Of a stretch of 64,000 bases of DNA, positions 1 to 64,000 are shown one piece after another. Source of the DNA: Candidatus Buchananbacteria bacterium RIFCSPLOWO2_01_FULL_39_33 (GTDB taxonomy: Bacteria > Patescibacteriota > Patescibacteriia > 2-01-FULL-39-33); contig MHIM01000028.1 in assembly GCA_001817505.1 (NCBI GenBank), positions 383-64,382 on the forward strand, written 5' to 3'. The notes under the pieces were generated by a model. The model worked only from the letters and a program-made list of their open reading frames with translations, did not search any database and was not told the origin of the DNA. Made by a program: the position numbers and the translations under genes. Within the stretch, counting starts at the first letter, position 1. Each line of letters opens with the position of its first letter.

Positions 1-929
1 GAATTCAAGGCGAACCAGGGGCACAGGGTTTGCAGGGCGAAACAGGACCCCAAGGTCGGCAGGGAATTCAGGGGGAACCCGGCTCTCAAGGAGAGCAAGG
101 CGAAATGGGAGCATCAGGTGAAACTGGCCCGCAAGGCCCACAGGGTTTGCAGGGGCCAAAGGGTGACCCGGGCGAACCGAGCTGGGATGAGACCAGAATA
201 GCGGACTTGGAAGCCCGAGTGGTTTATTTGGAAAACCTTAATCAGCCACCAGAGCCCCAGGGATTTTCGGCTTACGCGAATTTTAAGAGAGGTCTTAGTC
301 AGTATTTATCAATAACTGACGCCGATCAAGTTGGTTTGAATATTACACATGATATGACTATTGAGGGTTGGATTTATTTAGAAGCAGATATGCCAAATAA
401 TACTGATTATGAAATTGTTAGTAAATATGATATTGATTATAATATTGATAGTCGCGCATATCGTTTCTATCTCTCAACCTATGGTACACAAGCACTATAT
501 TTAAATACTAGTCAAGATGGTTCTAATGAAGTAGCCAATAATGCAGCTTGGTCACCAATCGCACAGATTTGGTATCATGTAGCCGTAACCAGAACTTTAA
601 CCACAACAAAATTTTATGTTAATGGTATGCAACTTAGTACTAATAACCAATTTCATACCAGTACAACAATTTGTGATAATAGTGCCAGTTTTATTGTAGG
701 TCAACTTGGTGTAACTCCTGATGACTATTGGAATGGCAAAATGGACGACTTAAGAATCTGGAATGTCGCCAGAACACCGGCCGAAATTCTTGCCAACAAA
801 GACATTGAATTAACTGGCGCTGAAGCCGGACTAATGGGCTACTGGAAGTTCAACGGCAACGCTCTGGACTCCTCGCTCAATGGCAATGATTTGACCAATA
901 ATAATGGCGTTACTTTCATCGCCTATTGA
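1..929 (+). CDS. Secreted protein, 5'-partial, with N-terminal collagen-like Gly-X-Y repeats and a C-terminal concanavalin-A-like/LamG-type lectin domain.
   Basis: The reading frame is open from base 3 in the same frame as ORF 30..929. The translation GEPGAQGLQGETGPQG...GDPGEP is a run of Gly-X-Y triplets. The C-terminal part (DDLRIWNVARTPAEI, WNGKMDD) resembles LamG / Laminin_G_3 domains. The gene continues upstream of the window. Confidence 0.6.
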   Translation, partial: IQGEPGAQGLQGETGPQGRQGIQGEPGSQGEQGEMGASGETGPQGPQGLQGPKGDPGEPSWDETRIADLEARVVYLENLNQPPEPQGFSAYANFKRGLSQYLSITDADQVGLNITHDMTIEGWIYLEADMPNNTDYEIVSKYDIDYNIDSRAYRFYLSTYGTQALYLNTSQDGSNEVANNAAWSPIAQIWYHVAVTRTLTTTKFYVNGMQLSTNNQFHTSTTICDNSASFIVGQLGVTPDDYWNGKMDDLRIWNVARTPAEILANKDIELTGAEAGLMGYWKFNGNALDSSLNGNDLTNNNGVTFIAY

Positions 930-952
930 AACTCGGACTTTTAAAAACCAAA

Positions 953-986
953 ACTCCCGCACCGATTGGTGGCAGGGAGTTTTTTA
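953..986 (+). terminator. Putative rho-independent terminator
   Basis: Imperfect hairpin ctcccgcacc-gatt-ggtggcagggag followed by a T-run (ttttttatt), immediately 3' of the collagen/LamG gene. Confidence 0.45.
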
Positions 987-1230
987 TTCGTCATTACTAT
1001 CAATATTTCCTCCCTTTACCCCGCCAAAGGCGGGCAGGCAAGGGGAGGTGAATCCGCCAATTGGCGGAGAAACAACCCCATATTTTCTGTGTCATTGCGA
1101 ACGCAGTGAAGCAATCCCATGTTTATATTGATGAGATTGCTTCGTCCGTCCGCCAACCGGCGAACTCCCTCGCAATGACATTAGTAGGAATACTTGTAAT
1201 GACTGTAGTAGGAATATTTGTAATGACTGT

Positions 1231-1485
1231 TTATTTCTTAATCTTATTAAATAGAAAAGCAAAAAGCCAAACAGCCACCACATCAATAACATTCCAGATA
1301 ATTAAACCGGCAATAAAAGTGGCCAATGTTATTATGTTTCGTCCCAAGGCAATATCAGAGTGAAGGGCATAGCGCATAAATAATTCTCGCGTAGCCGGAA
1401 ACAGAGCTACGCCGGCAAAGCAAACCACGTAAACGATGCTGGTCCAGGCCGCCGTAACTTTTAAGAGGTGTTTGATGTTAATCAT
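1231..1485 (-). CDS. Small hypothetical membrane protein (84 aa, two predicted TM helices)
   Basis: Only the ORF and its hydrophobicity pattern support this; no recognisable motif. Confidence 0.4.
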   Translation of the reverse strand: MINIKHLLKVTAAWTSIVYVVCFAGVALFPATRELFMRYALHSDIALGRNIITLATFIAGLIIWNVIDVVAVWLFAFLFNKIKK

Positions 1486-1534
1486 AAGGTTATTTGTTAA
1501 CCGAAAAAATTGCTGTTAAAACAACAACTTGTTC

Positions 1535-1669
1535 TTACTTTTTATTGACGTATTTCCACAAAGCGGCGATGCCTAAAACCAGCAGAATAATGATCAAAAG
1601 ATAAGTAATCCAAGCAAAAAGCATCATACTGCTTGTGCCCACGCCGCCCATTAAGCCATAGTCCATCAT
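1535..1669 (-). CDS. Small hypothetical membrane peptide (about 44 aa)
   Basis: A GGAGGTG Shine-Dalgarno sits 7 nt upstream of ATGATG on the minus strand. Translation is MMDYGLMGGVGTSSMMLFAWITYLLIIILLVLGIAALWKYVNKK, with one TM helix. It is too short to appear in the ORF track. Confidence 0.35.
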   Translation of the reverse strand: MMDYGLMGGVGTSSMMLFAWITYLLIIILLVLGIAALWKYVNKK

Positions 1670-1715
1670 ATTTATTTCACCTCCTTCAATTAATTAAATT
1701 TAAAAAGATAATTTA

Positions 1716-2456
1716 TTATCTTAGTGTCCAGCCGCCGTCAACTATTATTGTCTGGCCGGTAATATAATCCGCTTTATTGGAAGCCAAAAAAACAACCGTG
1801 TTGGCAATATCTTCAGGCAGTCCGAATCTTTTGGCTGGAATAATAGCAATCGTCTGGTCTTTTTCTTTTTTAGTCATTACCCCGGCGGCTCCCGGAGTAT
1901 TAATTGCTCCTGGGGCAACAGCGTTGACATTTATTTTCTTGGGAGCTAATTCCAAAGCCAGCGCCCGCACCAGGGCATTGATTCCGCCTTTGGAAGCGCA
2001 GTAATGGGTCAGGCCTTCAAAGCCGACGAAAGAGGCGATTGAGGAAATATTTACGATCTTGCCACCCGCTTTCATTTTTTTTAGGGCCGCTTGCGAACAT
2101 AAAAAGATGCTTTTCAAATTAGTATCTATGACCCTGTCCCAATCAGCTTCTTTCATATCCAAAAACGGCACAAAAGGGAATATGCCGGCGTTATTTACCA
2201 AAATATCCAGTTGGCTGAATTCTTTTACGGTTTTGGCTATTAAATTATCTACTTCTGATTTCTTAGAAACATCACAGGCAACAGCCAAGATTTTTACTCC
2301 TTCTTTTTTTATTTTTTCAGCCGCTACTTGGCAATCTTTTTGATTGAGATCGCTTACCACCACCTTGCAGCCTTCTTTAGCCAGAGCCAGGGCGATGCCA
2401 TAGCCGATGCCTTGCTTGGCGCCGGTGACAATGGCCACTTTGTTTTTCAATATCAT
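1716..2456 (-). CDS. Short-chain dehydrogenase/reductase (FabG-like 3-oxoacyl-ACP reductase family)
   Basis: N-terminal TGAKQGIGYGIA matches the Rossmann TGxxxGIG motif. The catalytic YCASKGG matches YxxxK. NNAG motif present. Length 246 aa is typical for the family. Confidence 0.9.
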   Translation of the reverse strand: MILKNKVAIVTGAKQGIGYGIALALAKEGCKVVVSDLNQKDCQVAAEKIKKEGVKILAVACDVSKKSEVDNLIAKTVKEFSQLDILVNNAGIFPFVPFLDMKEADWDRVIDTNLKSIFLCSQAALKKMKAGGKIVNISSIASFVGFEGLTHYCASKGGINALVRALALELAPKKINVNAVAPGAINTPGAAGVMTKKEKDQTIAIIPAKRFGLPEDIANTVVFLASNKADYITGQTIIVDGGWTLR

Positions 2457-2689
2457 AATTTAATTAGTTTTTATTAATAATTTTTATATCTGCTTCATTA
2501 TAGCATAGTTTTTTATCTGATATAATATTAGAATAAATAAGTAAGATTTTTATATGATAGGCATCATAATTATAATTCTGATTGTTCTGGTAGTGGCAGT
2601 AATTTTGGTTATGGGCGTCAGGGAAGATAAGAAAAAATAGAAGTCCAAACCATTCACATTTAAAAACACTCCGATTAGGAAGTGTTTTT

Positions 2690-3229
2690 TTAAGATAAGC
2701 TGACGTGTCTAAACAGCCAAGCCGAGACGAAAAAAAACATAGCTAAAAGGGAATTTAAAATTAATACGCCGATAACGCCCGCCTCGCCCCAGGAGGTCTG
2801 GGCCGGCCAAATAAAGAGCGCCACTACCGGAATCAATACTTGAACCAGCGCTACTGTCAGCAGGGTATAGGCCATGCCGCGCGGCCTAAAACGTGCCGCA
2901 AGAGAGCCGATGAGTAAGACAGTGGGTACTGCCCAATACATCAAGTTGGCGGGGTTATTCTCGCTGCCGATAATGCCAACAGCGCCACTGACCCAGCCAA
3001 GAAATAGCGCTCCTACAAGTCCAACTCTAAAAGCGATGCGATACATTCTGTTTTGCGTTCTCAACCATATTGCCAGTTCATAGGCGCCGCCAGCGACCAA
3101 CAGTATGATGATATAGGCGACAGTTTCAATCCACTGCACTTCATTGGTGAACTGCCTGGCCAGAGATATTATTAATATAAGCGCTATGACAACAGCCCAG
3201 ACAATCTGTCTTTTGGTAATTTTTTTCAT
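2690..3229 (-). CDS. Hypothetical polytopic membrane protein
   Basis: Five to six hydrophobic segments; no recognised motif. Confidence 0.5.
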   Translation of the reverse strand: MKKITKRQIVWAVVIALILIISLARQFTNEVQWIETVAYIIILLVAGGAYELAIWLRTQNRMYRIAFRVGLVGALFLGWVSGAVGIIGSENNPANLMYWAVPTVLLIGSLAARFRPRGMAYTLLTVALVQVLIPVVALFIWPAQTSWGEAGVIGVLILNSLLAMFFFVSAWLFRHVSLS

Positions 3230-3495
3230 AACTTGAATAAGTTATTTTATATTGTCAGCATAGCAAAAGATCGCCATTTAGGCGATTTTTTATTTTCAGG
3301 ACTTATGGGGCGATTTTGGAAAAATTGGCTGGTGGGAATTAGCATTAGATTTTGATAAAACTATTTCCCAGTCATACCATTTTGCACATTTTTATAAATA
3401 ATTCTCGTCATGCTTGCTAATAAGAACGATAAATTAATATTGACAAACAATAAGCCACCAATTAAGCTGTCATTATTACTGATCAAAGATCATCT

Positions 3496-4002
3496 ATGAA
3501 AAAAAGCCCAACGATATTTCTTCAATTATTAATTGTGCTCATCGGCATCGGCACTCTGGCCCTCATGCTTTGGGAGCCTCATCTCGAAGGCAGGAACGCG
3601 CAGGCCACACTCTTTGAGATTTATTTCAAAGATCCGTTTCTGGCGTATGCGTATCTAGGGTCTATTCCGTTTTTTGTGGCGCTTTATCAGGCAATCAAGG
3701 TGCTGGGATATGTCGGACAAAATCAGGCATTTTCCCAAGCGGCCGTGAAAGCTCTGCGGACCATAAAATATTGCGCGCTCGCTACTGCGGGTTTTATTGT
3801 GGTGGCAGATGCTTACCTTATGATAGCTGCACGTAGCGGCAACGATGATCCTGCGGGAGCTATAATGCTGGGTCTTATAGCCACCTTCGCCTCTATCGTT
3901 ATCGCCGCCGCCACCGCGGTGTTTGGACAGATTTTGCAAAGTGGGGTGGACATAAAAAAAGAGAGCCCAACTTCAATTAATAATAATAAAACAGTCCCTT
4001 AA
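3496..4002 (+). CDS. Hypothetical membrane protein (DUF-type, 4 TM)
   Basis: ORF with hydrophobic segments; no catalytic motif. Confidence 0.5.
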   Translation: MKKSPTIFLQLLIVLIGIGTLALMLWEPHLEGRNAQATLFEIYFKDPFLAYAYLGSIPFFVALYQAIKVLGYVGQNQAFSQAAVKALRTIKYCALATAGFIVVADAYLMIAARSGNDDPAGAIMLGLIATFASIVIAAATAVFGQILQSGVDIKKESPTSINNNKTVP

Positions 4003-4151
4003 TAGGGCTATTTTATTATGGCGGTGTTTGTTGGACAAAGTTCACCCGGAATGGTTTGAAACGCCTAAGCCAAAATCTGTTACTGGTAAGAATGCGGTGG
4101 ATTATTCAATCAAGTAATGCCCATAAGCTTGAATGGGGCTTTTGGTGATGA

Positions 4152-5123
4152 TTATTTCTTTCCTAATTCCCCGATAATGTAATCTATCCAATTTTGATAC
4201 CAATACCAAGTTTTCACAACCATAGTACCAAAACCCTTGCTCATATTTTTACCGTCATGTTTTCTCCAAAATTGAGTGTGTTGATACATTCCGAAATTCT
4301 TAAAACCTGCCTCCTTAACTTTTTGAATTACCAGCGTTGCGGTAAATTTTTGTTTTTCCGTTTCTTCTTTTATCCAGTATTCTTTTGAAATATTTTTTGC
4401 CAAATCGGATTTTGGATCAATAAATTCAATGACTCTATCCGCTTGTCCTTTACGTTTTGCTAAAACTTTTGCGAACAAAAGACGATAGGCAAACCTATCA
4501 CTTTTTGCTTCGTTTTCGGACAACTTACTATCAAAATCGGCAACATAAGAAATAACATTTTGAGGAATAAAACCTTCTTTATCTTTAATAACTTTTGATT
4601 GTGAATGGTCTAGTTCGGAGAATTGTAAACTCAACGCCAAATTGTTATCAAGACCATATTTTTCTCCGTGCAGTTTTTTGAGATAGAAGTTCAAGTTCAA
4701 TGCACATGCTTGATAACGAGCAGACAAATAAGAATCTAACCCACTGGCTTTCCGGTGCTCAATCTGGTTACGCAACCCAATTAAAAAGTTTAAGTTGTTC
4801 ACGGTGTCCCTATCGAGTGGACAGTCAGATTTTGAGATACACTCTCTCAAATCCCAATATTTAATACTCCCGTCAGGATTTTTAACATATTTTTTACGAC
4901 TACCGCTTTTTGTAAAATATCGATAATCTACCCCTTTTTCTCTATAGTGGGCGTGCAGAAGATATGTCCAAGCAATAAGTGAGAGCACAATAAAGCTCTC
5001 GGTTTTAAAGTAAATGAGTGGATTGTTATAAATTTGAACAGCCGAAAGCATGGCCTCGCGGGCTTTCATTATTAAATCAACTTTTTCAGAGTAAATAGTT
5101 CTGGTCATAGTTCTTGTGGACAA
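4152..5123 (-). CDS. Hypothetical protein with a HEPN-like Rx4-6H motif; possible Abi-family (AbiD/F, Abi_2-like) abortive-infection protein.
   Basis: Contains LIGLRNQIEHRK (R-N-x-x-x-H), resembling the RNxxAH signature of Abi_2/HEPN proteins. The 323-aa size is in range. It is transcribed divergently from the R-M methyltransferase. The functional call is inference. Confidence 0.4.
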   Translation of the reverse strand: MSTRTMTRTIYSEKVDLIMKAREAMLSAVQIYNNPLIYFKTESFIVLSLIAWTYLLHAHYREKGVDYRYFTKSGSRKKYVKNPDGSIKYWDLRECISKSDCPLDRDTVNNLNFLIGLRNQIEHRKASGLDSYLSARYQACALNLNFYLKKLHGEKYGLDNNLALSLQFSELDHSQSKVIKDKEGFIPQNVISYVADFDSKLSENEAKSDRFAYRLLFAKVLAKRKGQADRVIEFIDPKSDLAKNISKEYWIKEETEKQKFTATLVIQKVKEAGFKNFGMYQHTQFWRKHDGKNMSKGFGTMVVKTWYWYQNWIDYIIGELGKK

Positions 5124-5165
5124 ATCCCACTTCTTTTTATATAGGTATCATACTATAATATACAT

Positions 5166-6263
5166 ATGGCAAGCAACCAAATCTTCAAAGCAGTCTATTT
5201 TTCTGACTACAAGGAAACAAACCCAAAAGCAAAGGGTGTTGTCTTGGCTTTTGGTGAGAGAAATATAGATTTATACAAAAGCGTAGCCGGTCTTGGGAGT
5301 AATGAATTACGCAACTTACTCGGAACTGACTCCTATCTTGAGCTAGAGCAACGCGCGCAACAAGAGGGTTTGCCGGTAAACACTTACTGCCTTTGGTATT
5401 TGCGAAAAAATCTCGGCGCGGAAGAAGTAAAACCGAAAAAGGCAAAGATTAGCGAAAGGGCAATCTCTCACTTTATAAATCAGGTCATTAAGGGAGACTG
5501 TTTGGAAGTGATGAGAGAAATTCCAGCAAAATCGATAGATATGATTTTGTGTGATCTACCTTATGGCACTACACAAAATCACTGGGACAGCGTTATCCCT
5601 ATTGATCAACTTTGGAGCCACTACGAACGTATTATAAAAGACAAGGGCGTTATAGCCCTCACAGGGCAAGGGCTCTTTACGGCGAATCTCATGCTATCTA
5701 ATCCAAGACTGTTTAAATACAAAATCACCTGGGTTAAATCAAAACCAACTAATTTTTTGAATGCCAAAAAGCAACCACTTCGCAAGCATGAAGATATTTG
5801 TATTTTTTATAAAAGCCAGCCCGCCTATAACCCACAGATGACCTACGGCGAACCCTACAACAAAGGTTTCAGGAAAGATCAATTTACTGGGAGTTATGGC
5901 GACTTCAAAACCGTTGAGGTAAAAAGCAATGGCGAGAGGTATCCTACTGATGTTATCTATTTCAAAACTGCCGAGAGCGAAGGCGAAGTTTATCATTCCA
6001 CACAAAAGCCAGTGGAACTTGGCCGTTATCTTATTTGTACCTTCACAAAAGAAGGAGATGTTGTCTTAGATAACACTTGCGGTAGCGGCAGTTTCCTTGT
6101 TTCGGCAGTTTTGGAGGGAAGGAAATTTATTGGAATTGAAAAAAACGAAGATGTTTATCTGTTCAAAAAACATAAAGTGGATTATATCGAAGTTTCCAAA
6201 AAGCGTATCGAAGAAGCCGAAGCTCAATACAAAGCAGAGAGCAACAAACTAAAGCTATTTTAG
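5166..6263 (+). CDS. DNA methyltransferase (amino-MTase, beta-class: motif IV before motif I; N6-adenine or N4-cytosine) with an extra N-terminal extension of about 100 aa.
   Basis: Motif IV appears as SIDMILCDLPYG (a D/S-PP-Y variant). Further downstream the HSTQKPVEL...DVVLDNTCGSGSF stretch matches motif I / AdoMet binding (FxGxG). This order is the beta-class arrangement seen in, for example, M.PvuII/M.RsrI-type enzymes. Confidence 0.85.
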   Translation: MASNQIFKAVYFSDYKETNPKAKGVVLAFGERNIDLYKSVAGLGSNELRNLLGTDSYLELEQRAQQEGLPVNTYCLWYLRKNLGAEEVKPKKAKISERAISHFINQVIKGDCLEVMREIPAKSIDMILCDLPYGTTQNHWDSVIPIDQLWSHYERIIKDKGVIALTGQGLFTANLMLSNPRLFKYKITWVKSKPTNFLNAKKQPLRKHEDICIFYKSQPAYNPQMTYGEPYNKGFRKDQFTGSYGDFKTVEVKSNGERYPTDVIYFKTAESEGEVYHSTQKPVELGRYLICTFTKEGDVVLDNTCGSGSFLVSAVLEGRKFIGIEKNEDVYLFKKHKVDYIEVSKKRIEEAEAQYKAESNKLKLF

Positions 6264-7177
6264 ATTCCGCTATACGGCTCCTCTTGGAGAATTTTTCGTG
6301 CTTTTTCAATCTCCCCGTCAGTTAATACACCCTTTTCTTTGAGCCAGTATAGCAGGTGAAAATACTGATTTGAGTGTAAAACTGGCTTCACAATTTTATT
6401 TATGCCAGTTTCCTTTTGAACAAAAGCAAGGTGTTTCTCGGAAAGCACGCCCCGACCAATAAGGTCGTAGGCAATTCTAATGGCATCAACCGAAGTGAGA
6501 TTTAGGTCGCCCTTGTGGTTTCTGTCTCGCTCGACGTCTGACTCATCAATACTTAATAAATCTTCAACGGTCTCCAATCCATTGAGATTGCGGTTATAAT
6601 ACTCTATTTCTTGCCCACGATAAGTGAACCATGTTCTTCCTTGTTCGGTAAGAGAACCGCGCGGCAAATAAACACCCTCATTAGATATTCGCTCCTTTGA
6701 TACCCAGCCACAGATATAAAGTATCCATTTTCTTTGTCTGGTCGTACCCGGAAGTTCTCTTTTGCTGGGAGTTTCGAGGTGAGTCATAACATAAATATCG
6801 GCATCCAGTCTTTCGTCATGCATCTGCCGCGCAAAAAAATTATGTTTTGCTTCTCTCGCAATACCATCACTACTTTCGTATTCCTCTTTGAATGGTAATG
6901 CGCCACCGCGGCACTTAACATCAACTTTTATCCCGGAGGGAAGTAGAAGATCGTACCCGAGAGGATGATCTTCGGGATTTATTTCCGGCATACCCAGCTT
7001 ATTTCGTATAACCATCTCCGCAAGTGCGCCGAACCCTTGTTCCTCTGAACTGCCTCGTTCTGCGCCGGTTCGATTTTGATTTGCGGTAATATATTCAGCC
7101 GCTTTTTGCCGCAATCGAAAACCAAGCTCATCGGTGAGCTTTATTACTATTGGTTTTGGATGCTTGTATTTATACAT
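6260..7177 (-). CDS. Putative Type II restriction endonuclease cognate to the adjacent methyltransferase
   Basis: Convergent with the MTase and overlapping it by 4 bp at the 3' ends. Contains a candidate PD-(D/E)xK motif (GYDLLLPSGIKVDVKCR). The call is inference; R-M enzymes have low sequence conservation. Confidence 0.5.
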   Translation of the reverse strand: MYKYKHPKPIVIKLTDELGFRLRQKAAEYITANQNRTGAERGSSEEQGFGALAEMVIRNKLGMPEINPEDHPLGYDLLLPSGIKVDVKCRGGALPFKEEYESSDGIAREAKHNFFARQMHDERLDADIYVMTHLETPSKRELPGTTRQRKWILYICGWVSKERISNEGVYLPRGSLTEQGRTWFTYRGQEIEYYNRNLNGLETVEDLLSIDESDVERDRNHKGDLNLTSVDAIRIAYDLIGRGVLSEKHLAFVQKETGINKIVKPVLHSNQYFHLLYWLKEKGVLTDGEIEKARKILQEEPYSGI

Positions 7178-7195
7178 GGTTCAAAGTTGGAAATC

Positions 7196-7272
7196 TGGCG
7201 GAGACGAAGGGATTTGAACCCTCGACCTCTTCCGTGACAGGGAAGCGCTCTAACCAGCTGAGCTACGTCTCC
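7196..7272 (-). tRNA. tRNA-Asp (anticodon GTC), CCA encoded
   Basis: Reverse complement reads GGAGACGUAGCUCAGCUGGUUAGAGCGCUUCCCUGUCACGGAAGAGGUCGAGGGUUCAAAUCCCUUCGUCUCCGCCA. Full cloverleaf; anticodon loop CUGUCAC. Confidence 0.9.
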
Positions 7273-7406
7273 ATTAATAACTGACAACTATTAACAATTG
7301 ACTCTTAATAATTTAGTAATTTTTTAAAAAATACTATTCAGTATTAAGTTGAATTTTATCACAGAAGCTCATTAAAGTCAATAGATTTTACCTAAAATAT
7401 AAAACC

Positions 7407-7435
7407 GCCTAAGTCGCGGTTTTAATATTTTTGGT
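7407..7435. terminator. Bidirectional hairpin terminator
   Basis: Hairpin aaccgcctaagtcgcggtt with A/T runs on both sides. Confidence 0.5.
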
Positions 7436-7451
7436 AAATTCTTTATCCTGT

Positions 7452-7478
7452 TAAGCCAAAAATCCTTTCAGGATTTTT
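7452..7478 (-). terminator. Perfect hairpin immediately 3' of rplT
   Basis: ccaaaaatcct-ttc-aggatttttgg is an 11-bp perfect inverted repeat directly after the rplT stop codon. Confidence 0.5.
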
Positions 7479-7492
7479 GCCAATTAATCGAC

Positions 7493-7846
7493 TTACTTAA
7501 CGGGGCTAATTTTCTCTATAATCTTGGCAAAAACTTTCGGTTCTTTTCTGGCTAATTCGGCTAAAACCTTCCTGTCCAAATCAATTTTAGCTTTCTTGAG
7601 TAAGTCAATAAACTTACTGTAAGAAAGACCATGCTGCCTGACGGCGGCGTTAAGCTGAATTTGCCAAAGGGCTCTCATAGTTCTTTTTTTAACTCTCCTG
7701 TCCCGGTAGGCATAGGCCCCGGCTTTAATGGTGGCGGTTTTGGCGATTTTAATCAGCCGCTTTCGGCCCCACTTAAAACCCTTGGCTCTTTTTAAAATAT
7801 TTCTTCGGTTTTTAGTATGGATTACACCTCTTTTTACTCTTGGCAT
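7493..7846 (-). CDS. rplT: 50S ribosomal protein L20
   Basis: MPRVKRGVIHTKNRRNILKRAKGF...AYRDRRVKKR is a canonical L20 sequence; 117 aa. Confidence 0.95.
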   Translation of the reverse strand: MPRVKRGVIHTKNRRNILKRAKGFKWGRKRLIKIAKTATIKAGAYAYRDRRVKKRTMRALWQIQLNAAVRQHGLSYSKFIDLLKKAKIDLDRKVLAELARKEPKVFAKIIEKISPVK

Positions 7847-7854
7847 ATAAAATT

Positions 7855-7956
7855 TAGTTATAAAGTTAATAAAGTATAAAGTTATAAAGTTGATTGAATT
7901 AAAATTTGTAAAGTTAATAAAAAACTTTTAACTTTATAAACTTTTAAACTTTTAAC
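7855..7956. repeat. AT-rich tandem and inverted repeats built from a TAAAGTT unit in the rpmI-rplT intergenic region
   Basis: ttataaagttaataaagtataaagttataaagtt faces aactttataaacttttaaacttttaactt. The same unit family recurs at 42841-42895. Confidence 0.6.
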
Positions 7957-8154
7957 TTAATTGTAGGGCATCAATCGCTTGATATTTTTCTGATCGGCCT
8001 TGGCGATTTGCTTATCTCGTCTTTTGTTTCTTTTGACTCGGCCGGATTCTCTGGCGTTGAAATGGTCTTGACCGCCGGTTCTCTTAAGAATCTTTCCTTT
8101 CTTAGTTATTTTGAATCTTTTGGCGATAGCTTGCTTGGTTTTCATTTTTGGCAT
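7957..8154 (-). CDS. rpmI: 50S ribosomal protein L35
   Basis: MPKMKTKQAIAKRFKITKKGKILKR; 65 aa, canonical L35. Confidence 0.95.
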   Translation of the reverse strand: MPKMKTKQAIAKRFKITKKGKILKRTGGQDHFNARESGRVKRNKRRDKQIAKADQKNIKRLMPYN

Positions 8155-8162
8155 ATTTTTTC

Positions 8163-8199
8163 GATTTCAGATTTACGATTGCAGATTTCAGATTGATTG
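8163..8199. repeat. Short tandem repeat (gatttcagattt-like units) between infC and rpmI
   Basis: gatttcagatttacgattgcagatttcagattgattg. Confidence 0.5.
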
Positions 8200-8248
8200 A
8201 ATAAATTAGACCTTAATCTGTCTTTGGTAATCTGTCATTGGTAATTAT

Positions 8249-8806
8249 TTATAAAGCGATGATAGCTGATAATTTACTGCCCAATTTTTTTATTTCTTGT
8301 TCCACTTTTAATTCTTTATTAGCTAAACCCTCTTTGGTTTTGACGATTATTTTATTAATTATCTCTTTGGCCAAATCAATATGCTGATGTTCCCGGCCCC
8401 GGAGCTGCAATTCAATTCTGACTTTATGGCCGTCGCTTAAAAACCTTTTGGCCTGTTCAATCCTTAAATTCAAATCATGGTTGCTGATTCGGCTGGAAAC
8501 TTTAATGGTTTTGGTCTCGGCGGTTTTCTGTTTGGCCTTATGCTTTCTTTCCTGCTTTTCTTTCTGGTATTTATAACTGCCATAATCCATAATTTTGCAA
8601 ATTGGCGGTTCAACCAAAGGCGAGACCTCGACCAAATCCAAGTCCTTAGCTCTGGCCATAGCCAAGGCCTCAGGTCGGCTGATGACGCCCAGATTATTAT
8701 TTTCATCATCTATCACCACCACTTGGGGCGCCAAGATTCTCTCATTGATTTTGAGTTCTTTGACGGCTGATGATGGCGGTTTACTGCCTCTAAACGATCT
8801 TCTCAT
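8249..8806 (-). CDS. infC: Translation initiation factor IF-3
   Basis: INERILAPQVVVIDDENNNLGVISRPEALAMARAKDLDLVEVSP...ICKIMDYGSYKYQ. The C-terminal domain is conserved. The true start may be a non-ATG codon downstream of the annotated M. Confidence 0.9.
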   Translation of the reverse strand: MRRSFRGSKPPSSAVKELKINERILAPQVVVIDDENNNLGVISRPEALAMARAKDLDLVEVSPLVEPPICKIMDYGSYKYQKEKQERKHKAKQKTAETKTIKVSSRISNHDLNLRIEQAKRFLSDGHKVRIELQLRGREHQHIDLAKEIINKIIVKTKEGLANKELKVEQEIKKLGSKLSAIIAL

Positions 8807-8810
8807 TAAT

Positions 8811-8915
8811 TTAGCTTATTAGCTGGTTAGCTTATTAGGTAGTTAGTTGTCGGTTGGTAATTTTGTTAGCTTTATAAAATTTCCTAAGAAGCTAAAAGCT
8901 ACAAGCTACAACCTA
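8811..8915. repeat. Dispersed intergenic repeat element (AAGCTAAT/AAGCTACAA unit family). This is the reverse-orientation copy of the element at 60124-60349.
   Basis: ttagcttattagctggttagcttattagg ... cctaagaagctaaaagctacaagctacaacctaa. The reverse complement of the second half closely matches 60124-60155, and the first half matches the reverse complement of the gctaataagctaa units at 60160 onward. Confidence 0.6.
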
Positions 8916-8919
8916 ATTT

Positions 8920-9308
8920 TGGTGGAGATGAGGAGTAATGAGCTCCTGTCTGGAAGCAAATTGAAAATCAGTGTACAGAATTAGTTCTTTTAGCTTTAGC
9001 CGAAACCTTTTAAAAGAACAAAATGATTTCAGCTTTATTCGAAATGATTTAAATGGGTCGGCTCGAATAGACCAACCCATCGATTCCAGAAATATAACAC
9101 CGCTTAATACTTACCTGGAAAACAAGTAAGGCGATGGCCATTGGTATTAAGCAACGGCAGGAGCGAAAGCCAAACCGCTGAAAGCGGATTTGACCTTGCT
9201 TGAAATTTTGTCTGCACTTAGAGTGCTTGGCTATTAGTTTATGAGCAACAGCCAATCTCATCCTGCTGATTTTGAATTTAAGAACTTCCATCAAAACAAT
9301 ACATCCCC
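8920..9308 (-). ncRNA. ssrA: Putative tmRNA (ssrA) immediately downstream of smpB
   Basis: The minus-strand RNA begins GGGGAUG... and ends ...CAUCUCCACCA. This gives a 7-bp acceptor stem with the conserved G3.U70 wobble and an encoded CCA. An internal ORF ...AFSGLAFAPAVA-UAA is a plausible tag peptide. Length of about 389 nt is typical. The gene abuts the smpB stop codon. Resume codon and pseudoknots were not verified. Confidence 0.6.
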
Positions 9309-9779
9309 TTAAAATCTTTGTTTTAATGTTCGCTGTATTTCTCTTGCCGCTTCCCGCTTTTTGATAGTTTCTCTTTTATCAATCTTGGTTTTACCGCGGG
9401 CGAGAGCGATAGCTACTTTAATCAGTCCTTTCTTAGTATATACACTTATCGGTATAATTGTCAAGCCCTTATAAGAGCTTTTGCCAATTAGCGAGCTTAT
9501 TTCTTTTTTGCGCAGGAGCAGTTTTCTGGGACGATGAGGATCGTATTTTTTTTGAGCGCTTTTAGCCGGCTGATAAGGCGTGATATGGGCTTTAAGCAGC
9601 CAGACCTCACTGTTTTTATCAATAGTGGCATAAGAGCCCTTTAAACTCATTTGTCCTAATTTAACCGCTTTGACTTCCGGACCGCTTAAGACCAAGCCGG
9701 CTTGGTAGGTTTCCAATATTTCATAATTGAATAAGCCGTCTTTATTAGCGGCTATTATTTTGGGTTGGCCTTTGGACAT
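9309..9779 (-). CDS. smpB: SsrA-binding protein SmpB
   Basis: GLVLSGPEVKAVK...YDPHRPRKLLL is canonical SmpB; 156 aa. Confidence 0.95.
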   Translation of the reverse strand: MSKGQPKIIAANKDGLFNYEILETYQAGLVLSGPEVKAVKLGQMSLKGSYATIDKNSEVWLLKAHITPYQPAKSAQKKYDPHRPRKLLLRKKEISSLIGKSSYKGLTIIPISVYTKKGLIKVAIALARGKTKIDKRETIKKREAAREIQRTLKQRF

Positions 9780-9890
9780 CTTGTTTGACTTGGCGGTTTC
9801 TGGTAAAGTATAATTTAAGTAGTTCGGATCTCTAACTGATGGCAGGTGGACAAGTAAGCGCTTTATTAAAATTAACTTATTTGTAATAAA

Positions 9891-10937
9891 ATGGCAAATC
9901 CAGAATGGCCCCAGAAGATTACTTTTGATGTTTCCCTATCGGCTTTGTTTAAAATTTCAGTTTTATTCCTGATTGTCTTTTTTTTATTTTTCGTCAGAGA
10001 TGTGATTCTGATTATTTTTGTGGCTTTAATTTTGGCTTCAGCTTTGGACCCTTGGGTTGATTTCATGCAGAAGCACAAGATACCGCGCGGCTTGGGTATA
10101 CTGATGATTTATTTAGTAGCGATTATTATTTTAGCCGGAACAGTTTATTTGATTATACCACCAATAGCGATTGAGGTTAAGGATTTAGCCAAGGATTTTC
10201 CCCTTTATTGGGAAAGGTTGTCCGGCAGTGTTGAGAGCTTTCGCATCTATTCTGATGACCATGGCTGGACGCAGACCATCCAGAATTCGCTTAATGATTT
10301 GCAATCCAATGTCAATGCGATTGAAGCGGCGGCTGGCGGAGTTTTCTCTACCGTTTTTGCTTTTTTAGGCGGCCTATTCTCTTTGTTAATCGTGGCGGTT
10401 TTGACTTTTTATTTGACTATTGAAGAGCAGGCCATGAAAAGAGTGTTACGCTCACTGGTGCCGGTCAAATACCAGCCGTATGTTACTCATTTAATCAATC
10501 GAATTCAGGAAAAAATAGGTCTTTGGCTTCGGGGCCAATTGATTTTATCTCTGATAATATTCCTGTTGAGTTGGTTTGGCCTGACTATTTTGGGAATTAA
10601 ATACACTTTGGTCTTGGCTTTATTTGCCGGCATTATGGAATTGGTGCCTTATCTGGGCCCGTTTATCGGAGCGATTCCGGCAGTGTTTATTGCTTTGACT
10701 CAAGCACCGGCTCTGGCCTTGGGAGTGGTGATTGTTTATCTAATCATCCAGCAGTTGGAAAATCATATTATAGTTCCGAAAGTGATGCAGAAAGCTGTTG
10801 GCCTTAATCCGATAATTACTATTGTGGCCATGATGATCGGTTTCAAGCTGGCCGGCATTTTGGGCATTGTCATAGCGATTCCGGCAGCCACGGCTTTAAA
10901 TATCGTCTTAAACGATTTTATTGAAATCAAGAAATAA
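9891..10937 (+). CDS. AI-2E family transporter (PerM/UPF0118)
   Basis: Eight TM segments with a conserved C-terminal region (MELVPYLGPFIGAIPAVFIAL) typical of the AI-2E family. Confidence 0.8.
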   Translation: MANPEWPQKITFDVSLSALFKISVLFLIVFFLFFVRDVILIIFVALILASALDPWVDFMQKHKIPRGLGILMIYLVAIIILAGTVYLIIPPIAIEVKDLAKDFPLYWERLSGSVESFRIYSDDHGWTQTIQNSLNDLQSNVNAIEAAAGGVFSTVFAFLGGLFSLLIVAVLTFYLTIEEQAMKRVLRSLVPVKYQPYVTHLINRIQEKIGLWLRGQLILSLIIFLLSWFGLTILGIKYTLVLALFAGIMELVPYLGPFIGAIPAVFIALTQAPALALGVVIVYLIIQQLENHIIVPKVMQKAVGLNPIITIVAMMIGFKLAGILGIVIAIPAATALNIVLNDFIEIKK

Positions 10938-10959
10938 ATATTACTAACTAATCAGCTTT

Positions 10960-11592
10960 TTGCAGACGCGGGATAGATTTATTGATAAATATTATTCTGC
11001 CATTTGCAAACAGCGAAAGGAAAAAATAATGGTTTACAAAAAAAGGGACAGTCATCAGGTTTCGGAGATTATTCCTGATGAACAAGCAGAGCTGGAAATG
11101 GGCGCCCAGAATTACGCTTATGGGGCCAAAAGCGGCAGGGGATTCTTAAAATTTGTCATTATTGCTTTAGTGGTGATAGTGGTGGTCGTCGGCGGTTGGT
11201 ATCTGATTGACAACTATACCGATTGGAATTTACCGGGAATGAATTTCCAAAATAAGGCAGTGTCAAGAGGTTGGTATGCCGTGTTCTTATCCAATGGCCA
11301 GGTTTATTTCGGCAAAATTGATAAAATAAATAAAAGCGATCTGGTTTTAAGCAATATTTATTATTTACAAGTGGTGACTAAGCCCTTACAACAAAGCCAG
11401 GAAACTCCGTCTGTTAATCAAGCCCAAACCCAGCAGGAGCTGACCTTAGCCAAACTGGGTAACGAATTGCATGGTCCAGTTGATATCATGACGATTAATC
11501 GCGACCATATCCTTTTGACTGAAGAATTGAAAGAGGACTCCAAAGTGGTAACGGCCATTACCACCTATATTGCCGAACAAGCCGCCAAATAA
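10960..11592 (+). CDS. Hypothetical N-terminally anchored membrane protein
   Basis: Single TM helix (FVIIALVVIVVVVGGWYLI) followed by a soluble domain. The start may instead be the internal MVYKK near 11029. Confidence 0.5.
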   Translation: MQTRDRFIDKYYSAICKQRKEKIMVYKKRDSHQVSEIIPDEQAELEMGAQNYAYGAKSGRGFLKFVIIALVVIVVVVGGWYLIDNYTDWNLPGMNFQNKAVSRGWYAVFLSNGQVYFGKIDKINKSDLVLSNIYYLQVVTKPLQQSQETPSVNQAQTQQELTLAKLGNELHGPVDIMTINRDHILLTEELKEDSKVVTAITTYIAEQAAK

Positions 11593-11613
11593 TAATTATC
11601 AATCTGCATTTTA

Positions 11614-11645
11614 AAAGGACGTGGAAAAACCGCGTCCTTTTTGTT
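11614..11645 (+). terminator. Rho-independent terminator
   Basis: Hairpin aggacgtgg-aaaaa-ccgcgtcct followed by ttttt. Confidence 0.6.
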
Positions 11646-11689
11646 ATACTAAATAAAGATAATGACTTTATAATGTTGCTGGCCGAATA

Positions 11690-11819
11690 CCCCTGGCTTT
11701 TAAGCCAGGGGATGAAGGCCAGTGTGAGAAAAAATATTGTCGGCGGTAGAGACGGGGCATGCCCCGTCTCTACCAGTCATTCTGAATTTGCCCAGATACT
11801 GCGGTCTTTAGACCGCAGT
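11690..11819 (+). promoter_or_regulatory. Cluster of three perfect palindromes/hairpins in the leader of CDS 11833..12576
   Basis: Three perfect inverted repeats: cccctggc-tttta-gccagggg (8 bp), ggtagagacggggc-at-gccccgtctctacc (14 bp), and actgcggtc-ttta-gaccgcagt (9 bp). Confidence 0.4.
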
Positions 11820-11832
11820 CAAATTCATTAAA

Positions 11833-12576
11833 ATGCAATTAGAAAATAGTAAAATTTTCGATGATGGTGAAAAATATCTGACTCTTTTGGAGTTGTCCAG
11901 AGCGCAAAAATATGGTCTGGAATATCTGCTTGACGCCGCCAGCCGCGGGCAACTCAAGGCCTTTAAGATTGGTGATGACTGGCTGACTACCGCCAAGTGG
12001 TTTGATGATTATAATTTCTTAATTAAGAAGGAAATTGCCGGGGAAGTTGCCCGTTTCCGGCAGACCGATGAAAAGAGCCAATGGGCCGATTTTTTTACCA
12101 AGGAAAACCGTCGTCTGGCTTTTAGACCCCAGATTTTTTTGATTATAATAATTTTTTCTCTGTTTTCCTTTTCTTTAAGTTGGCTGGCCTTTTCTCCCAG
12201 AGGCAATAAGATGGCGCTGGCTGCCAGCAATCTGGTTAATAAGAAATATGTGGCAGCCAATTATTTTTTAAATTCGGTTCATGGCGTTTATGGTTATGGC
12301 TCCGGTTACTTAGCTTATCTATTTAACAGTTCTCTGATGTCAGTCGGCCTGCTCTATGATGCTACCCTTGAAGCCGCCAAAGGGCTGGACCAAATAGCCT
12401 TGGGGATTGATAATAAGACCCGAAGCTATAAAATATCCGATGAAATCATTACCGAAGGAATCCATGAATTAGCTGAGATAGCCAGGCATAAATATCGAGC
12501 GGTGGCCGGTACTGAAGAAATCAGGCGCCAAATATATTTTAGTGAATGGCAGAAATCGTCTGAATCGGGCAATTAA
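11833..12576 (+). CDS. Hypothetical membrane protein
   Basis: ORF with one central hydrophobic segment; no motif recognised. Confidence 0.5.
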   Translation: MQLENSKIFDDGEKYLTLLELSRAQKYGLEYLLDAASRGQLKAFKIGDDWLTTAKWFDDYNFLIKKEIAGEVARFRQTDEKSQWADFFTKENRRLAFRPQIFLIIIIFSLFSFSLSWLAFSPRGNKMALAASNLVNKKYVAANYFLNSVHGVYGYGSGYLAYLFNSSLMSVGLLYDATLEAAKGLDQIALGIDNKTRSYKISDEIITEGIHELAEIARHKYRAVAGTEEIRRQIYFSEWQKSSESGN

Positions 12577-12669
12577 CTGATTATTGCCGAATCCTTGGCT
12601 TTTCGCTAAGATGGTTTAACTCAAATGATTATTAAAATATTCCATATGCCTTTAAAGGATGACGATTTG

Positions 12670-14016
12670 ATGCAAAAAATAGTGTCGTTTTGTAAAAGGA
12701 GGGGCTTTATTTTTCCGGCCTCGGAGATTTATGGCGGCTTTGCCAATGCTTACAGTTATGGCCCTTATGGCACGGAACTCAAAAACAACATCAAAAAATT
12801 GTGGTGGAAAATGTTTGTTCAAGACCGGGCAGATATTGTTGGCTTAGACGGACCGATTTTACTCAACCCCAAAATTTGGGAGGCCTCTGGCCACACCAGC
12901 GGTTTTAATGATGCTATGGTTGACTGTCGGGCCTGCCAAAAAAGATTTCGCGCCGACCACTTAGTGGAACAAGCGACTGGCCGTGATTTGGAAGGCGATT
13001 TAAAAGCGATGTCAAAAATTTTGCATGATGAAAAAGTCAAATGTCCCAATTGCGGCCAATCCGATTGGACAAAGGTCAGGAATTTAAATCTGATGTTTAA
13101 GACCGAAATGAACGGCATTGAGGGACCGGTCTATCTTCGGCCAGAAACTGCCGGCGCTATTTTTGTGGATTTTAAAAATGTTATTGATTCTATGAGGGTC
13201 AAGATACCCTTTGGCATCGCCCAAATCGGCAAGGCCTTTAGAAACGAAATTATCGCTGGCAATTTTATTTTTCGTTTGCGGGAATTTGAGCAAATGGAAA
13301 TTGAATATTTTATTGACCCCAAGACCAAATGGGAGCCGTTGTTTGAAGGGTGGCTTAGAGACCAAGGGGAATTTGTAATGGCTTTGGGCGCCAAGAAAAA
13401 GAATTTTAGAAGATTTGAACATCCTAAAGAGAAACTTTCCCATTATTCTAAAAAGACCGTGGATATTGAATATAATTTCCCTTTTGGCTGGAGCGAGCTC
13501 TATGGCTTGGCGCATCGGGGCGATTTTGATTTAAGCCAGCATGCCAAATTTTCCGGCCAGGATTTGAGTTATTTGGACCAGATTTCTAACCACCGGTATA
13601 TCCCGCATGTTTTAGAGCCGACTTTTGGTGTTGATAGAAGTGTTTTAGTGTCTTTGGTCTCGGCTTACACTGAAGAGAAAGTAGGGGATGAGGAAAGAGT
13701 AGTTTTGAAGTTTCCTAAAAACTTAGCGCCGATTAAAGTAGCGATTTTCCCGCTTTTAAAAAACAAAGAAAAATTAGTTGAGAAAGCCAAAGGAATTTTT
13801 AATTCTTTGAAAACCGAATTAATATGCGAGTTTGATGATAACGGCAATATTGGCAAACGCTACCGCCGGCAGGATGAAATCGGCACGCCTTATTGTATAA
13901 CAGTTGATTTTGATACTTTGGATAACAACACCGTCACTGTCCGCGACCGTGATAGCATGAAGCAGGAGAGGGTGAATATCGGGGAGTTGAAAGAATGGCT
14001 TAAGAGGGAAATTTAA
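12670..14016 (+). CDS. glyQS: Glycine--tRNA ligase (dimeric alpha2-type GlyRS)
   Basis: MQKIVSFCKRRGFIFPASEIYGGFANAYSYGPYG matches the GlyRS N-terminus. Class II motifs present. AAGGA lies 10 nt upstream of this ATG. The ORF track's start at 12625 is probably too far upstream. Confidence 0.9.
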   Translation: MQKIVSFCKRRGFIFPASEIYGGFANAYSYGPYGTELKNNIKKLWWKMFVQDRADIVGLDGPILLNPKIWEASGHTSGFNDAMVDCRACQKRFRADHLVEQATGRDLEGDLKAMSKILHDEKVKCPNCGQSDWTKVRNLNLMFKTEMNGIEGPVYLRPETAGAIFVDFKNVIDSMRVKIPFGIAQIGKAFRNEIIAGNFIFRLREFEQMEIEYFIDPKTKWEPLFEGWLRDQGEFVMALGAKKKNFRRFEHPKEKLSHYSKKTVDIEYNFPFGWSELYGLAHRGDFDLSQHAKFSGQDLSYLDQISNHRYIPHVLEPTFGVDRSVLVSLVSAYTEEKVGDEERVVLKFPKNLAPIKVAIFPLLKNKEKLVEKAKGIFNSLKTELICEFDDNGNIGKRYRRQDEIGTPYCITVDFDTLDNNTVTVRDRDSMKQERVNIGELKEWLKREI

Positions 14017-14970
14017 TTGAACGCCATGAAAAACCCCGAATTTCTCAAACAAAAATACGATCTCCATAACAGCCCCGAGGCGGCTTCAGCCGCTAAGAGC
14101 AGCGAGGTTGCTATCGGCCGGAAGGTTCCTCAAAATCCCGAGGCGCGCATTGAGAATTATCTCGCTCGCCTGGAACAGCTAGCTCTTGATCCTGAAAAAA
14201 AACAGGCCAGAAAAATGTTCGGCGGTGAGCCGCGGCCTCGCGCGCTCGCCATCCTGCGGGAAATGGTAATGGACAAGTATGTCAGACCAAATAAAGATAA
14301 GCTGGCTCAAGGCGCGGCACAAGTGGAAGAGCGCGCCGCCAGAGAACTAGGCATTGAGGCGCGCTATGGCCAAGAAGAACTGGCCGAGCGCGGAGAAATA
14401 GCCGTGGCGGACTTGGAAAAGTCCCTGGACAATTGGATCTTGTATCTTTCCGATTTGAATGAGCCATACCCTGTTTGGTTCAGGTATTATGCTTTTCGCA
14501 ATATTCTTGATCTGGGCGATTATGACAAGGACAAAGGCGAATTCACCAAGCGCTCAAAAGGCAGCACGCGTCTTTTTCCCGATATTGATCGCGGTGCTCT
14601 GGCCTATGTGGAGCAGATGATAGAAGCCTCACGCGATCCCAAAATGCTAGAACGGCTCATCGGCGCCCAGCAAACAGCGGCTCGAGGAGACATACCCGCC
14701 GATCAGCTCATCACCAAAGAAAAAGCCCAAAACTTCGCCCAACTCTCATTCGCCAAGCAATACGCCGAGGGTATCCGACAAGCCGGCGAGATTACACCGG
14801 AGATGAGGGCTGAAACTAAAGGTCAGTGGGTCAAATATCAGAAAGGCACCGATCCGACAGCTTTATGGGCCTCTTTGCAAAACAAGGGCACGGCTTGGTG
14901 CACCAAGGGCTTTGCCACGGCCGAGACCCAGCTCAAAGGCGGCGACTTCTATGTCTATTACACTCTTTGA
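14017..14970 (+). CDS. Hypothetical protein, likely co-transcribed with the DGR target gene
   Basis: ORF whose stop overlaps the next gene's ATG (14951) by 20 bp; no motif recognised. Confidence 0.5.
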   Translation: MNAMKNPEFLKQKYDLHNSPEAASAAKSSEVAIGRKVPQNPEARIENYLARLEQLALDPEKKQARKMFGGEPRPRALAILREMVMDKYVRPNKDKLAQGAAQVEERAARELGIEARYGQEELAERGEIAVADLEKSLDNWILYLSDLNEPYPVWFRYYAFRNILDLGDYDKDKGEFTKRSKGSTRLFPDIDRGALAYVEQMIEASRDPKMLERLIGAQQTAARGDIPADQLITKEKAQNFAQLSFAKQYAEGIRQAGEITPEMRAETKGQWVKYQKGTDPTALWASLQNKGTAWCTKGFATAETQLKGGDFYVYYTL

Positions 14971-15943
14971 TCGCCAAGGTCAGCCCACTATTCCCCGCAT
15001 TGCCATCCGTCTGCAAGGCTCCAATATCGGAGAGGTGCGCGGCGTGGCCGATAATGATCAGAATCTGGAAGGCAATATGGCTACTATCGCCGAAGAAAAA
15101 CTCAAGGAATTTCCTGACAGCCAGCAATATGAGAAGAAAACTCAAGACATGAAACTGCTGACTGCCATTGAAAAGAAAACCAAAAACAACGAACCACTGA
15201 CCAGAAACGAACTGATCTTTCTCTACGAGATCAACTCCAAAATAGAGGGCTTCGGCTATCAAGACGATCCGCGCATCAAGGAAATCCGCGAAACCAGAAA
15301 AGTCGAAAAGGACGCATCAATTATTTTTGAATGTGAACAATCGCAAATCGCTTATGACGAGAAAGACGTCACTGAAAACACACAAGCATACATTGGAAAA
15401 TGGAACATCAAAATCTTCCAGAAAATCAGAAACTATCCGAACATCAAACATCTTTTTGAATCATTTCCGGACAAAAAAATATTCATGGAAACTCTGGAAA
15501 CTGACCCGAGTATCAATTCTCCTGAATCCGCCGAAGAAGCAATGAAAAGAAAAAAGATCTATTATTCCGATTGGGGTAAAGACATTCTTTACAAAACAGA
15601 ATTCAGTGAAGAAAAACAGTCCTATGATTTAGTGAGATTTTCCGTAGAACAACTTGGATTTCCCAAGGGTGCGACTACGCAAGAAATATACGATAAAGCG
15701 GAAAAATTAGGATTGGAACTTTGCCCGGCAGAAGTTGGTCCGCATTTGCGTTTGCAATATCCAGGCAAAGAATGGATGTTAATTGCGATGAAACAAATTC
15801 CTGACCGCTATGACTCTCCGGCTGTGTTCCTCCTGGGCACTTATGGTGGACAGCTCGTACTCTACGGCTACGATGCCAAGCCTTCGAGCAGGTGGTGTAC
15901 TGACGATGAGTTTGTTTTCCGCGTCCGCAAGTTTAAAACTTAG
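14951..15943 (+). CDS. DGR variable (target) protein; its C-terminal 42 codons form the variable repeat (VR)
   Basis: The last 127 bp of the gene (15801-15927) match the downstream template repeat, except at positions where the TR has adenine. Confidence 0.7.
   Translation: MSITLFDRQGQPTIPRIAIRLQGSNIGEVRGVADNDQNLEGNMATIAEEKLKEFPDSQQYEKKTQDMKLLTAIEKKTKNNEPLTRNELIFLYEINSKIEGFGYQDDPRIKEIRETRKVEKDASIIFECEQSQIAYDEKDVTENTQAYIGKWNIKIFQKIRNYPNIKHLFESFPDKKIFMETLETDPSINSPESAEEAMKRKKIYYSDWGKDILYKTEFSEEKQSYDLVRFSVEQLGFPKGATTQEIYDKAEKLGLELCPAEVGPHLRLQYPGKEWMLIAMKQIPDRYDSPAVFLLGTYGGQLVLYGYDAKPSSRWCTDDEFVFRVRKFKT
15801..15927 (+). repeat. DGR variable repeat (VR)
   Basis: 127-bp alignment to the TR at 16270-16396 shows 19 mismatches, every one at a TR adenine. 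The last 28 bp before the repeat end (ending gtttgttttccgcgtccg) are identical, an IMH-like region. Confidence 0.85.
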
Positions 15944-16269
15944 AAATTTTTTCACTTTTAATTTTTTGACGTTTTGAAGTTTTGTTTCTTTGATACTTTT
16001 CCGCCGTAGGCGGTCGACACAATTTTTTGGTATAATATATTCAGTTTGATTTATCGGACGGTTACGGCTTTCCGAAATCTTTCCGGCAAATGCGTATTGA
16101 GAGCGCAAGCGGTCAAGGCTTCTTGCGGAGTGGTTTGTATTTTGTCTTCAAAAAGAAATTTACTTGGTATGCGGCGCTGGTGGATTTTAGATCCCAAATA
16201 ATATACAGCTTGTGGTCTTCTGCTTTGTGGATTACTCAGGCAGTGTCAAAGATGGCCCCGCATATATTA

Positions 16270-16396
16270 CTGACCGCAATGACAATCCGAATGTGTTCAA
16301 CCTGAGCACTAATGGTGAACAGCTCGAACTCAACGGCAACAATGCCAAGCCTTCGAACAGGTGGAATACTGACAATAAGTTTGTTTTCCGCGTCCG
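16270..16396 (+). repeat. DGR template repeat (TR)
   Basis: Same 127-bp unit as the VR, with A at all variable positions. TR Asn codons AAC/AAT correspond to Y/S/A/L/G/V/Y/Y/D/S/C/D/E codons in the VR. Not protein-coding, although it appears as ORF 16212..16400. Confidence 0.85.
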
Positions 16397-16419
16397 TTAG
16401 TCAATTCTTTTTCCGCGTT

Positions 16420-16818
16420 TCACAAATCGCGGTTTTTCTTATCAGGATTTTTAAAACTATTCCGCCAGCCGCCCAGCATCCGACCGGTTTCTTCAAGCTT
16501 CAAAGACACAATTTCGCAGTGCCTATGGGAAATCAACTTGCCTTCCCAAGCCACGGAAACCAAGAATTTTAATGTATCTAAAATGAGAATGCAATTGGCA
16601 ATTTTCTCCGCCTTTTTCTCTTTCTCGGTAAAATATGCGTTATATGACAGTTCCAGCAGATCAAGAAATTTATTTTCAATCCGAGTTCTAATAGTGTAAC
16701 GGGCTCCTTTAGCAATATGAGGCATAATATCAACCCAAATCAAATATCCCTCTTCGATTCTATTGAGAATAGAGGCGTTATCGAGAGAGAGAGAGAGAGT
16801 AGAATTCGGCCGTGTCAT
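16420..16818 (-). CDS. avd: DGR accessory variability determinant (Avd)
   Basis: About 133 aa taken from the internal Met. The C-terminus ...HRHCEIVSLKLEETGRMLGGWRNSFK parallels Bordetella phage Avd ...QVETAQVLIAEVGRILGSWIARV. It lies on the opposite strand from the RT, TR and VR. Confidence 0.7.
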   Translation of the reverse strand: MTRPNSTLSLSLDNASILNRIEEGYLIWVDIMPHIAKGARYTIRTRIENKFLDLLELSYNAYFTEKEKKAEKIANCILILDTLKFLVSVAWEGKLISHRHCEIVSLKLEETGRMLGGWRNSFKNPDKKNRDL

Positions 16819-17796
16819 ATTTATAATGATATCATTTCTGTGGAAAATTTGCTTGCCGCCTGGCGAGAATTTCTGCGCGGCAAGCGGCATCGCCAAGATG
16901 TGGCGTTATTTTCGCTCCATTTAACTGATAATATTTTATTATTACAGCGTGAACTTGCAAACAGAACTTACCGGCATGGTCCATATCGCGCTTTCAAAAT
17001 CAATGATCCGAAACCGCGTCATATTCACAAAGCGAGTGTCCGTGATCGACTAGTCCATCACGTTATTTATCGGGTTTTATATCCATATTTTGATTCGAAG
17101 TTTATTTTTGATTCATTTTCGTGCCGTCGCGGCAAGGGGACGCACCGAGCAATGAATAGATTTCAGCAGTATGGCCGGCAGGTATCGCGCAATAATACTC
17201 GGACGGCCTGGATTTTGAAAGGCGATATCAGGAAATTTTTCGCCAGCATTGACCATAAGATTCTGCGCGACATTTTATCGCGGCAAATCAGAGATAATGA
17301 CGTTGTTCGGCTCTTGGGCGAAGTGATCGGAAGTTTCCAGACCAAAGACAAACCCAATATCGGTCTGCCGCTCGGCAATCTGACCAGCCAACTCTTAGTG
17401 AATATTTATCTGAATGAATTCGATTATTTCATTAAGAGAAAATTGAAAATTGCATATTATGTCCGTTATGCCGATGACTTCGTGATTATATCGGACGATA
17501 AACGATGGTTAGCAAACCAAATCAGGCCAATCAGCGATTTTTTGTTTAATAATTTGCAACTTCAGCTTCACTCCGATAAGGTTTTTATTAAGAGTTTGGC
17601 GTCCGGCGTTGATTTCCTCGGCTGGGTGCATTTCCCGCGCCATCGCGTACTAAGAACAGCGACGAAAAGAAGGATGTTAAAAAGAATCATTGAAAATCCC
17701 AAACCTGAGTCGGTGAATTTGTATTTGGGATTGATCAGTCATGGCAATAGCTATAAACTGCGAGAGAGAATTGCCAATTTATGCGATTTTTGCTAA
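16717..17796 (+). CDS. DGR-type reverse transcriptase
   Basis: LGNLTSQ matches the DGR hallmark [I/L]GxxxSQ (group II RTs have QGxxxSP instead). YVRYADDFVII is the catalytic YxDD motif. N-terminal ENLLAAWREFLRGKRHR parallels Brt ENLLDAYRKTSHGKRR. The probable true start is GTG at 16840, which would remove the overlap with avd. Confidence 0.9.
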   Translation: MRHNINPNQISLFDSIENRGVIERERESRIRPCHIYNDIISVENLLAAWREFLRGKRHRQDVALFSLHLTDNILLLQRELANRTYRHGPYRAFKINDPKPRHIHKASVRDRLVHHVIYRVLYPYFDSKFIFDSFSCRRGKGTHRAMNRFQQYGRQVSRNNTRTAWILKGDIRKFFASIDHKILRDILSRQIRDNDVVRLLGEVIGSFQTKDKPNIGLPLGNLTSQLLVNIYLNEFDYFIKRKLKIAYYVRYADDFVIISDDKRWLANQIRPISDFLFNNLQLQLHSDKVFIKSLASGVDFLGWVHFPRHRVLRTATKRRMLKRIIENPKPESVNLYLGLISHGNSYKLRERIANLCDFC

Positions 17797-17816
17797 AATA
17801 GCGATATAAATTAATT

Positions 17817-18161
17817 ATGGAAATAAAAATAATTGAAAATAAAATAACTTGGCCAGAAGTTAAGAAGCTGGCCAATGAAAGTTATGGCGATATGGTCAAA
17901 GCCGTAGCTGATGTTAACCAGGGTTTTTTGGCGATTGGCGGAGAAATGCATGCCGATGCCGAACAATTATTGATAGAAAAGGGTTCGCGGCAGGACGATT
18001 TATGGGGCTTTAATATTTATCCAGAAGCGCCAAGCGAAAAAATGTTAGAATATGTGTCGTTTATAAACATCCGGCCCAAACTCGGCAATCGCAGCCAGGA
18101 AATAAACAGTCAGACAATCAAAGATAGAATAAAAGCGTTGATAAATAAAATGATTGTATGA
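17817..18161 (+). CDS. Hypothetical protein
   Basis: ORF only. Confidence 0.45.
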   Translation: MEIKIIENKITWPEVKKLANESYGDMVKAVADVNQGFLAIGGEMHADAEQLLIEKGSRQDDLWGFNIYPEAPSEKMLEYVSFINIRPKLGNRSQEINSQTIKDRIKALINKMIV

Positions 18162-18466
18162 GCGAGGAAAATTGGCATGAAAAATCACTATCTTGGCAAT
18201 TGGGTAATATCGGTAGCGAAGTGTCACGCGCCATTAATCGCGATAAAATTGGTGATAGCAATGGCCGGCAAAACGCCTTAGAACGCGCTTTGGAACTCAT
18301 TGATTTTACTTTATCGGATAAAAAACATATTAATCGGCTAAAAGAAATTGTTAGATTACGGGAATTATTGGCTGGTCATTATATTAACAATAATTATTAT
18401 CAAGTCGGTTTAGAGGATTTAAATAAATATTTACTGTCATTTGCTTTATTGGCGAAAAATAAATAA
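18158..18466 (+). CDS. Hypothetical protein (possibly a small MazG-like/all-alpha NTP-pyrophosphohydrolase fold; weak)
   Basis: 4-bp overlap with the previous ORF. The motif call is weak. Confidence 0.4.
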   Translation: MSEENWHEKSLSWQLGNIGSEVSRAINRDKIGDSNGRQNALERALELIDFTLSDKKHINRLKEIVRLRELLAGHYINNNYYQVGLEDLNKYLLSFALLAKNK

Positions 18467-18483
18467 TAAAAATTATTTAAATA

Positions 18484-19740
18484 ATGTATCAAAAAATAAA
18501 ATTGCCTAACCAAGTTAGGTTGATTACCGTACCCCAAAAAGAAACCCAGACTGCTAATCTGCTGGTTTTAGTGAAAGTCGGTTCACGAGCCGAGAATCTC
18601 AAAAACAGCGGCGTTTCTCATTTTATCGAGCACTTGATGTTTAAAGGCACTAAAAAACGGCCCAGTACTTTAGCTTTGTCTAAAGAATTAGACGGCGTTG
18701 GCGCCGAGTTCAATGCTTTTACCGGCAAGGATTACACCGGCTATTATATCAAATCCGATACCAAACATTTATCGCTCTCCATTGATGTTTTAGCGGACAT
18801 GCTTTTAAATTCCAAATTTGACGCTCAAGAAATTGACAGAGAAAAGGGTGTGATTGTTGAAGAAATCAATATGTATGAAGATAATCCGATGATGTACGTT
18901 GATGATTTATTGGAACAAACCATGTATGCCGGTCATCCCTTAGGTTGTTCTATTGCTGGCACCAGGCAATCAGTCAAGGCAATGTCCCAGGCAGATTTGC
19001 TTGGCTTTAAGAACCAATTTTATATTGGCAATAATATTGTCATTTGCCTGGCGGGAAATTTTAATAGTCAGCATTTACAAGAACTGAAAGCTAAATTCAA
19101 ATTTCCCTTATCAACTAAGAAATTTCCCATCAATAAAATAAAAATCAAGCAAAATAAGTCGCGGGTGGTTTTGAAATTCAAAGAAACCGAACAAAGCCAA
19201 ATCGCTTTGGGCTTTCCGGCCTATGCTTATACCGATAAGAAAATCTATGCCCTGCAATTACTCTCAGTGATTTTGGGCGGCAATATGAGCTCCAGATTAT
19301 TCTGGCAAGTCAGGGAAAGAAATGGCTTGGCCTATTTTATCCGTTCGTTTTTGAGCGTCTATGAAGATACCGGCGCTTTAATAATCCAATCGGGCTTAGA
19401 CAAGTTGCGGGTGGAGAGTGCTATGGCCTTGATAGTTTCCGAACTGGAAAAAATTAAAAAAGGAGTAACCCCGGAAGAATTAAAGCGAGCCAAAGAATAT
19501 TTATTTGGCAAAACCGCCCTGGACTTGGAAGATACCTCTCATCTGGCCCAATGGTATGGCCAACAGGAATTAATGATTGGCAAAATTCTAACTCCCGAGG
19601 AAAAAAATAAAAAAATCACGGCCGTTACCCTCGGTGATGTTGCCTTGGTGGCTAAGGATATTTTCAAAATCAATCAGTCAAGTTTAGCTGTGATCGGGCC
19701 GTTTAAGAATAAAAATAAATTCAAAAATCTTTTGAAATAA
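18484..19740 (+). CDS. M16 family zinc peptidase (pitrilysin/insulinase-like)
   Basis: SHFIEHLMFKGT contains the inverted zinc-binding HxxEH motif; the glutamate further downstream is conserved; 418 aa. Confidence 0.85.
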   Translation: MYQKIKLPNQVRLITVPQKETQTANLLVLVKVGSRAENLKNSGVSHFIEHLMFKGTKKRPSTLALSKELDGVGAEFNAFTGKDYTGYYIKSDTKHLSLSIDVLADMLLNSKFDAQEIDREKGVIVEEINMYEDNPMMYVDDLLEQTMYAGHPLGCSIAGTRQSVKAMSQADLLGFKNQFYIGNNIVICLAGNFNSQHLQELKAKFKFPLSTKKFPINKIKIKQNKSRVVLKFKETEQSQIALGFPAYAYTDKKIYALQLLSVILGGNMSSRLFWQVRERNGLAYFIRSFLSVYEDTGALIIQSGLDKLRVESAMALIVSELEKIKKGVTPEELKRAKEYLFGKTALDLEDTSHLAQWYGQQELMIGKILTPEEKNKKITAVTLGDVALVAKDIFKINQSSLAVIGPFKNKNKFKNLLK

Positions 19741-19743
19741 TTT

Positions 19744-21027
19744 ATGAGAATAGGCATTGATTGCCGGACAATTTTAAATCCTGCTGGCGGCGAACGGGCC
19801 GGCGTGGGCCACTATACTTATTATTTGGTCAAAAATTTATTGGCTCTGGACAGAAAAAACGATTACGTCTTGTTTTTTGACAGCCGCTTGAAAGATGTTG
19901 AAGAATTCAAAAAATATAAGAATGCCATTATCCGGTTTTTCCCTTTTTACCAGTATAAAAAATATCTGCCTCTAATCTATTCCCAGCTGCTGATCAGCGC
20001 GGTTTTAAATCGGGAAAATTTGGATATTTTCCATTCTCCGGCCAATGTCATTCCTTTTTATTACAGTAAGAAATCAGTCATTACCGTTCATGATCTGGCT
20101 ATTTACAAGTTTCCGGAATTTTTTCCTAAAACTTTTTTAAGCCGTCAGGCCTTTTCTACCAAGATATTAGTGCCTAAATCCCTGGCTCAAGCCAGCCAGA
20201 TAATCGCCGTTTCCAAAAATACCAAAAAGGATATAATAGAAGAATTCGGCCTGGCGGAAGAAAAAATTGAAGTGGTTTATGAAGGGGTTACAACTAATCA
20301 GGAAATTTGCGCCAACGTCGCTAATTGGGAAAATGTTTTTAAGAAATACGGCATCAAAGAAAAATTCATTTTGTTTTTAGGCACAATTGAGCCCAGAAAA
20401 AATATTGTCAGTTTAATCAGGGCCTTTCGCAATGCCCGTCTGGTTTATGACTCGCCCCTAAAAGATTATCAACTGATAATTGCCGGCGGCTCCGGCTGGA
20501 ACGACCAACCGATCTATCAGGCAATTACCGATGCTAATGCTAGCATTTTAGGTATCAAAGAAAGAAGAACCGGCTTGGAAAGGCGTAGCGGCTTAAATAA
20601 CTGGCCTGGAATTAAGGGGGAATTACCAAAGGAAAGGCGACAAAAAGAGGAAAGAAGGAAAAACCAGCCAGTGAAGTATATCGGTTATGTTTCTCCAAGC
20701 GATAAACTGACCCTGCTTTGCAAAACCCAATGTTTTGTTTTTCCCAGTTTATACGAAGGTTTCGGCCTGCCGGTTTTGGAGGCGATGAGTTTGGGCGTTG
20801 CCACTATTACTTCTAATTCCAGCTCTTTGCCGGAAATCACCGGTAGTGAAGGAGCAATCTTGGTTAATCCCAACAAAGAATCGGAAATTTCTGACGCGCT
20901 TTTGCAAATCGTGACTGATGAGGGTTTAAGGGAATTGCTAACTATCAAAGCCCGGGAAAAATCCCGACAATTCAGCTGGAAGAAATGTGTTAAAGAAACG
21001 CTCTCTGTTTATAATTCACTCAAGTAA
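19744..21027 (+). CDS. GT4-family glycosyltransferase (GT-B fold) with a roughly 40-aa charged insertion
   Basis: EGFGLPVLEAMSLGVATITSNSSSLPEI matches the GT4 EX7E region. The insertion KERRTGLERRSGLNNWPGIKGELPKERRQKEERRKNQP lies between the beta-strand motif and VKYIGYVS. Confidence 0.8.
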   Translation: MRIGIDCRTILNPAGGERAGVGHYTYYLVKNLLALDRKNDYVLFFDSRLKDVEEFKKYKNAIIRFFPFYQYKKYLPLIYSQLLISAVLNRENLDIFHSPANVIPFYYSKKSVITVHDLAIYKFPEFFPKTFLSRQAFSTKILVPKSLAQASQIIAVSKNTKKDIIEEFGLAEEKIEVVYEGVTTNQEICANVANWENVFKKYGIKEKFILFLGTIEPRKNIVSLIRAFRNARLVYDSPLKDYQLIIAGGSGWNDQPIYQAITDANASILGIKERRTGLERRSGLNNWPGIKGELPKERRQKEERRKNQPVKYIGYVSPSDKLTLLCKTQCFVFPSLYEGFGLPVLEAMSLGVATITSNSSSLPEITGSEGAILVNPNKESEISDALLQIVTDEGLRELLTIKAREKSRQFSWKKCVKETLSVYNSLK

Positions 21028-21097
21028 ATAATCATCTAACATATTTTATAAAAATAAATTACCCGGTGTTACCGGGCAATTTATTTATTTGGCGAAG

Positions 21098-21598
21098 TTA
21101 TTTTACAAGGTAAATAGTCCAGATGATGACGGTCAGTATGATGACCTGTACCAAAATGCCATATTGGAGAGGCAGATCAAAATTAAGTTTATTGACTAAT
21201 AAATTGTGGTTTTTATTATGCAATTTATAAAACCATTTGATAATTCTAAACTCTTTTAATTTATAAACAGCCACTAAAACATCCGGTAGAATACTGCCGA
21301 TAATCGCCCAAATTACATTATCAGCTCGGGCGAATTCAAAATTTTTAAAGAGAAAAATCAAAAAAACAGCCAGCACGAAGCTGTCAATACTGCCGTACAA
21401 AGCCATAAATTTAAGATCACCTTTTTCTTGTAAAAATTTAAGACGTTCGCCCCAAAACCTTTTACCCATCTTGGAATCGCCATGAGGGATTAAGTCCAAA
21501 ATCAAATGCGATAACAGACCCAACAAAAAAGCGATAATCGGACTGCTTATATTTTTGCCGATAACGGTGGCCGCCGCCGCGTGAACCGTGATAAACAT
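21098..21598 (-). CDS. Membrane-bound metal-dependent hydrolase (YdjM/DUF457-like)
   Basis: LLGLLSHLILDLIPHGD matches the conserved His/Asp pattern of DUF457; several TM segments. Confidence 0.55.
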   Translation of the reverse strand: MFITVHAAAATVIGKNISSPIIAFLLGLLSHLILDLIPHGDSKMGKRFWGERLKFLQEKGDLKFMALYGSIDSFVLAVFLIFLFKNFEFARADNVIWAIIGSILPDVLVAVYKLKEFRIIKWFYKLHNKNHNLLVNKLNFDLPLQYGILVQVIILTVIIWTIYLVK

Positions 21599-21659
21599 AT
21601 GTTAATAATTAATGGTTAGATCGTTTGTATTATAGCATTAGAACAATTTTTGGTAAATA

Positions 21660-21685
21660 AAAAACAGCGAAAGCTGTTTTTTGGT
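21660..21685. terminator. Bidirectional terminator hairpin
   Basis: aaaaaacagc-gaa-agctgtttttt. Confidence 0.5.
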
Positions 21686-21970
21686 GCTCCATTCTTAAAA
21701 TAGTTCGAACGCATTTCGCCGCCGGCGGCGGCGAGGAAGCCCCCCGCAAAAATGAACGGCTTCGCCGCGAACCGGACAATTTCAAGTTTTTGAATGATTT
21801 AAGTATAAATCATTCCAGTAAATTTTTCAATGAAAATGATTGAAAAATTTAATGCCTTGGCGGCAAATTCTTTTATGAAAATTCAATCCCAAAATTTGAT
21901 AAAGAAAAAGGGCTCCGAGCAGAACTGGTGTCTGTAAGGAGCCCCATTGTCGGCGGAACTTCGTTCGCCG

Positions 21971-22681
21971 TTAGCCGAGAGACAAAAGCGTGGGGTTGAG
22001 CACGCCGCCGGACTCGTTGGCCTTCTCGCCCTCGTTCCCGATCTGGGTCTTGAGGTTGTGCCAACGCCGAAGTCGGTCGCCGTGCTTCCAGCAGGCCGCG
22101 AGTGTCGAGACAGCACATTCGTACATGAAGCCCGTGATGCCCTCGAGGTTGGCCTCGTGATATGCGGCGTCCGCCACATCTTCGAGGTTTTTCCCGTTGG
22201 CCATCTCGACCTGCATGAGGCGTGCCCACCGTTCCGAGTAGGTGACCACCGCACCGCCGTAACCGTCCGTGTTCATGTCCTTGAACTTCTGCCAGCCGGC
22301 TTCGTCGGCGAGCTCAATGGTGGGGGCGTTGGCCAACTTGGCCTCGACCTTCTCGCGATGAGCACGAGCTTTCTTCTCGTACTCCACCTGCCGCTTCTGC
22401 CGCTTACGCTCGTTCTTGGCTTCGATGCGCGCGTCTTTCGCCTTGTCTTCGGCCGTGAGTTCGGCTTTCGGATAGGGTCCGACCTCGCCCTCGATGTAGC
22501 CCGATTGGGCGCGCTGTTGGTCACGGAAGATGAGTTCGGCATTGGAAGTGCCGTTCACCAGCACCGTGACGCCGTTGAGCTCCTGCTTCGCCGTGAAGTT
22601 GCCTTCCTTGGCGAGTCCGATCATCTCCCTGATGGTGTCGACGATGAGGCTGTTGTAGACGTTCGTCTCTTTGGTCTTCAT
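21971..22681 (-). CDS. Hypothetical protein encoded in a high-GC (about 60%) island; likely horizontally acquired
   Basis: The 236-aa ORF has GC-rich third codon positions. A perfect AGGAGG lies 7 nt upstream of the ATG. The composition contrasts sharply with flanking DNA of about 35-38% GC. The + strand ORFs in this interval look like antisense artefacts. Confidence 0.6.
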   Translation of the reverse strand: MKTKETNVYNSLIVDTIREMIGLAKEGNFTAKQELNGVTVLVNGTSNAELIFRDQQRAQSGYIEGEVGPYPKAELTAEDKAKDARIEAKNERKRQKRQVEYEKKARAHREKVEAKLANAPTIELADEAGWQKFKDMNTDGYGGAVVTYSERWARLMQVEMANGKNLEDVADAAYHEANLEGITGFMYECAVSTLAACWKHGDRLRRWHNLKTQIGNEGEKANESGGVLNPTLLSLG

Positions 22682-22752
22682 GCTTCTGTCCTCCTTTCAA
22701 GGTATGGTTTGATTCCATCTAGGTACTATACCCAGATTTCAATCTATCCTAG

Positions 22753-22790
22753 CATACCAGACCATAAAAGTCAAGAGGCGGCAAGCACCG
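22753..22790. terminator. Perfect 12-bp-stem hairpin flanked by A/T runs
   Basis: aaaa-gtcaagaggcgg-caagca-ccgcctcttgac-tttt. Confidence 0.55.
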
Positions 22791-22809
22791 CCTCTTGACT
22801 TTTCCTACG

Positions 22810-22894
22810 TGGTGCCGAAGGAGAGAATCGAACTCTCACATCTTGCGATACACGATTTTGAGTCGTGCGCGTCTACCAATTCCGCCACTTCGGC
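22810..22894 (-). tRNA. tRNA-Leu (anticodon CAA), class II with long variable arm, CCA encoded
   Basis: Reverse complement reads GCCGAAGUGGCGGAAUUGGUAGACGCGCACGACUCAAAAUCGUG...GAGAGUUCGAUUCUCUCCUUCGGCACCA. Confidence 0.85.
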
Positions 22895-22980
22895 CTACTA
22901 TCAACAATTAACTTTTAACATTTAACTATTAACAAAATTGTTAAATATTAATTATTAATAGTTAACAGTTATTATCGTAG

Positions 22981-23130
22981 CAGGGGCCGGAGTTGAATCG
23001 GGTTGTTTCTGGACAACGCTGAATGCCTGCTTGCCGGTAGATAGGCTTGTATTTGCTCGTTTTCATTGACACTCATCTTCGCTAATGCTCGTTTCGTTTC
23101 CGTCCTCGCCTATTTGATATTAAGTAAGTT
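22981..23130 (-). other. Degenerate tRNA-derived element E0: 3' T-arm/acceptor copy of tRNA-Met(A) attached to unrelated sequence
   Basis: The minus-strand 3' end ...CCCGAUUCAACUCCGGCCCCUGC closely matches the 3' end of the tRNA at 23166-23237, but its T-stem is broken. Confidence 0.3.
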
Positions 23131-23165
23131 AATAGTTAACTGTTAATTGTTTATTGTTAACCCTG

Positions 23166-23237
23166 TAGCAGGGGCCGGAGTTGAACCGGCGACCAATGGC
23201 TTATGAGTCCACTGCTCTACCACTGAGCTACCCTGCC
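23166..23237 (-). tRNA. tRNA with CAU anticodon (Met or lysidine-Ile2); no encoded CCA
   Basis: Reverse complement reads GGCAGGGUAGCUCAGUGGUAGAGCAGUGGACUCAUAAGCCAUUGGUCGCCGGUUCAACUCCGGCCCCUGCU. Anticodon loop is CUCAUAA; G1.U72 wobble. Confidence 0.75.
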
Positions 23238-23260
23238 GTGATTTAATCTTTCTAAGTTGT

Positions 23261-23395
23261 TAATCCACTGCTCTTCCAGGGCAGCGCCAGATGCTCGCGC
23301 TTGCTCGCATCTGTCGGCGTCTCAGCTTCGCCTTCGGCTCGCTTCACTGCTGCCCGTCGCTTCGCGACCCACTAAGCTACCCTGCCAGAAAATAA
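23261..23395 (-). other. Element E1: the first 18 nt of tRNA-Met(A) (acceptor and D-arm) fused to a roughly 98-nt GC-rich insertion, truncated after an anticodon-stem-like segment
   Basis: Minus strand reads GGCAGGGUAGCUUAGUGG + GC-rich 98 nt + AGAGCAGUGGA, then diverges. Confidence 0.3.
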
Positions 23396-23490
23396 TTTTC
23401 AATTTTCAATTTTTAAATAATTTAAAAATGATTAATTTAAAAATTAAATCATTGTTTAGAAATTAGAAATTAGAAATTTTAAAATTAGTA

Positions 23491-23600
23491 TCTGTTGCGG
23501 GGGTGGGATTCTTGTCCTGGGCAGCGTCCAGTCCTGCGCCAGCTCGGACTGGCCGACGCTCGTCTTCGCCTCGCTTCTGCCCGTGCGAATCCTCTCCTGA
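23491..23600 (-). other. Element E2: GC-rich sequence ending in a copy of the 3' T-arm/acceptor of the tRNA at 23651-23722
   Basis: The + strand begins tgttgcgggggtgggattc, identical to the first 19 nt of the tRNA at 23651 onward, then continues as GC-rich sequence (cttgtcctgggcagcgtccagtcctgcgcc...). Confidence 0.3.
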
Positions 23601-23650
23601 AAATAATTCATTATTAACCAAATAGGCATCTTGATTATCCGAAATTTTTG

Positions 23651-23722
23651 TTGCGGGGGTGGGATTCGCACCCACGACCTCCAGGTTATGGGCCTGGCGA
23701 GCTGCTACTGCTCTACCCCGCA
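23651..23722 (-). tRNA. tRNA with CAU anticodon (elongator Met or Ile2); atypical D-loop and T-loop; no encoded CCA
   Basis: Reverse complement reads UGCGGGGUAGAGCAGUAGCAGCUCGCCAGGCCCAUAACCUGGAGGUCGUGGGUGCGAAUCCCACCCCCGCAA. Anticodon loop is CCCAUAA; U1-A72 pair. Confidence 0.6.
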
Positions 23723-23815
23723 CAGAACATTGTATCATAAAAATTTAATTTTGACAAGGTAATTAAGATAATTTTTATTTTTAAAGTTCCATTATTTATG
23801 ATACTATAAATTAAT

Positions 23816-24583
23816 ATGGGACAAGTAATCTCGGTTGTTAATCAAAAAGGCGGAGTCGGCAAGACCACCACCGCTGTTAATTTAGCCGCTTACCTAAGCC
23901 AATTAGGTAAGTTTGTTTTATTGATTGATTTAGACCCGCAAAGCAATGCCACTTCTAATCTGGGCATCTCCAAGGATTTAGAGAAAGGCGTCTATGAGGT
24001 TTTGACCGGCCCTTATTCTTTTAAAGAAGTGATGATTGATACCCAGCACGAATATTATAAATTAGTGCCGGCCACGGTGTCTTTAGCGGGCGCCGGAGTG
24101 GAGTTTGTTAATTTAGACCGGCGCGAATTCCGGCTTTATGATAATTTATTGGAGATCAAGAATGACTTTGATTACATTATAATTGATTGTCCGCCGTCGC
24201 TGGGACTTTTAACCATTAATGGCTTAGTGGCTTCCGACCAGGTTCTTATTCCGGTCCAAGCCGAATATTTTGCCCTTGAGGGCTTGGGACAATTGGTCTC
24301 AACCATCGGTCTTATCCAAGAGAATGTCAAGCCGGAACTGGATATTTTGGGCGCTGTCTTGACCATGTATGATAAAAGGTTCAAGTTAGCCAATGATGTT
24401 TTGATGGAACTTTACCGGTATTTTCCCAATAAAATATTTCGCTCGGTTATTCCTCGAAACATTCGTCTATCAGAAGCGCCCAGCCATGGCCAGACAATTT
24501 TGGCTTATGATCCCAAATCCAAGGGCGCTAAGGCCTATGAAAGATTGGCTAGAGAATTGGTCTATCAGACCAACCCTTATTAG
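23816..24583 (+). CDS. parA: Chromosome partitioning ATPase ParA/Soj
   Basis: KGGVGKTTTAVNLAAYLS is a deviant Walker A; DLDPQSNAT; 255 aa. Confidence 0.9.
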   Translation: MGQVISVVNQKGGVGKTTTAVNLAAYLSQLGKFVLLIDLDPQSNATSNLGISKDLEKGVYEVLTGPYSFKEVMIDTQHEYYKLVPATVSLAGAGVEFVNLDRREFRLYDNLLEIKNDFDYIIIDCPPSLGLLTINGLVASDQVLIPVQAEYFALEGLGQLVSTIGLIQENVKPELDILGAVLTMYDKRFKLANDVLMELYRYFPNKIFRSVIPRNIRLSEAPSHGQTILAYDPKSKGAKAYERLARELVYQTNPY

Positions 24584-24605
24584 ACATATTTAAAAGATAA
24601 AATTT

Positions 24606-25481
24606 ATGCAAAAACCATCTGGTCTAGGACGGGGATTGGGTTCGCTGATTACCGGCAAGAAGACAGCCAAAGAAATAATCGGCGTTGCCAGTGAAGTAGC
24701 CGGTATTTTAGATACCCAAGAGAAAATTTATCAATTACCGGTTGATAAAATTACTCCCAATCCTCATCAACCCCGCGCTCATATTAACGAAGAAGATTTA
24801 TTGGAATTGACTAAGTCAATCAAAGAGCATGGCGTTATTCAGCCCTTGATAGTCACTAAAATCGATAATGGCTGGCAATTGATTGCCGGCGAAAGAAGAT
24901 GGCGGTCGGCCAAACTAGCCGGTTTGGATAAAGTGCCGGCGATTGTCCGCCAAATGAGCGAACAAAAGAAACTGGAAGTGGCTTTGATTGAGAATTTACA
25001 GCGCCGCAATCTTAATGCTTTGGAAACGGCTTTTGCTTATCAGAAATTAGTTGATGAATTTAACTTAACCCATGAACAACTCTCCCAAAGGGTTGGCAAA
25101 AGTCCCAGCACTGTCGCCAATACCTTGCGGATTCTCAACGTTATTGATGAAGCCAAGGCAGCTATCAGAGATGGCCAGATTTTTGAAGGACATGCCCGGG
25201 TTTTGGCTGGCTTGCCGGCGGCGGATCAATTGATAACACTGAAAAAAATCCTGGCTGAAAATTTAAACGTGCGCGATACTGAAAAAGCCGGCCATCAGGT
25301 CGTAGTCCAAAAGCGCATCAGGAAGGTTTCCTTTGATCCGGAAGTCAAAGCCAAAGAAGAATTGCTGCAGGGGATTTTAGGCACTAAAGTGGAAATAAAA
25401 AAGCATGGCTCAACCGGCCAAATTATCATCAAATTCTTTTCCGAAGAGGAATTAAGAAATATAGTTGATAAAATTATTTGA
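24606..25481 (+). CDS. parB: Chromosome partitioning protein ParB/Spo0J
   Basis: GERRWRSAKLAGLDKVPAIVR is the ParB box; an HTH region follows. Confidence 0.9.
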   Translation: MQKPSGLGRGLGSLITGKKTAKEIIGVASEVAGILDTQEKIYQLPVDKITPNPHQPRAHINEEDLLELTKSIKEHGVIQPLIVTKIDNGWQLIAGERRWRSAKLAGLDKVPAIVRQMSEQKKLEVALIENLQRRNLNALETAFAYQKLVDEFNLTHEQLSQRVGKSPSTVANTLRILNVIDEAKAAIRDGQIFEGHARVLAGLPAADQLITLKKILAENLNVRDTEKAGHQVVVQKRIRKVSFDPEVKAKEELLQGILGTKVEIKKHGSTGQIIIKFFSEEELRNIVDKII

Positions 25482-25513
25482 TATTCTCTTCTGGCCAACG
25501 GTCAAGATTAAAA

Positions 25514-26977
25514 TCATTGTTTTTTCAATCGGTTGAAAGCTGTTCTGATTTTACTTTTAGCCATAGAGGTCTTGACGCTCTCCAACCAATCAATATTCGG
25601 CCCTTGGCGGTTTTTATCGGTGATAATTTCCACAATATCGCCGCTTTTTAATTTGGAATCCAAACTGACTAAATGGTCATTGACTCTGGCGCCGACGCAT
25701 TGGTTGCCGATGGAAGAGTGGACATGATAAGCGAAATCAATCGGAGTTGATGCCTCGGGCAAATCAATCACATCACCGGTCGGGGTAAAGACAAAAATCC
25801 GGTTTTGGAAAATATCCAATTTAATATCATGCAAGAATTGCTCGTCATCAATGATTTGCTTTTGCCACTTGACCAATTCTGCCAGCCATTTGACGCTTTT
25901 CTTATTGGCATTGCCTTTATTTTCTTTATAATCCCAATGGGCGGCAATGCCGAATTCGGCTTCCTCATGCATTTCAATGGTTCTGATCTGGAATTCAACG
26001 ATCTCGCCATTTTCCGTAAAGACAGTCGTATGCAATGACTTATAGCCATTGGGCTTGGGCTGGGCGATGTAATCCTTGACTCGGCCGGGCATAGGCCGGT
26101 AGAGGTTATGCAGAATGCCCAGAGTTGAGTAGCAATCAGCCATGGTCGGCACGATAATCCTTAAAGCGATTAAATCATAGACCTTGGACAAATCTTTATT
26201 AACTGACGGGCGAAGCAGTTTTCGATATAAGCTGTAGAGGTGTTTGGTTCGGCCGTGGATGGCTATATTTTTTAAGATTATGCCGTTTTCTAATAATTTT
26301 TTAGAAACGCGTTTTTTAACTTTTTCCAAATATCTTTCTTTTTCTTTATATTTTTTGGGCAATATTTCCATAATCCAGTTATAATCAGCCGGGTAGACAT
26401 ATTTGAAAGACAGGTCTTCCAACTCGCCTTTGATTTTGCCGATGCCCAGGCGATCAGCGATGGGAGCGTAAATTTCCAATGATTCAGTGGCGATCCTGAT
26501 TTGTTTCTCGGCCGGTAAAAATTCCAAGGTTTTCAGATTATGGATGCGGTCGGCGAACTTAATTAAAATTATTCTGATGTCATTGCTCATAGCCACAAAC
26601 ATTCTTCTTAAATTTTCAGCGTATCGGGCTATGCCGCGGTACTTTAAAGTGCCCAATTTAGTGATGCCGGCTACCAAATTAGCTACTTCTTTACCAAAGT
26701 TTTTTTTGATGTCTTCCAAGGTGATTTTAGTATCTTCGGGAATATCGTGCAGCAAACCGGCGATAATGGTTTCCTTATCCATTTTAAGCTCGGCCAGAAA
26801 TTGCGCTGTGGCTAAAGGATGGATAATATAATCATCTCCGGACAAGCGTTTTTGGCCCGAGTGGGCGCTAAAAGCGAATTCATAAGCCAATTTAATCATA
26901 TCCAAATCGCCATCAGGATTTTTTTCACTGATGGTTTTCAATAATTTTTCAAATTCTGTCTTAGGGTCGGTGAGCAT
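25514..26977 (-). CDS. Bifunctional (p)ppGpp synthetase/hydrolase Rel/SpoT (short form: HD, synthetase and TGS domains)
   Basis: HD domain HSGQKRLSGDDYIIHPL...HDIPEDT. Synthetase region has the RelA/SpoT pattern. 487 aa, so it lacks the C-terminal ACT region. Confidence 0.85.
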   Translation of the reverse strand: MLTDPKTEFEKLLKTISEKNPDGDLDMIKLAYEFAFSAHSGQKRLSGDDYIIHPLATAQFLAELKMDKETIIAGLLHDIPEDTKITLEDIKKNFGKEVANLVAGITKLGTLKYRGIARYAENLRRMFVAMSNDIRIILIKFADRIHNLKTLEFLPAEKQIRIATESLEIYAPIADRLGIGKIKGELEDLSFKYVYPADYNWIMEILPKKYKEKERYLEKVKKRVSKKLLENGIILKNIAIHGRTKHLYSLYRKLLRPSVNKDLSKVYDLIALRIIVPTMADCYSTLGILHNLYRPMPGRVKDYIAQPKPNGYKSLHTTVFTENGEIVEFQIRTIEMHEEAEFGIAAHWDYKENKGNANKKSVKWLAELVKWQKQIIDDEQFLHDIKLDIFQNRIFVFTPTGDVIDLPEASTPIDFAYHVHSSIGNQCVGARVNDHLVSLDSKLKSGDIVEIITDKNRQGPNIDWLESVKTSMAKSKIRTAFNRLKKQ

Positions 26978-27087
26978 ATTGACCAGTATAAATTATTTCT
27001 TGGATTTAGGCAAAAGACGAAAATATTGACAAAATTTAAAAGTAATGTATAATACGGTCAGCAGTTCTTTAAAAAAAGGGAGGAGTT

Positions 27088-27408
27088 ATGAGCACGGAAA
27101 CAGCAGAACCAACGGTTGATGGCCAAGAGTATAATCTTAAAGATATCTTCAATTTTCAAGATGTTCCCGACGATGTTATTTTGCGGGCTATGATTATTGG
27201 AATGATTGTTTCTTCTTCTATCAGCACTGCCGAACGTAGGTGTAGAAGTTTCTGGGATTTTTCTGATGAAATTGAAAAAAATATCATGAGTAAAATCGGT
27301 CAAACTCCACCCGGTTTTGATCACTCCCTAACCAAGGAAGAGGCTGAAGCGATTTTTGCCTTTTTTGCTAATCCTACAGCACAGCTCTTATTTTTCAATT
27401 ACTTTTAA
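27088..27408 (+). CDS. Hypothetical small protein
   Basis: Strong GGGAGGAG Shine-Dalgarno lies 6 nt upstream of the ATG. Confidence 0.5.
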   Translation: MSTETAEPTVDGQEYNLKDIFNFQDVPDDVILRAMIIGMIVSSSISTAERRCRSFWDFSDEIEKNIMSKIGQTPPGFDHSLTKEEAEAIFAFFANPTAQLLFFNYF

Positions 27409-27410
27409 AC

Positions 27411-27441
27411 AAACCCAAAACCCACCGGTAAAGTGGGTTTT
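27411..27441 (+). terminator. Rho-independent terminator
   Basis: aaacccaccgg-taa-agtgggttttt. Confidence 0.6.
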
Positions 27442-27488
27442 TAAATTGGCTTATAATTTGTTACGTAGCCAATTACGTAACAAAAATA

Positions 27489-29690
27489 TTAAGATTGGCA
27501 ATCCTTATTAGTGCATTTGATGTTGCCATATTTGTCTTCGCTTAGCGGATAACCGCAATTTTCGCATTTTTGGTCTAAGGGCTTATTCCAACTGGCAAAG
27601 TCGCATTTAGGATAATTGGAACAGCCGTAAAATAAGCCCTTCTTGCTTCTTTTAGCGACAATGTCACCAGCTTGGCATTTGGGGCATTTAATTCCCAGAT
27701 CCTGGGCGGCTTCATTCTTGATGTATTTGCATTTGGGATAATTGGAACAGCCCTTAAACTCGCCGTAGCGTCCGGTTCGCAGTACCAGATTAGCTCCGCA
27801 GTCCGGACATTTTTCAGCTAATTTCTTCGGTTCGGCTTTTTCTTCAACTTGTTCGCTGCCGTTTATTTTTTTGGTATTTTTGCATTTGGGATAATTGGAA
27901 CAAGCCAGGAATTTGCCGAAACGCCCGACTTTAATCACCATCGGCGAGCCGCATTTCTCGCATTTGGCATCGGTTTCTTCCTCGGTAATTTCTTTTTTAG
28001 TTAACTCTTTTTCTTTGGCCATAAGGTTTTTATTAAAGGGTTCATAAAATTTTTTTATTATCGGCTGCCATTTTTTTTGGCCTTCGGAAATTTCATCCAG
28101 GTTCTCTTCCATTTTAGCGGTGAAGTCGTAATCAACAATATCCGAGAAATGCTTGACTAAAAGGTCGTTAACCACTAAAGCGATGGCAGTCGGTTTTAAA
28201 CGGCGATTTTCAACTCTTTCGGCATAGCCCCTGTCAATGACGGTGGCAATGGTTGGAGCGTAAGTTGAGGGCCGACCGATGCCTTTTTCTTCCAAGATTT
28301 TAACCAAACTGGCATCGGAATATCTGGCTGGCGGCTGGGTGAATTTTTGCGCTAGCTTAAGGGCGATTAATTTTGCCTTCTCGCCTTTTTTTATCAGCGG
28401 CAGGATTTCATCTTGGGTTGAGGTCGGATAAACTTTCAAGAAGCCGTCAAATTTAATGACCTGGCCGTTGGTTCTGAAAGTATACTTATCGTCTTGAGTG
28501 TTGATATCAATAGTTGTCGCTTCCAGCTTGGCGCTGGACATCTGGCTGGCCAGAGCTCTTTGCCAAATCAGCTGGTAAAGCTTGAATTGCTGATCATTAA
28601 GCGATCCTTTGATTGAGGCCGGAGTTCTAATAATTGAAGTCGGACGAATAGCTTCATGGGCTTCTTGGGCGCCGCGGCTTTTGGTTTTGAATTCCCTGAC
28701 ATTAAGATAGGTCTGACCCAATTCAGCTTTTAGATAATCGGCGGCCTCGGCCAGGAATTTTTTAGACAGAGTGGTTGAATCGGTCCTCATATAAGTGATC
28801 AAGCCGATTGCCTCGCCGTTTATTTCCAGGCCTTCATAAAGTTTCTGGGCCACCAGCATGGTTTGCTTGGCGGAAAAGTTAAATCTTCTGTTGGCCTCTT
28901 GCTGCAGGGTGGAGGTGGTAAAAGGAGCGCTGGGGTTTCTCTTGACTTCTTTTTTGACTGCCTCGGCTATATAATAATCTTGCAACTCCAATTTTTCTTT
29001 TAATTCCTTAGCCTCTTTTTCCGATTTAATCGCCAATTTATCCAGGGTCTTATTATTAACCTTTTGCAGCTTGGCAGTGAAGTCATTATTTCTAATGGTC
29101 TGCCAATCGCCGGTTATTTCCCAGTATTCTTCAATTTGGAAATTTTGTATTTCTCTTTCACGTTCAACTATCAATCTGACTACTACCGACTGGACTCGGC
29201 CGGCGCTTAGCCCGCGAGCCACCTTTTTCCATAAAAAAGGCGAAAGCTTGTAGCCCACCAGCCGATCCAATATCCGGCGCGCCTGCTGGGAATCAACCAT
29301 AGCCAGGTTAATTGTTCGGGGATTTTTCAAGGCCTCTTTGATGGCCTCTTCGGTAATTTCATGGAAAGTTATTCTTTTGGTTTGGCCAATCGGCGTTTTA
29401 AATATTTGAGCCAGATGCCAAGAAATTGCTTCGCCTTCGCGATCTTCGTCAGTGGCAAAATATATTAAATCGGCTCCTTTAGCCAAGGCGCTTAATTCCT
29501 TAACTCTTTTTTTGGCCTTGGCGGGAATGACGTATTCCGGTTCAAAATTATCATCAATGTCAACTCCCAATTCATCGGTTGGCAGATCCCTGATATGCCC
29601 GAAAGAGGACTCTACTTGGAAATCTTTAGCTAAGAATTTTGAGATGGTTTTGGCTTTGGTTGGCGATTCCACTATGACGAGATTTTTCAT
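27489..29690 (-). CDS. topA: DNA topoisomerase I with C-terminal C4 zinc ribbons
   Basis: Toprim N-terminus MKNLVIVESPTKAKTI. The active-site Tyr region is present. The C-terminus carries three to four CxxC...CxxC ribbons. 733 aa. Confidence 0.95.
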   Translation of the reverse strand: MKNLVIVESPTKAKTISKFLAKDFQVESSFGHIRDLPTDELGVDIDDNFEPEYVIPAKAKKRVKELSALAKGADLIYFATDEDREGEAISWHLAQIFKTPIGQTKRITFHEITEEAIKEALKNPRTINLAMVDSQQARRILDRLVGYKLSPFLWKKVARGLSAGRVQSVVVRLIVEREREIQNFQIEEYWEITGDWQTIRNNDFTAKLQKVNNKTLDKLAIKSEKEAKELKEKLELQDYYIAEAVKKEVKRNPSAPFTTSTLQQEANRRFNFSAKQTMLVAQKLYEGLEINGEAIGLITYMRTDSTTLSKKFLAEAADYLKAELGQTYLNVREFKTKSRGAQEAHEAIRPTSIIRTPASIKGSLNDQQFKLYQLIWQRALASQMSSAKLEATTIDINTQDDKYTFRTNGQVIKFDGFLKVYPTSTQDEILPLIKKGEKAKLIALKLAQKFTQPPARYSDASLVKILEEKGIGRPSTYAPTIATVIDRGYAERVENRRLKPTAIALVVNDLLVKHFSDIVDYDFTAKMEENLDEISEGQKKWQPIIKKFYEPFNKNLMAKEKELTKKEITEEETDAKCEKCGSPMVIKVGRFGKFLACSNYPKCKNTKKINGSEQVEEKAEPKKLAEKCPDCGANLVLRTGRYGEFKGCSNYPKCKYIKNEAAQDLGIKCPKCQAGDIVAKRSKKGLFYGCSNYPKCDFASWNKPLDQKCENCGYPLSEDKYGNIKCTNKDCQS

Positions 29691-29725
29691 TTGATCTGAG
29701 TTAATTTTTAGAGATAATTTTACTA

Positions 29726-30847
29726 TTATCTCTTAAGGTAGTGTTTGCCCCCGATGTCTTTTATCAGCCCTTTTATTTCCAACATCGTTAGAGCGCTTGA
29801 GAGGACATTAATATTAAGTTTACTCAATTGTTTGATTTTGTCAATGTGCAGCGGCTCTTTGGACAATAAATTGAAAACAATTTTTTCTTCTTCTTGACTG
29901 ATGGCCGGCTCATTTTTTGTTTCTTGGAGAATTACCTGGATGTTAAATTCTTGCAAAATGTCATCAGCACCGGTGATTAGCTTGGCGCCCTGCTTAATCA
30001 GATTATTTACCCCTTTTGAATTATGGCTGTAAATGCTGCCGGGTATAGCAAAAACATCTCGATTTTGATCCAAGGCGTATTTGGCGGTAATTAACGCCCC
30101 AGAACTTTCCGGCGCTTCTATGACCAAAACCCCTTTAGCCAAACCGGAGATGATCCTGTTTCTCATAGGGAAGGTATATTTGGTCGGAGCCGTGCCAACC
30201 GGATACTCGGAGATGACTGCTCCCTGGGAACTGATTATCTTATCAATTAAGTACCTATTGCTTGAAGGGTAGACAGAGGGCTGATCTGCTCCCGATCCTA
30301 GGATAGCGACTGTTTTGCCGTTGGCGTTTAAGCAAGCTAGATGAGCCAGGGCATCTATACCCAGCGCTAAACCAGAGATGATGGTAAGGCCTCTTTCGGC
30401 CAATTGGTAAACGATTTCTTCAGTGGCTTGCCGGCCGTAAGCGGAAAATTTTCTGGTGCCGACTACCGCCAAACAGATGTTGTTCAAGGCATCAATTGAG
30501 CCGCGCAGGTATAAAAGAGGCGGAGGATTATATATTTCTTTTAAAGCCCTGGGGTAGTTATCGTCTTTAATGGTGATGGTTTTTAAACCCTCTTGATTCA
30601 CCAAGTTCAATTCCTGGTCGGGGTTAATTTGACTTCTCCTGATTATTATTTCTTCAACTAAATCCTTATTAAGGCCGGCTGAAATAAGCTTATTGGCATT
30701 GGCCTGCCAAGCCGTTTTTAAGTCGTTAAAATAATTGGCCAATTTTTTGAAATTAATCGGACCGATTTTTTGGATTCTTGAGTAAGCTAGCCAGTATTTC
30801 AAATCAGAACTGTGTTCATTTTTATTTTCGCTGATTTTTTCCTCCAC
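29726..30847 (-). CDS. dprA: DNA-processing protein DprA (Smf)
   Basis: LAVVGTRKFSAYGRQATEEIVYQLAERGLTIISGLALGIDALAH is the DprA Rossmann-like core. Confidence 0.9.
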   Translation of the reverse strand: MEEKISENKNEHSSDLKYWLAYSRIQKIGPINFKKLANYFNDLKTAWQANANKLISAGLNKDLVEEIIIRRSQINPDQELNLVNQEGLKTITIKDDNYPRALKEIYNPPPLLYLRGSIDALNNICLAVVGTRKFSAYGRQATEEIVYQLAERGLTIISGLALGIDALAHLACLNANGKTVAILGSGADQPSVYPSSNRYLIDKIISSQGAVISEYPVGTAPTKYTFPMRNRIISGLAKGVLVIEAPESSGALITAKYALDQNRDVFAIPGSIYSHNSKGVNNLIKQGAKLITGADDILQEFNIQVILQETKNEPAISQEEEKIVFNLLSKEPLHIDKIKQLSKLNINVLSSALTMLEIKGLIKDIGGKHYLKR

Positions 30848-31069
30848 CTGATGAAGTTTATTTATCCGGTATTGACAATTTACCGGTTATTTGCTAAGGT
30901 CTAATATTGGTAAGGGTAATAACTGCTGTTCTGCCTGCTAGTTGATAGATCTGGTTGTCCCCCTCCTGGTAACTTGATTTATCGCCAATTATGATTTTAC
31001 TCTTAATGGGTAGAGTTATATACTAGTAGGCAGTATAGCAGCTATTATTTTTCGGACTTTTAAAACCAA

Positions 31070-31145
31070 GCGAGGGTAGCCAAATCGGTAAGGTGGGGGC
31101 CTGCAAAGCTCTTAATTGCCGGTTCAAGTCCGGCCTCTCGCTCCA
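31070..31145 (+). tRNA. tRNA-Cys (anticodon GCA), U73 discriminator, CCA encoded
   Basis: GCGAGGGUAGCCAAAUCGGUAAGGUGGGGGCCUGCAAAGCUCUUAAUUGCCGGUUCAAGUCCGGCCUCUCGCUCCA. Confidence 0.85.
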
Positions 31146-31149
31146 AACT

Positions 31150-31254
31150 TCAATATGAGGAGATGGATTTCTGACGATTACGCCTTTGGGTCAAGTGACC
31201 GTTTAAGTCGTCAGTGAAATCTTCTTGGGAGAACCCAAGCATCTCCTCTCCCAA
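31150..31254 (+). ncRNA. Candidate structured RNA of about 100 nt with a three-way junction and unknown function
   Basis: The closing helix pairs GAGGAGAUG with CAUCUCCUC. The enclosed stem CUGACGA/UCGUCAG contains the hairpin GGUCA-AG-UGACC. A further hairpin CUUGGG-AGAA-CCCAAG follows. Confidence 0.3.
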
Positions 31255-31343
31255 TTTACGGGGTGTAGCTTAAAGGGTTAGAGCCCCTGCCATGGATGGT
31301 ACATGGATGTGGGGGAGATGGTGGTCCAAATCCGCCCATCCCG
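31255..31343 (+). tRNA. tRNA-like gene with canonical acceptor, D-arm, T-arm and ACCA end, but an 18-nt anticodon loop holding a 7-nt direct repeat; pseudo-tRNA or noncanonical tRNA
   Basis: CGGGGUG/CAUCCCG acceptor. D-arm UAGCUUAAAGGGUUAGAGC. T-arm GGUGG-UCCAAAU-CCGCC. Anticodon stem CCUGC/GUGGG (two G.U pairs) encloses CAUGGAU-GGUA-CAUGGAU. Confidence 0.35.
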
Positions 31344-31361
31344 ACCAAACTGCCTCTTCAG

Positions 31362-31448
31362 TGCTTGAGTGGTGGAATTGGCAGACACAACGGACTTAAA
31401 ATCCGTTGGCTTAACAGCCGTGCGGGTTCAAGTCCCGCCTCGAGCACC
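31362..31448 (+). tRNA. tRNA-Leu (anticodon TAA), class II, CCA encoded
   Basis: GCUUGAGUGGUGGAAUUGGCAGACACAACGGACUUAAAAUCCGUUGGCUUAACAGCCGUGCGGGUUCAAGUCCCGCCUCGAGCACCA. Confidence 0.85.
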
Positions 31449-31514
31449 ACTGCTTTTTAAAAACAAGGAGGTAATTCAATGACAGAACACTGCCTGACTT
31501 TCCCCTCGTCAACT

Positions 31515-32081
31515 TTAATTATATTTGTTCATTGCGCTGTCAAGCGAAACAGACACCGTCTCTTCAACTGCTGAGGCGGTTTTTTTTATAATTTCTTTGG
31601 CTTGATGGGATTGTAGCCAGCCGATTTTTGTCAAAACATAATCAGCGCCGTCCATTTTTTCTTTTTTGGGGGTAGCCACGCCCAGCCGGATTCTAATAAA
31701 ATCCTGGGTTTTTAAATGTTGAATGATGGATTTAACGCCATTATGCCCGCCAGCTGAAGCATCTTTAACTATTTTTATTCGACCCAGAGGCAAATCAATG
31801 TCGTCATGGATAATGATAATGTCTTTAGCCCCTAATTTATAGTATTTGACTAAAATGCCCACTGCTTCACCGGAACTGTTCATATAAGTCGTGGGCTTGG
31901 CTAAGATAATTTTTTCAGCTTTGATTTGCCCAGTGGTAATTTCCGCTTTGAATTTTTTAGTTTCTTTAAAATCAGAAAAATTAAAATCGTCAGCCAAATT
32001 ATCAATAGCTAAAAAGCCGATATTGTGCCAGGTTTTTAAGTAAGCTTTCCCGGGATTGCCTAAACCGACTATAAGTTTCAT
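31515..32081 (-). CDS. pth: Peptidyl-tRNA hydrolase
   Basis: MKLIVGLGNPGKAYLKTWHNIGF is the canonical Pth N-terminus; 188 aa. Confidence 0.9.
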   Translation of the reverse strand: MKLIVGLGNPGKAYLKTWHNIGFLAIDNLADDFNFSDFKETKKFKAEITTGQIKAEKIILAKPTTYMNSSGEAVGILVKYYKLGAKDIIIIHDDIDLPLGRIKIVKDASAGGHNGVKSIIQHLKTQDFIRIRLGVATPKKEKMDGADYVLTKIGWLQSHQAKEIIKKTASAVEETVSVSLDSAMNKYN

Positions 32082-32176
32082 AATTTTAAAAAATTAAAAA
32101 TATAAAATTATAAAAATATAAAACAATAATATCAAATATCTAATATTTATTTTTAGGTTTTTATATTTTTACGTTT

Positions 32177-33610
32177 TTATTTTGTAGCTTTTAATTTAGC
32201 CACTGCTTTAGCGATATTTTCTCGTTGACCATATTTTTTATTCTCTTTGGCTTCAATGGACACGTTCCATTTTTTGGTTTCCATCTGGATCGGCGTGCCT
32301 AAAATATGGAATTTTTCCCTGATATTATTTTGTAAGAATCTGATGTAAGAAAAATGCAGGATTTTAGGGTCATTAACATAAAGCAAGAATCTGGGCGGCT
32401 TAGTGCCGACTTGCTCTATCTTATAGATATAAGGATTCCTCAAGCCGCGGCCCCGCGCCGGTCGGTGCCGGCTGATTTGGTATTTTAAGAATTTATCTAG
32501 CTGGCTTTTGGAGAGCTGGATGGCTTTTGATTTCTCAATATCAATTATCATATCTAAGATTTTTCTGGTCCGAACCCCATCTTTGGCGGAAACGAAAATA
32601 ATCGGCGCCCACCAAAGATAGGGGAATTGGTTGTAATAATAATCAACATATTGGTTGACGGTGTTGGTTTCTTTAGCGGGTATCAAGTCCCATTTATTGG
32701 CCACGATAATCAAGGACTTGCCGCTGTCTAAAATTTCCTGGGTAACTTTTTTGTCTAAAGCATCTATTTTTTTCTGGGCTTCCGTGACAAAAACCACCAC
32801 CTCGGCCTGACTGATGGTCTGGAGGGATTTTTCAATTGAGGCCCTGGCCAGCGTCTTATAGCCAACTCGGCTTTTTCTGACAATGCCGGCGGTATCAATT
32901 AAAATGAAATTATAATCTTTATAAGAGAATTCAATATCGTGTGATTCACGGGTGGTATGGGCGATATCAGTGACAATCACTCTTTCCTCACCCAAGATGG
33001 AATTTAAAATTGAGGACTTGCCGACATTGGGTTTGCCCACAATGGCCACTTTAATTTCCGGTTTCTTTTTTTCTGGCACTGACCGGTTTTTTCTTTTAGG
33101 CAGACGACTGACCAGCAAATCCAGCAAGTCGCCGCAACCCGAGCCATTAGCGGCGGAAATCATTTGCGGTTCGCCTAAATTAAGCGAATACAAATCTCCT
33201 GCCATTTGGTGGTATTTAAGAGAATCGGCTTTATTACCGACTAAAATCGTTCTGGACTTAGAACTGCTTTTGATAATTTCTCTAGCCAGTTCTTTATCGG
33301 TGGGTAAAACGCCGTTTTTAATGTCAATTAAAAAAAGCATCAAGTCAGCGTCGGCTATGGCTTTCTGGGCTTGTTTGACAATATTCTTTTCTATTGGCCC
33401 GGCCTGGCTGCTTTCAATATCCAAGCCGCCGGTGTCAATCAGAATAAAGTATTTTCCTTGCCAAGAAACTTTATCAATGTTTCTATCTCTGGTAGTGCCG
33501 GACAGGGGTGAAACCAAGGCTTTATTTTTTTCCACCAAACGGTTGAACAAGGTTGACTTGCCGACATTAGCTCGGCCGACGATAGCGATTTGCGGAAGTG
33601 TGGTTTTCAT
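32177..33610 (-). CDS. der: Ribosome-biogenesis GTPase Der (EngA) with tandem GTPase domains and a KH-like C-terminus
   Basis: Two P-loops: IAIVGRANVGKSTLFN and VAIVGKPNVGKSSILN. The start is taken at the internal MKTTLPQIAIVGR. The ORF track extends to 33673. Confidence 0.9.
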   Translation of the reverse strand: MKTTLPQIAIVGRANVGKSTLFNRLVEKNKALVSPLSGTTRDRNIDKVSWQGKYFILIDTGGLDIESSQAGPIEKNIVKQAQKAIADADLMLFLIDIKNGVLPTDKELAREIIKSSSKSRTILVGNKADSLKYHQMAGDLYSLNLGEPQMISAANGSGCGDLLDLLVSRLPKRKNRSVPEKKKPEIKVAIVGKPNVGKSSILNSILGEERVIVTDIAHTTRESHDIEFSYKDYNFILIDTAGIVRKSRVGYKTLARASIEKSLQTISQAEVVVFVTEAQKKIDALDKKVTQEILDSGKSLIIVANKWDLIPAKETNTVNQYVDYYYNQFPYLWWAPIIFVSAKDGVRTRKILDMIIDIEKSKAIQLSKSQLDKFLKYQISRHRPARGRGLRNPYIYKIEQVGTKPPRFLLYVNDPKILHFSYIRFLQNNIREKFHILGTPIQMETKKWNVSIEAKENKKYGQRENIAKAVAKLKATK

Positions 33611-33706
33611 AATAATTATAGTATCGCAAATAATTCTTCTTGGCAATTTAAAGTCAAACAAAAAGCCCGCCATTGAGACGGGTTTTTAAATGAATAAATT
33701 TCTATT

Positions 33707-34002
33707 TTATTTGTATCTTTTAATTATTACTCCGAAAAAGTCATTAGCGCATAATGGGCAGTGTTCACTTTCAAAAAATAAGCCACTAAGTGATTTAGGC
33801 CAATTGATATTGAATATATCGGCGATTTCTTGCGCTTTATCGCTAGAAAAACCTTGGACAAAACCGCAACTTTTACAGAAAGAGACGATGGCCGCTCCTT
33901 CACTTAAAACTTCTTTTATTTTTTTTCATCTAACTGATTTGCTTCATTAGCGGGTGCTTTAATTACTCGGCCCAAAAGAGAATTTTTAAGGTTATCTTCC
34001 AT
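33707..34002 (-). pseudogene. Small zinc-ribbon-like protein gene interrupted by a frameshift in an A8 homopolymer; possible sequencing error or slippage site
   Basis: The minus strand reads MEDNLKNSLLGRVIKAPANEANQLDEKK, then stops within gatgaaaaaaaataa. Adding one A yields the continuation ...IKEVLSEGAAIVSFCKSCGF...HCPLCANDFFGVIIKRYK, which has CxxC...CxxC pairs. Confidence 0.3.
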
Positions 34003-34009
34003 AATATGG

Positions 34010-34618
34010 TTACCTTGCTTTTTTAGAATACCCGGACTTTCTAACTTGTTTTTCTTGGAAAATTTCAATAATTTCTTGGGCGGTTCTGGCTATTAAACTC
34101 TGATAATCTTCTTTATCAATGTTCGGGTCAAGTCCTTCGGTTGGATATATTAGTAAAATATCAGTTTTCAATGTTGCCGGTTTTTCAACTGGATGAGTTT
34201 TTAGATCAATAGTAATGGTATAGGTAAAATCACCATCATCTATCTCAAAGAAAGCATCTATGTGGTGCAGATAATCCAAGGGTGAGCCGACGGCGGTAAA
34301 AAACCTTACCCGATTATAATCGTTAGGATAAACTCTTTCAACGATAGTGGCTTGAAGATCGTTGGCAAATCTTGGTTCCGGATCGCTGGGGTTACCGGGT
34401 TGGCTTTCTTGGACCAGTCGCAACGCTTCATTTCTGGTCATATAATTATGACCTTCTCGCCAGTTTTCAAATTCTACTGGTCTTATCACTTCTCCAAAAA
34501 TTTCTGATTCTGCCATTGATCCGGTCAAACCAAAATGAGGTTTTCCGCGATGTTTCATATTAGCCGTTAAATATTTATTTATGTTTTTTATATTATCATT
34601 TTTTAAAACTACTGACAA
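34010..34618 (-). CDS. Hypothetical protein
   Basis: 202-aa ORF; no recognisable motif. Confidence 0.5.
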   Translation of the reverse strand: MSVVLKNDNIKNINKYLTANMKHRGKPHFGLTGSMAESEIFGEVIRPVEFENWREGHNYMTRNEALRLVQESQPGNPSDPEPRFANDLQATIVERVYPNDYNRVRFFTAVGSPLDYLHHIDAFFEIDDGDFTYTITIDLKTHPVEKPATLKTDILLIYPTEGLDPNIDKEDYQSLIARTAQEIIEIFQEKQVRKSGYSKKAR

Positions 34619-34709
34619 TTATATTAGATGTTAGGGTTAAATCATCATTGACTTTTTTAAAAGGAAGTGTTAGGTTTTGATCAGCACTTTAACAATCAAG
34701 GAGTGAGTC

Positions 34710-34970
34710 ATGAACCATTTTAACAGGCAAGACCTTTGGTTTTTAGAACCGCTTGACGAGAGGACTAAAGCAGTTCTGGCTTCCAAGTTGTCCCAGGAAA
34801 ATTTTTCGAGGCAAATTGAGTGCGCTGACGGGCTAAAAAGAGATCTTTGGCAAGTCAGTAATTTGTTTATTATTAATTTGCAAGAAAATTGGCGAGCTTT
34901 CGGCCTGCATTTCAATATTTATGTCAAGCATAAAGACCGGCTGGCTGCCCGCTGGGAAATTGCTGATTAA
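34710..34970 (+). CDS. Hypothetical small protein
   Basis: AAGGAGTGAG Shine-Dalgarno lies upstream of the ATG. Confidence 0.45.
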   Translation: MNHFNRQDLWFLEPLDERTKAVLASKLSQENFSRQIECADGLKRDLWQVSNLFIINLQENWRAFGLHFNIYVKHKDRLAARWEIAD

Positions 34971-34984
34971 AGAGGAGAAAGCCA

Positions 34985-35323
34985 ATGTATTATTGCAGAA
35001 AATCGGACTGTCCGGGACATTTTTTAAGAGGTCAAACCTGTTTTATCTTCTATCCTTTAAGTTATCGTTGTAACGAAATTGGTTGCCCCGGTCATCTTAA
35101 AAAGGGTGAGAAATGTTTTCCTCATGTTTTTTATTGCCAAGAATTGGGCTGTCCGGGCCATCAGCGTTTAGACCAAGCCTGCTTGCCCCGGATCATTTTT
35201 TGCGGTGAAAAAAATTGTCCAGGCCACTACGGTTCTGGACGATGCTTGTATTATTGCAAAAAAGTAGATTGTCCCGGTCATCGTCTTCCCTTTAGCCAAT
35301 GTGCTGGCCGCCAATTGCCTTGA
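34985..35323 (+). CDS. Small cysteine-rich protein with five tandem repeats of about 22 aa, each containing C-x4-CPGH...C (putative metal-binding)
   Basis: Repeats: SDCPGHF, IGCPGHL, LGCPGHQ, KNCPGHY, VDCPGHR. Each is followed by GxxC and then YYC/FYC. AGAGGAGAAAG Shine-Dalgarno present. Confidence 0.55.
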   Translation: MYYCRKSDCPGHFLRGQTCFIFYPLSYRCNEIGCPGHLKKGEKCFPHVFYCQELGCPGHQRLDQACLPRIIFCGEKNCPGHYGSGRCLYYCKKVDCPGHRLPFSQCAGRQLP

Positions 35324-35554
35324 GATCAGCGGTCTGATTTTTAACTAACATTTTTCCAACCTCTTATTAATAAAGATAAATCAGTCCCGAACGTCAGAAT
35401 CGTTTGGGATTTTTTTATCCATTATTTTTAGGTTATAATTAAAACTATCAGTTTGGCATGGTTTTTTCGCCCCAAAGACCGAGACCTTATTATTCAGTGC
35501 AATTAGCCAATTATTTTGCTATAATAAAAATAACCTAAAAATAATTTCAAATCT

Positions 35555-36388
35555 ATGGATGATATGAGTCAAGCGCCTCCAATGGCGCCAGCTCCGGCTT
35601 ACACTTATACCGGTCCCAGCCAATTTGATTACAAAGACCGGCAAATCCATTATGAAATCAAAAAGCGTCACTGGCAAAGGTGGGTTTTTTACGGCTTGAT
35701 TTCGGTTTTGTTCCTGGGTATGACCGTTTACATTGTCAAAGTTTATAGTGATAACCTCAAGTTGGTCAATGATATATTAGCGGTTAATCAAAACTTGAAA
35801 ATCACTGTTGCCAATTTGACTGAATCGGAAAAGAAATTAGTTGAAAGGCAAAGGCAGATTGGCGAACTGGAAAAATCAATTGCCGACAATCAGGCAATTT
35901 TAGACCAAAAAACTGATGACTTAAAAAAAGCGACTGATGAACAAACCCAACTGATAAACAAATATCAGAATTTTAAGGTCAAACTGGGTTCGGCTGATGC
36001 CAATATCTATTCTTTTTTGATAAATTTCAGCACCGGCGTTTCGGCTGAAGATGTCGCTAAAATTCCCTTGGCGGAATATAATTTCGGCGGAGAAGATACT
36101 GATAAAGACGGCTTATCTAATGCCATTGAATCGGCTTTAGGCACCGATACCAGCAAAAAAGACAGTGATGGCGACAGTTTTGAAGATAAAGCGGAAATAT
36201 TAGCTGGCTATAACCCATTAGGAAAGGGCAAACTGCCAATTGACCAAACCTTTATCGCCCTGAACAAGGGTTTGATTCTGATTCAAGTGGAGCAAAATAA
36301 AGAGGCCTGGTATGTCAGCCCCAAGGACGGCCAGCGCTATTTTTTAGGCAGTCCGGCTGATGTTTTGACCGAAATTGAAAAATTATAA
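35555..36388 (+). CDS. Membrane-anchored coiled-coil protein with bacterial TSP3-type Asp-rich calcium-binding repeats
   Basis: N-terminal TM helix, a coiled-coil segment, then GEDTDKDGLSNAIESALGTDTSKKDSDGDSFEDKAEILAGYNP matching the DxDxDG...GTDP bacterial TSP3 repeat pattern. Confidence 0.55.
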   Translation: MDDMSQAPPMAPAPAYTYTGPSQFDYKDRQIHYEIKKRHWQRWVFYGLISVLFLGMTVYIVKVYSDNLKLVNDILAVNQNLKITVANLTESEKKLVERQRQIGELEKSIADNQAILDQKTDDLKKATDEQTQLINKYQNFKVKLGSADANIYSFLINFSTGVSAEDVAKIPLAEYNFGGEDTDKDGLSNAIESALGTDTSKKDSDGDSFEDKAEILAGYNPLGKGKLPIDQTFIALNKGLILIQVEQNKEAWYVSPKDGQRYFLGSPADVLTEIEKL

Positions 36389-36428
36389 TAAATTATAAAA
36401 ACAGCCGCTACCTCGGCTGTTTTTACAA

Positions 36429-37100
36429 TTGACCTTTATGAGCATTAATGGAATAATAAATTATAGGAAACGAATAATTTTAATTTCTGCAGTTTCTTTT
36501 TTAATTATTTTAGCTATTATTGCTGTTGTACGTTTTGGCTTGGGTGGTCCAGAAGATACTTGGCTCTGCGAAAACGGCGTTTGGGTCAAGCATGGCCAGC
36601 CCTCAAAACCGGCTCCTTTAACCGGTTGCGGCCAACTCAAAACAATTGCCAATTTTGAAGAATGCGCTGCTCTGGGCCAGCCGATTAGTGAAAGCTATCC
36701 CAGACAATGCCGTTATAACGGTCAAATTTTTACCGAAGACATTGGCAATGAACTTTTAAAGACCGATTTGATCAGGATCAGTAATCCTCGACCGAACCAA
36801 AAAATCTCCAGTCCTTTAACTATTACCGGCCAAGCCAGGGGCAACTGGTTTTTTGAAGCCAGTTTTCCGATTGATCTTTATGATGGCAATAATAATTTGT
36901 TGGGCACTGCCATTGCCCAGGCCCAGAGCGAATGGATGACAACCGATTTTGTGCCTTTCACGGCTCAATTGAAATTCGGCCAGCCCAGCCTTGAAAAGGG
37001 ATTGTTGATTTTAAGAAAAGACAACCCTTCCGGCTTAGCTGAAAATGATGAACAATTAATTGTACCGGTAAAGATAAGCAATCAGTCTACTACAAATTAA
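36429..37100 (+). CDS. Secreted/anchored protein with a probable Gmad2-type Ig-like domain
   Basis: N-terminal TM helix. The C-terminal pattern GNWFFEASFPIDLYDG...LILRKDNPSGL...LIVPVKI resembles the Gmad2/GerM-associated Ig-like domain. Confidence 0.45.
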   Translation: MTFMSINGIINYRKRIILISAVSFLIILAIIAVVRFGLGGPEDTWLCENGVWVKHGQPSKPAPLTGCGQLKTIANFEECAALGQPISESYPRQCRYNGQIFTEDIGNELLKTDLIRISNPRPNQKISSPLTITGQARGNWFFEASFPIDLYDGNNNLLGTAIAQAQSEWMTTDFVPFTAQLKFGQPSLEKGLLILRKDNPSGLAENDEQLIVPVKISNQSTTN

Positions 37101-37112
37101 TTTACCAATAAT

Positions 37113-37892
37113 ATGAACGAAAAATTTCTTAATGAAAATAGAAGAAAAGAGTTGGAGATATCAGCGACCAGAGAAAGTTTTTTACCGGAGCACGAAGAAT
37201 TGGACGAACCAGTTGAAGTTAAGTCGCCATTGTCAGCGGCTGATTTTGCTCCTGAAAATAAACCAGCCGAGTTAGATTATTCTAAACCGCCCAAATTAGA
37301 ATTAGCTGATTTGTTAAATCGTGAAGGCGAGATAGTTGATTTTAGCCAAGCCAATGATTACCACCAATTAGTGGAAATGATTATGCGCGAAGGATCAATC
37401 ACCAATCAATTAGGCCAAGAACTGCCAGCTGAAACCGTCATTAATTTGATTTACAAGCTGACTTACCAGGATTTGAAAAATTATCAGAAAGCGGATTGGA
37501 CTAATATAACTTTGCGTCATAACCTGCGAGCAACTGTGGCCAAACTCATTGATGAATACAAAAAAACCGATGAATTCAAGGCCTTAGCTGGTTTGGATTT
37601 GAGCGCCGCTTCAACTATTGAGGAAGTGATTGATTTAATTAATCAGCCAGAAAAGTTAATTGATACCAGTGGCAATTTTATCGGCGCTAACGATATAATT
37701 AAATATATCAAAGACGGCCAACTGCATTTGCTACCCGAACCTATTCGTTTTAAGGTCATTGAAATAAATCGCCGGGCCAGTCAAGAATATATGGCTTTAA
37801 AAGAACAAACTCCCAAAGCATCACCACCGCCGAAATCATTTTTAGGCCGAATTGGCGGCGCTGTTGCCAAATTAAAATTTTGGAAAAAATAA
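37113..37892 (+). CDS. Hypothetical protein
   Basis: ORF only. Confidence 0.5.
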   Translation: MNEKFLNENRRKELEISATRESFLPEHEELDEPVEVKSPLSAADFAPENKPAELDYSKPPKLELADLLNREGEIVDFSQANDYHQLVEMIMREGSITNQLGQELPAETVINLIYKLTYQDLKNYQKADWTNITLRHNLRATVAKLIDEYKKTDEFKALAGLDLSAASTIEEVIDLINQPEKLIDTSGNFIGANDIIKYIKDGQLHLLPEPIRFKVIEINRRASQEYMALKEQTPKASPPPKSFLGRIGGAVAKLKFWKK

Positions 37893-37893
37893 A

Positions 37894-38601
37894 ATGATTA
37901 TGAGCCAGAAGCTTTTTATCCTGTTTTTATTTTTTTTGCCTTTGGCTACTCTTGCCTACCAGCCCAGATTGACCGTCAATCAAAATTATCTTGAGATATT
38001 AAAGCCGGAAACTTCCCAGGCCTTTTACGGGGAATTAAAGGGGCAATCGGCTGTCTATAAAATAAAATCAACTACTTCTTTTCGACTTTATCTGGGTTTG
38101 TTGGTCCCAGCCCTTGATAACGCCGACCAGGATTTTTCAGCCCGGGTCTATGTTAAAGATGAGTTAAGTAACTGGCAGATGATTTATTTCTTAGACGGTT
38201 TAAAAATGTCTTGGTTAAAATTCTATGAAGGTTTTACCAACGATGATTATCTTCGGGGCCCGGAATTGAAATCGGAAGAAGCTCTTAGCGATAAATTGAG
38301 AGGAGTGGAGATGGCCGCCGGCATTTATACTATTGAGGTTTTTAGTCCTGATAATTTAGGCCGCTACGTCTTGGTAGTCGGCGATCAAGAAGAACTGTCG
38401 GTTCAAGAGGCGATTGGCGCTTTAAGCATTCTGCCGGCAATAAAAAAAGATTTTTTTAATAAATCTCCTTTTTCAGCCCTATTCACTTGGCTGGCTTTTT
38501 ATCTGCTGCTCTTGGCTTTGGCTGTATTGCTGCCGATCATGGCTATAATAATTTTAATTTTTACCATCAGAAAAAAACGATACTTACAAAATAACCTTTA
38601 A
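37894..38601 (+). CDS. Hypothetical secreted protein with signal peptide and C-terminal TM anchor
   Basis: N-terminal LFILFLFFLPLATLA reads as a signal peptide. The C-terminus carries a hydrophobic anchor followed by RKKRY. Confidence 0.5.
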   Translation: MIMSQKLFILFLFFLPLATLAYQPRLTVNQNYLEILKPETSQAFYGELKGQSAVYKIKSTTSFRLYLGLLVPALDNADQDFSARVYVKDELSNWQMIYFLDGLKMSWLKFYEGFTNDDYLRGPELKSEEALSDKLRGVEMAAGIYTIEVFSPDNLGRYVLVVGDQEELSVQEAIGALSILPAIKKDFFNKSPFSALFTWLAFYLLLLALAVLLPIMAIIILIFTIRKKRYLQNNL

Positions 38602-40172
38602 TTTTGGCCCAAAATTATCAGAAAATCAGCTTGGGAGGCGATGGCTAGCGGCTGGCTTGAAGTCGGGGTGGTCTTATAGATTTTAGCCAGTTCGGTAGCG
38701 GTGGCCGGGTTCTTACCCTCGGACAAATCATAAATTATTGTTTTCAAATAGTCATGATTATTAGCATTAGCCACGTTGATGACTTCAAAGCCGCTTTCTT
38801 CCAAATTGATCTGCTGCTGGCCGGCTAAACCGGTTACCCAAGTGCCGTTTCTAATATCAATCGTTGCCCCTTCTTTTTTATAATCAATTATCGGCGTTAG
38901 CGGTAAGGTCTGGGCCGGTTCGGTTTCTGTTTTTGATTTGTTTGGAGTTTCGTCGCTAATCTGATTGGCGGCGTTTTCTTTTTTGGTTAGAGCGGCGGTT
39001 AAAGATTCGCTGACCGTACTGGTCAATATTTGACTGCCTGGGGCAGAAAAAATATTTTTCCACATAGCTCTGATTTCGCCATAACTACTGTCCTTAAGTA
39101 AAAGAACATAAGCGCCGTTGATGATTTGGGAATAAACAAAACCACTGGGCCCATCGGAGAGCGTCTGGCTGATTATTTTTGAGGTCTCAATGTTTTTGCC
39201 CAGCTGGACCAAACTCAGCATTTCCCAAATTTCCAAATTAGTGTGAATATGCTCGTTATAGGCATTGAGCAAGCTATTGATTTTTTTGGGATTAAAAAAT
39301 GTTTCAACCTTAAATATTTTTTCTTTAAGCGCTGCCAAAATTTTTTGTTGTCTTCTGGATCTGGCGAAATCCGAGCCCTCTAAGCCCAGCGCGTGCCGGG
39401 ATCGGGCGTATTTTAAAGCTAACTGGCCATCCATATGCTGCTGCCCCTTTTTAATATATAAATTTTCATACCTGTTTTCTATGGGGAAAACATATTCTTG
39501 GCCGCTAATCGGATATTGAGGATCAATTAAGTCCCTTTCCACTTCAATATCCACTCCGCCGAATTCATTAATCAGTTTTTCAAAGCCGGCAAAATCCACC
39601 GTAACGTAATAGTTTATCGGCGTATCTAAAAGTTCGCTTAGAGCCCGAGCCATTTCCCGACCACCGCTGCCGGCCTCTTTTTTTTCGGCGTAAGCGTTGA
39701 GAGCGTTTATTTTTAGCCAATCATAATTATTGGTTTTAAGGCTCAGGTCTCTGGGGATTGAAACCATAGCGACTTGTTGAGTGCTGGGTTTGAATGAACC
39801 TAAAATTATGGTGTCAGCCAAAGTGCCGCCTTCATGGTTTTGGCCGCCCATGCCAATGATCAGGATATTTATCCTGTCCTCATTTTCGCCAACCAGGTTC
39901 TTATTCCCCGAGCCCATTAATCTGCTCATTTGCTGAAGCAGATTTAATTTTGACAGGCTTTTAATCAGATTTTCATCGGAAAAAACCACTGAAGATGAAA
40001 AAACTGCCAGGACTATAATTGTTACAATAATAATGCTGGCAATTATCTTTTTGATCCTATCTCCTCTGACTGGCTGGTCAGGCGAGATCTTTTCCGTTAT
40101 TTTTTCTCCTGCACTGCCTTTTATTTTTACTTTATCCTCTACCGGTAAGAGATTGACCTTGACTTTTGTCAT
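38598..40172 (-). CDS. LytR-CpsA-Psr (LCP) family cell-envelope phosphotransferase with C-terminal LytR_C-like domain
   Basis: N-terminal TM helix. The LCP core motif is LYIKKGQQHMDGQLALKYARSRH...RSRRQQKIL. Confidence 0.85.
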   Translation of the reverse strand: MTKVKVNLLPVEDKVKIKGSAGEKITEKISPDQPVRGDRIKKIIASIIIVTIIVLAVFSSSVVFSDENLIKSLSKLNLLQQMSRLMGSGNKNLVGENEDRINILIIGMGGQNHEGGTLADTIILGSFKPSTQQVAMVSIPRDLSLKTNNYDWLKINALNAYAEKKEAGSGGREMARALSELLDTPINYYVTVDFAGFEKLINEFGGVDIEVERDLIDPQYPISGQEYVFPIENRYENLYIKKGQQHMDGQLALKYARSRHALGLEGSDFARSRRQQKILAALKEKIFKVETFFNPKKINSLLNAYNEHIHTNLEIWEMLSLVQLGKNIETSKIISQTLSDGPSGFVYSQIINGAYVLLLKDSSYGEIRAMWKNIFSAPGSQILTSTVSESLTAALTKKENAANQISDETPNKSKTETEPAQTLPLTPIIDYKKEGATIDIRNGTWVTGLAGQQQINLEESGFEVINVANANNHDYLKTIIYDLSEGKNPATATELAKIYKTTPTSSQPLAIASQADFLIILGQN

Positions 40173-40326
40173 TATTTTGGATAAATTTAATTTTCTGGTA
40201 GACGTTTTAGTTGACTCTTTTTCATTATATCTTATTACTTGAAATTTGCCAAGAGTTTATGTTATGGCAAGGTTTGCAAAATACTAATTTAACTGTTATA
40301 ATTTAATCAAATATTACCTTAAATAA

Positions 40327-40956
40327 GTGGATAATTTTTCTGACTACAATTCAAGCGCCGGCCAAGCTGATTCCGGCCTTCAGCGGCCGGGCCATCTTAG
40401 GAAAATCTTAGAATTTATCTGGGAGATGACCAAGATAACTTTTATTTCTTTAGTTATTATTTTACCGGTCAGGTATTTTCTAATTCAGCCGTTTTACGTT
40501 AAGGGCGCTTCTATGGAACCGAATTTTTATGATCACGAATATCTGATAATTGATGAGATAACTTATCGTTTAGGCGAGCCCCAAAGGGGTGATATCGTGG
40601 TTTTTAAATATCCTAAGGATCCCAGGCAGTTTTTTATCAAAAGAGTCATTGGCCTGCCGGGCGAAAGAGTTAAAATTGAGAACGGGCTGGTTTATATTAC
40701 TTCAGGCGGTCAAACCAATGTTTTAAATGAAGAATATCTGACTGACGGCCTTGAGACCAGATTGCCCATTAGCGGCTACGGGGAGGTAACCCTTAAAAAT
40801 GATGAGTATTACCTTTTAGGCGATAATCGCGATCAAAGCTTGGATTCCAGGGTGTTCGGCTCGGTTAAGAGGGATTACATTATTGGCCGAACTTGGCTGC
40901 GGGGCTGGCCTTTGACCCGGCTGACATTATTTAACGCGCCGGAATACGGCTTTTAA
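40327..40956 (+). CDS. lepB: Signal peptidase I
   Basis: KGASMEPNF carries the catalytic Ser; GDNRDQSLDSRVFG is box E; the catalytic Lys region is present. Confidence 0.9.
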   Translation: MDNFSDYNSSAGQADSGLQRPGHLRKILEFIWEMTKITFISLVIILPVRYFLIQPFYVKGASMEPNFYDHEYLIIDEITYRLGEPQRGDIVVFKYPKDPRQFFIKRVIGLPGERVKIENGLVYITSGGQTNVLNEEYLTDGLETRLPISGYGEVTLKNDEYYLLGDNRDQSLDSRVFGSVKRDYIIGRTWLRGWPLTRLTLFNAPEYGF

Positions 40957-40980
40957 TAAAAAAGCGCAGTTGTATTAATT

Positions 40981-42462
40981 ATGTTGAAAAAAAAGGCAAT
41001 AATTTCTCAAAAGTCCAATAAGACGGCAGAGAGGAAGACCGGCAAAGCGGTTAAAAAAATCCGTCGGGCGAAAAAAAATATCGCCACGGTTACCGGTATG
41101 CGCGATATTCTGCCCCAAGATCAAAAATACTGGGAGAAAGTTCGCCAGGTGGCCAAGCAAATTTCCATTGATTACGGCTATGACCGGATTGATACCCCGG
41201 TTTTGGAGTTGACTGAATTATTTGTCCGAGGCGTGGGAGCCCAGACGGACATAGTTGAAAAAGAAATGTTTTCTTTTACCGATCAAGGCGGCGACAATTT
41301 GGTTCTTCGTCCTGAATTCACGGCGGCGGCGGTTAGGGCCTATATCCAGCATGGCATGTTGAATCAAATTCAACCGGTTAAATTTTTTTACTTAGGCCCG
41401 CTTTTTCGGCACGAGAAACCACAATCCGGCCGCTATCGGCAGTTTTTTCAGTTTGGCTTTGAGGCCATTGGTGAAGAAAATCCGGCTTTAGACGCCCAAT
41501 TGATATTAATGGGCTGGAATTCTTTAAATGATTTAGGCATTGAATCGGTCATCCAAGTCAATAGCATTGGCTGTATGAGTTGCCGGGAGGAATACAAAAA
41601 AGTCCTGGTAAAATATTACAAAGCCAAGGCCAAACTTTTATGCGAGAGTTGTAAGACTAGGCTAACAAAAAATCCCCTGCGCCTTTTGGATTGCAAGGAA
41701 AGCGGCTGCCAAGAACTAAAAGACGACGCGCCCCAGATTTTGGATTATTTGGACGATAACTGCAAAGAGCATTTTATGAAAGTGGTTGGCTACCTTGATG
41801 AGTTGGATTTGCCTTATGTTTTAAATCCTTATATTGTCCGCGGCCTTGATTATTATAATCGGACGATCTTTGAATATTGGGCAATTGATGATGTTGAAGG
41901 CAAAAATGCTTTGGGCGGCGGCGGCCGATATGACGGTTTGGTAACTATGTTGGGCGGTCGGGAAGATACTCCGGCTTGCGGACTGGCCATGGGCTTAGAT
42001 AGAATAGTAGCCAAAATGAGAGAGAAGAACATTGAAGTGCCGGATAAAAGGGTGGATGTTTTTGTGGCCCAGCTCGGTGACGCGGCCAAAAAGAAAGCTA
42101 TGTTGATGTATGAAAATCTTCGGCCAAACGGCAGTTTTACCATTGCTCAGGCCTTTCATAAGGACAGCTTAAAGAAGCAATTGGAACTGGCTAATAAAAT
42201 GAAAGTGAAATTTACTCTCATTATCGGGCAGAAGGAAGTTGGCGAGGGGACAATTATGCTCAGGGATATGCAAGGCGGCGTGCAAGAAGTGATTGATTTC
42301 AATAAAATTGAAAAGGAATTAAAAAAACGCCTGGAGAAATATCGCGAGGGCGCAGTGATAGATTTGACAGCTGATGAGGAAGAAAAGGAGAGTAGCACCG
42401 AAATACCGGAAGAAGATGTTGCCGACCTTGGTGATTTAGGTGATGATTTAGCGGCCGTCTAG
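40981..42462 (+). CDS. hisS: Histidine--tRNA ligase with an internal Cys4 zinc-finger insertion and an acidic C-terminal tail
   Basis: MRDILPQDQKYWEKV...RPEFTAAAVRAY and GGGGRYDGL are class II HisRS motifs. The insertion is CMSCREEY...CESCKTRL...CKESGC. The start may instead be the internal MRDIL at 41098. Confidence 0.9.
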   Translation: MLKKKAIISQKSNKTAERKTGKAVKKIRRAKKNIATVTGMRDILPQDQKYWEKVRQVAKQISIDYGYDRIDTPVLELTELFVRGVGAQTDIVEKEMFSFTDQGGDNLVLRPEFTAAAVRAYIQHGMLNQIQPVKFFYLGPLFRHEKPQSGRYRQFFQFGFEAIGEENPALDAQLILMGWNSLNDLGIESVIQVNSIGCMSCREEYKKVLVKYYKAKAKLLCESCKTRLTKNPLRLLDCKESGCQELKDDAPQILDYLDDNCKEHFMKVVGYLDELDLPYVLNPYIVRGLDYYNRTIFEYWAIDDVEGKNALGGGGRYDGLVTMLGGREDTPACGLAMGLDRIVAKMREKNIEVPDKRVDVFVAQLGDAAKKKAMLMYENLRPNGSFTIAQAFHKDSLKKQLELANKMKVKFTLIIGQKEVGEGTIMLRDMQGGVQEVIDFNKIEKELKKRLEKYREGAVIDLTADEEEKESSTEIPEEDVADLGDLGDDLAAV

Positions 42463-42515
42463 CCAGTTGCTAAAATAACTAATAATATAATTCATAGAAA
42501 GCGAGGTGAACAAGA

Positions 42516-42758
42516 GTGGCTGAAGTTAAGAGAAAGAAGGGTGAAACCTTTGAAGCTTTAATTCGCAGGTTCAGCAAGAAAATTCAACAGAGCGGCAGAT
42601 TGATCCAATCCAGGAAAATTCGCTATTATAATCCTGAAAAAAATAAGACCGCTATCAGAGCGGCCGCCAAAAGAAGACAAGAAATAACTGCTAAACGGGA
42701 ATATTTGAAGAAAATTGGAAAATTAGTTGAAGAAAAAGAAAGAGACGGCCGAAGATAA
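42516..42758 (+). CDS. rpsU: 30S ribosomal protein S21
   Basis: MAEVKRKKGETFEALIRRFSKKIQQSGRL...YYNPEKNK matches S21. Confidence 0.9.
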   Translation: MAEVKRKKGETFEALIRRFSKKIQQSGRLIQSRKIRYYNPEKNKTAIRAAAKRRQEITAKREYLKKIGKLVEEKERDGRR

Positions 42759-42840
42759 TATTTAAGTGGCAAGTTTATCCTGTTAAGTAGGCAATTTATT
42801 ACCAAAATGCCGGCAGAATTTTTACTTAACAGGGTGAATA

Positions 42841-42895
42841 AAGTTTATAAAGTTCATAAAGTTGAAGAAATTATTTTTTGACTTTATGACTTCCT
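42841..42895. repeat. Second copy of the TAAAGTT-unit inverted-repeat family
   Basis: aagtttataaagttcataaagttgaag...gactttatgactt. Confidence 0.5.
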
Positions 42896-42913
42896 AAATT
42901 TTAATCTAAACCC

Positions 42914-43372
42914 ATGCCTTTAGCCAAGCAAATCAATAATGATTTTTTAACCGCTTTCAAGAATAAGCAAGATACAACTGTCTCGGTTTTAAGGTTGCTC
43001 AAAGCCGCTTTGACTAATAAAGAAATAGAAAAAAAATTGCCTAAGGGTGAAAATCTGGCTGATGACGATATCCTGGCGGTTATCAAATCGGAAGTAAAAA
43101 AGAGAAAGGACTCAATTGAAGCCTTTAAGCAGGGCCACAGAGATGATTTAGTCCAAAAAGAAGAAAAGGAATTGGCCATCTTGGAAAGATACCTGCCCAA
43201 ACAGCTGTCCGAAGAGCCAATCAGGGAAATTGTCAAGAAAGTTATTAGTGGTATTGGGGCGACTGCTTTAGCTGATTTTGGCCGGGTTATGGGATTAGTG
43301 ATGCTTCAAATTCAAGGCCGAGCTGACGGACAAGTTGTTTCAAAAATTGTTAAAGAAGAAATGGGAAAATAA
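42914..43372 (+). CDS. GatB/YqeY domain protein
   Basis: LRLLKAALTNKEIEK...ILAVIKSEVKKRKDSIEAFKQGHRDDLVQKEEKELAILERYLP matches the YqeY family. Confidence 0.85.
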   Translation: MPLAKQINNDFLTAFKNKQDTTVSVLRLLKAALTNKEIEKKLPKGENLADDDILAVIKSEVKKRKDSIEAFKQGHRDDLVQKEEKELAILERYLPKQLSEEPIREIVKKVISGIGATALADFGRVMGLVMLQIQGRADGQVVSKIVKEEMGK

Positions 43373-43399
43373 TATAAATTAAGCGTAAAATATATTATT

Positions 43400-46300
43400 A
43401 TGTTTGGGCTGCGACTTTTACCTATGCAGAAGTCAAGAATCGCCAAAAAAGTGCTATTGGCCAGCTTTTTGGCGATTTTTTTATTGATGATTCTACCCCA
43501 AGCCGGCTGGGCTCAAGTCACCGATAGCCGCTTTGGCTTAAGTGAAGCGTCAACTATTGGCCTGCCCCAAACTAATCTAATAACAGCCATTGTCAGAATC
43601 GTCCAGCTGCTCTTGGGTTTCTTAGGAATTATAGCGGTTATCATGGTGCTTTACGGCGGTTTTGTCTGGATGACTTCCGGCGGCGACCCGGCTAAAATTG
43701 AGAAAGCCAAAAAAATACTGATTAATACAATTATTGGTATAATTATCATCCTGTCATCATACATTATCACCGCTTTTATTATCAGGGCGTTGATGGGCTG
43801 GGGCGGCGGCGGTTGGGGGGATGGCGGCGGTGGCACTGATGATTTTGGCCGCTGGGGCATCGGTGTTGGTCCGATTGAAAGCGTTTATCCGGCGCCCGGA
43901 CAGGTTGATGTGCCGATTAATACGATAATCGCTGTCACTTTTAAAGAAAAGATCAATCCCCAGACAATCTGCGGCAGCTCGGCTTGCGATGGCCAAACCA
44001 AAATGGCCAATGTGGAAATTTGCCAGATTGACGATCATGGCGTTTGTGTTGATGAAGAAGAAGAATTTTCAACCAATGATTTCACTGACAGTTTGGTCAA
44101 AAGCGATGATAACCGAACCTTTACCATCATTCCCAATAAATATCTGGGACTGGAAGATTTCCAAGACCGGAGATTCAAGGTTGTTTTGCAATCAGGCATA
44201 GAAACTTTAGCCGAACCGGGTAAGTCGGTCTTCAACAGCTTGGTTGATAAAGAATACGCCTGGCAATTTATAACTAACGGCGAATTAGATCTTGATCCGC
44301 CAGAGATTATTGACTTAGTCGGCGTTTATCCTTATCCGGATGATGAGATTGATACTTATGGCATCTCGGCTGGACCGACTGCCACTAAATTTTTCGTCAG
44401 CTTAGAGGCCGATACTATCAAGAAAGAAATTCTATCAGCTTTTGACGCTACTGCTACCAAAGGAGCTGGGACTACTATAACTGGAACACTGACCGGGAAT
44501 TACGGCGGTACAGCTACCGGAGTGGCGACAGTTAGAATTGATTCCGGTACCGGAGAAGTAAAGACCACTTGGCCCGGTGAGATGGGAACATTTAATAGCG
44601 GTCAGTTTGATCCCACCGGCGCTACTTTAAATATCGGTCCCTATGGTTTGGTTTTCAATGTCAGCGGCGTAGTGGCTCGCGGCAATTCCTGGACTTTTAA
44701 TGTTGTCTCTCATCAAGTCGGCGATAAATTGGAAATAAAGTATAATAATGGCGTTATTAAGACCTATATTTTTGGCACTGATATCGCCGAGCCCGATGAT
44801 TTTGCCGATAAATTAATTGCTGATACCAATATATTTTCCGCTTGCGGAACTTATTGCCTCCAAACCAAGCAAACCGGTGTTGCTACCGCCAAGTATGATC
44901 TTAGTTATGTGGGCAGTGGCACTTTTACCATCACTAAAACCAATGGCCAGGATGAACAGCCCAACAGGCAGCCAAATGGTCAGCGCGATGTTTACCGCAA
45001 TACCATTATCCAGATTAATTTTAATGAGGCCATTAATCCCACAGCCGTCAAAGACAATATATTTATTATGAGAAGTGATCGGCTGATTGATTATGATATT
45101 CAAATATCCAACCAATATAAAACTCTGGAATTAGTCGCTTTGGAGCAATGCGGTCTAAACAGTTGCGGCGACGCCATATTTTGCTGGCCGATTGAAGGCA
45201 ATGCCCAAAAATACGCTATTAGAATCACAGCCGCGACCCTGATGTCTAAGAGCGATACTAAATGCTCGGCTTGGGGCGGAATTGACGACGGTCATGACCG
45301 TTGCGTTAAAGATGTTAATGGAGTGAAGGTTTTTTATCCTCTGGCTCCGACTGGTGATGGCCTGGTTGATATGAGCTTTAATTCTTTTAACGGCAGTTTC
45401 AATACTTATCTGAATAATGATAAAAATATTGGTCTAGCTGAAGGCAAGTCAGGAAATGGCAATAATCACTCTGGCCGACCGCATTATAATCTTAATTCAG
45501 GTATAAGCTGCGTTTTAGATGATGTTGCCGTCAATTGCGGCACGGCCAACTCCCGAGTAACCAGTTATGGCAATTCTACCCCGGTCTACGGAGTCAGCGG
45601 TTTTGGCGATGATTTTATTTGGTCTTTCTTCATTTCCAGTGAAATTGACAAGCAGGCGCCGCTGATTAAAACCGATTCGCCAGTGGGCGATGAAGATATA
45701 AATACTGCCACCGGCGATGTTGAATTTTATTTTGACCGCTTAATGCGCAGTTCAACCTTAAAGCCGGGCTGGAATTACGGTTCACTGGCTAAGGAAAAAT
45801 CAATTCGCTATCTTATTTTACAGACCATAACCGATAGCGCCTTGCCAGTCGGCTATTGGGCGCTCAAAGTTGACCAAGATGATAATTTTGACGGCTGGGC
45901 TGATTACACTTTGGCTAAATTACACCATAATGATTTTGATAGCGCGGTCAAATACGGACCCTTGGGCGGTTCGGGCTTGCAGTCAATAACCCAAAATTGC
46001 TTTTTACCCAGCGCCGGTCCCAAAGAAGCTGCCAGATCAGGCCAAGAGTGCGCTTATAACGGCGACGCCTTAGCTGCTGATTGCGCCGAAGTGGTCTCAA
46101 CTAATCCCGCTTCCTATGGCTATTTGAATTGTAATGAAATAACCGGTGCTAGCGAATGCGCCTATACCTGCAAAGTTTTGTATTATGATGCCAATAACAC
46201 CACCACTGATTTAGGCGGCAGCTGGGTCTTGACCAAAGATCACCCGACGGCGGTTAACGGCCAAACCGGCTGCTGTTTTGGCCTTTGCGTGGAAGAATAA
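43400..46300 (+). CDS. Large secreted surface protein (966 aa) with an N-terminal VirB2/TrbC-pilin-like domain, a Gly-rich linker, beta-rich Ig-like region and Cys-rich C-terminus
   Basis: A signal peptide (cleavage after AGWAQ) is followed by two hydrophobic helices with a short loop (IVRIVQLLLGFLGIIAVIMVLYGGFVWMTSGGDPAKIEKAKK). The pattern parallels VirB2 ICTFILGPFGQSLAVLGIVAIGISWMFG. A GWGGGGWGDGGGG linker follows. Confidence 0.8.
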   Translation: MFGLRLLPMQKSRIAKKVLLASFLAIFLLMILPQAGWAQVTDSRFGLSEASTIGLPQTNLITAIVRIVQLLLGFLGIIAVIMVLYGGFVWMTSGGDPAKIEKAKKILINTIIGIIIILSSYIITAFIIRALMGWGGGGWGDGGGGTDDFGRWGIGVGPIESVYPAPGQVDVPINTIIAVTFKEKINPQTICGSSACDGQTKMANVEICQIDDHGVCVDEEEEFSTNDFTDSLVKSDDNRTFTIIPNKYLGLEDFQDRRFKVVLQSGIETLAEPGKSVFNSLVDKEYAWQFITNGELDLDPPEIIDLVGVYPYPDDEIDTYGISAGPTATKFFVSLEADTIKKEILSAFDATATKGAGTTITGTLTGNYGGTATGVATVRIDSGTGEVKTTWPGEMGTFNSGQFDPTGATLNIGPYGLVFNVSGVVARGNSWTFNVVSHQVGDKLEIKYNNGVIKTYIFGTDIAEPDDFADKLIADTNIFSACGTYCLQTKQTGVATAKYDLSYVGSGTFTITKTNGQDEQPNRQPNGQRDVYRNTIIQINFNEAINPTAVKDNIFIMRSDRLIDYDIQISNQYKTLELVALEQCGLNSCGDAIFCWPIEGNAQKYAIRITAATLMSKSDTKCSAWGGIDDGHDRCVKDVNGVKVFYPLAPTGDGLVDMSFNSFNGSFNTYLNNDKNIGLAEGKSGNGNNHSGRPHYNLNSGISCVLDDVAVNCGTANSRVTSYGNSTPVYGVSGFGDDFIWSFFISSEIDKQAPLIKTDSPVGDEDINTATGDVEFYFDRLMRSSTLKPGWNYGSLAKEKSIRYLILQTITDSALPVGYWALKVDQDDNFDGWADYTLAKLHHNDFDSAVKYGPLGGSGLQSITQNCFLPSAGPKEAARSGQECAYNGDALAADCAEVVSTNPASYGYLNCNEITGASECAYTCKVLYYDANNTTTDLGGSWVLTKDHPTAVNGQTGCCFGLCVEE

Positions 46301-46320
46301 TTTTGAGCTAATTATTAACC

Positions 46321-49300
46321 ATGACAATAAAAGTTCCAATTAAAAAAATAATTCCATTGCTGATTATTATGGCAGTTTTAATCGGAGTTTTTAGTTATGT
46401 TAATTTGTCTTTAGCCCAGACCGACCGGTTTGGTTTGGAAAATGCCGCCGGCATCGGTTTGGCCCAGACCGATTTGAGAATTGCTATTATAAATATTATC
46501 AGGTTTATTCTGGGTTTTTTAGGCCTGGCGGCGGTTATCATCATCCTTTATGGCGGCTATCTTTGGCTGACGGCTGATGGCAACCCCAATAAAATTGAAA
46601 AAGCCAAGAAAACTTTGATTTCTGCCGTTATCGGCTTGATCATTATTTTATCAGCTTTTATTATTGCTTCGTTTATTATCAATGCGCTTATCGGCGCTCT
46701 GTGTGTGGGCGATGAATGTCCCACTGATACCTGCCCGGTTCCGCCTTGCACACCAACTTGCCCGGTTCCGCCTTGCACACCCAATAGCTCCAATCAATAC
46801 GCTTATATCAACAAGCTAAAAGATAATGCCTTGTCTTGGTCCAGAATACTTGGTTATGGCTTTACCGGCGTAGCTAAAATGCCGGGCAGCGCGACGCTGG
46901 AAGTCGGCGGTTATGCCAAGAATAAAGACAGCACTATTAATGGTCTGGATCTTTATACCGCTCTTTCAGGCGAGACCTTTGCTTTGCAAAGCCAGTTTGC
47001 TAATGTGCCGGCTAATGTGGCCATTGTTGATAATGTTTATGCCCCTTGGAATTCCTCGGCTTATGCCATTAACAGCGAATATCAAGCCAAGATTAATGCT
47101 TTGTTTCCTAATGACTCGCATGTTGAATCGCACACTCTTAAGACCATCGTTAAGCCGCTTCATTGCTTTAACAATATTCAGGATGAAGGTGAAACCGGAG
47201 TTGATTGCGGCGGCGATGAGGCGGTTTTAGGCGATGATTATTGCGGCGCTTGTGAAGGCGGCACTTGCACCACTGATAGCGATTGCTCTACCGGCGTTTG
47301 CCTGGATGGCGTTTGCGCTTTTAGTCCTATTATTTCCAGCTTGGAACCCAATAACGGAGCCCAGGGAAATTACATCACTATCTGGGGCAAATATTTTGGC
47401 GCTACGCCGGGATCGGTGATGCTGACTAAAGACGGACAAACCAGTGTTTTTGCCAACTTAGATTTGGCTGATGGCTGTGATAATACTTGGACTGATACCC
47501 AGATTATTTTTGAAGTGCCCGAAGTGGCCTTGCAGACCTATAATGTCATCGTGGAAAACAGCGTCGGTTTGACCAGCAATCCCAAGGATTTTGAGGTTAA
47601 TGACACAGTGCGCCCGGGCATTTGCGGAGTCAATCCCGAGTCCGGACTTAATCCGGACCCGATAGAAATCGTCGGTAATAATTTTCCGACAGCGCCAAAC
47701 GGCCAAGTTTATTGGAGTTTTAAACCGGATAATTTCTCCAGTCCCAATGTGGTTTGGCTGGATGATAACCGCGCCAGCGATATCGTGCCCGAGAGCGGAG
47801 TCGGCCAGACCAGCATCAGGGTTTATAACAGCGCCGAATACAGCAATTATTATAATTTTTTAATTAGCGGCGGCGGCTTGGGCGAACCCTGCGGCGACTC
47901 TAATGCGACTATCTGCTCCGCCGCTAATATCTGTCAGAGCGGGCTTTTCTGCGACCCTAACGCCGGCTGTACTTGCCAGGTGATTACTAATCCTTGCACG
48001 CCCGGTTCTGCCCGGAGTTGCGAGATTCCTGATAATACTTGCGCTGCCACTGAAGTTTGTCCGACTAGCGGCAACTGGGATGATGCCGTTTGCACCCAGA
48101 CCGATCTGACTTGCATCTCGGGTTTGACGGTAGAACCGGCCACCCAATCGCTTTATGCCTGGGCTTTTACTTTTGGCAATGGTTACGGTTTTGAGGCGCC
48201 GGCCGTGATTGAAGATTGCAGCCGCATCAGGACTTGTTCTCCCGATCAGAAATTGCCCAGTCCGGCTCCCTGGTATGAAGGCGAGGGAGCGGTTGAGGGC
48301 TGGGATAGCGCTATTTCCCGAAATTCTTCTTTATATATTCAGGATCCTAAGGCCTGCGTCAATGCCACGGTTTCAGCCAGATTCACTGAAAAAATGGACG
48401 TCCAGTCGGTTAAAGACCATGTTAAATTTTTTAAGTGCGCTGACCGAGGCGGCACCAATTGCCAAGCGGTGGCCGGTAACGGTAACCTTGAGGTCTATCC
48501 GACTGATGACGGCGTCAGGGATTATTTTATTTTGCGGAATCCGGTTTTGGAAGATAACGCTTGGTATAAAGTCGTCTTAACCGATGGCCTGCGCAGTTAT
48601 CTTAATGTGGAAATGGCAACCAGCACCAAAGTCATTGCCGATCGTTTTTGCAATGTGACGTCTTATGAAGGCAACAACATCAGTAACGCGGTTTATTGCT
48701 GGAATTTCCAAACCCGGAAATCGGATCAGTATTGCGAGCCCGGCTGTCCGGAGTGCAACCCCGATCCCAAGACGATGAATTATTATTATCAAACGCAGTT
48801 ATTTTCCACCAATGTAGTCAGTGAGGATAATGTCTGTTTAATGATTGATCCTTGGGCTTATAATTGGGGTTGGTCGTCTAAAGATATTAGCAAAGTGACT
48901 ATAACCAATAATGATTTGTACAAATATGATCCCGGTACGACTAACCGGAATTTAACGGCCGGCAGTGATGACAAGGTTGATCCCGAACAGACCGGCACGG
49001 CTAGGGGTGAAAATTATAACATCGCTCCTGAATTCCACACTAAAGTTTTCAGCGAACTCACTCAGACCGGCCAGAATGATTATTGCCGGGTAATTACCGA
49101 TTTTACCAATCCGGTGGTGATGGAAAATTCCTCTTGTTCTTTCGGCACTATTCAAAGCCCGACTCCCTGGATTAATTCTAAGGATGCTTGTCGCAACGCT
49201 TTGATTGCCGCCCGCTTCAGCCGTGATATGCATGATGATAGTTTAACCTTAAATACCAGAACCAATCTCCGGCTAGGCAGTAGCAACACCACTGGCAACA

Positions 49301-52300
49301 TTATTGTGGAAAAATGCGGAGCCGGCGAGGAGTTCAGCGAGGCTGCCTCAAACTGTCAAAGCATTAAGATTGCCGAAGCTGATAGTTTGCGGATATTCAC
49401 TTACAGCCAAGCCGTTGATTTTGAAGAGTTATTAGCCAACCAATCGGCTTTTGGCGATGGCACAGCCGAAGGGTTTGTGATTGATATCAACGCCAAGGAT
49501 TTGGAAGATCCGACTGTTGATGAATATCTTGACGCCAAGACCTGGTACCGGGTGGTCATCCTTGGCGGCAAACATGGTGTTGCCGGAGCTGATACTAATA
49601 ATGATGGCAGTCCTGATGGCATTTTACTGACGGAAAATAGCATTATAAATGAAGTCAGAAACGGCTGGGATTATAACCATGACGGCCAGGATGATTATTT
49701 CTGGGTGTTTAAAACCAGTGACCAGGCCTGCGATGTTGACACCGTTCAGGTCTCTCCGGCTGAAAATTTTATGGAATTTATTGGTGAAACTAGCGGCTAT
49801 GACGCCTTTCCTCAAGCCGCTAATTGCAATATCTTGGCCCGTTGTTTGTTTGATTGGACCTGGCGGTCGCTGATTGAACTCTCCGATAATCCCAATGAGA
49901 CCGGCCAGGTCATCGCTGCCATTACCAAATTAAAAATACAAACCGGCATCTGCGGCGCGGTTGATGATAATCTAACTGACCCGGTCCAGACCGCTACCGC
50001 CAAATTAGACGGCGAAACCAATATCCGCGCCGAAGAGCCGGGACTAAAATGGGGCTATGGCCATTTACAAGTCGGCTACGGGGATTTAGCGGTAGTCAAA
50101 TACAGCCCCAATAAAACCACTCACTTTGAAGAAAAAAATATCAAAATTGATTTTAATATTGAAGCTCAAATGGATTCGGTTAGGTTTAATAACGCCGCCG
50201 ACCATAATGTTAATTTGTACCAATGCACTGACGCCCAGGCCTATTATAAATTGAATGATAATACCAATGACAGTTCCGGCTGGCAATATAACGGGGTCAA
50301 TAAAAGTGTTTCTTTTGCCGCTGGCCAGTTTGATAAAGCCGCTAATTTTACCGGCAGCGCTGGTAAATACATCCAAATTGACAGCGATAATTTGAAAATT
50401 GCCGGCGCTTTGACTGTGGCGGCTTGGGTCAAGCCGTCAACTGCTCCTCTTGGCGAGGGCCGAGTCGTCTTTTCCAATTATGCTTGGAATAATGGCGGCG
50501 CTAATGAGCGCGGCCTGGTTTTGGGCGATGATTATGGTGCGGTTGACCATTTCCAATTCAAAATATTTGACGGTTCTGGTAAAACTGCCTCCGCCTCCAC
50601 CACCGATTTCTTTAAGAACTATTTAAATAAGTGGACGCAGGTCGTCGGCGTTTATCGGCCAGGTAAGTCCGTTAAGTTATATATTAATGGCGAAGAAGTA
50701 GCTTCTACTGCTACTGCCTTGTCGGCCATTTCTTATAATGCCGATATCCCAACCAGAATCGGCGCGCGCGCGGATTCTGATAACCAAGGCATGTGGAGCG
50801 GTTCAATTGACGAGGTGAGATTGTATGATCAGGCCTTGAGCGCCAGCGAAATCAAAAACTTATATAATAGCGATGGCGAATGTCCGGTTTCCGGTTTGAT
50901 TAATAAGGATTTGACCGGCCTGGCTGAGGCCGGAGACGGTGCCTTGTCTAAAGTAATCGCCACTTCGGCCTCGCTTAATTATCAAGTCGGAGCCCAGTAT
51001 CGGCTGGTCTTAAAAGGTGGTCCTAAAGGTCTAATAGCTTGGAATGATAATGAATTGACCAACCTGAATTTTAACAGCACTGGTAGCGGCGGCGGCGAGG
51101 AATGCGAGCCCGGCCTTTATCCCTGGCAAGAGCAAGCCGGCGTTTGCACCAATGAGGAGTGCCTTTTGGCTGCTGATCAGGATTTATGCTCCTTGGCTAA
51201 TGGCCGCTTGGCCGAATGCCGATTGGGCTCTGTTGATTGCGACAATAAATGCCATAACCAGGGCAACAACAACCAGGCCTCTTGCGGCGATAGAACAGTT
51301 GGTCCCAATGAAGATTGCGATGATGGCAACATAGTTGCCGGCGATGGCTGTTCCAACCGTTGTTTGAACGAGGGCTCCAGCGATAAGTGGAGTTCGCTCT
51401 GTTTCAATAAAATACTGGAAAAGGGCGAGGACTGCGACTTCGGTAGTCAGAGCGCTAACAGCGCCAATAGTTGCAGCGATCAGTGCCTTTGGAAAAATAA
51501 GACCAATACCGGTAGTAGCGCCAATGTCTCGGTCTGCGGCAATAGTAAGAAAGAACAGGGCGAGGATTGCGATGACGGCAATACTGTTAGTGGCGATGGC
51601 TGTCGGGGCACTGAAAATGGAAACAAGGGCTGTCTTTTTGAAGGAACGGCCGGCGGAGCGGTTTGCGGCAATAACTTGGTGGAGTCCGGCCAAGCCGACA
51701 GTTTTTCTTGGACCTTTGAGGCGGTCAATGACCCTTCAGTCACTATTAATATGAATAATTGCACTAACGGCATTTGGCAGGTCTTGGTCAAGCGGGGGGA
51801 TATTGATGCTGATAGTATTTTTATTTGCGAAAAAGATCAATTTACTGGCCTGTCAGAGAATAATTTATGGGGTCGGATCGTCTATAAAATAAAATCAATC
51901 CTGGCCCGGTTTTTCAACATCGGCGTTTTAGCCGACGATAATGACGGTTGCGGCGCCGGTTATGCAGTAGTGCCGCCGACCACGGCTGTTTTCAGCGACC
52001 GACTGGAATATCTGAATCAAGACCAGCGCGTTTATACTTATATTAAAAATAGAGATTGGACTCTTGATAAAAAATATAAGATCAACGTTTATGAAGGTGA
52101 TTTTGACGCTCTTACCAACAATCAGCCCAAGGTTTCTAAAGAAACGACTATTAAAGAATACTGCCAATTAAACGATGTCAAAGTTGAGATTTGGCCCCAA
52201 GGCGAAGAGAAATATAATGACAATTATTTCTGTATCGGCGACGATTGCGGGCAAAATACCGACAGCCGCTATGACAATGATATTTCCGCCAGCGGGAATG

Positions 52301-55300
52301 CTGACGCCCAATACTTGATAGAGCCCACGACCGCTTATGATTTCCCTTATTTGAAATCAAATGGTTTGGCTGTCATTGATGACAATTTAGAGGGTAATCA
52401 GCATTTATATCTGGCTTGGGCGGTTAATGCCAAAGATTATTTAATTAAAGCCGAGGGAGGTTTTAATTGGGAGTTGGCGGATTTGCCGAAGTTTGACTTA
52501 TCAACTTCAGATTTTACCGGAACTTCTTATAAAGGCGACCAATGGATTTCTTTAGATGGTTATAAAGTCGCTGGTCAAGTTGATGGTTCTGACCAATTAA
52601 CAGTAACTGCTACTCAACAAAAGTCGGGCCAATCAGCTCTTAGCGCCGAGGCCACCATTGATATTAAAATTTTCTTATGCAATAATCCTTGGCCCACTCC
52701 GGAAAATTTTCCTTATCAAGATGAAGAGAAAAATTGTTTACCTGATATTGGTATTACCGATTGTCCCAATACTAATTTTGAAATCTATTATTGCCGCGAC
52801 AATGGCCAGGCCGGGGAAAACGACGATTTGCCGACGCTGGCTACCAGCACGGTGGTCTATCAGCCCGATCCGTTTAAAAAAGAATTCTTGCTCCAGCGCG
52901 CCGATAAAAGCGATGCTATCGGCATCAGAGTGATGGCCAATGACAACCATTATTCACCTTTACTGTGGTATCGGGAAAATTTTGACCTTGAACATCAAGG
53001 CAATCCGCAGAGCGCCTTAGTTGACGGTTATGAAGCCATCAACGAGGGCCGGACTGTTTATGCCAATGCCGTCAATGTAGAATATATGGCCGGCAGCCAG
53101 TCCTTATGGTCCGATATCTATTTGATTTCTTACAGCGATGGCGCCGATGCCGCCACCCAGAATATTTATTCCCAAATGGCCGGCTATATGAAATTTAATG
53201 TCGGCGCTAAAGACGAAGGCGGTTTGCCTTTTGATTCCAACGACAGCGGCAGTGTTTGTAAAAATAACGGGTCTTATAAGTGCTGGGAGGATAGTGATTG
53301 CGCGGCAGTTGACGCCGGCGCTTGCTTGTCCGCTAAAGGCAAACTAACTCGCGACACCAAGCGCTTGGGTGATATTCAGGATATTAACTGGCTCTTGAAC
53401 GAGTATTACAGCCAAAAACGCTGTAGCAATGACAAAGCCGTTGTTTGCAATAGCGGCGCGCAATGCTCCGGTGGAGGAACTTGCGCTAATTATTATCCCG
53501 ATTTGCCTGCCGGCACCTATATTGCCGGCCGCAGTTTCAGCGTCTGGCCTTCCTGGCAGGCGACTTTGGGCAATGCTTTGGGCTCGGCCTTGCCGATTGA
53601 TCCTTTAAACAACGGCGTTGCTGAAAGTAAATTCAGCAGTGATGGCTACGGCTTTGATGGTTGCAGCGACGATAGCGACGATTTTGATTCTGTCACTTGC
53701 TGGGATGATATTAATAAGAAAATGCAATGCCCGAGTTCGGCCCGGGTCTATACTTATTTTTCTACTGATAATTCAACCAACAGGCATGTTTCTGCCTTCA
53801 ATGAGTTCACTAACGGCGCTTGGAATCCTAATTGGGTTGATGTTAATTTTATAGAATATTATGGTAATCCTTTTGGCCTTGGCACTAACATTATTTGCCG
53901 GGGACTTCTTGTAAACTGTGGCAATAACGAAGAAAACGAAGGTGAGAATTGTTATAACTGTCCATTTGATGTCTGGTGCGACTCTGGTTATTCCTGCCGT
54001 GATGCTGATTCTGGCATAGGAGAAAATTGGCAATGTACTTCTAATTTAGCTAATATTGATTCTGACACTGACGGCTTAAATAATGAAGGGGATAATTGTC
54101 CGTTTGAAGCCAATGCCAATCAAGCTGATACCGACAATGATGGCGTTGGCGATGTTTGCGATAACTGTCCGACTGTAAAAAATGCCAACCAAAACGATAA
54201 AGACAGCGATACCATAGGCGACGCTTGTGATAATTGCCCCAGCGCTTATAATCCCACCCAAGATGCCAGTGTTTGCGCTTTGCCCAGTTGCGGCAATGAC
54301 ACAGTGGAAACCGGCGAGGTCTGCGATGATGACAATACCACCAATGCTGGTAAATGTAATTATAATTGCGCAGCTTGGACTTTTTGCGGCGACGGTCTAA
54401 TCCAAATGCCTAATGGCGGCACTACTGGCTTAAATGGCTTTAATGAAGAATGCGATGACGGCGATAGTTTGTCCGGCGACGGCTGTTCCAATAAATGCGA
54501 AGTGGAAAGCGGCTGGGCCTGCAGTGGTGGTAATGTAGATGGATCTCCCAGCGTTTGCTCGGTGGTCGTAGCGACTTGCGGCAATGGTGTCAGAGAAGGC
54601 GCGGAAACTTGCGATTGCGGCACTGGAGTCGGCTTGTTGCCGGGCGGCGCCTCCAATTGCGGCAATACTTCAGATGTTTATTATACTACTTATAACATAC
54701 TGGGCACTGTAGGTGATGCTATTTATGAGAGTTATTTTGGTTTTTCTGCTTCTTGGTATCAAGAAGGTAAATGGCTGCCTTATTGCAAGGATTCTTGTAA
54801 GAATGGATCAGTAGTTTCCTTATTTTGCGGCGATGGGGAATGGACGGCAGATAGAGAAAAGTGTGATCCACTGACTGCCAAAGGCGAGGCTTTTAGCTGG
54901 GGCCTGGGCACTGGCGATAACAACCAATGGTCTTGCACTATAAATGGCAGTAATGGTTCAGGCGGCTGTCAGGATACCGGCGGCTGGTGCGGCGACCGTA
55001 TTATCAATGGCCAGGAAGAATGCGATGGTGAAGAGGGTTGCCAGTCCAATTGCAGTTGGACGGTTTGCCCGCCTTACACTGTTTCAGCCATTACTCTTGG
55101 TGATTTTATCAATGGCTCAGCAGCTTTAAGCGGTGTTCCGGCTTGCAATTCAGCTGAAAAAATTACCGCTGACTTTAAAATTGATTCCACTGTTTCCAAA
55201 GCGGCTATAGTTTTTGTTAGTGATTTATCTGACAGTATGGAAGATGGTTTAAATAATGGGGTGCGGACTCCCAAATTAACTACCTTAAAGTCCAGTTTAA

Positions 55301-56256
55301 CAAGTGCTATAAATAAAATTTTTGATGAAATTCCGGATGCTCAAATTGGTTTAGTTAGTTTCGCCGATAGTGGTTCCAATAATGTCGGGCAACAATGCTC
55401 AGATTCTTTATGCGATTCTTCTCAGGCAAATATATTAACTAATATAATCAATGGTTATGCCGTTGATAACGAGAGTTATTCTCCTGGTCGAGGCACCAAT
55501 CCGGCTGATGGCTTGGCTATAGCTCGGCCAATTATTAAAAATGTTTCAGCGCTGAATAAATTTATTGTATTTATGAGTGATGGCGCGGCAGATACTGGCA
55601 CGGTATGTAATGAAAATGATAAACCTTCTTCATGTGATATTATTAGCACAGATTCTTCTTTGTTATGCGGCATACTAGACAGAACACGATATTATTATAG
55701 CTGTAGCGGAGTACCAATAGCTAACACTCTAAAATCCGATCCAATTAATGCTACAGTATATTCTATCGCTTATTTCACAGTGGATGCCGGTGCGCTTTCG
55801 GATATGAATCAAATCTCATCCAATAATGTTGTCGACAGTTGTGGCACTGGCTATTGTTATAGTAGTGATAATACCGGTCTCAATAATTTTTATACCAATA
55901 TCATTGACAACATCAAAGATAATTTAAAAGTTAATTTTGATGTTACGGTGGGTGGGATAGTAACTGGTTTTTCTTTAACTATACCACCGGTAGGATCTGC
56001 TAATTTCACTAGCCAATCAATAACCCTACCGGCCGATTTCTGCACTGCTAATGCCAATAACCGAACAATTGAAATTACTAGTGGTAACTTTAACCTGTCA
56101 ATGTCCAATCTTAATTTGAGCTATTGTCCTTATCATCTTTTAGCCAATAAGGCCGGTGTCGGTTCAGTAGCCGGCGAGGCGGCAAAAGCAGCCGATGGCG
56201 GAGCCCAGGGGTTTTTCAGCGCCATCAAGAATTTCCTATTTAATTTATTTCGGTAA
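46321..56256 (+). CDS. Giant secreted multidomain protein (3311 aa) that shares the same N-terminal VirB2/TrbC-pilin-like domain and carries several adhesin-type module classes
   Basis: The N-terminus is paralogous to the preceding gene (IIRFILGFLGLAAVIIILYGGYLWLTADGNPNKIEKAKK). Modules recognised: a TCPVPPCTP x2 repeat; an IPT/TIG domain (SPIISSLEPNNGAQGNYITIWGKYFG); a LamG domain (DEVRLYDQALSASEIKNLYNS); Myxococcus Cys-rich repeats (CGDRTVGPNEDCDDGNIVAGDGCSNRC and others); TSP3 repeats (DSDTDGLNNEGDNCPFEANANQADTDNDGVGDVCDNCP...); and a vWA domain with a DLSDSM MIDAS motif. Confidence 0.85.
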   Translation: MTIKVPIKKIIPLLIIMAVLIGVFSYVNLSLAQTDRFGLENAAGIGLAQTDLRIAIINIIRFILGFLGLAAVIIILYGGYLWLTADGNPNKIEKAKKTLISAVIGLIIILSAFIIASFIINALIGALCVGDECPTDTCPVPPCTPTCPVPPCTPNSSNQYAYINKLKDNALSWSRILGYGFTGVAKMPGSATLEVGGYAKNKDSTINGLDLYTALSGETFALQSQFANVPANVAIVDNVYAPWNSSAYAINSEYQAKINALFPNDSHVESHTLKTIVKPLHCFNNIQDEGETGVDCGGDEAVLGDDYCGACEGGTCTTDSDCSTGVCLDGVCAFSPIISSLEPNNGAQGNYITIWGKYFGATPGSVMLTKDGQTSVFANLDLADGCDNTWTDTQIIFEVPEVALQTYNVIVENSVGLTSNPKDFEVNDTVRPGICGVNPESGLNPDPIEIVGNNFPTAPNGQVYWSFKPDNFSSPNVVWLDDNRASDIVPESGVGQTSIRVYNSAEYSNYYNFLISGGGLGEPCGDSNATICSAANICQSGLFCDPNAGCTCQVITNPCTPGSARSCEIPDNTCAATEVCPTSGNWDDAVCTQTDLTCISGLTVEPATQSLYAWAFTFGNGYGFEAPAVIEDCSRIRTCSPDQKLPSPAPWYEGEGAVEGWDSAISRNSSLYIQDPKACVNATVSARFTEKMDVQSVKDHVKFFKCADRGGTNCQAVAGNGNLEVYPTDDGVRDYFILRNPVLEDNAWYKVVLTDGLRSYLNVEMATSTKVIADRFCNVTSYEGNNISNAVYCWNFQTRKSDQYCEPGCPECNPDPKTMNYYYQTQLFSTNVVSEDNVCLMIDPWAYNWGWSSKDISKVTITNNDLYKYDPGTTNRNLTAGSDDKVDPEQTGTARGENYNIAPEFHTKVFSELTQTGQNDYCRVITDFTNPVVMENSSCSFGTIQSPTPWINSKDACRNALIAARFSRDMHDDSLTLNTRTNLRLGSSNTTGNIIVEKCGAGEEFSEAASNCQSIKIAEADSLRIFTYSQAVDFEELLANQSAFGDGTAEGFVIDINAKDLEDPTVDEYLDAKTWYRVVILGGKHGVAGADTNNDGSPDGILLTENSIINEVRNGWDYNHDGQDDYFWVFKTSDQACDVDTVQVSPAENFMEFIGETSGYDAFPQAANCNILARCLFDWTWRSLIELSDNPNETGQVIAAITKLKIQTGICGAVDDNLTDPVQTATAKLDGETNIRAEEPGLKWGYGHLQVGYGDLAVVKYSPNKTTHFEEKNIKIDFNIEAQMDSVRFNNAADHNVNLYQCTDAQAYYKLNDNTNDSSGWQYNGVNKSVSFAAGQFDKAANFTGSAGKYIQIDSDNLKIAGALTVAAWVKPSTAPLGEGRVVFSNYAWNNGGANERGLVLGDDYGAVDHFQFKIFDGSGKTASASTTDFFKNYLNKWTQVVGVYRPGKSVKLYINGEEVASTATALSAISYNADIPTRIGARADSDNQGMWSGSIDEVRLYDQALSASEIKNLYNSDGECPVSGLINKDLTGLAEAGDGALSKVIATSASLNYQVGAQYRLVLKGGPKGLIAWNDNELTNLNFNSTGSGGGEECEPGLYPWQEQAGVCTNEECLLAADQDLCSLANGRLAECRLGSVDCDNKCHNQGNNNQASCGDRTVGPNEDCDDGNIVAGDGCSNRCLNEGSSDKWSSLCFNKILEKGEDCDFGSQSANSANSCSDQCLWKNKTNTGSSANVSVCGNSKKEQGEDCDDGNTVSGDGCRGTENGNKGCLFEGTAGGAVCGNNLVESGQADSFSWTFEAVNDPSVTINMNNCTNGIWQVLVKRGDIDADSIFICEKDQFTGLSENNLWGRIVYKIKSILARFFNIGVLADDNDGCGAGYAVVPPTTAVFSDRLEYLNQDQRVYTYIKNRDWTLDKKYKINVYEGDFDALTNNQPKVSKETTIKEYCQLNDVKVEIWPQGEEKYNDNYFCIGDDCGQNTDSRYDNDISASGNADAQYLIEPTTAYDFPYLKSNGLAVIDDNLEGNQHLYLAWAVNAKDYLIKAEGGFNWELADLPKFDLSTSDFTGTSYKGDQWISLDGYKVAGQVDGSDQLTVTATQQKSGQSALSAEATIDIKIFLCNNPWPTPENFPYQDEEKNCLPDIGITDCPNTNFEIYYCRDNGQAGENDDLPTLATSTVVYQPDPFKKEFLLQRADKSDAIGIRVMANDNHYSPLLWYRENFDLEHQGNPQSALVDGYEAINEGRTVYANAVNVEYMAGSQSLWSDIYLISYSDGADAATQNIYSQMAGYMKFNVGAKDEGGLPFDSNDSGSVCKNNGSYKCWEDSDCAAVDAGACLSAKGKLTRDTKRLGDIQDINWLLNEYYSQKRCSNDKAVVCNSGAQCSGGGTCANYYPDLPAGTYIAGRSFSVWPSWQATLGNALGSALPIDPLNNGVAESKFSSDGYGFDGCSDDSDDFDSVTCWDDINKKMQCPSSARVYTYFSTDNSTNRHVSAFNEFTNGAWNPNWVDVNFIEYYGNPFGLGTNIICRGLLVNCGNNEENEGENCYNCPFDVWCDSGYSCRDADSGIGENWQCTSNLANIDSDTDGLNNEGDNCPFEANANQADTDNDGVGDVCDNCPTVKNANQNDKDSDTIGDACDNCPSAYNPTQDASVCALPSCGNDTVETGEVCDDDNTTNAGKCNYNCAAWTFCGDGLIQMPNGGTTGLNGFNEECDDGDSLSGDGCSNKCEVESGWACSGGNVDGSPSVCSVVVATCGNGVREGAETCDCGTGVGLLPGGASNCGNTSDVYYTTYNILGTVGDAIYESYFGFSASWYQEGKWLPYCKDSCKNGSVVSLFCGDGEWTADREKCDPLTAKGEAFSWGLGTGDNNQWSCTINGSNGSGGCQDTGGWCGDRIINGQEECDGEEGCQSNCSWTVCPPYTVSAITLGDFINGSAALSGVPACNSAEKITADFKIDSTVSKAAIVFVSDLSDSMEDGLNNGVRTPKLTTLKSSLTSAINKIFDEIPDAQIGLVSFADSGSNNVGQQCSDSLCDSSQANILTNIINGYAVDNESYSPGRGTNPADGLAIARPIIKNVSALNKFIVFMSDGAADTGTVCNENDKPSSCDIISTDSSLLCGILDRTRYYYSCSGVPIANTLKSDPINATVYSIAYFTVDAGALSDMNQISSNNVVDSCGTGYCYSSDNTGLNNFYTNIIDNIKDNLKVNFDVTVGGIVTGFSLTIPPVGSANFTSQSITLPADFCTANANNRTIEITSGNFNLSMSNLNLSYCPYHLLANKAGVGSVAGEAAKAADGGAQGFFSAIKNFLFNLFR

Positions 56257-56416
56257 AATTTTATTATATAAAATAAATCCCTCCTTAACCCCCCCCAACC
56301 CTATCCTTTATAAGGAGGGGGAATAAAAGTAAATCCCTTTTCGTTCAGATACATTTATAGGTAAATTAAACCAAGTTATTGTATAATGTAATTAGATTAT
56401 ATTTTATTTTAAATCT

Positions 56417-57160
56417 ATGTTTGACCAAAAACCAACGCCATTATCCAATCAGACCGGCCAAGAACCGGTGCCGTCTTTGAATTTACCCCAAGAAAATCCC
56501 AGTCCGATTTCTCAACCGCCCCGGCCAACTGGCCAACCAGGCCCAATAGGTCCGCCAGTGGATGATATTTTTTCTCAAACGGATATGGCGGCGCCTTATA
56601 AAGTGGCCAGGCCGATTCAGCCGGGGGAAGCCACTCAAATGCCGGTTGGCCAAGAAGAGATGTTTGGGGGCAAGAAACTCTCAGACAATAAGGCCTTGAT
56701 TATAATTTTGTCTATAATCGGCTTAGTTGTAATTGGCGCGGTGACTTGGGCCGCTGTCAGCTTTTTGACCAGTCAAAGCGGCGGGGAGGACGCTGATTTG
56801 AACGCTAATACTGCTGCTGTTAACAATGTTAACGCCAACGCTAATGCAGGCATTAATGCCGAGACCAATGCCAATGCGGAGATTAATACCAATGCCGAAA
56901 CTAATGTTAATGAGAGCATTATGCCGCCCCCAGACAGCGACAATGACGGCTTAAGCGATGAAGAAGAAAAGCAATTAGGCACCGACCCGAAGAATTTTGA
57001 TACCGATGATGACGGCCTGATGGATCGTGTTGAGGTCAGGATTTATCAGACCGATCCTCTTAATAAAGACACGGACGGCGACGGTTATGAGGATGGAGCC
57101 GAAGTGATTAATGGCTATGATCCGGCTAAAGCCGGCGCTCGGCTTTTTAATATTCCCTAA
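56417..57160 (+). CDS. Membrane-anchored protein with Pro-rich N-terminus, Asn/Ala-rich low-complexity linker and bacterial TSP3 repeats
   Basis: ...NANANAGINAETNANAEINTNAETNVN..., then DSDNDGLSDEEEKQLGTDPKNFDTDDDGLMDRVEV...DTDGDGYEDGAEVINGYDP. Confidence 0.6.
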   Translation: MFDQKPTPLSNQTGQEPVPSLNLPQENPSPISQPPRPTGQPGPIGPPVDDIFSQTDMAAPYKVARPIQPGEATQMPVGQEEMFGGKKLSDNKALIIILSIIGLVVIGAVTWAAVSFLTSQSGGEDADLNANTAAVNNVNANANAGINAETNANAEINTNAETNVNESIMPPPDSDNDGLSDEEEKQLGTDPKNFDTDDDGLMDRVEVRIYQTDPLNKDTDGDGYEDGAEVINGYDPAKAGARLFNIP

Positions 57161-57183
57161 AGTTTATAAATAGGTAAGACGCT

Positions 57184-58257
57184 ATGTTTGGCAGTCAAAA
57201 AAATTATCTTCCGCCGCCGGCTAAAGCGGCCAGGGGCAGCCAGCCAATCCGCCCGGCAGGAGTAGAAGCCAGGGATGAGGTTTATATTATGCCGGAGAAA
57301 TTCCATCCCCAAAAAATGAAGAGTTCATCAACTAAGACGCTGATTATCGCCACGGCTGTTTTATTAATTATAGCGACAGCCGCCGGTTCGTATCTTATTT
57401 ATGACCAGTGGCAACAAAATCAAACCCCAGTTGGAATTTCTGCCAATAAGAACACAACTATGGTAATTGAAAATATAAATACCAATATTGAGGCCAATAT
57501 TAATACCGGTCTTAATGCCAATGAGAATATAAACGTTAATACCAATGCCAATCTAAATGCCAATGAGAACGAGAATATCAATGCCAATCTAAATGCCAAT
57601 GAGAATATCAATGCCGATATCAGTGTCAGTCAGCCGCTGATTATTGTCAGAAGCGGCGACGCTGACAAGGATGGGCTGACTGATTTGGAAGAGGCCTTAA
57701 TTGGCAGTTCACCCAGTTCTCCGGACTCTGATCAGGATGGCTATTTAGATAGCGCCGAGATTATCAGCGGCTATAATCCGATTATCAATCCCGCTAGCGG
57801 CCAGCCGTTTCGTTTGGCTGAAGCGTCTTTTATCAGCCAGCTAACGACGGATTTTTCCGATGACAATTTCAGTCTTTCTTACATCAAGGGCTGGCCGGTC
57901 AACTTAATTGAGGCCTTACATGAAGCCAGGATCATAACCGCTACCGGTGAGATGATCAAGGTAGCTGTGGCTGATAATCCCAATCAAGTTTCGGCCGCTA
58001 ATTGGTATTTATCAGACCCCAAAAATTCTTCGGTCACTTTAAGCCAGCTTAACAGCTTAGAGTTTAGGGATTTTAAAGGCATCTATTCGCCAGACGGCTT
58101 GGCGGTCTATTTGACTGATTCCAAAAGAGAAAAAATTTATATTTTCCAATATGATTTAGATGAGATGACCGAATTTAGGTATCCGACGATTTTTGAAATG
58201 GTTATCAGGAGTTTGTCAATTGGGGCCGCGGCCACTTCTAGTTCAATGGCAATTTAG
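57184..58257 (+). CDS. Paralogous membrane-anchored protein with Asn-rich (NANLNANENINAN) linker, TSP3 repeats and a C-terminal globular domain
   Basis: TM helix, Asn-rich repeats, DADKDGLTDLEEALIGSSPSSPDSDQDGYLDSAEIISGYNP. Confidence 0.6.
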   Translation: MFGSQKNYLPPPAKAARGSQPIRPAGVEARDEVYIMPEKFHPQKMKSSSTKTLIIATAVLLIIATAAGSYLIYDQWQQNQTPVGISANKNTTMVIENINTNIEANINTGLNANENINVNTNANLNANENENINANLNANENINADISVSQPLIIVRSGDADKDGLTDLEEALIGSSPSSPDSDQDGYLDSAEIISGYNPIINPASGQPFRLAEASFISQLTTDFSDDNFSLSYIKGWPVNLIEALHEARIITATGEMIKVAVADNPNQVSAANWYLSDPKNSSVTLSQLNSLEFRDFKGIYSPDGLAVYLTDSKREKIYIFQYDLDEMTEFRYPTIFEMVIRSLSIGAAATSSSMAI

Positions 58258-58260
58258 TTT

Positions 58261-58755
58261 ATGCTGATTTTTGAAGTGCACCAACAAGCCAAAACTCCGG
58301 TTGCCGATAAATGGCTGAAAGAGGTAGCGCAAGCGTTTTATAAGCAGAGCGGTTTAAAGGGGGACTGGCATTTTTCTCTGGCTTTTATCGGCAATCCGGC
58401 TATGAGGCGGTTGAACCGCCTCTATCGCCAGGTTGATGCCAATACCGATGTCTTGAGCTTTGGGGAGAATTCAGCCAGAGATAAATTTTGGTCGGTTGAC
58501 AACCAAAAGTATTTGGGGGAAATCATCATTGCTGTCCCCCAAGCCAGAAAACAAGCTCGGGTTTTGAAGTGCAGTTTAAAAGCTGAAGTGGCTCGGCTGC
58601 TGGTTCACGGCTTGGCACATTTAGCCGGCTATAACCATGAAAGCGGCGATTTAAAAAAGGCCAAGAGAATGCTGAAATTGGAGAAGCGAATATTAGTGGC
58701 CTTAAAACTCTGGAAACTATTTAGGTTTGAAGAAGAGCTCGGCCACCCTAAATAA
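58261..58755 (+). CDS. ybeY: Endoribonuclease YbeY (16S rRNA 3'-end maturation)
   Basis: HGLAHLAGYNHESGD matches the Zn-binding H..H....H motif of YbeY; 164 aa. Confidence 0.9.
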   Translation: MLIFEVHQQAKTPVADKWLKEVAQAFYKQSGLKGDWHFSLAFIGNPAMRRLNRLYRQVDANTDVLSFGENSARDKFWSVDNQKYLGEIIIAVPQARKQARVLKCSLKAEVARLLVHGLAHLAGYNHESGDLKKAKRMLKLEKRILVALKLWKLFRFEEELGHPK

Positions 58756-58867
58756 TTGTTGAACACAATTTTTATTCAATAGTTCACTTATTGATGCTTG
58801 AAGTGAACATCTTTTTTTATTATAATACCATCAAGACAGGTTGAGGTATTATTTACATATTAAGCCC

Positions 58868-60115
58868 ATGCTAAAAGACAATTTAATAACCGGTTTGGAT
58901 ATAGGTTCCACTGCCATCAGAGTGGTGGCTGGGCAAAAATCCAAAGGCGAAGAAAAATTAAAAATCATCGGAGCGGTGGAAGTGCCGGCTCAAGGCATCA
59001 GTAAAGGTGTGGTTATCAGCGTTGAAGATGCTGTCTCTTCAATTTCTTCGGCTTTGGAAAAAGTTGAAAGAATGATCGGCCAGCCAATTGAGCAGGCCTG
59101 GGTGGGTATCTCCGGTTCTCATATCATCAATCAAGAGAGTAAAGGCGTAGTGGCTGTTTCCAAAGCCGACGGTGAAATCAGGGAAGAGGATGTGGAAAGA
59201 GTGATTGAAGCCGCCAAAGCCATTGCTACTCCGCCCAATTATGAAATCCTGCATGTTATTCCCAAAAACTTTACTGTTGATTCGCAAACCGGCATCAAGG
59301 ATCCTATTGGCATGAGTGGCATTCGGCTGGAAGTGGAAACGCAGATTGTCCAGGGACTGACTTCTCAGATTAAAAATCTGACCAAATGCATTTATCGTAC
59401 CGGCATTGACATTGATGATTTGGTGCTTTCCATTTTAGCCACAGCCGAAAGTGTTTTAACCAACCGCCAGAAAGAATTAGGCGTGGTGGTAGTTAATTTG
59501 GGCGGCGCCACTTCCAGTTTGGCGGTCTTTGAAGAAAATGATGTTTTACAGACCACCGTCTTGCCAATCGGTTCTGAATATGTTACCAATGATATTGCTC
59601 TGGGCTTGAAAATTTCTATTGATACGGCTGAAAAAATCAAAATCAGGGAGGGCAGCTGTTTGCCCAAGGAAGTTAAAAAAAATGATTTAGTCAAATATGC
59701 GGAATTGGGCGCGCCGGAAGACGGCGATTTCAGCCGTAAGGAAGTAGCGGAAATCATTGAAGCCAGGATTGAAGAGATTATGGAAAATGTTGATAAAGAG
59801 CTGAAAAAAATCGGCAAATCAGGTATGTTGCCGGCTGGCGTGGTTTTAACCGGCGGCGGCGCCAAATTAGATGGCTTAGCAGAGGTAGCCAAAAATGTTT
59901 TGCGGTTGCCGGCCTCGCTGGGCTATCCTCGGGAATTGATATCTAACATCGGTAAAGTGAGCGATTTGTCTTTTACTACTGCCATTGGCTTGGTTTTATG
60001 GGGCAGCCAGCTTCAGGAGCGAGGCCGACATGGCCTGATGCCTTTTCAAATCGGAGGTAGTATTGAAGGCGCGACTAAACATTTAAGGAAGTGGTTCAAA
60101 AATATATTGCCTTAA
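58868..60115 (+). CDS. ftsA: Cell division protein FtsA
   Basis: ITGLDIGSTAIRVVAG is the actin-like phosphate-1 motif. The C-terminal amphipathic tail is present. The ATG at 58868 is preferred over the TTG at 58841. Confidence 0.9.
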   Translation: MLKDNLITGLDIGSTAIRVVAGQKSKGEEKLKIIGAVEVPAQGISKGVVISVEDAVSSISSALEKVERMIGQPIEQAWVGISGSHIINQESKGVVAVSKADGEIREEDVERVIEAAKAIATPPNYEILHVIPKNFTVDSQTGIKDPIGMSGIRLEVETQIVQGLTSQIKNLTKCIYRTGIDIDDLVLSILATAESVLTNRQKELGVVVVNLGGATSSLAVFEENDVLQTTVLPIGSEYVTNDIALGLKISIDTAEKIKIREGSCLPKEVKKNDLVKYAELGAPEDGDFSRKEVAEIIEARIEEIMENVDKELKKIGKSGMLPAGVVLTGGGAKLDGLAEVAKNVLRLPASLGYPRELISNIGKVSDLSFTTAIGLVLWGSQLQERGRHGLMPFQIGGSIEGATKHLRKWFKNILP

Positions 60116-60123
60116 AAATATAT

Positions 60124-60349
60124 TAGCTTGTAGGTTGTAGCTTTTTAGCTTTTTAGGAATTAAACTAATAAGCTAATAAGCTAAAATATTATAACCTAAT
60201 AAGCTAAGAAGCTAATAAGCTAAAATATTATAACCTAATAAGCTAAGAAGCTAATAAGCTAATAAGCTAATAAGCTAAGAAGCTAAGAAGCTAATAAGCT
60301 AATAAGCTAAAATATTATAACCTAATAAGCTAAGAAGCTAATAAGCTAA
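60124..60349. repeat. Intergenic tandem-repeat array (8-mer units AAGCTAAT/AAGCTAAG organised in roughly 48-bp higher-order repeats) between ftsA and ftsZ. Same family as 8811-8915 but in opposite orientation.
   Basis: ttagcttgtaggttgtagctttttagctttttagg followed by many copies of (aagctaat)n and aagctaaaatattataacctaataagctaagaagctaataagct x3. Confidence 0.7.
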
Positions 60350-60355
60350 ATAAAT

Positions 60356-61540
60356 ATGCCTGAAATAAAACCGGAAGTGGAAACTTTTGCAAAAATTAAA
60401 GTGGTAGGCGTCGGCGGCTCGGGCGGCTCAGCCATTAATCGCATGATCGCTTCCAAAATCAAGGGAGTTGAATTTATTGCGGTCAATACCGATGTCCAGG
60501 CCCTGCTTCATAATAATGCCAGACATAAGTTGCATATTGGCGAATCAACCACCAAGGGCTTGGGAGCAGGCATGGATCCCAATATCGGCTTACAAGCTGC
60601 CCAAGAAAGCATCAATGAGCTCCGGGACTTATTAAAAGGTTCGGATATGGTTTTTGTCACTTGCGGTTTGGGTGGTGGCACAGGCACCGGTGCTTCACCG
60701 GTAATAGCTCAAGTAGCCAAAGAACTGGGCGCTTTAGTGATTGCCGTTGTCACTAAGCCGTTTTCTTTTGAAGGGGTCCAAAGAACGGAAATAGCCGAAA
60801 GGGGCTATAAAGAATTGGAAAGCCGGGTGGATACCATCATTACTATTCCCAATGATAAGATATTTCAGATAATTGATAAAAAAACTTCGCTCTTGGATGC
60901 TTTTAAAATAGTTGATGATGTTTTAAGACAAGGTATCCAAGGTATTTCCGAAGCCATTACCATCCCTGGTCTTATTAATGTTGATTTTGCCGACATCAAG
61001 GCGATTATGAACAATGCCGGTTCGGCTTTGATGGGCATTGGCGAAGCCACCGGAGAAAATCGGGCAGTAGTGGCCGCTAAAAAAGCCATTTCTTCTCCGC
61101 TTTTGGATATTTCCATTGACGGAGCCAGAGGCGTCTTATTCATTTTTATCGGCAGTCCAAGTTTAACCATGAATGAGATTAATGAGGCAGCCAATGTTAT
61201 CACGGAAAACGCCGATGCCAACGCCAAAATAATATTTGGCACGGTGATTGATGATAATATGAAGGATAAGGTGCGAGTGACGGTTATTGCCACTGGTTTT
61301 GATGATCGGCGTCCGTCGGTCAACCGGTCGATGTCGCTGGAAGAACCTAAGTATTCCATGAATCGCTTTTTTTCCAAAAAAAATATTGAAGATAAGATAG
61401 AAGAAGCCAAAAAAACAGTTGAACCCTCCAAAGAAAGCGGCGTTAAAACTTTTATAACCGAACCCAAGCCGGCTAAACGGATCGTGGCCGAAGAAGATGA
61501 TTTAGAAATCCCGGCTTTTATCAGAAGGAAGATGAAATAA
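60356..61540 (+). CDS. ftsZ: Cell division GTPase FtsZ
   Basis: [13 protein letters not shown] and [17 protein letters not shown] form the tubulin signature; T7 loop present; 394 aa. Confidence 0.95.
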
Positions 61541-61817
61541 CTTTCCTTACTCCAGCCCAGAAAAATATTTTTAGTTTTATCTTACCCCGATCTCTGGCCT
61601 TGATTTATCGGGGTAGTTTTTATCCACAATTTAAGGTAAAACTCCAGTAAAACCAAATTTTTGACACTTGTTTTAACTAGAGGGTATAATGGGTATTATT
61701 AAGGGAAGAAATATAAGGAAATAGATCTATTTTTTGCCAGTAACCACATTTTTGCAAAACATTCAGGGATCTATTTTTTTCTTCTTTAAGATTCATTAAA
61801 AATTAAGCCGATCAAGC

Positions 61818-64000
61818 ATGGAAACCCAGATAAAACAAGTTAAAAAAAGGGACGGCAGTATAGTTGACTTCAACCAAAATAAGATAACTAATGCCATTTA
61901 TCAAGCACTCAAAGCGGTCAATCGCGATGATGAGGCCTTATCTTTTGAATTGTCGGAGAAAGTGGTCGGTTTGCTGAACAATAAATTCCATTATCGTTCC
62001 ATACCGGCTATTGAAGAAATACAAGATCTGGTGGAAGAGGTTCTAATCAGAGAAGATTTGGTTAAAGCCGCCAAGGCCTATATTATTTACCGAGAACAGC
62101 ATGCTCGCTTGCGGGATTTGAAGAAAATGATCAATTCCAATGATATTATTGACGGTTATTTGAAGCAATTGGATTGGCGGGTCAAAGAAAATGCCAATAT
62201 GAGCTATTCTTTGCAGGGCTTGAACAACCATGTGGCTTCGGCTATCAGCTCACATTATTGGCTTAATAAAATTTATCCTCCGGAAATCAGGGACGCTCAT
62301 ATTGACGGCACTTTACATATCCATGATTTACAACTTTTGGCGGTTTATTGCTGCGGTTGGGATCTTCAACAATTACTGCGTCTCGGTTTTGGCGGCGTTC
62401 ACGGCAAGATTAATAGCAAGCCAGCCAAACATTTTCGGGTGATTTTAGGCCAAATTGTCAATTTTTTTTACACCTTGCAGGGCGAAGCAGCCGGCGCCCA
62501 GGCCTTTGCCAATATGGATACTTTGCTGGCGCCCTTTATCAGATATGATCAGCTTGATTATAAAGGCGTCAAACAAGCGATCCAGGAATTTATTTTCAAT
62601 GTCAACGTGCCAACCCGGGTGGGCTTTCAGTGTTTATCTGGGGACACGGAGATTTTAACTGCCCAAGGTTGGCGTGGTTATAAAGAGGTCAAAGAAAAAG
62701 ATATTATTGCTACCTTTAACACTAATTCCGGTATTATCGAATATCTGCCGGTCAAGCGTGTCTTTGCTCGTGAGTATAAAGGTAAAATGTATAATTTAAA
62801 AAATCGCATCAGCGATCAGCTGATTTCACCGGCCCATCGCGTGGTCAGGCGGCAATTTAATGGCGGTGGCTATGTTTTGGAGCCGATTGAAAAGGTGTGG
62901 CGATTAAAATCGCTGTTTATCGTGCCCGTGGGTTCGCTCGGCCATGTTCGCGGCCAAAGTTCCTTAAACGATGCCTGGGTTAAATTTTTAGCTTGGGTGA
63001 TCAGTGAGGGTACTTTGGATAAGGGTCAAAGAGGCGCCGGACGAATTAGTATTTATCAATCAGCCGAAGTTAAGTTAAGCGAATATGAGGAAATTAAAGA
63101 TCTCTGTGCTGAATTAAATTTAACTTATACGGAAAGGACACAAAGCGGTTTGGGAGCCGATTGCCAGGTGTTGCGCTTTGACGCCCTGTCAACTAAAAAG
63201 ATTTTGAAATTTTTTGGCGGTCATAAGTCATCGGGCATTAAGTTTATTCCGGCTGAAATCCTATCGGCTGAGACGGAAACAGCCAGGTTGTTTTTAGAAA
63301 CTTATATCAAAGGTGACGGTCATGACGAGTGCAAAATTACGACAACTTCCACGATTATAAAAGACGGTTTATTAATGGTGGCGGCTAATGCCGGTTATGG
63401 CGCGACAACATTAGTTAGGCAGCCGGATAATAAATTATCAAAGAAAGATCGCTATATCATTCGTTTAATTAAGCATGTTGACACTTATATAAACGAAGTC
63501 AAACAAGTTGATTATCGTGGTGTGATTTGGTGTCCCAATACTGACAATGAAACTGTAATCGCGCGCCGAAACGGCAAGATTTTTATTACTGGCAATACCC
63601 CTTTTACTAATTTAACCTTTGATCTGATTTGTCCGTCAACCTTAGCCAAGGAAAGTGTGATTATCGGCGGTTTGCCCCAGCCAGAAACCTATAAAGAATT
63701 CCAAGAGGAAATGAACTTGCTTAACCGGGCTTTTGCCGAAGTGATGATGGAAGGCGATGCTCACGGCCGGGTTTTTACTTTTCCTATTCCCACCTACAAT
63801 ATTTCCAGCGATTTTGATTGGGATAATGAGGTTTTTAATCCGCTTTGGGAAATGACAGCCAAATACGGCATCCCTTATTTTGCTAATTTCATCAATAGCG
63901 ATATGAAAGCCGAGGATGCCAGGAGTATGTGTTGCCGTTTGCGACTAGATAATCGGGAACTGCGGAAAAGAGGCGGCGGAATTTTTGCCGCCAATCCCAT
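61818..64000 (+). CDS. nrdD: Anaerobic ribonucleoside-triphosphate reductase (class III, NrdD) with N-terminal ATP-cone; 3'-partial; interrupted by an intein
   Basis: The ATP-cone is VKKRDGSIVDFNQNKITNAIYQAL. Exteins are ...NVNVPTRVGFQ | intein | TPFTNLTFD... and KYGIPYFANF. The ORF runs off the window end. Confidence 0.8.
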   Translation, partial: METQIKQVKKRDGSIVDFNQNKITNAIYQALKAVNRDDEALSFELSEKVVGLLNNKFHYRSIPAIEEIQDLVEEVLIREDLVKAAKAYIIYREQHARLRDLKKMINSNDIIDGYLKQLDWRVKENANMSYSLQGLNNHVASAISSHYWLNKIYPPEIRDAHIDGTLHIHDLQLLAVYCCGWDLQQLLRLGFGGVHGKINSKPAKHFRVILGQIVNFFYTLQGEAAGAQAFANMDTLLAPFIRYDQLDYKGVKQAIQEFIFNVNVPTRVGFQCLSGDTEILTAQGWRGYKEVKEKDIIATFNTNSGIIEYLPVKRVFAREYKGKMYNLKNRISDQLISPAHRVVRRQFNGGGYVLEPIEKVWRLKSLFIVPVGSLGHVRGQSSLNDAWVKFLAWVISEGTLDKGQRGAGRISIYQSAEVKLSEYEEIKDLCAELNLTYTERTQSGLGADCQVLRFDALSTKKILKFFGGHKSSGIKFIPAEILSAETETARLFLETYIKGDGHDECKITTTSTIIKDGLLMVAANAGYGATTLVRQPDNKLSKKDRYIIRLIKHVDTYINEVKQVDYRGVIWCPNTDNETVIARRNGKIFITGNTPFTNLTFDLICPSTLAKESVIIGGLPQPETYKEFQEEMNLLNRAFAEVMMEGDAHGRVFTFPIPTYNISSDFDWDNEVFNPLWEMTAKYGIPYFANFINSDMKAEDARSMCCRLRLDNRELRKRGGGIFAANP
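62631..63596 (+). mobile_element. Intein (322 aa) with a LAGLIDADG-type homing-endonuclease domain inserted in nrdD
   Basis: Begins CLSGDTEILT (Hint block A). Internal LAGLIDADG-like blocks LAWVISEGTLDKG and LFLETYIKGDGH. Ends ...IFITGN, followed by Thr as the +1 extein residue. The penultimate residue is Gly rather than His. Confidence 0.75.

Follow-up and report, generated by a model that had tools for sequence, protein, structure and literature searches.

The 64,000-nucleotide stretch of DNA analysed here (the window), from the genome of an uncultured groundwater CPR bacterium, carries an insert of 3.2 kb beside a tRNA-Asp gene. Taken together, the results make it probable that this insert is a recombinase-less defence islet at tRNA-Asp, which combines a Type II restriction-modification (R-M) system having a restriction endonuclease (REase) of a new family with a DUF3644 HEPN protein, and which was integrated by a serine recombinase. 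The islet extends over approximately 4019-7203 in window coordinates and contains three genes, ORF1, ORF2 and ORF3 (Table 1). On the evidence of their hundreds to thousands of homologues, all three are conserved, which excludes chance ORFs. The core of the islet is ordinary; its new parts are the REase family and the targeting of tRNA ends. An earlier reading made from the sequence alone had described the locus as a three-gene defence islet. Its features were all found where it had placed them, and profile searches assigned no gene to a housekeeping family. The defence identity of each gene was upheld, whereas the idea of a single system gave way to two independent modules. Boundaries determined by blastn separate a homology block of the R-M pair (5143-7177) from a block of the HEPN gene (4140-5112), and both modules are ORF-sized, mobile and spread over many CPR lineages. 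The islet would therefore consist of a compact Type II R-M cassette (module 1, 5115-7196) and the DUF3644 HEPN protein, PDC-S19 (module 2, 4140-5112). These are two independent anti-invader modules, the second predicted to cut RNA. With the corrections given below, the earlier interpretation is largely right.

Table 1 Features of the islet and its surroundings in window coordinates.
Feature	Position	Strand	Basis or remark
Candidate attR-like P-arm GTGAACTTTGTCCAACAAACACCGCCA	4019..4045	minus	Right-hand islet end; match to L115/L139 arms
ORF1, DUF3644 HEPN protein, 318 aa	4152..5108	minus	Pfam, PADLOC, homologues, invariant R113/H118
TTGTCCACA, one-mismatch copy of the 9-mer TTATCCACA	5115..5123	minus	Fixed-distance cassette-end marker
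MTase promoter/operator block GGTATCATACTATAATATAC	5144..5163	plus	Invariant in three CPR lineages, about 45 contexts
ORF2, beta-class Type II DNA amino-methyltransferase, 365 aa	5166..6263	plus	Pfam, PADLOC, PDB
ORF3, putative Type II restriction endonuclease, 305 aa	6260..7177	minus	Motif, MTase linkage, AF2 model
P' motif/leader AGATTTCCAACTTTGAACC	7178..7196	minus	Between tRNA CCA end and ORF3 ATG
tRNA-Asp(GTC)	7196..7272	minus	ARAGORN; Rfam 73 bits
Sigma-70-like promoter, TTGACT-17-TAAAAT, extended TG	7353..7381	minus	Best in region, upstream of tRNA-Asp

ORF2 matched N6_N4_Mtase in Pfam (7.8e-24, residues 124-329), MTase_II in PADLOC (8.6e-63), and the beta-class enzymes CcrM, M.RsrI and M.MboIIA in the PDB. 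The protein is circularly permuted, with motif IV (DLPY, at ~130) N-terminal to an FxGxG-type motif I (DNTCGSGS, at ~300), and both motifs were invariant among homologues. Judging from these agreeing matches, ORF2 encodes a DNA methyltransferase (MTase) of the beta class, N6/N4 type, as the earlier reading had proposed, and its methylation type is probably N6-adenine (m6A). The N-terminal extension of ~100 aa remarked on before is also real; residues 1 to ~103 form a domain that is conserved in homologues and had no match in Pfam or the PDB. Some cassette copies carry a full LexA in place of this domain. A TATAAT sequence at 5154-5159 within the promoter/operator block ends 6 nt before the MTase ATG, suggesting that the MTase mRNA is leaderless or near-leaderless. 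Expressed from its own conserved promoter, the MTase would methylate the host copies of its target sequence. On its MTase side the R-M cassette ends at the 9-mer TTATCCACA; of 46 unique cassette flanks, 40 contained an exact copy at a constant spacing of 41-42 nt from the MTase ATG, and the 9-mer was also present in L250. In the window, the TTGTCCACA copy precedes the HEPN ATG by 6 nt. The 9-mer at the MTase promoter resembles a DnaA box.

ORF3 is convergent with the MTase gene, and the two stop codons overlap within 4 bp (TTAG), in agreement with the earlier description. No match to ORF3 was obtained in Pfam, NCBIfam, PADLOC or PHROGs. The PD-(D/E)xK-like YDLL...VDVK motif that had been pointed out is genuine, and D76, D86 and K88 were invariant even in members sharing 22-35% identity, and D76...D86-x-K88 was retained across members 22-54% identical; N113 and Q118 of the nuclease domain were invariant as well. 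An N-terminal nuclease domain (~1-200) is followed by a helical C-terminal domain (~204-296). In the AF2 model (pLDDT 89.4), a helix (44-60) precedes a strand at ~77 and another at 84-92, so that the D...(D/E)xK triad lies on consecutive beta-strands after an alpha-helix, the arrangement expected of PD-(D/E)xK enzymes. The model matched phage proteins in BFVD, some of which are annotated as restriction endonuclease (2.8e-10, target TM up to 0.81), and the Foldseek ranks 1-8 against the PDB were all REases (DpnI, HincII, NhoI, EcoRV), these matches being weak, with none to a solved PD-(D/E)xK structure reaching significance (best E-value 0.042). A convergent MTase accompanied ORF3 in 70 of 70 loci with room for it. 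In a distant clade (~35% identical) ORF3 was also MTase-linked, but the genes were co-directional; linkage in two gene orders was counted in favour of an REase role. Among 65 unique upstream contexts, 18 (sister cassettes) had an HTH_3 C gene encoding 73 aa that abutted ORF3; proteins of the C type regulate R-M systems (PMC3874152). L134 shows the same layout, a junction followed by convergent R and M genes, with an REase of the MvaI/BcnI type. The MTase linkage, the C genes and the AF2 model make ORF3 the best candidate for the cognate endonuclease that had been presumed. It is very probably a restriction enzyme, and a candidate member of an undescribed PD-(D/E)xK family, whose product would cut unmethylated incoming DNA; its helical C-terminal domain probably reads DNA.

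The cassette was compared with C-controlled Type II R-M systems having convergent R and M genes (PvuII, EcoRV and Esp1396I types; PMC3874152). Common to both are a beta-class amino-MTase and a PD-(D/E)xK-type endonuclease in a mobile two-gene cassette and, in the sister cassettes, a 73-aa HTH C gene before R with repeat boxes in front. Unlike those systems, the window has an REase whose sequence family is not represented in Pfam, NCBIfam, PADLOC, PHROGs or the PDB, and an MTase whose conserved N-terminal domain is LexA-swapped in some copies. The window copy also differs in having neither a C gene nor an R promoter, with the ORF3 start 18 nt past the tRNA. The tRNA-Asp gene and ORF3 are co-oriented, no terminator lies in the 18 nt between them, and no conserved promoter was found upstream of ORF3. 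We infer that ORF3 is transcribed from the promoter upstream of tRNA-Asp, so that, without a promoter of its own, it would be co-transcribed with the tRNA. In sister cassettes the upstream HTH C protein would control ORF3, and the window copy may have lost it or never had it.

ORF1 was assigned to DUF3644 by Pfam (PF12358, E = 2.1e-54) and to the PDC-S19 HMM by PADLOC (PDLC04948, 5.3e-131) over its full length (residues 6-318), and 2281 homologues were collected. The open frame runs from a TTG start (4152..5123 on the minus strand, 323 aa), the extent adopted in the earlier reading; since the homologues have 318 aa and the DNA homology ends at 5112, the true start was moved to the ATG at 5108. 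In ATG numbering the Rx4H motif is R113-N-Q-I-E-H118, of which R113 and H118 were invariant in 27 homologues, and the N-terminal HEPN domain is followed by an unassigned C-terminal domain of ~120 aa. The DUF3644/EC042_2821 family has been placed in HEPN (Anantharaman et al. 2013, PMC3710099). By these matches ORF1 is a HEPN protein of this family, PDC-S19 in PADLOC, with a predicted RNase role. The gene had previously been called HEPN/Abi-like on account of its LRNQIEH motif, and the HEPN part of that assignment stands. Membership of AbiD/F was ruled out, as Pfam gave no match to Abi_2 (PF07751) even at E<=1. AbiD/AbiF proteins resemble ORF1 in superfamily (HEPN), in carrying an Rx4-6H catalytic motif and in presumably acting by abortive infection, but ORF1 belongs to a different HEPN family.

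The DUF3644/EC042_2821 proteins, PDC-S19, HEC-08 and Ishtar resemble ORF1 in having an N-terminal DUF3644 HEPN domain with Rx4-6H, in being single genes with a second, C-terminal domain, and in their patchy distribution with links to defence islands or R-M. PDC-S19 is listed in PADLOC only as a candidate single-gene defence system, and a literature search turned up no paper on it. HEC-08 combines a DUF3644 N-terminus with C-terminal zinc-ribbon domains (bioRxiv 10.1101/2024.01.29.577857). ORF1 agrees with it in the N-terminal part, but its C-terminal ~120 residues contain no cysteines and therefore are not the HEC-08 zinc ribbon, which rules out this identity. Ishtar (ist1/ist2) has an N-terminal HEPN domain (DUF4145 or DUF3644) with a C-terminal alpha/beta domain, and its phenotype is anti-plasmid, plasmid clearance having been reported (bioRxiv 10.64898/2026.07.06.735840). 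The architecture of ORF1 is compatible with that of Ishtar (XZW63086.1, MGQ1310977.1), the two having been set side by side by description only. The DUF3644 HEPN protein may be a stand-alone RNase effector switched on by invasion, and its activation would lead to abortive infection or growth arrest, or to plasmid clearance like that by Ishtar.

The site is empty in the nearest relative (L023), where tRNA-Asp is directly followed by the flanking gene, and none of the three islet genes was present near rplT/tRNA-Asp in 80 of 80 related genomes. The insertion at the tRNA 3' end, absent from close relatives, bears out the earlier suggestion of a mobile-island placement beside tRNA-Asp. In L023, L024 and L027, whose tRNA-Asp is identical, a terminator directly follows the gene, and the tRNA-Asp of the closest relatives has neither P' nor an encoded CCA. 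R-M cassettes were located just 3' of a co-oriented tRNA gene (within 100 nt) in 11 of 45 contexts, that is, 24% against a background of 3.3% (p = 1.6e-7), and the tRNA genes upstream of them had many identities. Other upstream contexts accounted for 26 of 65 cassette copies, and in 7 of 65 contexts the tRNA was followed by a truncated C gene (a remnant) in place of P', so that not every placement can be put down to site-specific integration.

At the right-hand end of the islet, 21 of the 27 positions of the P-arm were equal to the arm directly before P' in L115/L139, a level of match that did not occur in five 1-Mb shuffles. Past the P-arm are a native AT-rich flank, which resembles the tRNA-Asp 3' flank of the relatives L024 and L023, and the terminator of the flanking gene (3496..4002), which encodes a DUF2975 membrane protein. 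P', a candidate for the element-side arm of attL, doubles as the 18-nt 5' leader of ORF3. It was also found after the CCGCCA ends of tRNA-Asp/tRNA-Ser genes (L113, L114, L119, L167, L189, L037, L252), P-P' junctions were found between cassettes (L115, L116, L134, L139), and a junction polymorphism in L108, relative to the window, fell exactly on the P' boundary. The candidate integration point is the tRNA-Asp 3' end CTCCGCCA, and the shared att core is CCGCC(A), 5-6 nt, or 6-8 nt when CTCCGCCA is set against CACCGCCA. No long tRNA-derived direct repeat was found at the islet, the generic repeat search being empty because the att core is short and its arms are poorly conserved. Cassettes with the R-M pair alone stop at TTATCCACA, not at a P-arm. 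The 64-kb window contained no serine recombinase and the three islet genes no integrase domain; large serine recombinases were located near sister elements (L111, L121/128, L013, L250, L252). In appearance, the ends of the islet resemble sites at which serine-recombinase mobile elements integrate into the ends of tRNA genes. The notion of a mobile island at a tRNA was borne out as to the insertion and the empty site, but the islet has no integrase and is bounded by short att-like half sites, with no long tRNA-derived repeat. The islet lies at the tRNA-Asp 3' end between candidate half sites with a common CCGCC(A) core, and its integration was most likely the work of a large serine recombinase acting in trans, like those beside sister elements.

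The tRNA adjacency might instead have arisen without site-specific integration, through selection for read-through or through a generic hotspot or illegitimate recombination, with P and P' as incidental leaders. A promoterless REase would depend on read-through started at a strong promoter, and ORF3 has no conserved upstream promoter; the seven contexts with a truncated C gene, the 26 of 65 of other kinds, the short att core and the lack of a recombinase in the window fit this explanation too. It is nevertheless rather unlikely, because P' also precedes unrelated cargo (an MvaI/BcnI R-M system in L134, HNH in L037) and has genes for large serine recombinases as neighbours at tRNA-Ser and tRNA-Asp (L252, L111). 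The agreement of the far-end P-arm with the L115/L139 arms beyond chance, the departure of L108 exactly at the P' boundary, and the tRNA-Asp of the closest relatives, without P' and encoded CCA, also argue against it.

The view that all three genes work as a single system, with the HEPN protein as an auxiliary or reserve effector coupled to the R-M pair, draws on DUF3644 orthologues that are divergent from and adjoin the MTase of three convergent R-M cassettes (the window, L011-13 of the ScaI type, and L250 with a LexA-gamma MTase). The HEPN family of DUF3644 is moreover known from R-M operons (PMC3710099), and in both the window and L250 the space between the MTase and HEPN genes contains a TTATCCACA-like 9-mer, placed 6 nt ahead of the HEPN ATG. 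This view is quite improbable, since DUF3644 occurred in none of ~75 other ORF3-MTase cassette loci, other orthologues are solitary or have unrelated neighbours (L014, L016, L251), the R-M systems that partner DUF3644 are unrelated to one another, the DNA homology blocks are separate, and PDC-S19 is a single-gene candidate in the PADLOC model. Very unlikely is the proposal that ORF3 is a methylation-dependent (Type IIM/IV-like) or unrelated nuclease, or a DNA-binding protein, travelling with an orphan or regulatory MTase. Its best PDB fold matches do include the methyl-dependent DpnI and NhoI, DpnI has the same layout of a nuclease and a C-terminal helical DNA-binding domain, no library searched annotates the family, and short homologues without a paired MTase occur in phage replication modules. 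Against this stand the strict MTase pairing, seen in over 70 loci and again in a second clade whose genes are ordered differently, the conserved 4-bp convergent overlap, and the HTH C-protein genes directly before ORF3 in sister cassettes, which are characteristic of the way classical Type II R-M systems are controlled; furthermore, a methyl-dependent nuclease together with an MTase of the same specificity would be lethal.

Like tRNA-targeting islands and large-serine-recombinase (phage-integrase type) elements, the islet lies at a tRNA 3' end and has candidate attL/attR-like half sites with a short core that matches the end of the tRNA; stacking in tandem at P-P' junctions and, in sister elements, recombinase genes by the att site are further common features. 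Unlike such islands, the islet itself has no integrase, and many tRNA species are used, apparently via the general ...CCGCCA terminus together with an inverted repeat resembling a T-arm. The cargo goes down to two genes, in an arrangement that somewhat resembles an integron cassette array, though neither IntI nor attC is present. It is conceivable, as a tentative extension, that CPR/Patescibacteria carry a class of minimal defence cassettes which large serine recombinases insert in cis or in trans at the ...CCGCCA 3' ends of many different tRNA genes, forming integron-like arrays with P-P' junctions. This class would include HEPN genes and R-M pairs as well as HNH and WYL-NYN modules; P' would be the element arm, with its T-arm-like inverted repeat. 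In recombinase-less, C-less copies like that of the window, the restriction gene would have shrunk to a promoterless ORF expressed by prolonging the tRNA transcript at its 3' end.

CRISPR is largely missing from CPR bacteria, which are thought to depend on R-M and other innate defences (PMC4742961). Their defence systems are mostly unannotated, and ORF3 defines a putative REase family missed by every standard library, PADLOC included, which may bring REBASE and biotechnology a new specificity. Its conservation of 80-95% between distinct CPR lineages suggests recent and frequent horizontal spread. The tRNA 3' placement, the att-like junctions and the nearby serine recombinases suggest a simple way in which defence genes move and stack in tiny genomes, and may also indicate a set of serine integrases with attB sites at tRNA ends. 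The LexA-methyltransferase fusions and the DnaA-box-like 9-mer hint at links of R-M control to the SOS response and replication.

The three ORFs and the tRNA-Asp described in the sequence-only reading were all present in the window, and the interpretation as a defence islet was supported with corrections: a Type II restriction-modification (R-M) cassette, consisting of a methyltransferase gene (MTase; ORF2) and a putative restriction endonuclease gene (REase; ORF3), and an independent DUF3644 HEPN gene (ORF1) are inserted at tRNA-Asp. The ends of ORF2 and ORF3 share 4 bp (TTAG). Since homologues of all three were numerous, the ORFs were regarded as real genes. The source genome is Buchananbacteria-like (CPR/Patescibacteria) and derives from groundwater metagenomes. 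The GC profile showed no sharp break, and the tRNA was the only Rfam match in 3800-7500. The system types at the locus are already known. Judged from sequence comparison and modelling, what appears to be new is an unclassified, CPR-centred family of predicted REases (ORF3), an MTase N-terminal domain without a family match, together with its LexA-swapped variants, a seemingly promoterless ORF3 arrangement that lacks a controller (C) gene and is fused to a tRNA, and evidence suggesting recurrent cassette placement at tRNA 3' ends via att-like sites, with which large serine recombinases are associated.

Features of the islet, its junctions and related loci (prefix L, loci or contigs fetched for comparison; P and P', far-side and tRNA-side arms of the element; B and B', target halves)
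Feature	Locus	Position	Strand	Remarks
ORF1	window	4152..5123	-	as first called; start revised to ATG 5108
ORF2	window	5166..6263	+	
ORF3	window	6260..7177	-	
tRNA-Asp(GTC)	window	7196..7272	-	
DUF2975 membrane-protein gene	window	3496..4002	+	
rplT-rpmI-infC-smpB genes	window	far side of tRNA-Asp		
tRNA side (attL-like, B-P')	window			left: tRNA ...CTCCGCC; right: AGATTTCCAACTTTGAACC-ATG
Far side (attR-like, P-B')	window			left: GTGAACTTTGTCCAACAAACACCGCCA; right: TAATAAAATAG + terminator
Full junctions (P-P')	L115, L116, L134 (twice), L139			left: ..TTCGAACTTTGTYYAAYACACACCGCC; right: AGATKNCCAASTTNGAACC
Empty site (B-B')	relatives			left: ...CGTCTCCGC; right: AT-rich stretch + terminator
Serine recombinase	L111	between tRNA-Asp and P-P' junction		junction precedes 98%-identical ORF3
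Serine recombinase	L121/128, L187, L013, L250	adjoining cassettes		
Serine recombinase	L252	directly after tRNA-Ser + P'		56-kb IMG/VR contig
GC-rich hairpin	L011	2877-2946		
GC-rich hairpin	L013	1820-1889; 4714-4783		
GC-rich hairpin	L141	1-58		
GC-rich hairpin	L250	~1700-1760		
GC-rich hairpin	L122/L137/L191	upstream of C genes		
LexA-MTase fusion	L010; also L173	1382-2830 (L010)	-	beta-class copy of window MTase
LexA-MTase fusion	L134	1940-3841	-	MTase partner of MvaI/BcnI REase
LexA-MTase fusion	L250	3062-4894	-	gamma-class N6_Mtase/Eco57I type
DUF3644-linked cassette 1	window			
DUF3644-linked cassette 2	L011-13			C + RE_ScaI + MTase
DUF3644-linked cassette 3	L250			C + 315-aa R candidate + LexA-gamma-MTase

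The three genes could be read as one system. When the window was compared with the fetched loci by blastn, the R-M pair (5143-7177) shared 75-79% identity with loci from Kuenenbacteria and Pacebacteria, this homology stopping exactly at the ORF3 ATG, and the HEPN gene (4140-5112) was 84% identical to a Staskawiczbacteria locus; these are two independent, ORF-sized homology blocks. The three-gene reading was rejected since DUF3644 was found in none of ca. 75 other cassette loci. DUF3644 orthologues are placed divergently beside the MTase gene in three convergent R-M cassettes that are unrelated to one another; elsewhere they were seen in an island rich in nucleases, next to a tyrosine integrase gene or alone. 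The 315-aa R candidate of the third cassette was unrelated to ORF3 on comparison.

ORF1 matched DUF3644 (Pfam PF12358; 2.1e-54, residues 17-200) and, over its full length, the candidate single-gene system PDC-S19 of PADLOC (5.3e-131). The HEPN-type motif noticed earlier was borne out by this profile match and by R113-N-Q-I-E-H118, which was invariant across homologues; the proposed AbiD/F kinship was not, Abi_2 giving no Pfam match even at E<=1. DUF3644 is the 'EC042_2821' family of the HEPN superfamily, and its occurrence in R-M operons has been noted (PMC3710099). In the tested defence protein HEC-08, the DUF3644 domain has an Rx4-6H motif whose histidine is essential (bioRxiv 10.1101/2024.01.29.577857), and the HEPN domain of the Ishtar anti-plasmid proteins is DUF3644 or DUF4145 (bioRxiv 10.64898/2026.07.06.735840). 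Approximately 2,280 homologues of ORF1 were found, with identity still at 70-96% in Zixibacteria and Xanthobacteraceae; for those encoded by plasmids of cultured bacteria, the sole annotation is 'DUF3644 domain-containing protein'. Since most homologues are 318 aa long and the DNA homology ends at 5112, the start of ORF1 was placed at the ATG at 5108. Its C-terminal ca. 120 residues contain no cysteine, and no domain was assigned to them.

The beta-class assignment of ORF2 held, and its product is predicted to be an N6/N4 DNA methyltransferase: it matched N6_N4_Mtase of Pfam (7.8e-24, residues 124-329), MTase_II of PADLOC (8.6e-63) and CcrM, M.RsrI and M.MboIIA in the PDB, and motif IV (DLPY) precedes motif I. 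Among enzymes of solved structure, its closest relatives act on N6 of adenine, so that m6A is more likely to be the product. The unusual N-terminal extension of ca. 100 aa was also confirmed, as a domain (residues 1 to ca. 103) conserved in all cassette copies, which matched nothing in Pfam at E<=10 and nothing in a profile search of the PDB; a regulator of RHH/HTH type, suspected from the ELEQRAQQEGLPVNTYCLWYLRK segment, gained no support. In L010 and L173, this domain is swapped for a complete LexA (DNA-binding domain and S24 peptidase) on the same catalytic core. Full-length LexA (LexA_DNA_bind and Peptidase_S24) is fused N-terminally to the MTases of three unrelated R-M cassettes, which suggests that methylation in CPR R-M systems may be under SOS/RecA-responsive control.

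ORF3 had no match in Pfam, NCBIfam, PADLOC, PHROGs or the PDB sequences; sequence and profile searches of the PDB and Pfam with divergent family members were all negative too, and annotated plasmids and phages likewise gave no tblastn match. A set of 5.8 billion proteins contained ca. 520 homologues, of which the best 120 were 78-94% identical, came from many CPR lineages and were all annotated as 'hypothetical'. The family is narrow since the exhaustive search gave just 56 representatives at 50% clustering. Among members 22-54% identical, the sole invariant columns were D76, D86, K88, N113 and Q118, which fits a PD-(D/E)xK signature. Wherever the contig left room, the homologue was convergent with an MTase gene and had the same 4-bp overlap, and a clade ca. 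35% identical was paired with an N6_N4 MTase gene in co-directional order downstream of a MazE/AbrB-like gene. At a locus of this clade (L019:3549-6029), a 62-aa MazE/AbrB-like gene, a 430-aa N6_N4 MTase gene and the ORF3 homologue are all co-directional and overlapping, and a 1007-aa Eco57I-like gene adjoins. In many sister cassettes (homologous pairs elsewhere in CPR genomes), a 73-aa HTH_3 gene (Pfam, 5e-14) with repeat boxes upstream ended 1-4 nt before ORF3; an HTH gene abutting the R gene is the classic C-protein arrangement (PMC3874152). At L134, an MvaI/BcnI-family REase gene sits in the same layout, following a junction and convergent with its MTase gene.

A first AF2 model of ORF3 from a shallow alignment (78-94% identity) was poor (pLDDT 59) and was replaced by one from a diverse alignment (pLDDT 89.4, pTM 0.89), with an N-terminal alpha/beta nuclease domain (ca. 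1-200) and a C-terminal helical domain (204-296). In Foldseek searches, this model matched phage proteins of ca. 160-200 aa in BFVD (E = 2.8e-10, target TM 0.75-0.81), several matches being annotated 'Restriction endonuclease'; nothing in the PDB was significant, DpnI, HincII, NhoI and EcoRV occupying ranks 1-8. The earlier presumption of a cognate PD-(D/E)xK endonuclease is supported by the invariant triad, the MTase linkage, the C gene and the model fold; with the second gene order and the shared architecture, they argue that ORF3 is probably a restriction enzyme. Short relatives of ca. 166 aa, comprising the nuclease domain only, occur on marine phage-like contigs (L021/L022:5001-5501 and the 56 IMG/VR loci L194-L249), with ERF recombinase, GIY-YIG and orphan MTase genes as neighbours. 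Since they lack R-M pairing, the same fold may have a different role in phages.

The relatives checked for the islet at tRNA-Asp lacked it: among 80 related genomes collected by way of their rplT, none had any of the three genes within 10 kb, and contigs with an identical flanking gene all carried the islet. In the closest relative (L023; rplT 86% identical), rplT is followed by tRNA-Asp, a 45-bp terminator-containing spacer, DUF2975 and a 179-aa membrane protein; this locus is an empty site. The R-M cassette was acquired recently. The predicted empty-site junction of the islet is ...CGTCTCCGCC|ATAATAAAATAG; a search of viral contigs did not turn up its predicted excision-circle junction (...CAACAAACACCGCC|AGATTTCCAAC). 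In L023 (10474-10790), the intact tRNA-Asp is preceded by two partial tRNA-Asp-like copies, both with the D-arm broken by the same 33-nt GC-rich insert (TTCCGCCTCGGCTTCGCCTTAGGCGAGACGGGC), which may be remnants of past rearrangements at tRNA-Asp.

Among 45 dereplicated contexts of ORF3 homologues, a co-oriented tRNA ended within 100 nt upstream in 11 and within 300 nt in 16, against 3.3% and 4.7% in a background that was drawn from those contigs and set conservatively on purpose (binomial p = 1.6e-7 and 7e-11, respectively); tRNAs in the opposite orientation numbered none and one. The tRNAs had at least 10 identities. Other kinds of upstream context accounted for 26 of 65, and a C-gene 3' remnant only for 7. 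At L149, L151, L155, L175, L127, L146 and L182, just the last ca. 30-50 nt of the C gene (...DYFLK*) lie between the tRNA and the ORF3 homologue, which implies that the controller gene was probably truncated repeatedly at tRNA-proximal junctions.

A generic repeat search and an 18-mer tRNA-end search (3 mismatches) found no att duplication; the islet boundaries were visible through cross-locus comparison only. The 19-nt P', which repeats the tRNA T-arm (GGTTCRAA) in inverted form, followed the CCGCCA end of tRNA-Asp or tRNA-Ser at L113, L114, L119, L167 and L189, and at L037, a relative without the cassette, it followed tRNA-Ser and preceded HNH and WYL-NYN cargo. Full P-P' sites form an imperfect inverted repeat centred on a CCGCC core. 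The far-side arm of the window was identical to that of L115 at 21 of 27 positions (0 matches in five shuffled megabases), and the native flank outside it resembles that of L024. At L108, from the window's own population, a different P-like arm replaces the tRNA and divergence begins exactly at the P' boundary, a polymorphism of the junction located precisely where crossover is predicted; the same islet here has a different 70-nt sequence ending ...GCCAACCGC directly upstream of P' instead of tRNA-Asp (L108:4311-4400). Large serine recombinases (Resolvase, Recombinase and Zn-ribbon) occur in several sister elements; none was found in the window itself. We read the islet as an element without a recombinase of its own, or as what remains of such an element, that probably integrated at the 3' end of tRNA-Asp via a CCGCC(A) core, although the core shared in this att reading is short. 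Cassettes consisting of the R-M pair only terminate at another conserved element.

Several minor features were seen around these junctions. The pair of WYL-domain and NYN-nuclease genes is a recurring variable cargo, both near a Kuenenbacteria cassette (L002-L006:9066-10147) and after tRNA-Ser, P' and the HNH gene (L037:9915-10990). A GC-rich hairpin (GGGCGG...AATTCCCCCCACACCCCCCTTCC...CCGCCC) recurs beside P-arms; in L013 it forms ca. 130-nt inverted copies around a C-R-M-DUF3644 module, with a serine recombinase alongside. A reading of the GAAC...GTTC of the P arm as a Gram-positive-type LexA (Cheo) box was not supported, the spacing being N3 and not N4.

The block upstream of the MTase gene (GGTATCATAYTATAATATAY) was conserved, a TATAAT ending 6 nt before the ATG (TGTGGATAA...TATAAT region). 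The 9-mer TTATCCACA, which equals the canonical DnaA-box consensus, lies 41-42 nt upstream of the MTase ATG at ca. 45 related loci and marks the MTase-side cassette end; of 46 unique flanks, 40 had it without a mismatch, DNA homology among cassettes being lost just past it; the window version (5115-5123) is TTGTCCACA. The idea that TTATCCACA and P' are terminal direct repeats of the cassette was dropped because their resemblance (GTCCA..AAG) is too weak. In L250, two inverted copies of the 9-mer bracket the MTase-DUF3644 intergenic region. The 9-mer may serve for DnaA binding, as an operator or as a junction site. The upstream regions of ORF3 homologues had no conserved sequence on comparison. 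Since the 18-nt gap between tRNA-Asp and ORF3 in the window is without a terminator and the best promoter-like site lies upstream of tRNA-Asp, we infer that ORF3 may be co-transcribed with the tRNA, whose 3' processing would generate the 5' end of the ORF3 mRNA.

Elsewhere in the window, AT-rich repeats of 24 nt, both direct and inverted (ATAAAGTTA units), fill the rpmI-rplT intergenic region (7846-7965), and 30-929 encodes a collagen-like protein (GxQGxQ repeats) with a Laminin_G_3 domain, which is kept in the same population.

Follow-up and report, generated by a model that had tools for sequence, protein, structure and literature searches.

Diversity-generating retroelements (DGRs) are enriched in the ultra-small Patescibacteria (CPR), in which the layout TR-(avd)-RT, with the template repeat (TR) followed by avd and the reverse transcriptase (RT) gene, is the norm. 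The DGR of the Bordetella phage BPP-1 is arranged as mtd-avd-TR-brt, and a complex of bRT, Avd and RNA was described, in which the functions clamping the TR are located in the spacer 3′ of it (Handa et al., bioRxiv 10.1101/2023.10.23.563531). For CPR DGRs, architecture B3, i.e., TR-(avd)-RT, was reported in 90% of the elements (Wu et al., 2018; PMC5758913). The RNA motifs RT-1 to RT-19 were described by Weinberg et al. (2017; PMC5737381), with RT-10 being the TR-RT spacer of BPP-1, and no function was assigned to RT-7 (RF03028), either in that work or by Rfam.

In this study, a window of 64,000 nt of contig MHIM01000028.1 was analyzed. Judging by its sequence and with a probability of roughly 0.85, the cassette at positions 14017-17796 is a genuine chromosomal DGR of a member of the Patescibacteria, in the standard layout of this clade. 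The target gene, which carries the variable repeat (VR) at its 3′ end, is followed by a non-coding RNA domain and the TR, then by avd in reverse and the RT gene in forward orientation. About 135 related loci were used for comparison, and the orientation avd(-)/RT(+) was found in all 78 loci that could be scored. The order TR (16270-16396, +), avd (16420-16818, -) and RT (16717-17796, +) is that of architecture B3 as defined in PMC5758913; the inverted avd, regarded as unusual in the first-pass annotation, is therefore the common state. With the CPR DGRs of type B3, or DGR clade 2 (Roux et al., 2021; PMC8144416), the window shares gene order, orientations, host group and a target without recognizable domains; there is no difference in layout and the window is a member of this group. 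The element itself is an ordinary DGR for CPR, and the features that emerged across the clade are the RNA domain, a hairpin 3′ of the TR and a repeat tract. For the RNA domain, the repeat tract and the target family of the window, no description was found in the accessible CPR DGR literature. Unlike the phage-borne BPP-1 element, that of the window is chromosomal, has a target protein of about 640 aa without tail-fibre context and contains the repeat tract in the overlap of avd and RT.

A repeat search revealed a direct repeat of 15797-15932 and 16266-16401 with an offset of 469 and an identity of 84%. The VR (15801-15927, +), whose homology to the TR reaches back to 15797, and the TR (16270-16396, +), for which it begins at 16266, differ at 19 positions, and each time the TR base is A and the VR base is G, T or C. 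A 20th mismatch, A to C, is located directly outside at 15800/16269. This tabulation agrees with the two 127-bp repeats and 19 mismatches, all at TR adenines, described before. As the TR contains 38 A in 127 nt, the probability that all 19 mismatches fall on A by chance is 1.9e-12, and all 89 non-A positions of the TR are unchanged in the VR. The 20 substitutions comprise 8 T, 8 G and 4 C, the mutated adenines occupy codon positions 1 or 2 exclusively, and the recoding of TR Asn codons (AAT/AAC), also part of the earlier description, was counted for 11 codons. Following the paradigm of the Bordetella phage, in which the transfer from TR to VR is likewise adenine-specific, the TR-containing RNA would be reverse transcribed by RT and Avd with misincorporation opposite A, and the cDNA would replace the VR, by which as many as about 20 codons for the ligand-binding face of the target protein would be recoded.

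The homology of TR and VR stops at 15928/16397. The identical stretch after the last mismatch comprises 19 nt (AGTTTGTTTTCCGCGTCCG, 15909-15927, +) rather than the 28 bp given in the first-pass annotation; it closes with the GC-rich TTCCGCGTCCG, beyond which the flanks diverge, and by analogy to the Bordetella phage DGR it is a putative IMH. No GC-rich inverted repeat is present directly 3′ of the VR. The proposed search for further VR copies was carried out with the TR in the 64-kb window, in which no second VR was found. Mismatches confined to adenine were also observed in about 20 related loci with the same cassette, and two homologues, P0001 and P0002, have no differences in 591 columns outside of the VR and differ in 14 of 47 columns inside of it. 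Both observations lend indirect support to an activity of such DGRs at the level of the family.

The RT ORF (16717-17796, +) starts with the ATG at 16717 or the GTG at 16840 according to the start codon analysis, and conservation of the protein sets in at about 16816 (HIYNDIIS...). Besides a match to Pfam RVT_1, its best match in the PDB is 8ub7 (E 4.6e-44), which we take to be the RT of the Bordetella phage DGR, with retron-type and group II RTs following at about 1e-23. The LGNLTSQ and YADD motifs, previously noted as typical of DGRs, align with IGSLTSQ and YMDD of 8ub7, and the presence of [I/L]GxxxSQ in place of the QGxxxSP of group II RTs argues for an RT of the DGR clade. The window and BPP-1 thus have in common an RT of the same family with IGxxxSQ and YxDD motifs as well as an Avd. 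The predicted Avd (16420-16818, -), which has the same 132 aa in a public gene call, exceeds the cut-off of Pfam PF22296 bAvd (46.7 vs. 40 bits), supporting the homologue recognized earlier, and scores below that of NCBIfam NF033474 DivGenRetAVD (63.9 vs. 80 bits).

The best NCBIfam model for the RT is a group II intron RT/maturase, far below its cut-off (145 vs. 300 bits), which could be taken as a hint at an ordinary partial gene duplication next to the RT of another retroelement, e.g., a retron or group II intron. This is practically out of the question: the pattern of A-only mismatches (P about 2e-12) refutes it, the DGR RT is the closest solved RT by 20 orders of magnitude in E-value, an Avd gene adjoins the RT, about 20 loci have the same cassette with A-only patterns and intron RNA was not found by Rfam. 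The first-pass reading of a DGR with an adenine-specific pattern was borne out by the TR/VR pattern, the relatives of the RT and the bAvd match.

The CDS 14951-15943 (+), originally taken as the target gene, encodes the C-terminal half of a protein that is conserved and about 640 aa long. Its N-terminal part is a 317-codon ORF (14017-14970, +) with a likely start at the ATG at 14026 and matches residues 1-317 of the homologues, and the homologous frame resumes at 14971. The gene is split at ACT CTT T GAT CGC (14962-14973, +) by one T more than in the homologues, at about 14968-14970, which makes CTT TGA; the ORF 14951-15943 carries the VR in frame at its 3′ end. All 13 homologous loci read ACx, a codon for Leu or another residue, and GAY without the extra base, and the protein alignment of the homologues at this point is ...YVYYTL-D(K/R)QG.... 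Due to this +1 frame break, no full-length target protein would be made unless it is a sequence error or is bypassed.

The insertion could have made the target a pseudogene, with the A-to-N differences reflecting past activity alone. The T, absent from the 13 homologues, is present in a second assembly (L136) as well; furthermore, about 25 related loci contain the target without a TR or RT nearby, and shortened remnants of the 5′ RNA adjoin some of these targets (L003, L010, L012, L037 and L051), from which it follows that cassettes of this family decay. Such a relic is nevertheless unlikely for the window, since TR and VR have not diverged at any non-A position (89 of 89 identical), avd and RT are intact ORFs that the repeat tract leaves in frame, both halves of the target are still open, and the two assemblies, 100% identical over 6088 nt, are possibly derived from the same reads.

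The break might also be unreal, i.e., a consensus or sequencing error, or it might be bypassed by a +1 shift of the ribosome at CUU-UGA. The prfB gene (RF2) is known for a +1 programmed frameshift at CUU UGA, and this hexamer is the slippery core of the RF2 site. In the window, the shift (CTT T GAT to Leu-Asp) would restore the exact ...YYTL-DRQG... of the homologues, so that hexamer and Leu-Asp product are shared with the prfB site. However, a T inserted into CTT GAT yields CTT TGA automatically and the resemblance costs nothing, the Shine-Dalgarno-like stimulator 3 nt upstream is absent, the site is found in none of the 13 homologues, and TGA is an ordinary stop codon in the window, where it ends 7 of the 50 long ORFs. 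Against an error, a run of three T is atypical for homopolymer errors, and both assemblies contain the extra base. A bypassed or unreal break is accordingly doubtful.

No sequence match was found for the target in Pfam, NCBIfam or the PDB, and with this none to the known variable-protein families (FGE-sulfatase, DUF1566 etc.); a signal peptide was not seen on inspection by eye. The absence of an obvious CLec signature, noted in the first-pass annotation, was thereby upheld, but the divergent variable-protein fold suspected there is not a new one: the structure prediction recommended for the C-terminus was run, and for the last ~110 residues, which hold the VR and to which it maps, a divergent C-type-lectin fold was predicted. 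In BPP-1, too, the VR ends a domain of this fold. The N-terminal module was found in 1269 cluster representatives at E<=1e-3. The target family, large and uncharacterized, belongs to the Patescibacteria and comprises about 1270 clusters at 50% identity without recognizable domains, which makes it a well-defined subject for the question of what these symbionts diversify.

Between target gene and TR, about five tandem 8-mers (T/C)TTTGANN (15964-16003, +; TRF period 8) are located upstream of a promoter-like site, and alignment A6 shows conservation of their TTTGA blocks. An extended -10 box, TGGTATAAT (16028-16036, +), was read from the sequence; a match of the consensus promoter scan adjoins it and TTTTTTGGTATAAT is conserved in related loci. 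It is a candidate start of the TR-containing RNA, and the comparative analysis suggests that the DGR RNA starts near 16044, at this putative TGgTATAAT promoter.

A structured RNA domain of about 220-230 nt (16044-16265, +), supported by covariation, is located directly 5′ of the TR. Its predicted helices are 16048-56/16073-79, 16089-16114/16117-40, 16167-78/16254-65, 16182-86/16190-94 and 16204-16/16234-45 (all +). RNAalifold resulted in 54 pairs, 31 of them compensatory, and among 58 sequences compensatory changes were found for 47 of the 54 pairs. Paired cells made up 91%, against 66% for shuffled and 36-52% for slid controls, and a covariance model of the domain finds it in 82 places. By this comparison, a structured RNA with strong covariation is a clade-wide feature among the about 135 related loci. 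RT-7 matches the window over its full length at 16097-16257, weakly and far below the gathering threshold (28 vs. 116.8 bits), and a search for RT-7 gave no match in 27 distinct related loci (13 at the gathering threshold and 16 at E<=0.05, two in both). Both RNAs are structured and located beside an RT gene, and their topology is similar: one hairpin, which contains an internal loop of the GAGAG type and a GGUCAAGGC loop, precedes a long-range helix that encloses two hairpins.

Within the domain, an A-rich strand, AAAAAGAA (16150-16157, +), is complementary to the U-rich strand TTCTTTTT (16405-12, +) and is followed by an invariant ACTTGGT at 16162-16168. The pairing covaries across lineages (AAAGAAA/TTTCTTT, AAATGAAG/CTTCATTT and AAATAAA/TTTATTT), and the mean duplex length is 7.0 nt versus 5.2 nt in shuffles, for a complementarity of low-complexity A/U. 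The U-rich strand is followed by a hairpin, CCGCG-N10-CGCGG (16413-32, +), with the stop codon of avd in its loop, and by a U-run (16433-40, +). A hairpin with a stem of at least 7 bp and a subsequent T4 was found in 71% of 70 loci and in 5% of the shuffles, with differing stem sequences, whereas that of the window, taken by itself, has 5 bp and is weak (z -0.65). By this comparison, the covarying hairpin and U-run 3′ of the TR are a feature of the clade, and they could terminate the RNA upstream of the RT gene.

From the analogy to BPP-1 and this low-complexity A/U complementarity, we infer a model of priming in which the ~220-nt 5′ domain would supply both strands that clamp the TR. The strand 16167-78, pairing with 16254-65 at the 5′ edge of the TR, may serve as a stop, and the A-rich strand 16150-57, pairing with 16405-12 directly past the 3′ edge, may serve as a primer; the hairpin 16413-32 may be an Avd-binding stem-loop, a terminator or both. 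BPP-1 likewise has a stem-loop directly 3′ of the TR, as well as a duplex at its 5′ edge beside a strand pairing at its 3′ edge, and the difference is the structured RNA 5′ of the TR in the window versus the 140-nt 3′ spacer of BPP-1. We tentatively propose that in B3-type DGRs of CPR the RNA is circularly permuted and, in addition, the repeat at the avd/RT overlap switches Avd by slippage, although both together are less probable than the contrary. One 5′ stretch (A-rich strand, ACUUGGU and helix strand) would carry both the presumed primer and the presumed stop, and avd would take the place of the 3′ spacer. A permuted DGR RNA with a repeat switch was not found described in the accessible CPR DGR literature. 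The comparison provides a covariation-backed structure for an RNA used by the very numerous CPR DGRs and a concrete, testable proposal for the priming and stopping of cDNA synthesis without a 3′ spacer.

Contingency loci with poly-G/C or dinucleotide tracts occur in Neisseria, Haemophilus and Campylobacter, and a (TA)n tract is located between the divergent hifA/hifB promoters. In the window, a (GA)8 repeat (16783-16798) lies within the head-to-head overlap of avd and RT, where it encodes Avd codons 8-12 (LSLSL) and ERERE in the long RT ORF; it is the sole dinucleotide repeat of at least 12 nt in the window. Of 78 related loci, 73 carry a tract in this position, as G6-14, (GA)5-17 or (GT)12, and the Avd frame across it is in for 26 and out for 52 of the 78. 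As in contingency loci, the tract occupies the promoter or the beginning of the coding region where two genes diverge, relatives differ in its length and both frames are seen. The (GA)8 tract is probably a slippage-prone switch, whose register in the window is 'on' for both avd and RT, and in the (GA)n subtype, to which the window belongs, slippage would switch the translation of the RT too.

With somewhat less than an even chance, the tract is no switch, being untranslated or regulatory (e.g., RT 5′ leader or promoter spacer), or its length differences are assembly noise. The in-frame share of 26/78 equals the chance value of 1/3, which equally fits a tract outside of the translated region. 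On the RT-sense strand, every tract is rich in G, and 972 kb contained 64 G-runs of at least 8 nt but not a single C-run. The poly-G tract is located directly upstream of an SD-like motif and the RT ATG, and the length differs in only one near-identical pair. This pair, L127 and L128, is however identical over 900 nt save for G10 versus G9. There is a conserved ATG upstream of the tract, and the (GA)n type has no canonical start between tract and Avd core. Moreover, the repeat type swaps among close relatives (G-run, GA, GT) with the position kept, which points to selection for repetitiveness and not for a particular motif.

Should the tract act as a slippage switch, the targeted mutator of a cell lineage could randomly be turned on and off, and targeted hypermutation would itself be phase-variable, which would bear on how DGR activity is restrained after a useful variant has been found. 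Contingency loci control surface antigens, whereas the tract of the DGR, known here from sequence comparison, would control the machinery of a targeted mutator. In loci of the poly-G type, the second codon of the Avd core is usually TTG or CTG, where an alternative start is possible.

The repeat search of the window revealed a direct repeat between 15797-15932 and 16266-16401 (offset 469, 84% identity). In a base-by-base comparison of 15801-15927 with 16270-16396, 19 mismatches were found, each with an A in the downstream copy, the template repeat (TR), and a G, T or C in the in-gene copy, the variable repeat (VR). The TR contains 38 A in 127 nt, and the probability that 19 of 19 mismatches fall on A by chance is 1.9e-12. 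As all 89 non-A positions are conserved in the VR, the adenine-only mismatch pattern reported in the first-pass annotation was confirmed. A 20th mismatch of this type is located at 15800/16269, and the homology stops past 15927/16396. The identical 3′ end, previously given as 28 bp, was measured as 19 nt after the last mismatch. All mutated adenines occupy the first or second position of their codons, and the recoding affects 11 Asn codons (AAT/AAC). A search with the TR (A=N) detected no second VR within the 64-kb window.

The minus-strand ORF at 16420-16818 (132 aa) matches the Pfam bAvd family with 46.7 bits (cut-off 40) and the NCBIfam Avd family with 63.9 bits, under the cut-off of 80. 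For the reverse transcriptase (RT) ORF 16717..17796 on the plus strand, 8ub7 was the closest solved relative (E 4.6e-44, compared to about 1e-23 for retron-type and group II RTs); we take it to be the Bordetella phage bRT. The motifs LGNLTSQ and YADD are aligned with IGSLTSQ and YMDD of 8ub7. The element is therefore a diversity-generating retroelement (DGR), as had been proposed from the sequence, and it is a real and typical one for CPR bacteria. The features worth pursuing are, in our judgement, the clade-wide RNA and repeat features. The public gene call places the RT start at GTG 16840, which would cut off the conserved segment HIYNDIIS, alignable to the bRT N-terminus; a start at ATG 16717 would retain it. 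An exact-protein look-up with the RT gave no match.

For the comparison of the cassette, 55 genome loci were collected with the target query and 80 further metagenome loci with the RT query. In about 20 of the 55 target-found loci there is a TR whose mismatches are all or mostly of the A type, and those with an RT show the order target, TR, avd (minus strand), RT (plus strand). The avd gene is oriented head-to-head with the RT gene in 78 of 78 scorable loci, and this layout corresponds to architecture B3, TR-(avd)-RT, which makes up 90% of the CPR set of Wu et al. (PMC5758913). The inverted avd, initially regarded as unusual, is therefore the norm in the host group. In the related loci L027 and L039 the TR-avd-RT module as a whole has the opposite orientation to the target gene, and in L035 the TR is located upstream of the target on the opposite strand; from these arrangements it follows that the module moves as a unit. 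The downstream genes DUF5674 (17817-18161) and ORF102 were rejected as cassette members, since no counterparts occur beside related cassettes. A tmRNA gene (8920-9308; 107 bits in Rfam) and several tRNA genes were also identified in the window, and these neighbours place the cassette in an ordinary chromosome setting, not in a phage.

Approximately 230 nt from the promoter-like TTTTTTGGTATAAT (16028-16036) to the TR are conserved and non-coding, and a structured RNA domain with strong covariation was located at 16044-16265, directly 5′ of the TR. RNAalifold predicted 54 pairs from 11 loci, of which 31 show compensatory changes; 93% of the cells are paired in this alignment, compared to 81% in shuffles and about 40% after sliding the partners by a few columns. 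The covariance model derived from the alignment detected the domain at 82 places in total, 58 in the window and the related loci L001-L099 and 24 in L100-L135. Where a cassette is present, the RNA lies on the same strand as the TR, just upstream of it and of avd. In the 58-sequence alignment, which was fitted to the model structure so that its pair counts lean towards the model, 47 of 54 pairs are changed on both sides, and 91% of the cells are paired vs 66% in shuffles and 36-52% in the slid controls. The helix 16167-78/16254-65 terminates at the 5′ boundary of the TR.

Among the known RNA families, a weak full-length match to RT-7 (RF03028) was found in the window (28 bits vs a gathering threshold of 116.8), and RT-7 was not matched in 27 distinct related loci at the thresholds used. 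At gathering thresholds, no Rfam family was assigned to the non-coding region in the window or in 13 related loci, and 16 further loci searched permissively gave none either. RT-7 is one of the motifs RT-1 to RT-19 described near RT genes by Weinberg et al. (PMC5737381); these authors assigned the Bordetella spacer to RT-10 and suggested, speculatively, that further RT motifs may function in DGRs. The stretch between the target stop codon and the promoter-like TGGTATAAT contains about five 8-mers (T/C)TTTGANN in tandem (15964-16003), and their TTTGA blocks are kept in related loci. In L078, two copies of the 5′ RNA element were found (332-576 and 2693-2938), so that this locus possibly carries two TR units. 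About 25 loci have 'orphan' targets, with neither TR nor RT nearby. Truncated matches to the RNA model adjoin such target homologues in L003 (5095-5232), L010 (2189-2281), L012 (3412-3563), L037 (5796-5944) and L051 (5806-5931) and look like remnants of lost cassettes.

Downstream of the TR, at the end of avd, a hairpin is followed by a U-run. Stems of at least 7 bp with a T4 behind them were counted in 71% of 70 loci vs 5% of shuffles, and the stem sequences vary among the loci. The window hairpin (16413-32) has just 5 bp, with the avd stop codon in its loop. In 207 of 278 DGRs, CPR ones among them, Handa et al. (bioRxiv 10.1101/2023.10.23.563531) described stem-loops immediately 3′ of the TR as putative Avd-binding elements; the hairpin fits this description, and it also resembles an intrinsic terminator. 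On the proposed RNA model, a transcript would begin near 16044 and either stop at about 16440 or read through.

The U-rich strand 16405-12, directly before the hairpin, is complementary to the A-rich stretch 16150-57 of the 5′ domain. The pairing shows lineage-matched changes (AAAGAAA/TTTCTTT, AAATGAAG/CTTCATTT, AAATAAAAA/TTTTTATTT and AAACAT/GTGTTT), and in 25 of 38 loci the hairpin begins exactly where the duplex stops. In 32% of the loci the longest duplex reaches at least 8 bp, vs 5.5% of shuffles. Taken with the strand of the TR-boundary helix, one contiguous stretch of the 5′ domain therefore holds a strand for the TR 3′ flank, then the invariant ACUUGGU, then a strand for the TR 5′ flank. 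This topology is shared with Bordetella, where the counterparts are Sp53-56 (primer strand), G57-C58 and Sp58-70 (stop duplex); the difference is that the primer- and stop-type strands are located 5′ of the TR here. By this analogy, the A-rich strand 16150-57 would be a candidate cis-primer with a polarity suited to priming into the TR, and 16405-12 its possible duplex partner.

The avd and RT reading frames overlap head-to-head over 102 nt, from the ATG of the long RT ORF (16717) to the avd ATG (16818), and a (GA)8 tract, the sole dinucleotide repeat of at least 12 nt in the window, lies within this overlap (16783-16798). A tract was found at the matching place in 73 of 78 related loci, as G6-14, (GA)5-17 or, in one case, (GT)12, and its type varies even among close relatives. 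In 972 kb of related loci, 64 G-runs of at least 8 nt were counted on the RT-sense strand and no C-runs. Between the loci L127 and L128, the only difference over 900 nt is G10 vs G9. This pattern fits a slippage switch. Only 26 of 78 loci, one third, keep the Avd core in the frame of the conserved upstream ATG, a fraction that is also expected if the tract lies outside the translated region. In the poly-G type, an Avd start downstream of the tract is possible, the second codon of the Avd core being usually TTG or CTG, and the RT is equipped with a separate SD-like motif and ATG past the tract. For the (GA)n type, there is no canonical start between tract and Avd core, and the loci with Avd in frame are those with an in-frame RT ATG 31-44 codons upstream. 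The searchable literature yielded no report of a tract of this kind in the avd/RT overlap. A C8 run at 56289 was rejected as a second repeat switch, as it sits in the loop of a hairpin (56270-56320) that follows a gene (46321-56256) for a 3311-aa Cys-rich, surface-type protein.

The target gene was previously annotated as CDS 14951..15943. These boundaries had to be corrected: the query obtained by joining ORF 14017..14970 to ORF 14951..15943 gave 1359 protein matches, the top ones being Patescibacteria proteins of about 640 aa with 60-74% identity and 93-100% coverage. The protein alignment of the homologues reads GDFYVYYTL-D(K/R)QGKPTIPRIAIR at the junction, and 13 homologous loci show ACx-(Leu or other codon)-GAY at the DNA level. 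In the window, the junction reads ACT CTT T GAT CGC (14962-14973), where a single extra T creates CTT TGA. The target gene thus is broken in the window sequence, or appears so. A +1 shift at CUU-UGA would recover the homologous sequence exactly and resembles that of prfB; in contrast to prfB, the site has no SD-like stimulator, none of the homologues contains it, and the motif arises automatically from the T insertion. Programmed frameshifting was therefore rejected as the main reading and ranked last, and a real lesion or a sequence error was ranked first.

An exact-protein look-up with the GlyRS matched one contig, the public contig L136, Ga0103680_10010889 of JGI metagenome 3300009285, which is 100% identical to 11745-17832 of the window, including the extra T, and whose target gene calls are also 317 and 330 aa. 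Both may derive from the same reads, and because of the identity across the cassette L136 cannot serve to verify the frameshift or the repeat independently. From its position 6089 (window 17833 onwards), 36 nt beyond the RT stop codon, L136 departs from the window and, after the shared MEIKI codons, runs into an apparent archaeal-type ribosomal protein S4 gene. The divergence reflects a strain rearrangement or else assembly chimerism at an A-rich k-mer.

Searches of the two target halves against Pfam, NCBIfam and PDB, as single sequences and as profiles, gave no sequence match, nor did nine distant relatives of the N-terminal part against Pfam. AlphaFold gave confident models, with a pLDDT of 84.8 over the full length and of 90.3 over the last 172 residues, and the VR domain is therefore predicted to adopt a divergent C-type-lectin fold rather than the new variable-protein fold suggested before; a C-type-lectin fold was expected for CPR targets by Roux et al. 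(PMC8144416). The N-terminal module occurs widely; 1269 representatives of it were counted at 50% identity. Two target homologues, P0001 and P0002, show 0 differences over 591 columns and 14 in the last 47, a pattern that fits the prediction for DGR action on the target family.

Follow-up and report, generated by a model that had tools for sequence, protein, structure and literature searches.

A tRNA-Leu-anchored, integrase-less mini-island in Candidatus Buchananbacteria that probably represents a mobile Tad4-family cassette and presumptive TIR inhibitor

Patescibacteria are ultrasmall episymbionts with tiny genomes and few known defences. Genomic islands targeted to tRNA genes have integrase-less derivatives, the cis-mobilisable elements (CIMEs); in the model of Lawrence and Ochman, acquired genes are said to ameliorate compositionally toward their host. 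Tad4 was reportedly described by Yirmiya et al. (Cell, 2025) as a phage-encoded inhibitor of type I Thoeris. This phage-encoded type I Thoeris inhibitor blocks the NAD+-processing active site of ThsB (PMC13402655; 10.1101/2025.06.06.658234), binding ThsB directly with a loop in the TIR active site (PMC13402655; 10.64898/2026.01.28.702374; EVADES, 10.1101/2025.06.06.658234).

The locus described here lies within a 64,000-nt stretch of a Candidatus Buchananbacteria chromosome, hereafter the window, and is an island of ~1.1 kb (~21682-22809) with a single gene and no integrase, directly 3' of tRNA-Leu(CAA). It is rather probable that the island is a tRNA-anchored, integrase-less mini-island, in which a mobile Tad4-family cassette carries the presumptive TIR inhibitor as a high-GC, phage-derived coding sequence. 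A first-pass annotation had reported a GC jump from about 36% to about 60% across 21900-22700, and the GC content of 200-nt intervals is indeed 0.565-0.625 there and 0.36-0.41 on the low-coordinate side (mean of the whole window, ~0.42). The same annotation's 236-aa open reading frame on the minus strand is present as claimed, and so is its foreign, GC3-rich codon usage: the CDS has 60% GC and a GC3 of 0.82 (G3 0.35, C3 0.47), compared with 0.44±0.053 (range 0.29-0.57) for 42 other ORFs of the window (z=7.2). The GC-richness is confined to the CDS, the cassette's leader and promoter having ~40% GC. The tRNA cluster beside the island is likewise real, consisting of tRNA-Leu(CAA) and two tRNA-Met genes. 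The surroundings form a housekeeping chromosomal region; among the 30 window ORFs scanned there is no phage gene, no recombinase, no TnpA and no TIR, SIR2 or Thoeris gene. The island and its anchor contain the following features, L numbers below denoting the loci and contigs compared with them.

21682..21687, unstranded: distal boundary repeat TGGTGC (GCACCA on the gene strand), equal to the tRNA-Leu 3' end at 22810-22815
21685..21800, minus strand: GC-rich backbone element of ~116 nt, ending ...GGAGCACCA, with a cloverleaf-like consensus fold
21801..21899, minus strand: AT-rich spacer with short 18-nt repeats (repeat family D3, inverted repeat I14), between terminator and backbone element
21900..21968, minus strand: intrinsic terminator, with a small hairpin at ~21951-21968, the main hairpin at 21910-21944 (GGGCTCC...GGAGCCC) and a T-run
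21971..22681, minus strand: CDS of 236 aa, an open reading frame with its stop codon at 21971-21973
21974-22321, minus strand: Tad4-family helical domain, aa 121-236
22322-22456, minus strand: long helix, aa 76-120
22457-22681, minus strand: N-terminal α/β domain, aa 1-75, family-specific
22682..22745, minus strand: 5' leader (type i), with a hairpin at ~22711-22744 (-16.5 kcal/mol, z=-2.7)
22690..22695, minus strand: Shine-Dalgarno AGGAGG, 8 nt before the ATG, read from the sequence
22746..22774, minus strand: sigma-70-type promoter, TTGACT-17 nt-TAGGAT, with an upstream TG
22766..22803, minus strand: perfect 16-bp hairpin just 3' of tRNA-Leu, an inverted repeat with 100% complementarity
22810..22894, minus strand: tRNA-Leu(CAA), found by ARAGORN and Rfam; the island starts at its 3' end

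Promoter and terminator recur in hosts whose flanks are unrelated. The promoter (CTTGAC/TAGGAT-TAGAAT) is kept in L002, L003, L004, L006, L007, L132 and L133, homologous cassettes keep GGAGG or AGGAG at the Shine-Dalgarno position, and the terminator (fold of -27.7 kcal/mol, z=-3.57) is kept in L002, L003, L005, L006 and L007, with compensatory changes in its small hairpin. The ideally spaced AGGAGG of the first-pass annotation stands as described (22695..22690). That annotation also had the gene bracketed by two hairpin terminators. The upstream one exists, at 22766-22803 instead of 22753-22790; the one at 21660-21685 belongs to the host backbone beyond the island's edge, and the gene's own terminator (21910-21944 plus T-run) had been overlooked. 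The 22766-22803 hairpin (fold of -29.2 kcal/mol, z=-7.5) holds the -35 box within its descending arm, has a counterpart in L006, there downstream of tRNA-Val, and is likely the terminator of the tRNA operon. The leader hairpin shows compensatory changes relative to L006. This leader type is common to the window and L006 and absent from the closest relatives of the CDS, and leader and CDS have therefore recombined, giving a mosaic. Neither leader nor backbone element nor CDS matched an Rfam family.

The encoded protein is a member of the Tad4 family. Its residues 124-223 match Pfam PF25186 (Tad4) over profile positions 3-105 of 113, scoring 100.4 bits where the cutoff is 25 (E=9.5e-29), a match unchanged when the C-terminal half is searched alone, and it matches phrog_9822 in PHROG (E=8.7e-32); the earlier statement that it has no recognisable motifs was wrong. 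Besides the profile score, shared conserved residues place it in the family: 23 columns, among them those of EGITGFMY, RWA, WHN and NP, are invariant over 19 Patescibacterial, viral and Clostridia sequences, and the motifs RWA--M, EGITGFMYG-AV, W-HG--L--WHN and NPA are invariant in the phage and Patescibacterial forms. Identity is 40-46% to ~105-aa proteins of Bacillus Bastille/Bcp1-like phages, Mycobacterium phage Kumao and Xanthomonas phage Xoo-sp15. The AlphaFold model of the 236-aa protein has a pLDDT of 93.3 and shows conserved loops and a conserved C-terminal tail (aa 225-236), the tail with lower confidence; its fold matches the Kumao protein (E=1e-9). Like Tad4, whose homologues are abundant on phage contigs, the protein's C-terminal 113 residues form a helical bundle with all invariant motifs, a full-length match of 100 bits. 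Tad4, in contrast, is phage-borne and, in its tested members, a single domain of ~105-115 aa, whereas the window gene is chromosomal, adds an N-terminal α/β domain and a 40-residue helix, and stands alone, equipped with its own promoter and terminator and with neither a Thoeris nor a TIR partner nearby; compared with Tad4 of Bacillus phages, it also has 8 extra residues ahead of the C-terminal NPA motif. The N-terminal domain found no match in Pfam or PHROG, by tblastn in phages, or in the PDB by sequence or fold; BFVD matches to phage proteins of 56-75 aa probably align to it. Apparent N-terminal matches to 4.5-kaa repeat proteins were an artefact of ~40 summed matches of 5-7 bits each. The gene has ~970 homologues, and its two-domain form recurs across Patescibacteria and is also present on genuine phage contigs (for example, L038). 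The CDS is under purifying selection, with dN/dS among homologues of 0.14-0.5.

As a mobile unit, the cassette can be compared with several known elements. Like tRNA-targeted islands and CIMEs, the island sits at a tRNA 3' end, has a foreign composition, is missing from the site in a sister species and has relatives with other cargo in the same slot. One of these relatives (L128) carries a partial tRNA direct repeat. Unlike tRNA-targeted islands, it measures 1.1 kb with one gene, lacks integrase, excisionase and transfer genes, has a repeat of only 6 nt and is accompanied by the conserved, tRNA-like backbone element at its site. It resembles integron cassettes as a single-gene mobile unit with swappable cargo at a fixed site, and at L193 a tyrosine recombinase gene in divergent orientation lies 300 bp upstream, the only such case in ~36 loci. 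However, an integron gene cassette is a promoterless ORF with an attC, next to intI/attI and usually in arrays; the window cassette has its own promoter and a terminator with T-run, forms no array and contains no attC (R''/L''-L'/R', GTTRRRY core) recognisable by eye. IS200/IS605-mobilised (PATE-like) elements have subterminal hairpins that a Y1 transposase recognises, with TnpA in cis or trans; the window cassette has a hairpin at each end, and these are not conserved in all copies. Across 29 loci, no TIR, SIR2, Thoeris, integrase or transposase partner is enriched among 136 neighbour proteins. At L200-L201, a Y1_Tnp gene lies immediately downstream of the cassette; at the Hainich loci, and in that sub-lineage only, genes for a HEPN AbiU2 RNase and an XRE protein adjoin it. 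The 286-aa protein encoded upstream at L200 bears no relation to AbiU2.

Comparisons of the tRNA-Leu site show that the island was acquired. In the sister species L126 the site is empty, with tRNA-Leu ~70 bp from a 166-aa gene (~70 bp in place of 1,209 bp). L128-130 hold unrelated cargo in the same slot with the same backbone element, and L128 has a degenerate ~70-nt copy of the tRNA-Leu 3' half at the equivalent distal end; the possibility that this occupant is a diverged, ameliorated homologue was rejected (no similarity, E>1; no Pfam match). Further, L196-199 share 1,020 bp at 91.6% identity, though their TopA and DprA proteins are 47.8% and 46.9% identical. The island is therefore foreign DNA gained horizontally. 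At L196 and L199 the cassette again lies directly 3' of tRNA-Leu(CAA) in the same orientation. Similarity to the distant locus L196 ends at the boundary repeat (blastn end-point 21684), whose 6 nt chance could account for, and includes a non-coding 287-nt stretch, encompassing the 21801..21899 spacer, with 94.8% identity. The backbone element is restricted to islands linked to tRNA-Leu(CAA), namely the window lineage, L196-199 (nhmmer E=1.5e-28) and L128-130 (E=3.9e-10), a distribution by which it is taken to belong to the integration site and not to the cargo; its outer stem has three compensatory pairs, from 3 sequences only. A tRNA is present within 1 kb at ~12 of ~36 loci, and tRNA-Leu(CAA) is a plausible integration target or anchor. 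Other low-GC Patescibacteria carry the closest relatives (82-88% protein identity), and since this holds for the shared non-coding backbone as well, another Patescibacterium, or an element in circulation among these organisms, was probably the immediate donor. Natural transformation and homologous anchors, instead of a recombinase, may underlie the transfer.

Three other accounts of the compositional contrast are poorly compatible with these data. An assembly chimera, in which high-GC reads were mis-joined into a low-GC contig, was a concern of the first-pass annotation; it might be suspected from four contigs (L122-L125) that stop at the island edge (21811-21955) and from the many homologues known from ~1-kb contigs. 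Yet seven assemblies with different sample accessions, with contigs of up to 69 kb, span both junctions and carry the identical island at the same site with 0 CDS differences, an eighth type (variant L001) has one synonymous-site difference, and equivalent GC junctions occur in dozens of unrelated genomes, so that the chimera is excluded for practical purposes. The 0 CDS differences across assemblies also led to rejection of an elevated within-population diversity of the gene, and identify the indexing of the exact protein on a single contig as an index artefact. Nearly as improbable is that the GC-rich region acts as a structured non-coding RNA or as the antisense ORF 21947-22798 (plus strand, 283 aa) rather than as the 236-aa protein. 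The antisense frame is open over the entire CDS and the CDS folds with z=-2.9, but the sense protein has the Pfam domain, the dN/dS values and the confident fold given above, the in-register antisense frame has 1-3 stops in L004, L133, L134 and L140, as codon usage predicts, and the Rfam search was negative. The scenario originally put forward, a single recent import straight from a high-GC (for example, actinobacterial) host of an epibiont, keeps a small probability. The strong contrast, the empty sister-species site and the Tad4-domain homologue of Mycobacterium phage Kumao agree with it; in contrast, actinobacterial-phage homologues are ~40% identical in the C-terminal domain only, the closest relatives by protein and nucleotide identity are the Patescibacterial ones, and no actinobacterial genome locus was recovered among the homologue loci. 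The first-pass annotation had named homologues of similar GC in related low-GC genomes as evidence against its scenario, and these were found many times over. The horizontal gain and a plausible ultimate high-GC origin thus survive from that proposal, and an actinobacterial immediate donor is largely refuted.

The GC contrast itself is a property of the family. Gene GC exceeds flank GC in 34 of 34 genome loci, markedly among close relatives, and in 11 of 12 metagenome copies with ≥63% identity the excess is +0.05 to +0.30 (+0.21 to +0.30 in seven of these), compared with a mean gene-minus-contig difference of +0.009 on 80 viral contigs. Identity to the closest GC-matched relative is only ~55%, and the outgroup L037-39, sister of the Patescibacterial clade, is GC-matched to its surroundings, a phage of 68% GC that encodes terminase and portal proteins. 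An ultimate high-GC origin is plausible because of this sister lineage and the reconstructed ancestral GC3 of ~0.88-0.94. As the Lawrence and Ochman model describes, the gene has drifted to host composition in some lineages (L008, GC3 0.42; L016, GC3 0.36; L138; L012/13), and two subclades have a GC3* of 0.38-0.39; in contrast, decay in the window and L140 subclades is much slower than a neighbour-calibrated neutral model allows. The GC3* values derive from polarised synonymous changes on a rooted NJ tree with short internal branches; nearest-neighbour polarisation was discarded, being confounded by ascertainment and rooting.

Two explanations of the slow decay, each tentative and holding about a quarter of the probability, compete with unevenly paced amelioration. 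According to one, high GC3 is actively maintained, by selection on synonymous sites or composition (for example, for mRNA stability, to withstand A/U-specific RNases or to avoid restriction) or by GC-biased gene conversion that is highly local and linked with frequent recombination. The window subclade has a GC3* of 0.78 (0.69-0.85) and the L140 subclade one of 0.72 (0.64-0.79), in hosts with a GC3 of 0.3-0.45, and parsimony bias would lower, not raise, such values. In the syntenic pair L136/L140, cassette GC3 is 0.82-0.84 at a dS of 0.53, alongside flanks with a GC3 of 0.25-0.35 at a dS of 0.59-0.79; the calibrated neutral model yields a GC3 ≤0.75 (0.67-0.81) even when the ancestor starts at a GC3 of 1.0, and S/W differences are 0.21 observed against 0.38 expected. 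The coincidence of the GC-rich zone with the CDS, next to conserved leaders of ~40% GC, the CDS fold (its z taken from 20 shuffles) and the AbiU2 RNase gene at the Hainich loci are further arguments for maintenance. However, this is one syntenic pair, with co-inheritance inferred from similar dS and confidence intervals that nearly touch (0.81 vs 0.77), the short-branched tree and the 20 shuffles also count against it, two subclades ameliorate normally, and gene-conversion tracts are not expected to end at start and stop codons. Moreover, intact conserved homologues at GC3 0.15-0.5 exist in phages and Patescibacteria (L008, L016, L036), and the function therefore does not need high GC. According to the other, an unsampled phage or bacterial reservoir of ≥65% GC repeatedly seeds Patescibacteria, so that chromosomal copies are recent and their divergence arose in the reservoir. 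L137, whose cassette has a GC3 of 0.93-0.95 against 0.27 for the genes of its host, fits this account, as do the GC-favouring substitutions of the two subclades, the sister lineage in a 68%-GC phage and the competence genes of Patescibacteria, among them the DprA encoded in the window. Against it, every copy with ≥63% identity in GTDB genomes, JGI metagenomes, IMG/VR and the protein database has flanks of ≤0.56 GC, none being in a high-GC context, and even the GC-richest Patescibacterial hosts have a GC3 of 0.58-0.66; GC-rich Patescibacteria were thus insufficient as a compositional home. AT-rich promoters and leaders and the tRNA-Leu backbone element also move with the CDS between low-GC hosts, which argues for spread from Patescibacterium to Patescibacterium. 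A more far-reaching reading, in which Patescibacteria have domesticated a phage anti-TIR inhibitor that spreads on single-gene cassettes anchored at tRNAs and lacking an integrase, with selection on both the protein and its synonymous sites, is doubtful. It would make the GC content functional, for example if the mRNA is refractory to A/U-specific defence RNases or the codons favour expression in, or against, a GC-rich partner, and the protein would counter immunity based on TIR and NAD+, whether in the host cell or in competitors, while serving no phage.

Under the favoured reading of a mobile, phage-derived Tad4-family cassette, the parts would act together as a complete expression unit, with a sigma-70 promoter, structured leader, strong RBS, CDS and intrinsic terminator. 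On the strength of the homology of its C-terminal Tad4 domain, the 236-aa protein most likely binds a TIR-type NAD+-consuming immune enzyme and silences it; the N-terminal α/β domain and long helix are probably an added interaction or oligomerisation module. The cassette would circulate horizontally among Patescibacteria, landing preferentially just 3' of tRNA genes, and recombination would swap cargo and leader; the backbone element, like the conserved tRNA, is a plausible anchor. The CDS is proposed to be GC-rich because the Patescibacterial clade derives from a gene of a high-GC phage lineage, which would since have ameliorated at uneven speed.

Overall, Tad4 and similar anti-defence proteins have been known from phages, and the gene described here is a two-domain relative with its own promoter that is fixed, under purifying selection, in many Patescibacterial chromosomes. 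The locus offers a clean natural case of recombinase-free, single-gene exchange at a tRNA anchor, for which every stage is represented, from an empty and a filled site to one with alternative cargo and a distant host that carries the same cargo. A foreign GC signature that outlasts neutral amelioration bears on the compositional dating of gene transfer. For the episymbionts themselves, the finding raises the question of who would benefit from a chromosomal TIR inhibitor, which may serve the mobile DNA, protect the cell against NADase toxins or favour the symbiont over its host.

The GC-rich insert at ~21682-22809 is a horizontally acquired mini-island at a tRNA-Leu(CAA) gene, and three genome comparisons show its transfer directly. 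In 200-nt windows, the GC content rises from 0.36-0.41 to 0.565-0.625 over 21900-22700 and then drops again, as the first-pass annotation had described, within a 64-kb window whose mean is ~0.42. The 236-aa ORF reported there is present, and its foreign codon usage is borne out by a GC3 of 0.82 versus 0.44±0.053 in 42 other window ORFs (z = 7.2), with both G3 and C3 elevated. The well-spaced AGGAGG ribosome binding site and the adjacent tRNA cluster were likewise found. Two hairpins had been said to bracket the gene; the upstream one exists, though at 22766-22803, but the one at 21660-21685 lies outside the island and is not the gene's terminator. The parts of the locus are:

21685-21800, minus strand: GC-rich, tRNA-like backbone element of ~116 nt, ending ...GCACCA (L196 5881-5996 and L128 4617-4759 in two other hosts)
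21910-21944: the gene's true terminator, with a T-run
21971..22681, minus strand: ORF of 236 aa
8 nt ahead of the ATG: ribosome binding site AGGAGG
22774..22746: sigma-70-type promoter, TTGACT-17-TAGGAT
22766-22803: upstream hairpin with a perfect 16-bp stem
22810-23722: tRNA-Leu(CAA) and two tRNA-Met genes

Proteins encoded nearby assign the organism to Candidatus Buchananbacteria (Patescibacteria), represented by groundwater MAGs. An assembly chimera, which the earlier annotation had asked to see excluded, is ruled out by seven contigs of different sample or assembly accessions (ENA ERZ4903185, ERZ4903055, ERZ27254845 and ERZ4903125; JGI 3300002502, 3300025323 and 3300025317), up to 69 kb long, that cover the island and both junctions and agree throughout the CDS, except for a single synonymous change in contig L001. 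Four other contigs end at the island edge, which is attributed to the tendency of assemblers to break contigs where composition shifts sharply or strains vary.

In a related Buchananbacteria genome (L126, GCA_030650095.1), the site is empty: ~70 bp separate a 166-aa gene from tRNA-Leu(CAA), versus 1,209 bp in the window, and the flanks are 74-82% identical. In another related Buchananbacteria species (L128-130), the slot is filled by an unrelated ORF of 208 or 223 aa (minus strand; L128 4813-5439, L129 4813-5484) with a mildly raised GC content of 41-51% and no match in Pfam or PADLOC, which may represent a further cargo carried by this mini-island system. That insert ends with the ~116-nt element followed by a degenerate copy of the tRNA-Leu 3′ half, the kind of scar that integration at tRNA genes classically leaves. 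Finally, a distant host (L196-199), whose TopA and DprA are 47.8% and 46.9% identical to those of the window, nevertheless shares 1,020 bp (window 21684-22703) at 91.6% identity, including the ribosome binding site, CDS, terminator, spacer and backbone element, also directly 3′ of tRNA-Leu(CAA) and in the same orientation. Comparing the window with L196 gives a dS of 0.29 and an ω of 0.21, with 94.8% identity over the 287-nt non-coding stretch. The similarity stops at ...GCACCA (21682-21687), a hexamer with which tRNA-Leu also ends (22810-22815), and the island's boundaries were therefore placed at ~21682-22809.

The backbone element accompanies tRNA-Leu(CAA)-linked inserts whatever their cargo, and together with its surroundings (94.8% identity across distant hosts) it is better kept than the synonymous sites of the cargo gene. 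It matches no Rfam family, and its consensus fold, from three sequences only, is cloverleaf-like with three compensatory pairs. The island has no recombinase, nor was one found among 30 window ORFs scanned. Transfer would most likely proceed with the conserved tRNA and backbone element as candidate recombination anchors, and DprA and competence-type genes are present in the window; alternatively, a putative recombinase could act in trans. Separately, the tRNA cluster holds partial tRNA copies at 22895-23650: 22976-23001 repeats the 3′ end of tRNA-Met (23165-23237) at 24/25 nt and follows a copy of that tRNA's AT-rich spacer, and 23257-23278 resembles the D/anticodon region of the same tRNA. 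The Leu-Met spacing is 270 nt in the window versus 14 nt in L128. These copies look like scars of further integration or rearrangement at the same hotspot.

The cassette, comprising promoter, leader, CDS and terminator, is a family-wide mobile unit. There are 968 homologues of the protein at E<1e-3, and its two-domain form occurs in MAGs labelled Saccharibacteria, Parcubacteria, Gracilibacteria, Kerfeld-, Moranii-, Nomura-, Komeili- and Wolfebacteria. In hosts with unrelated flanks, nucleotide similarity spans the cassette, with its common promoter CTTGAC-17-TAGGAT/TAGAAT, and then ends. At least three leader types are mosaic relative to the CDS tree; for example, the window cassette joins an L006-type leader to an L003-type CDS, and locus L002 carries a window-type allele, yet has the AbiU2 flank common to loci L136 and L140. 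Of ~36 distinct loci, ~12 have a tRNA gene no more than 1 kb away, mostly directly upstream and in the same orientation, against a roughly estimated expectation of ~10%. The neighbouring genes are housekeeping genes of varied kinds, among which no partner, integrase or TIR gene is enriched, and three mobile or defence contexts turn up only occasionally. In particular, Hainich-aquifer copies have XRE-type HTH and HEPN AbiU2 (abortive infection) genes immediately upstream (L136 61-1064; L140 63-1192; upstream in L002), in L200 (363-1522) an analogous HTH gene and an unrelated 286-aa protein precede the cassette and an IS200/IS605 Y1 transposase follows it, and in L193 a divergent tyrosine recombinase lies 300 bp ahead of it.

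The protein had been described as lacking recognisable motifs, which is incorrect: aa 124-223 match Pfam PF25186, 'Type I Thoeris inhibitor Tad4', at 100 bits against a threshold of 25, and the protein also matches phrog_9822. The primary Tad4 paper is Yirmiya et al., Cell 2025. Homologues in cultured phages (Bacillus Bcp1/Bastille-like phages, Mycobacterium phage Kumao and Xanthomonas phage Xoo-sp15) are ~105 aa long, 40-46% identical, and cover only the C-terminal half; 23 positions are invariant between phage and Patescibacterial proteins, including the motifs RWA--M, EGITGFMYG-AV, W-HG--L--WHN and NPA. By sequence, the C-terminal domain is a Tad4 member. The AlphaFold model is confident (pLDDT 93.3) and predicts three parts:

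aa 1-70: α/β domain
aa 77-116: long single helix
aa 127-224: helical bundle

Solved structures gave no match by sequence or fold; among viral predicted structures, the Kumao protein is a fold match (E=1e-9). For the N-terminal half, Pfam, PHROG and phage sequences gave no match, and an exhaustive profile-free search found it solely within its own family (215 representatives). Two giant repeat proteins also scored but were rejected as relatives, their scores being sums of ~40 matches of 5-7 bits each. The window itself encodes, at 43400-56256, a 966-aa protein with T4SS-pilin and Big_5 domains followed by a giant 3,311-aa ORF, such large surface proteins being typical of Patescibacteria; in a local phmmer search, the giant ORF did not match the N-terminal domain. 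Purifying selection acts on both domains, and sequence inspection revealed no obvious signal peptide.

The GC anomaly is a property of the gene family, and not of the window locus. The gene is GC-richer than its flanks in 34 of 34 GTDB loci; close relatives have GC3 values of 0.75-0.95 within flanks of 0.32-0.52, and in L137 the gene reaches 0.93-0.95 with host genes at 0.27. In 80 viral contigs (30-68% GC), the gene matches its surroundings (mean difference +0.009). L037-39 forms the sister group of the Patescibacterial clade in an NJ tree; this two-domain gene matches the GC content of its contig, which is 68% GC and bears terminase and portal genes. Reconstruction puts the deep nodes at a GC3 of ~0.88-0.94, and on several long branches GC3 has fallen to levels like those of the host (L008, 0.42; L016, 0.36). 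The history is therefore best explained overall by descent from a high-GC phage lineage with later amelioration. The GC excess is not confined to Patescibacteria: Tad4-domain genes in gut Clostridia MAGs (L022, L024-L027, L031, L033-L035) are 9-24 GC points above flanks of ~27% GC, except for L035 at only +5.

The pace of amelioration is uneven, however. The equilibrium GC3 from polarised synonymous changes is 0.38-0.39 in the L138 and L012/13 lineages, 0.78 (0.69-0.85) in the window subclade and 0.72 (0.64-0.79) in the L140 subclade, with host GC3 mostly 0.27-0.53 and at most 0.66. L136 and L140 form a syntenic pair, whose AbiU2 and HTH genes beside the cassette show dS values of 0.59 and 0.79 at a GC3 of 0.25-0.35; the cassette, with a dS of 0.53, still retains a GC3 of 0.82-0.84. 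A two-state neutral model calibrated on these neighbours places a ceiling of 0.75 (0.67-0.81) on cassette GC3, even from an ancestor with a GC3 of 1, versus 0.82 (0.77-0.86) observed, and predicts S/W (GC versus AT) differences of 0.38 versus 0.21 observed. There is moderate evidence that GC decay is slower than neutral, drawn from a single syntenic pair, parsimony and an NJ tree. Candidate causes are selection on composition, biased conversion acting locally, and an unsampled GC-rich pool that keeps supplying fresh copies; intact homologues with GC3 of 0.15-0.5 speak against the gene needing high GC for its function. The CDS folds somewhat more stably than shuffled sequences (z = -2.9, 20 shuffles), and a long antisense ORF was dismissed as a by-product of codon usage.

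The second GC bump of the window is ORF 14017-14970 (GC 0.53; no Pfam match), beside a diversity-generating retroelement at 14912-17796, a known feature of these bacteria, with 20 of 22 template/variable repeat mismatches at template adenines:

15797-15932: variable repeat, at the 3′ end of ORF 14912-15943
16266-16401: template repeat
16717-17796: reverse transcriptase ORF (RVT_1)

Elsewhere, a DUF3644 protein (4152-5123, minus strand) adjoins an N6/N4 DNA methyltransferase (5166-6263, plus strand), which may be a restriction-modification or defence-related pair.

In secondary sources (PMC13402655; 10.64898/2026.01.28.702374; EVADES supplement), Tad4 is described as one of several phage proteins that directly bind the TIR protein ThsB, its flexible loop blocking the NAD+-processing active site. 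The Tad4 motifs are fully conserved in the Patescibacterial protein, and its cassette has a constitutive-looking promoter, a strong ribosome binding site and a terminator. We infer that the protein inhibits a TIR-domain NAD+-processing enzyme; it would bind the enzyme and keep it from producing its signal or depleting NAD+. No TIR gene was found near the island. The beneficiary could be mobile DNA circulating among Patescibacteria, the cell itself under TIR/NADase attack, or the episymbiont facing host immunity. No description of Tad4-like or anti-defence genes in Patescibacterial chromosomes was found in the literature. Overall, the domain is a known one, Tad4, but it departs from the described family in three respects: a chromosomal gene, a two-domain product, and a location on a single-gene island anchored at a tRNA.
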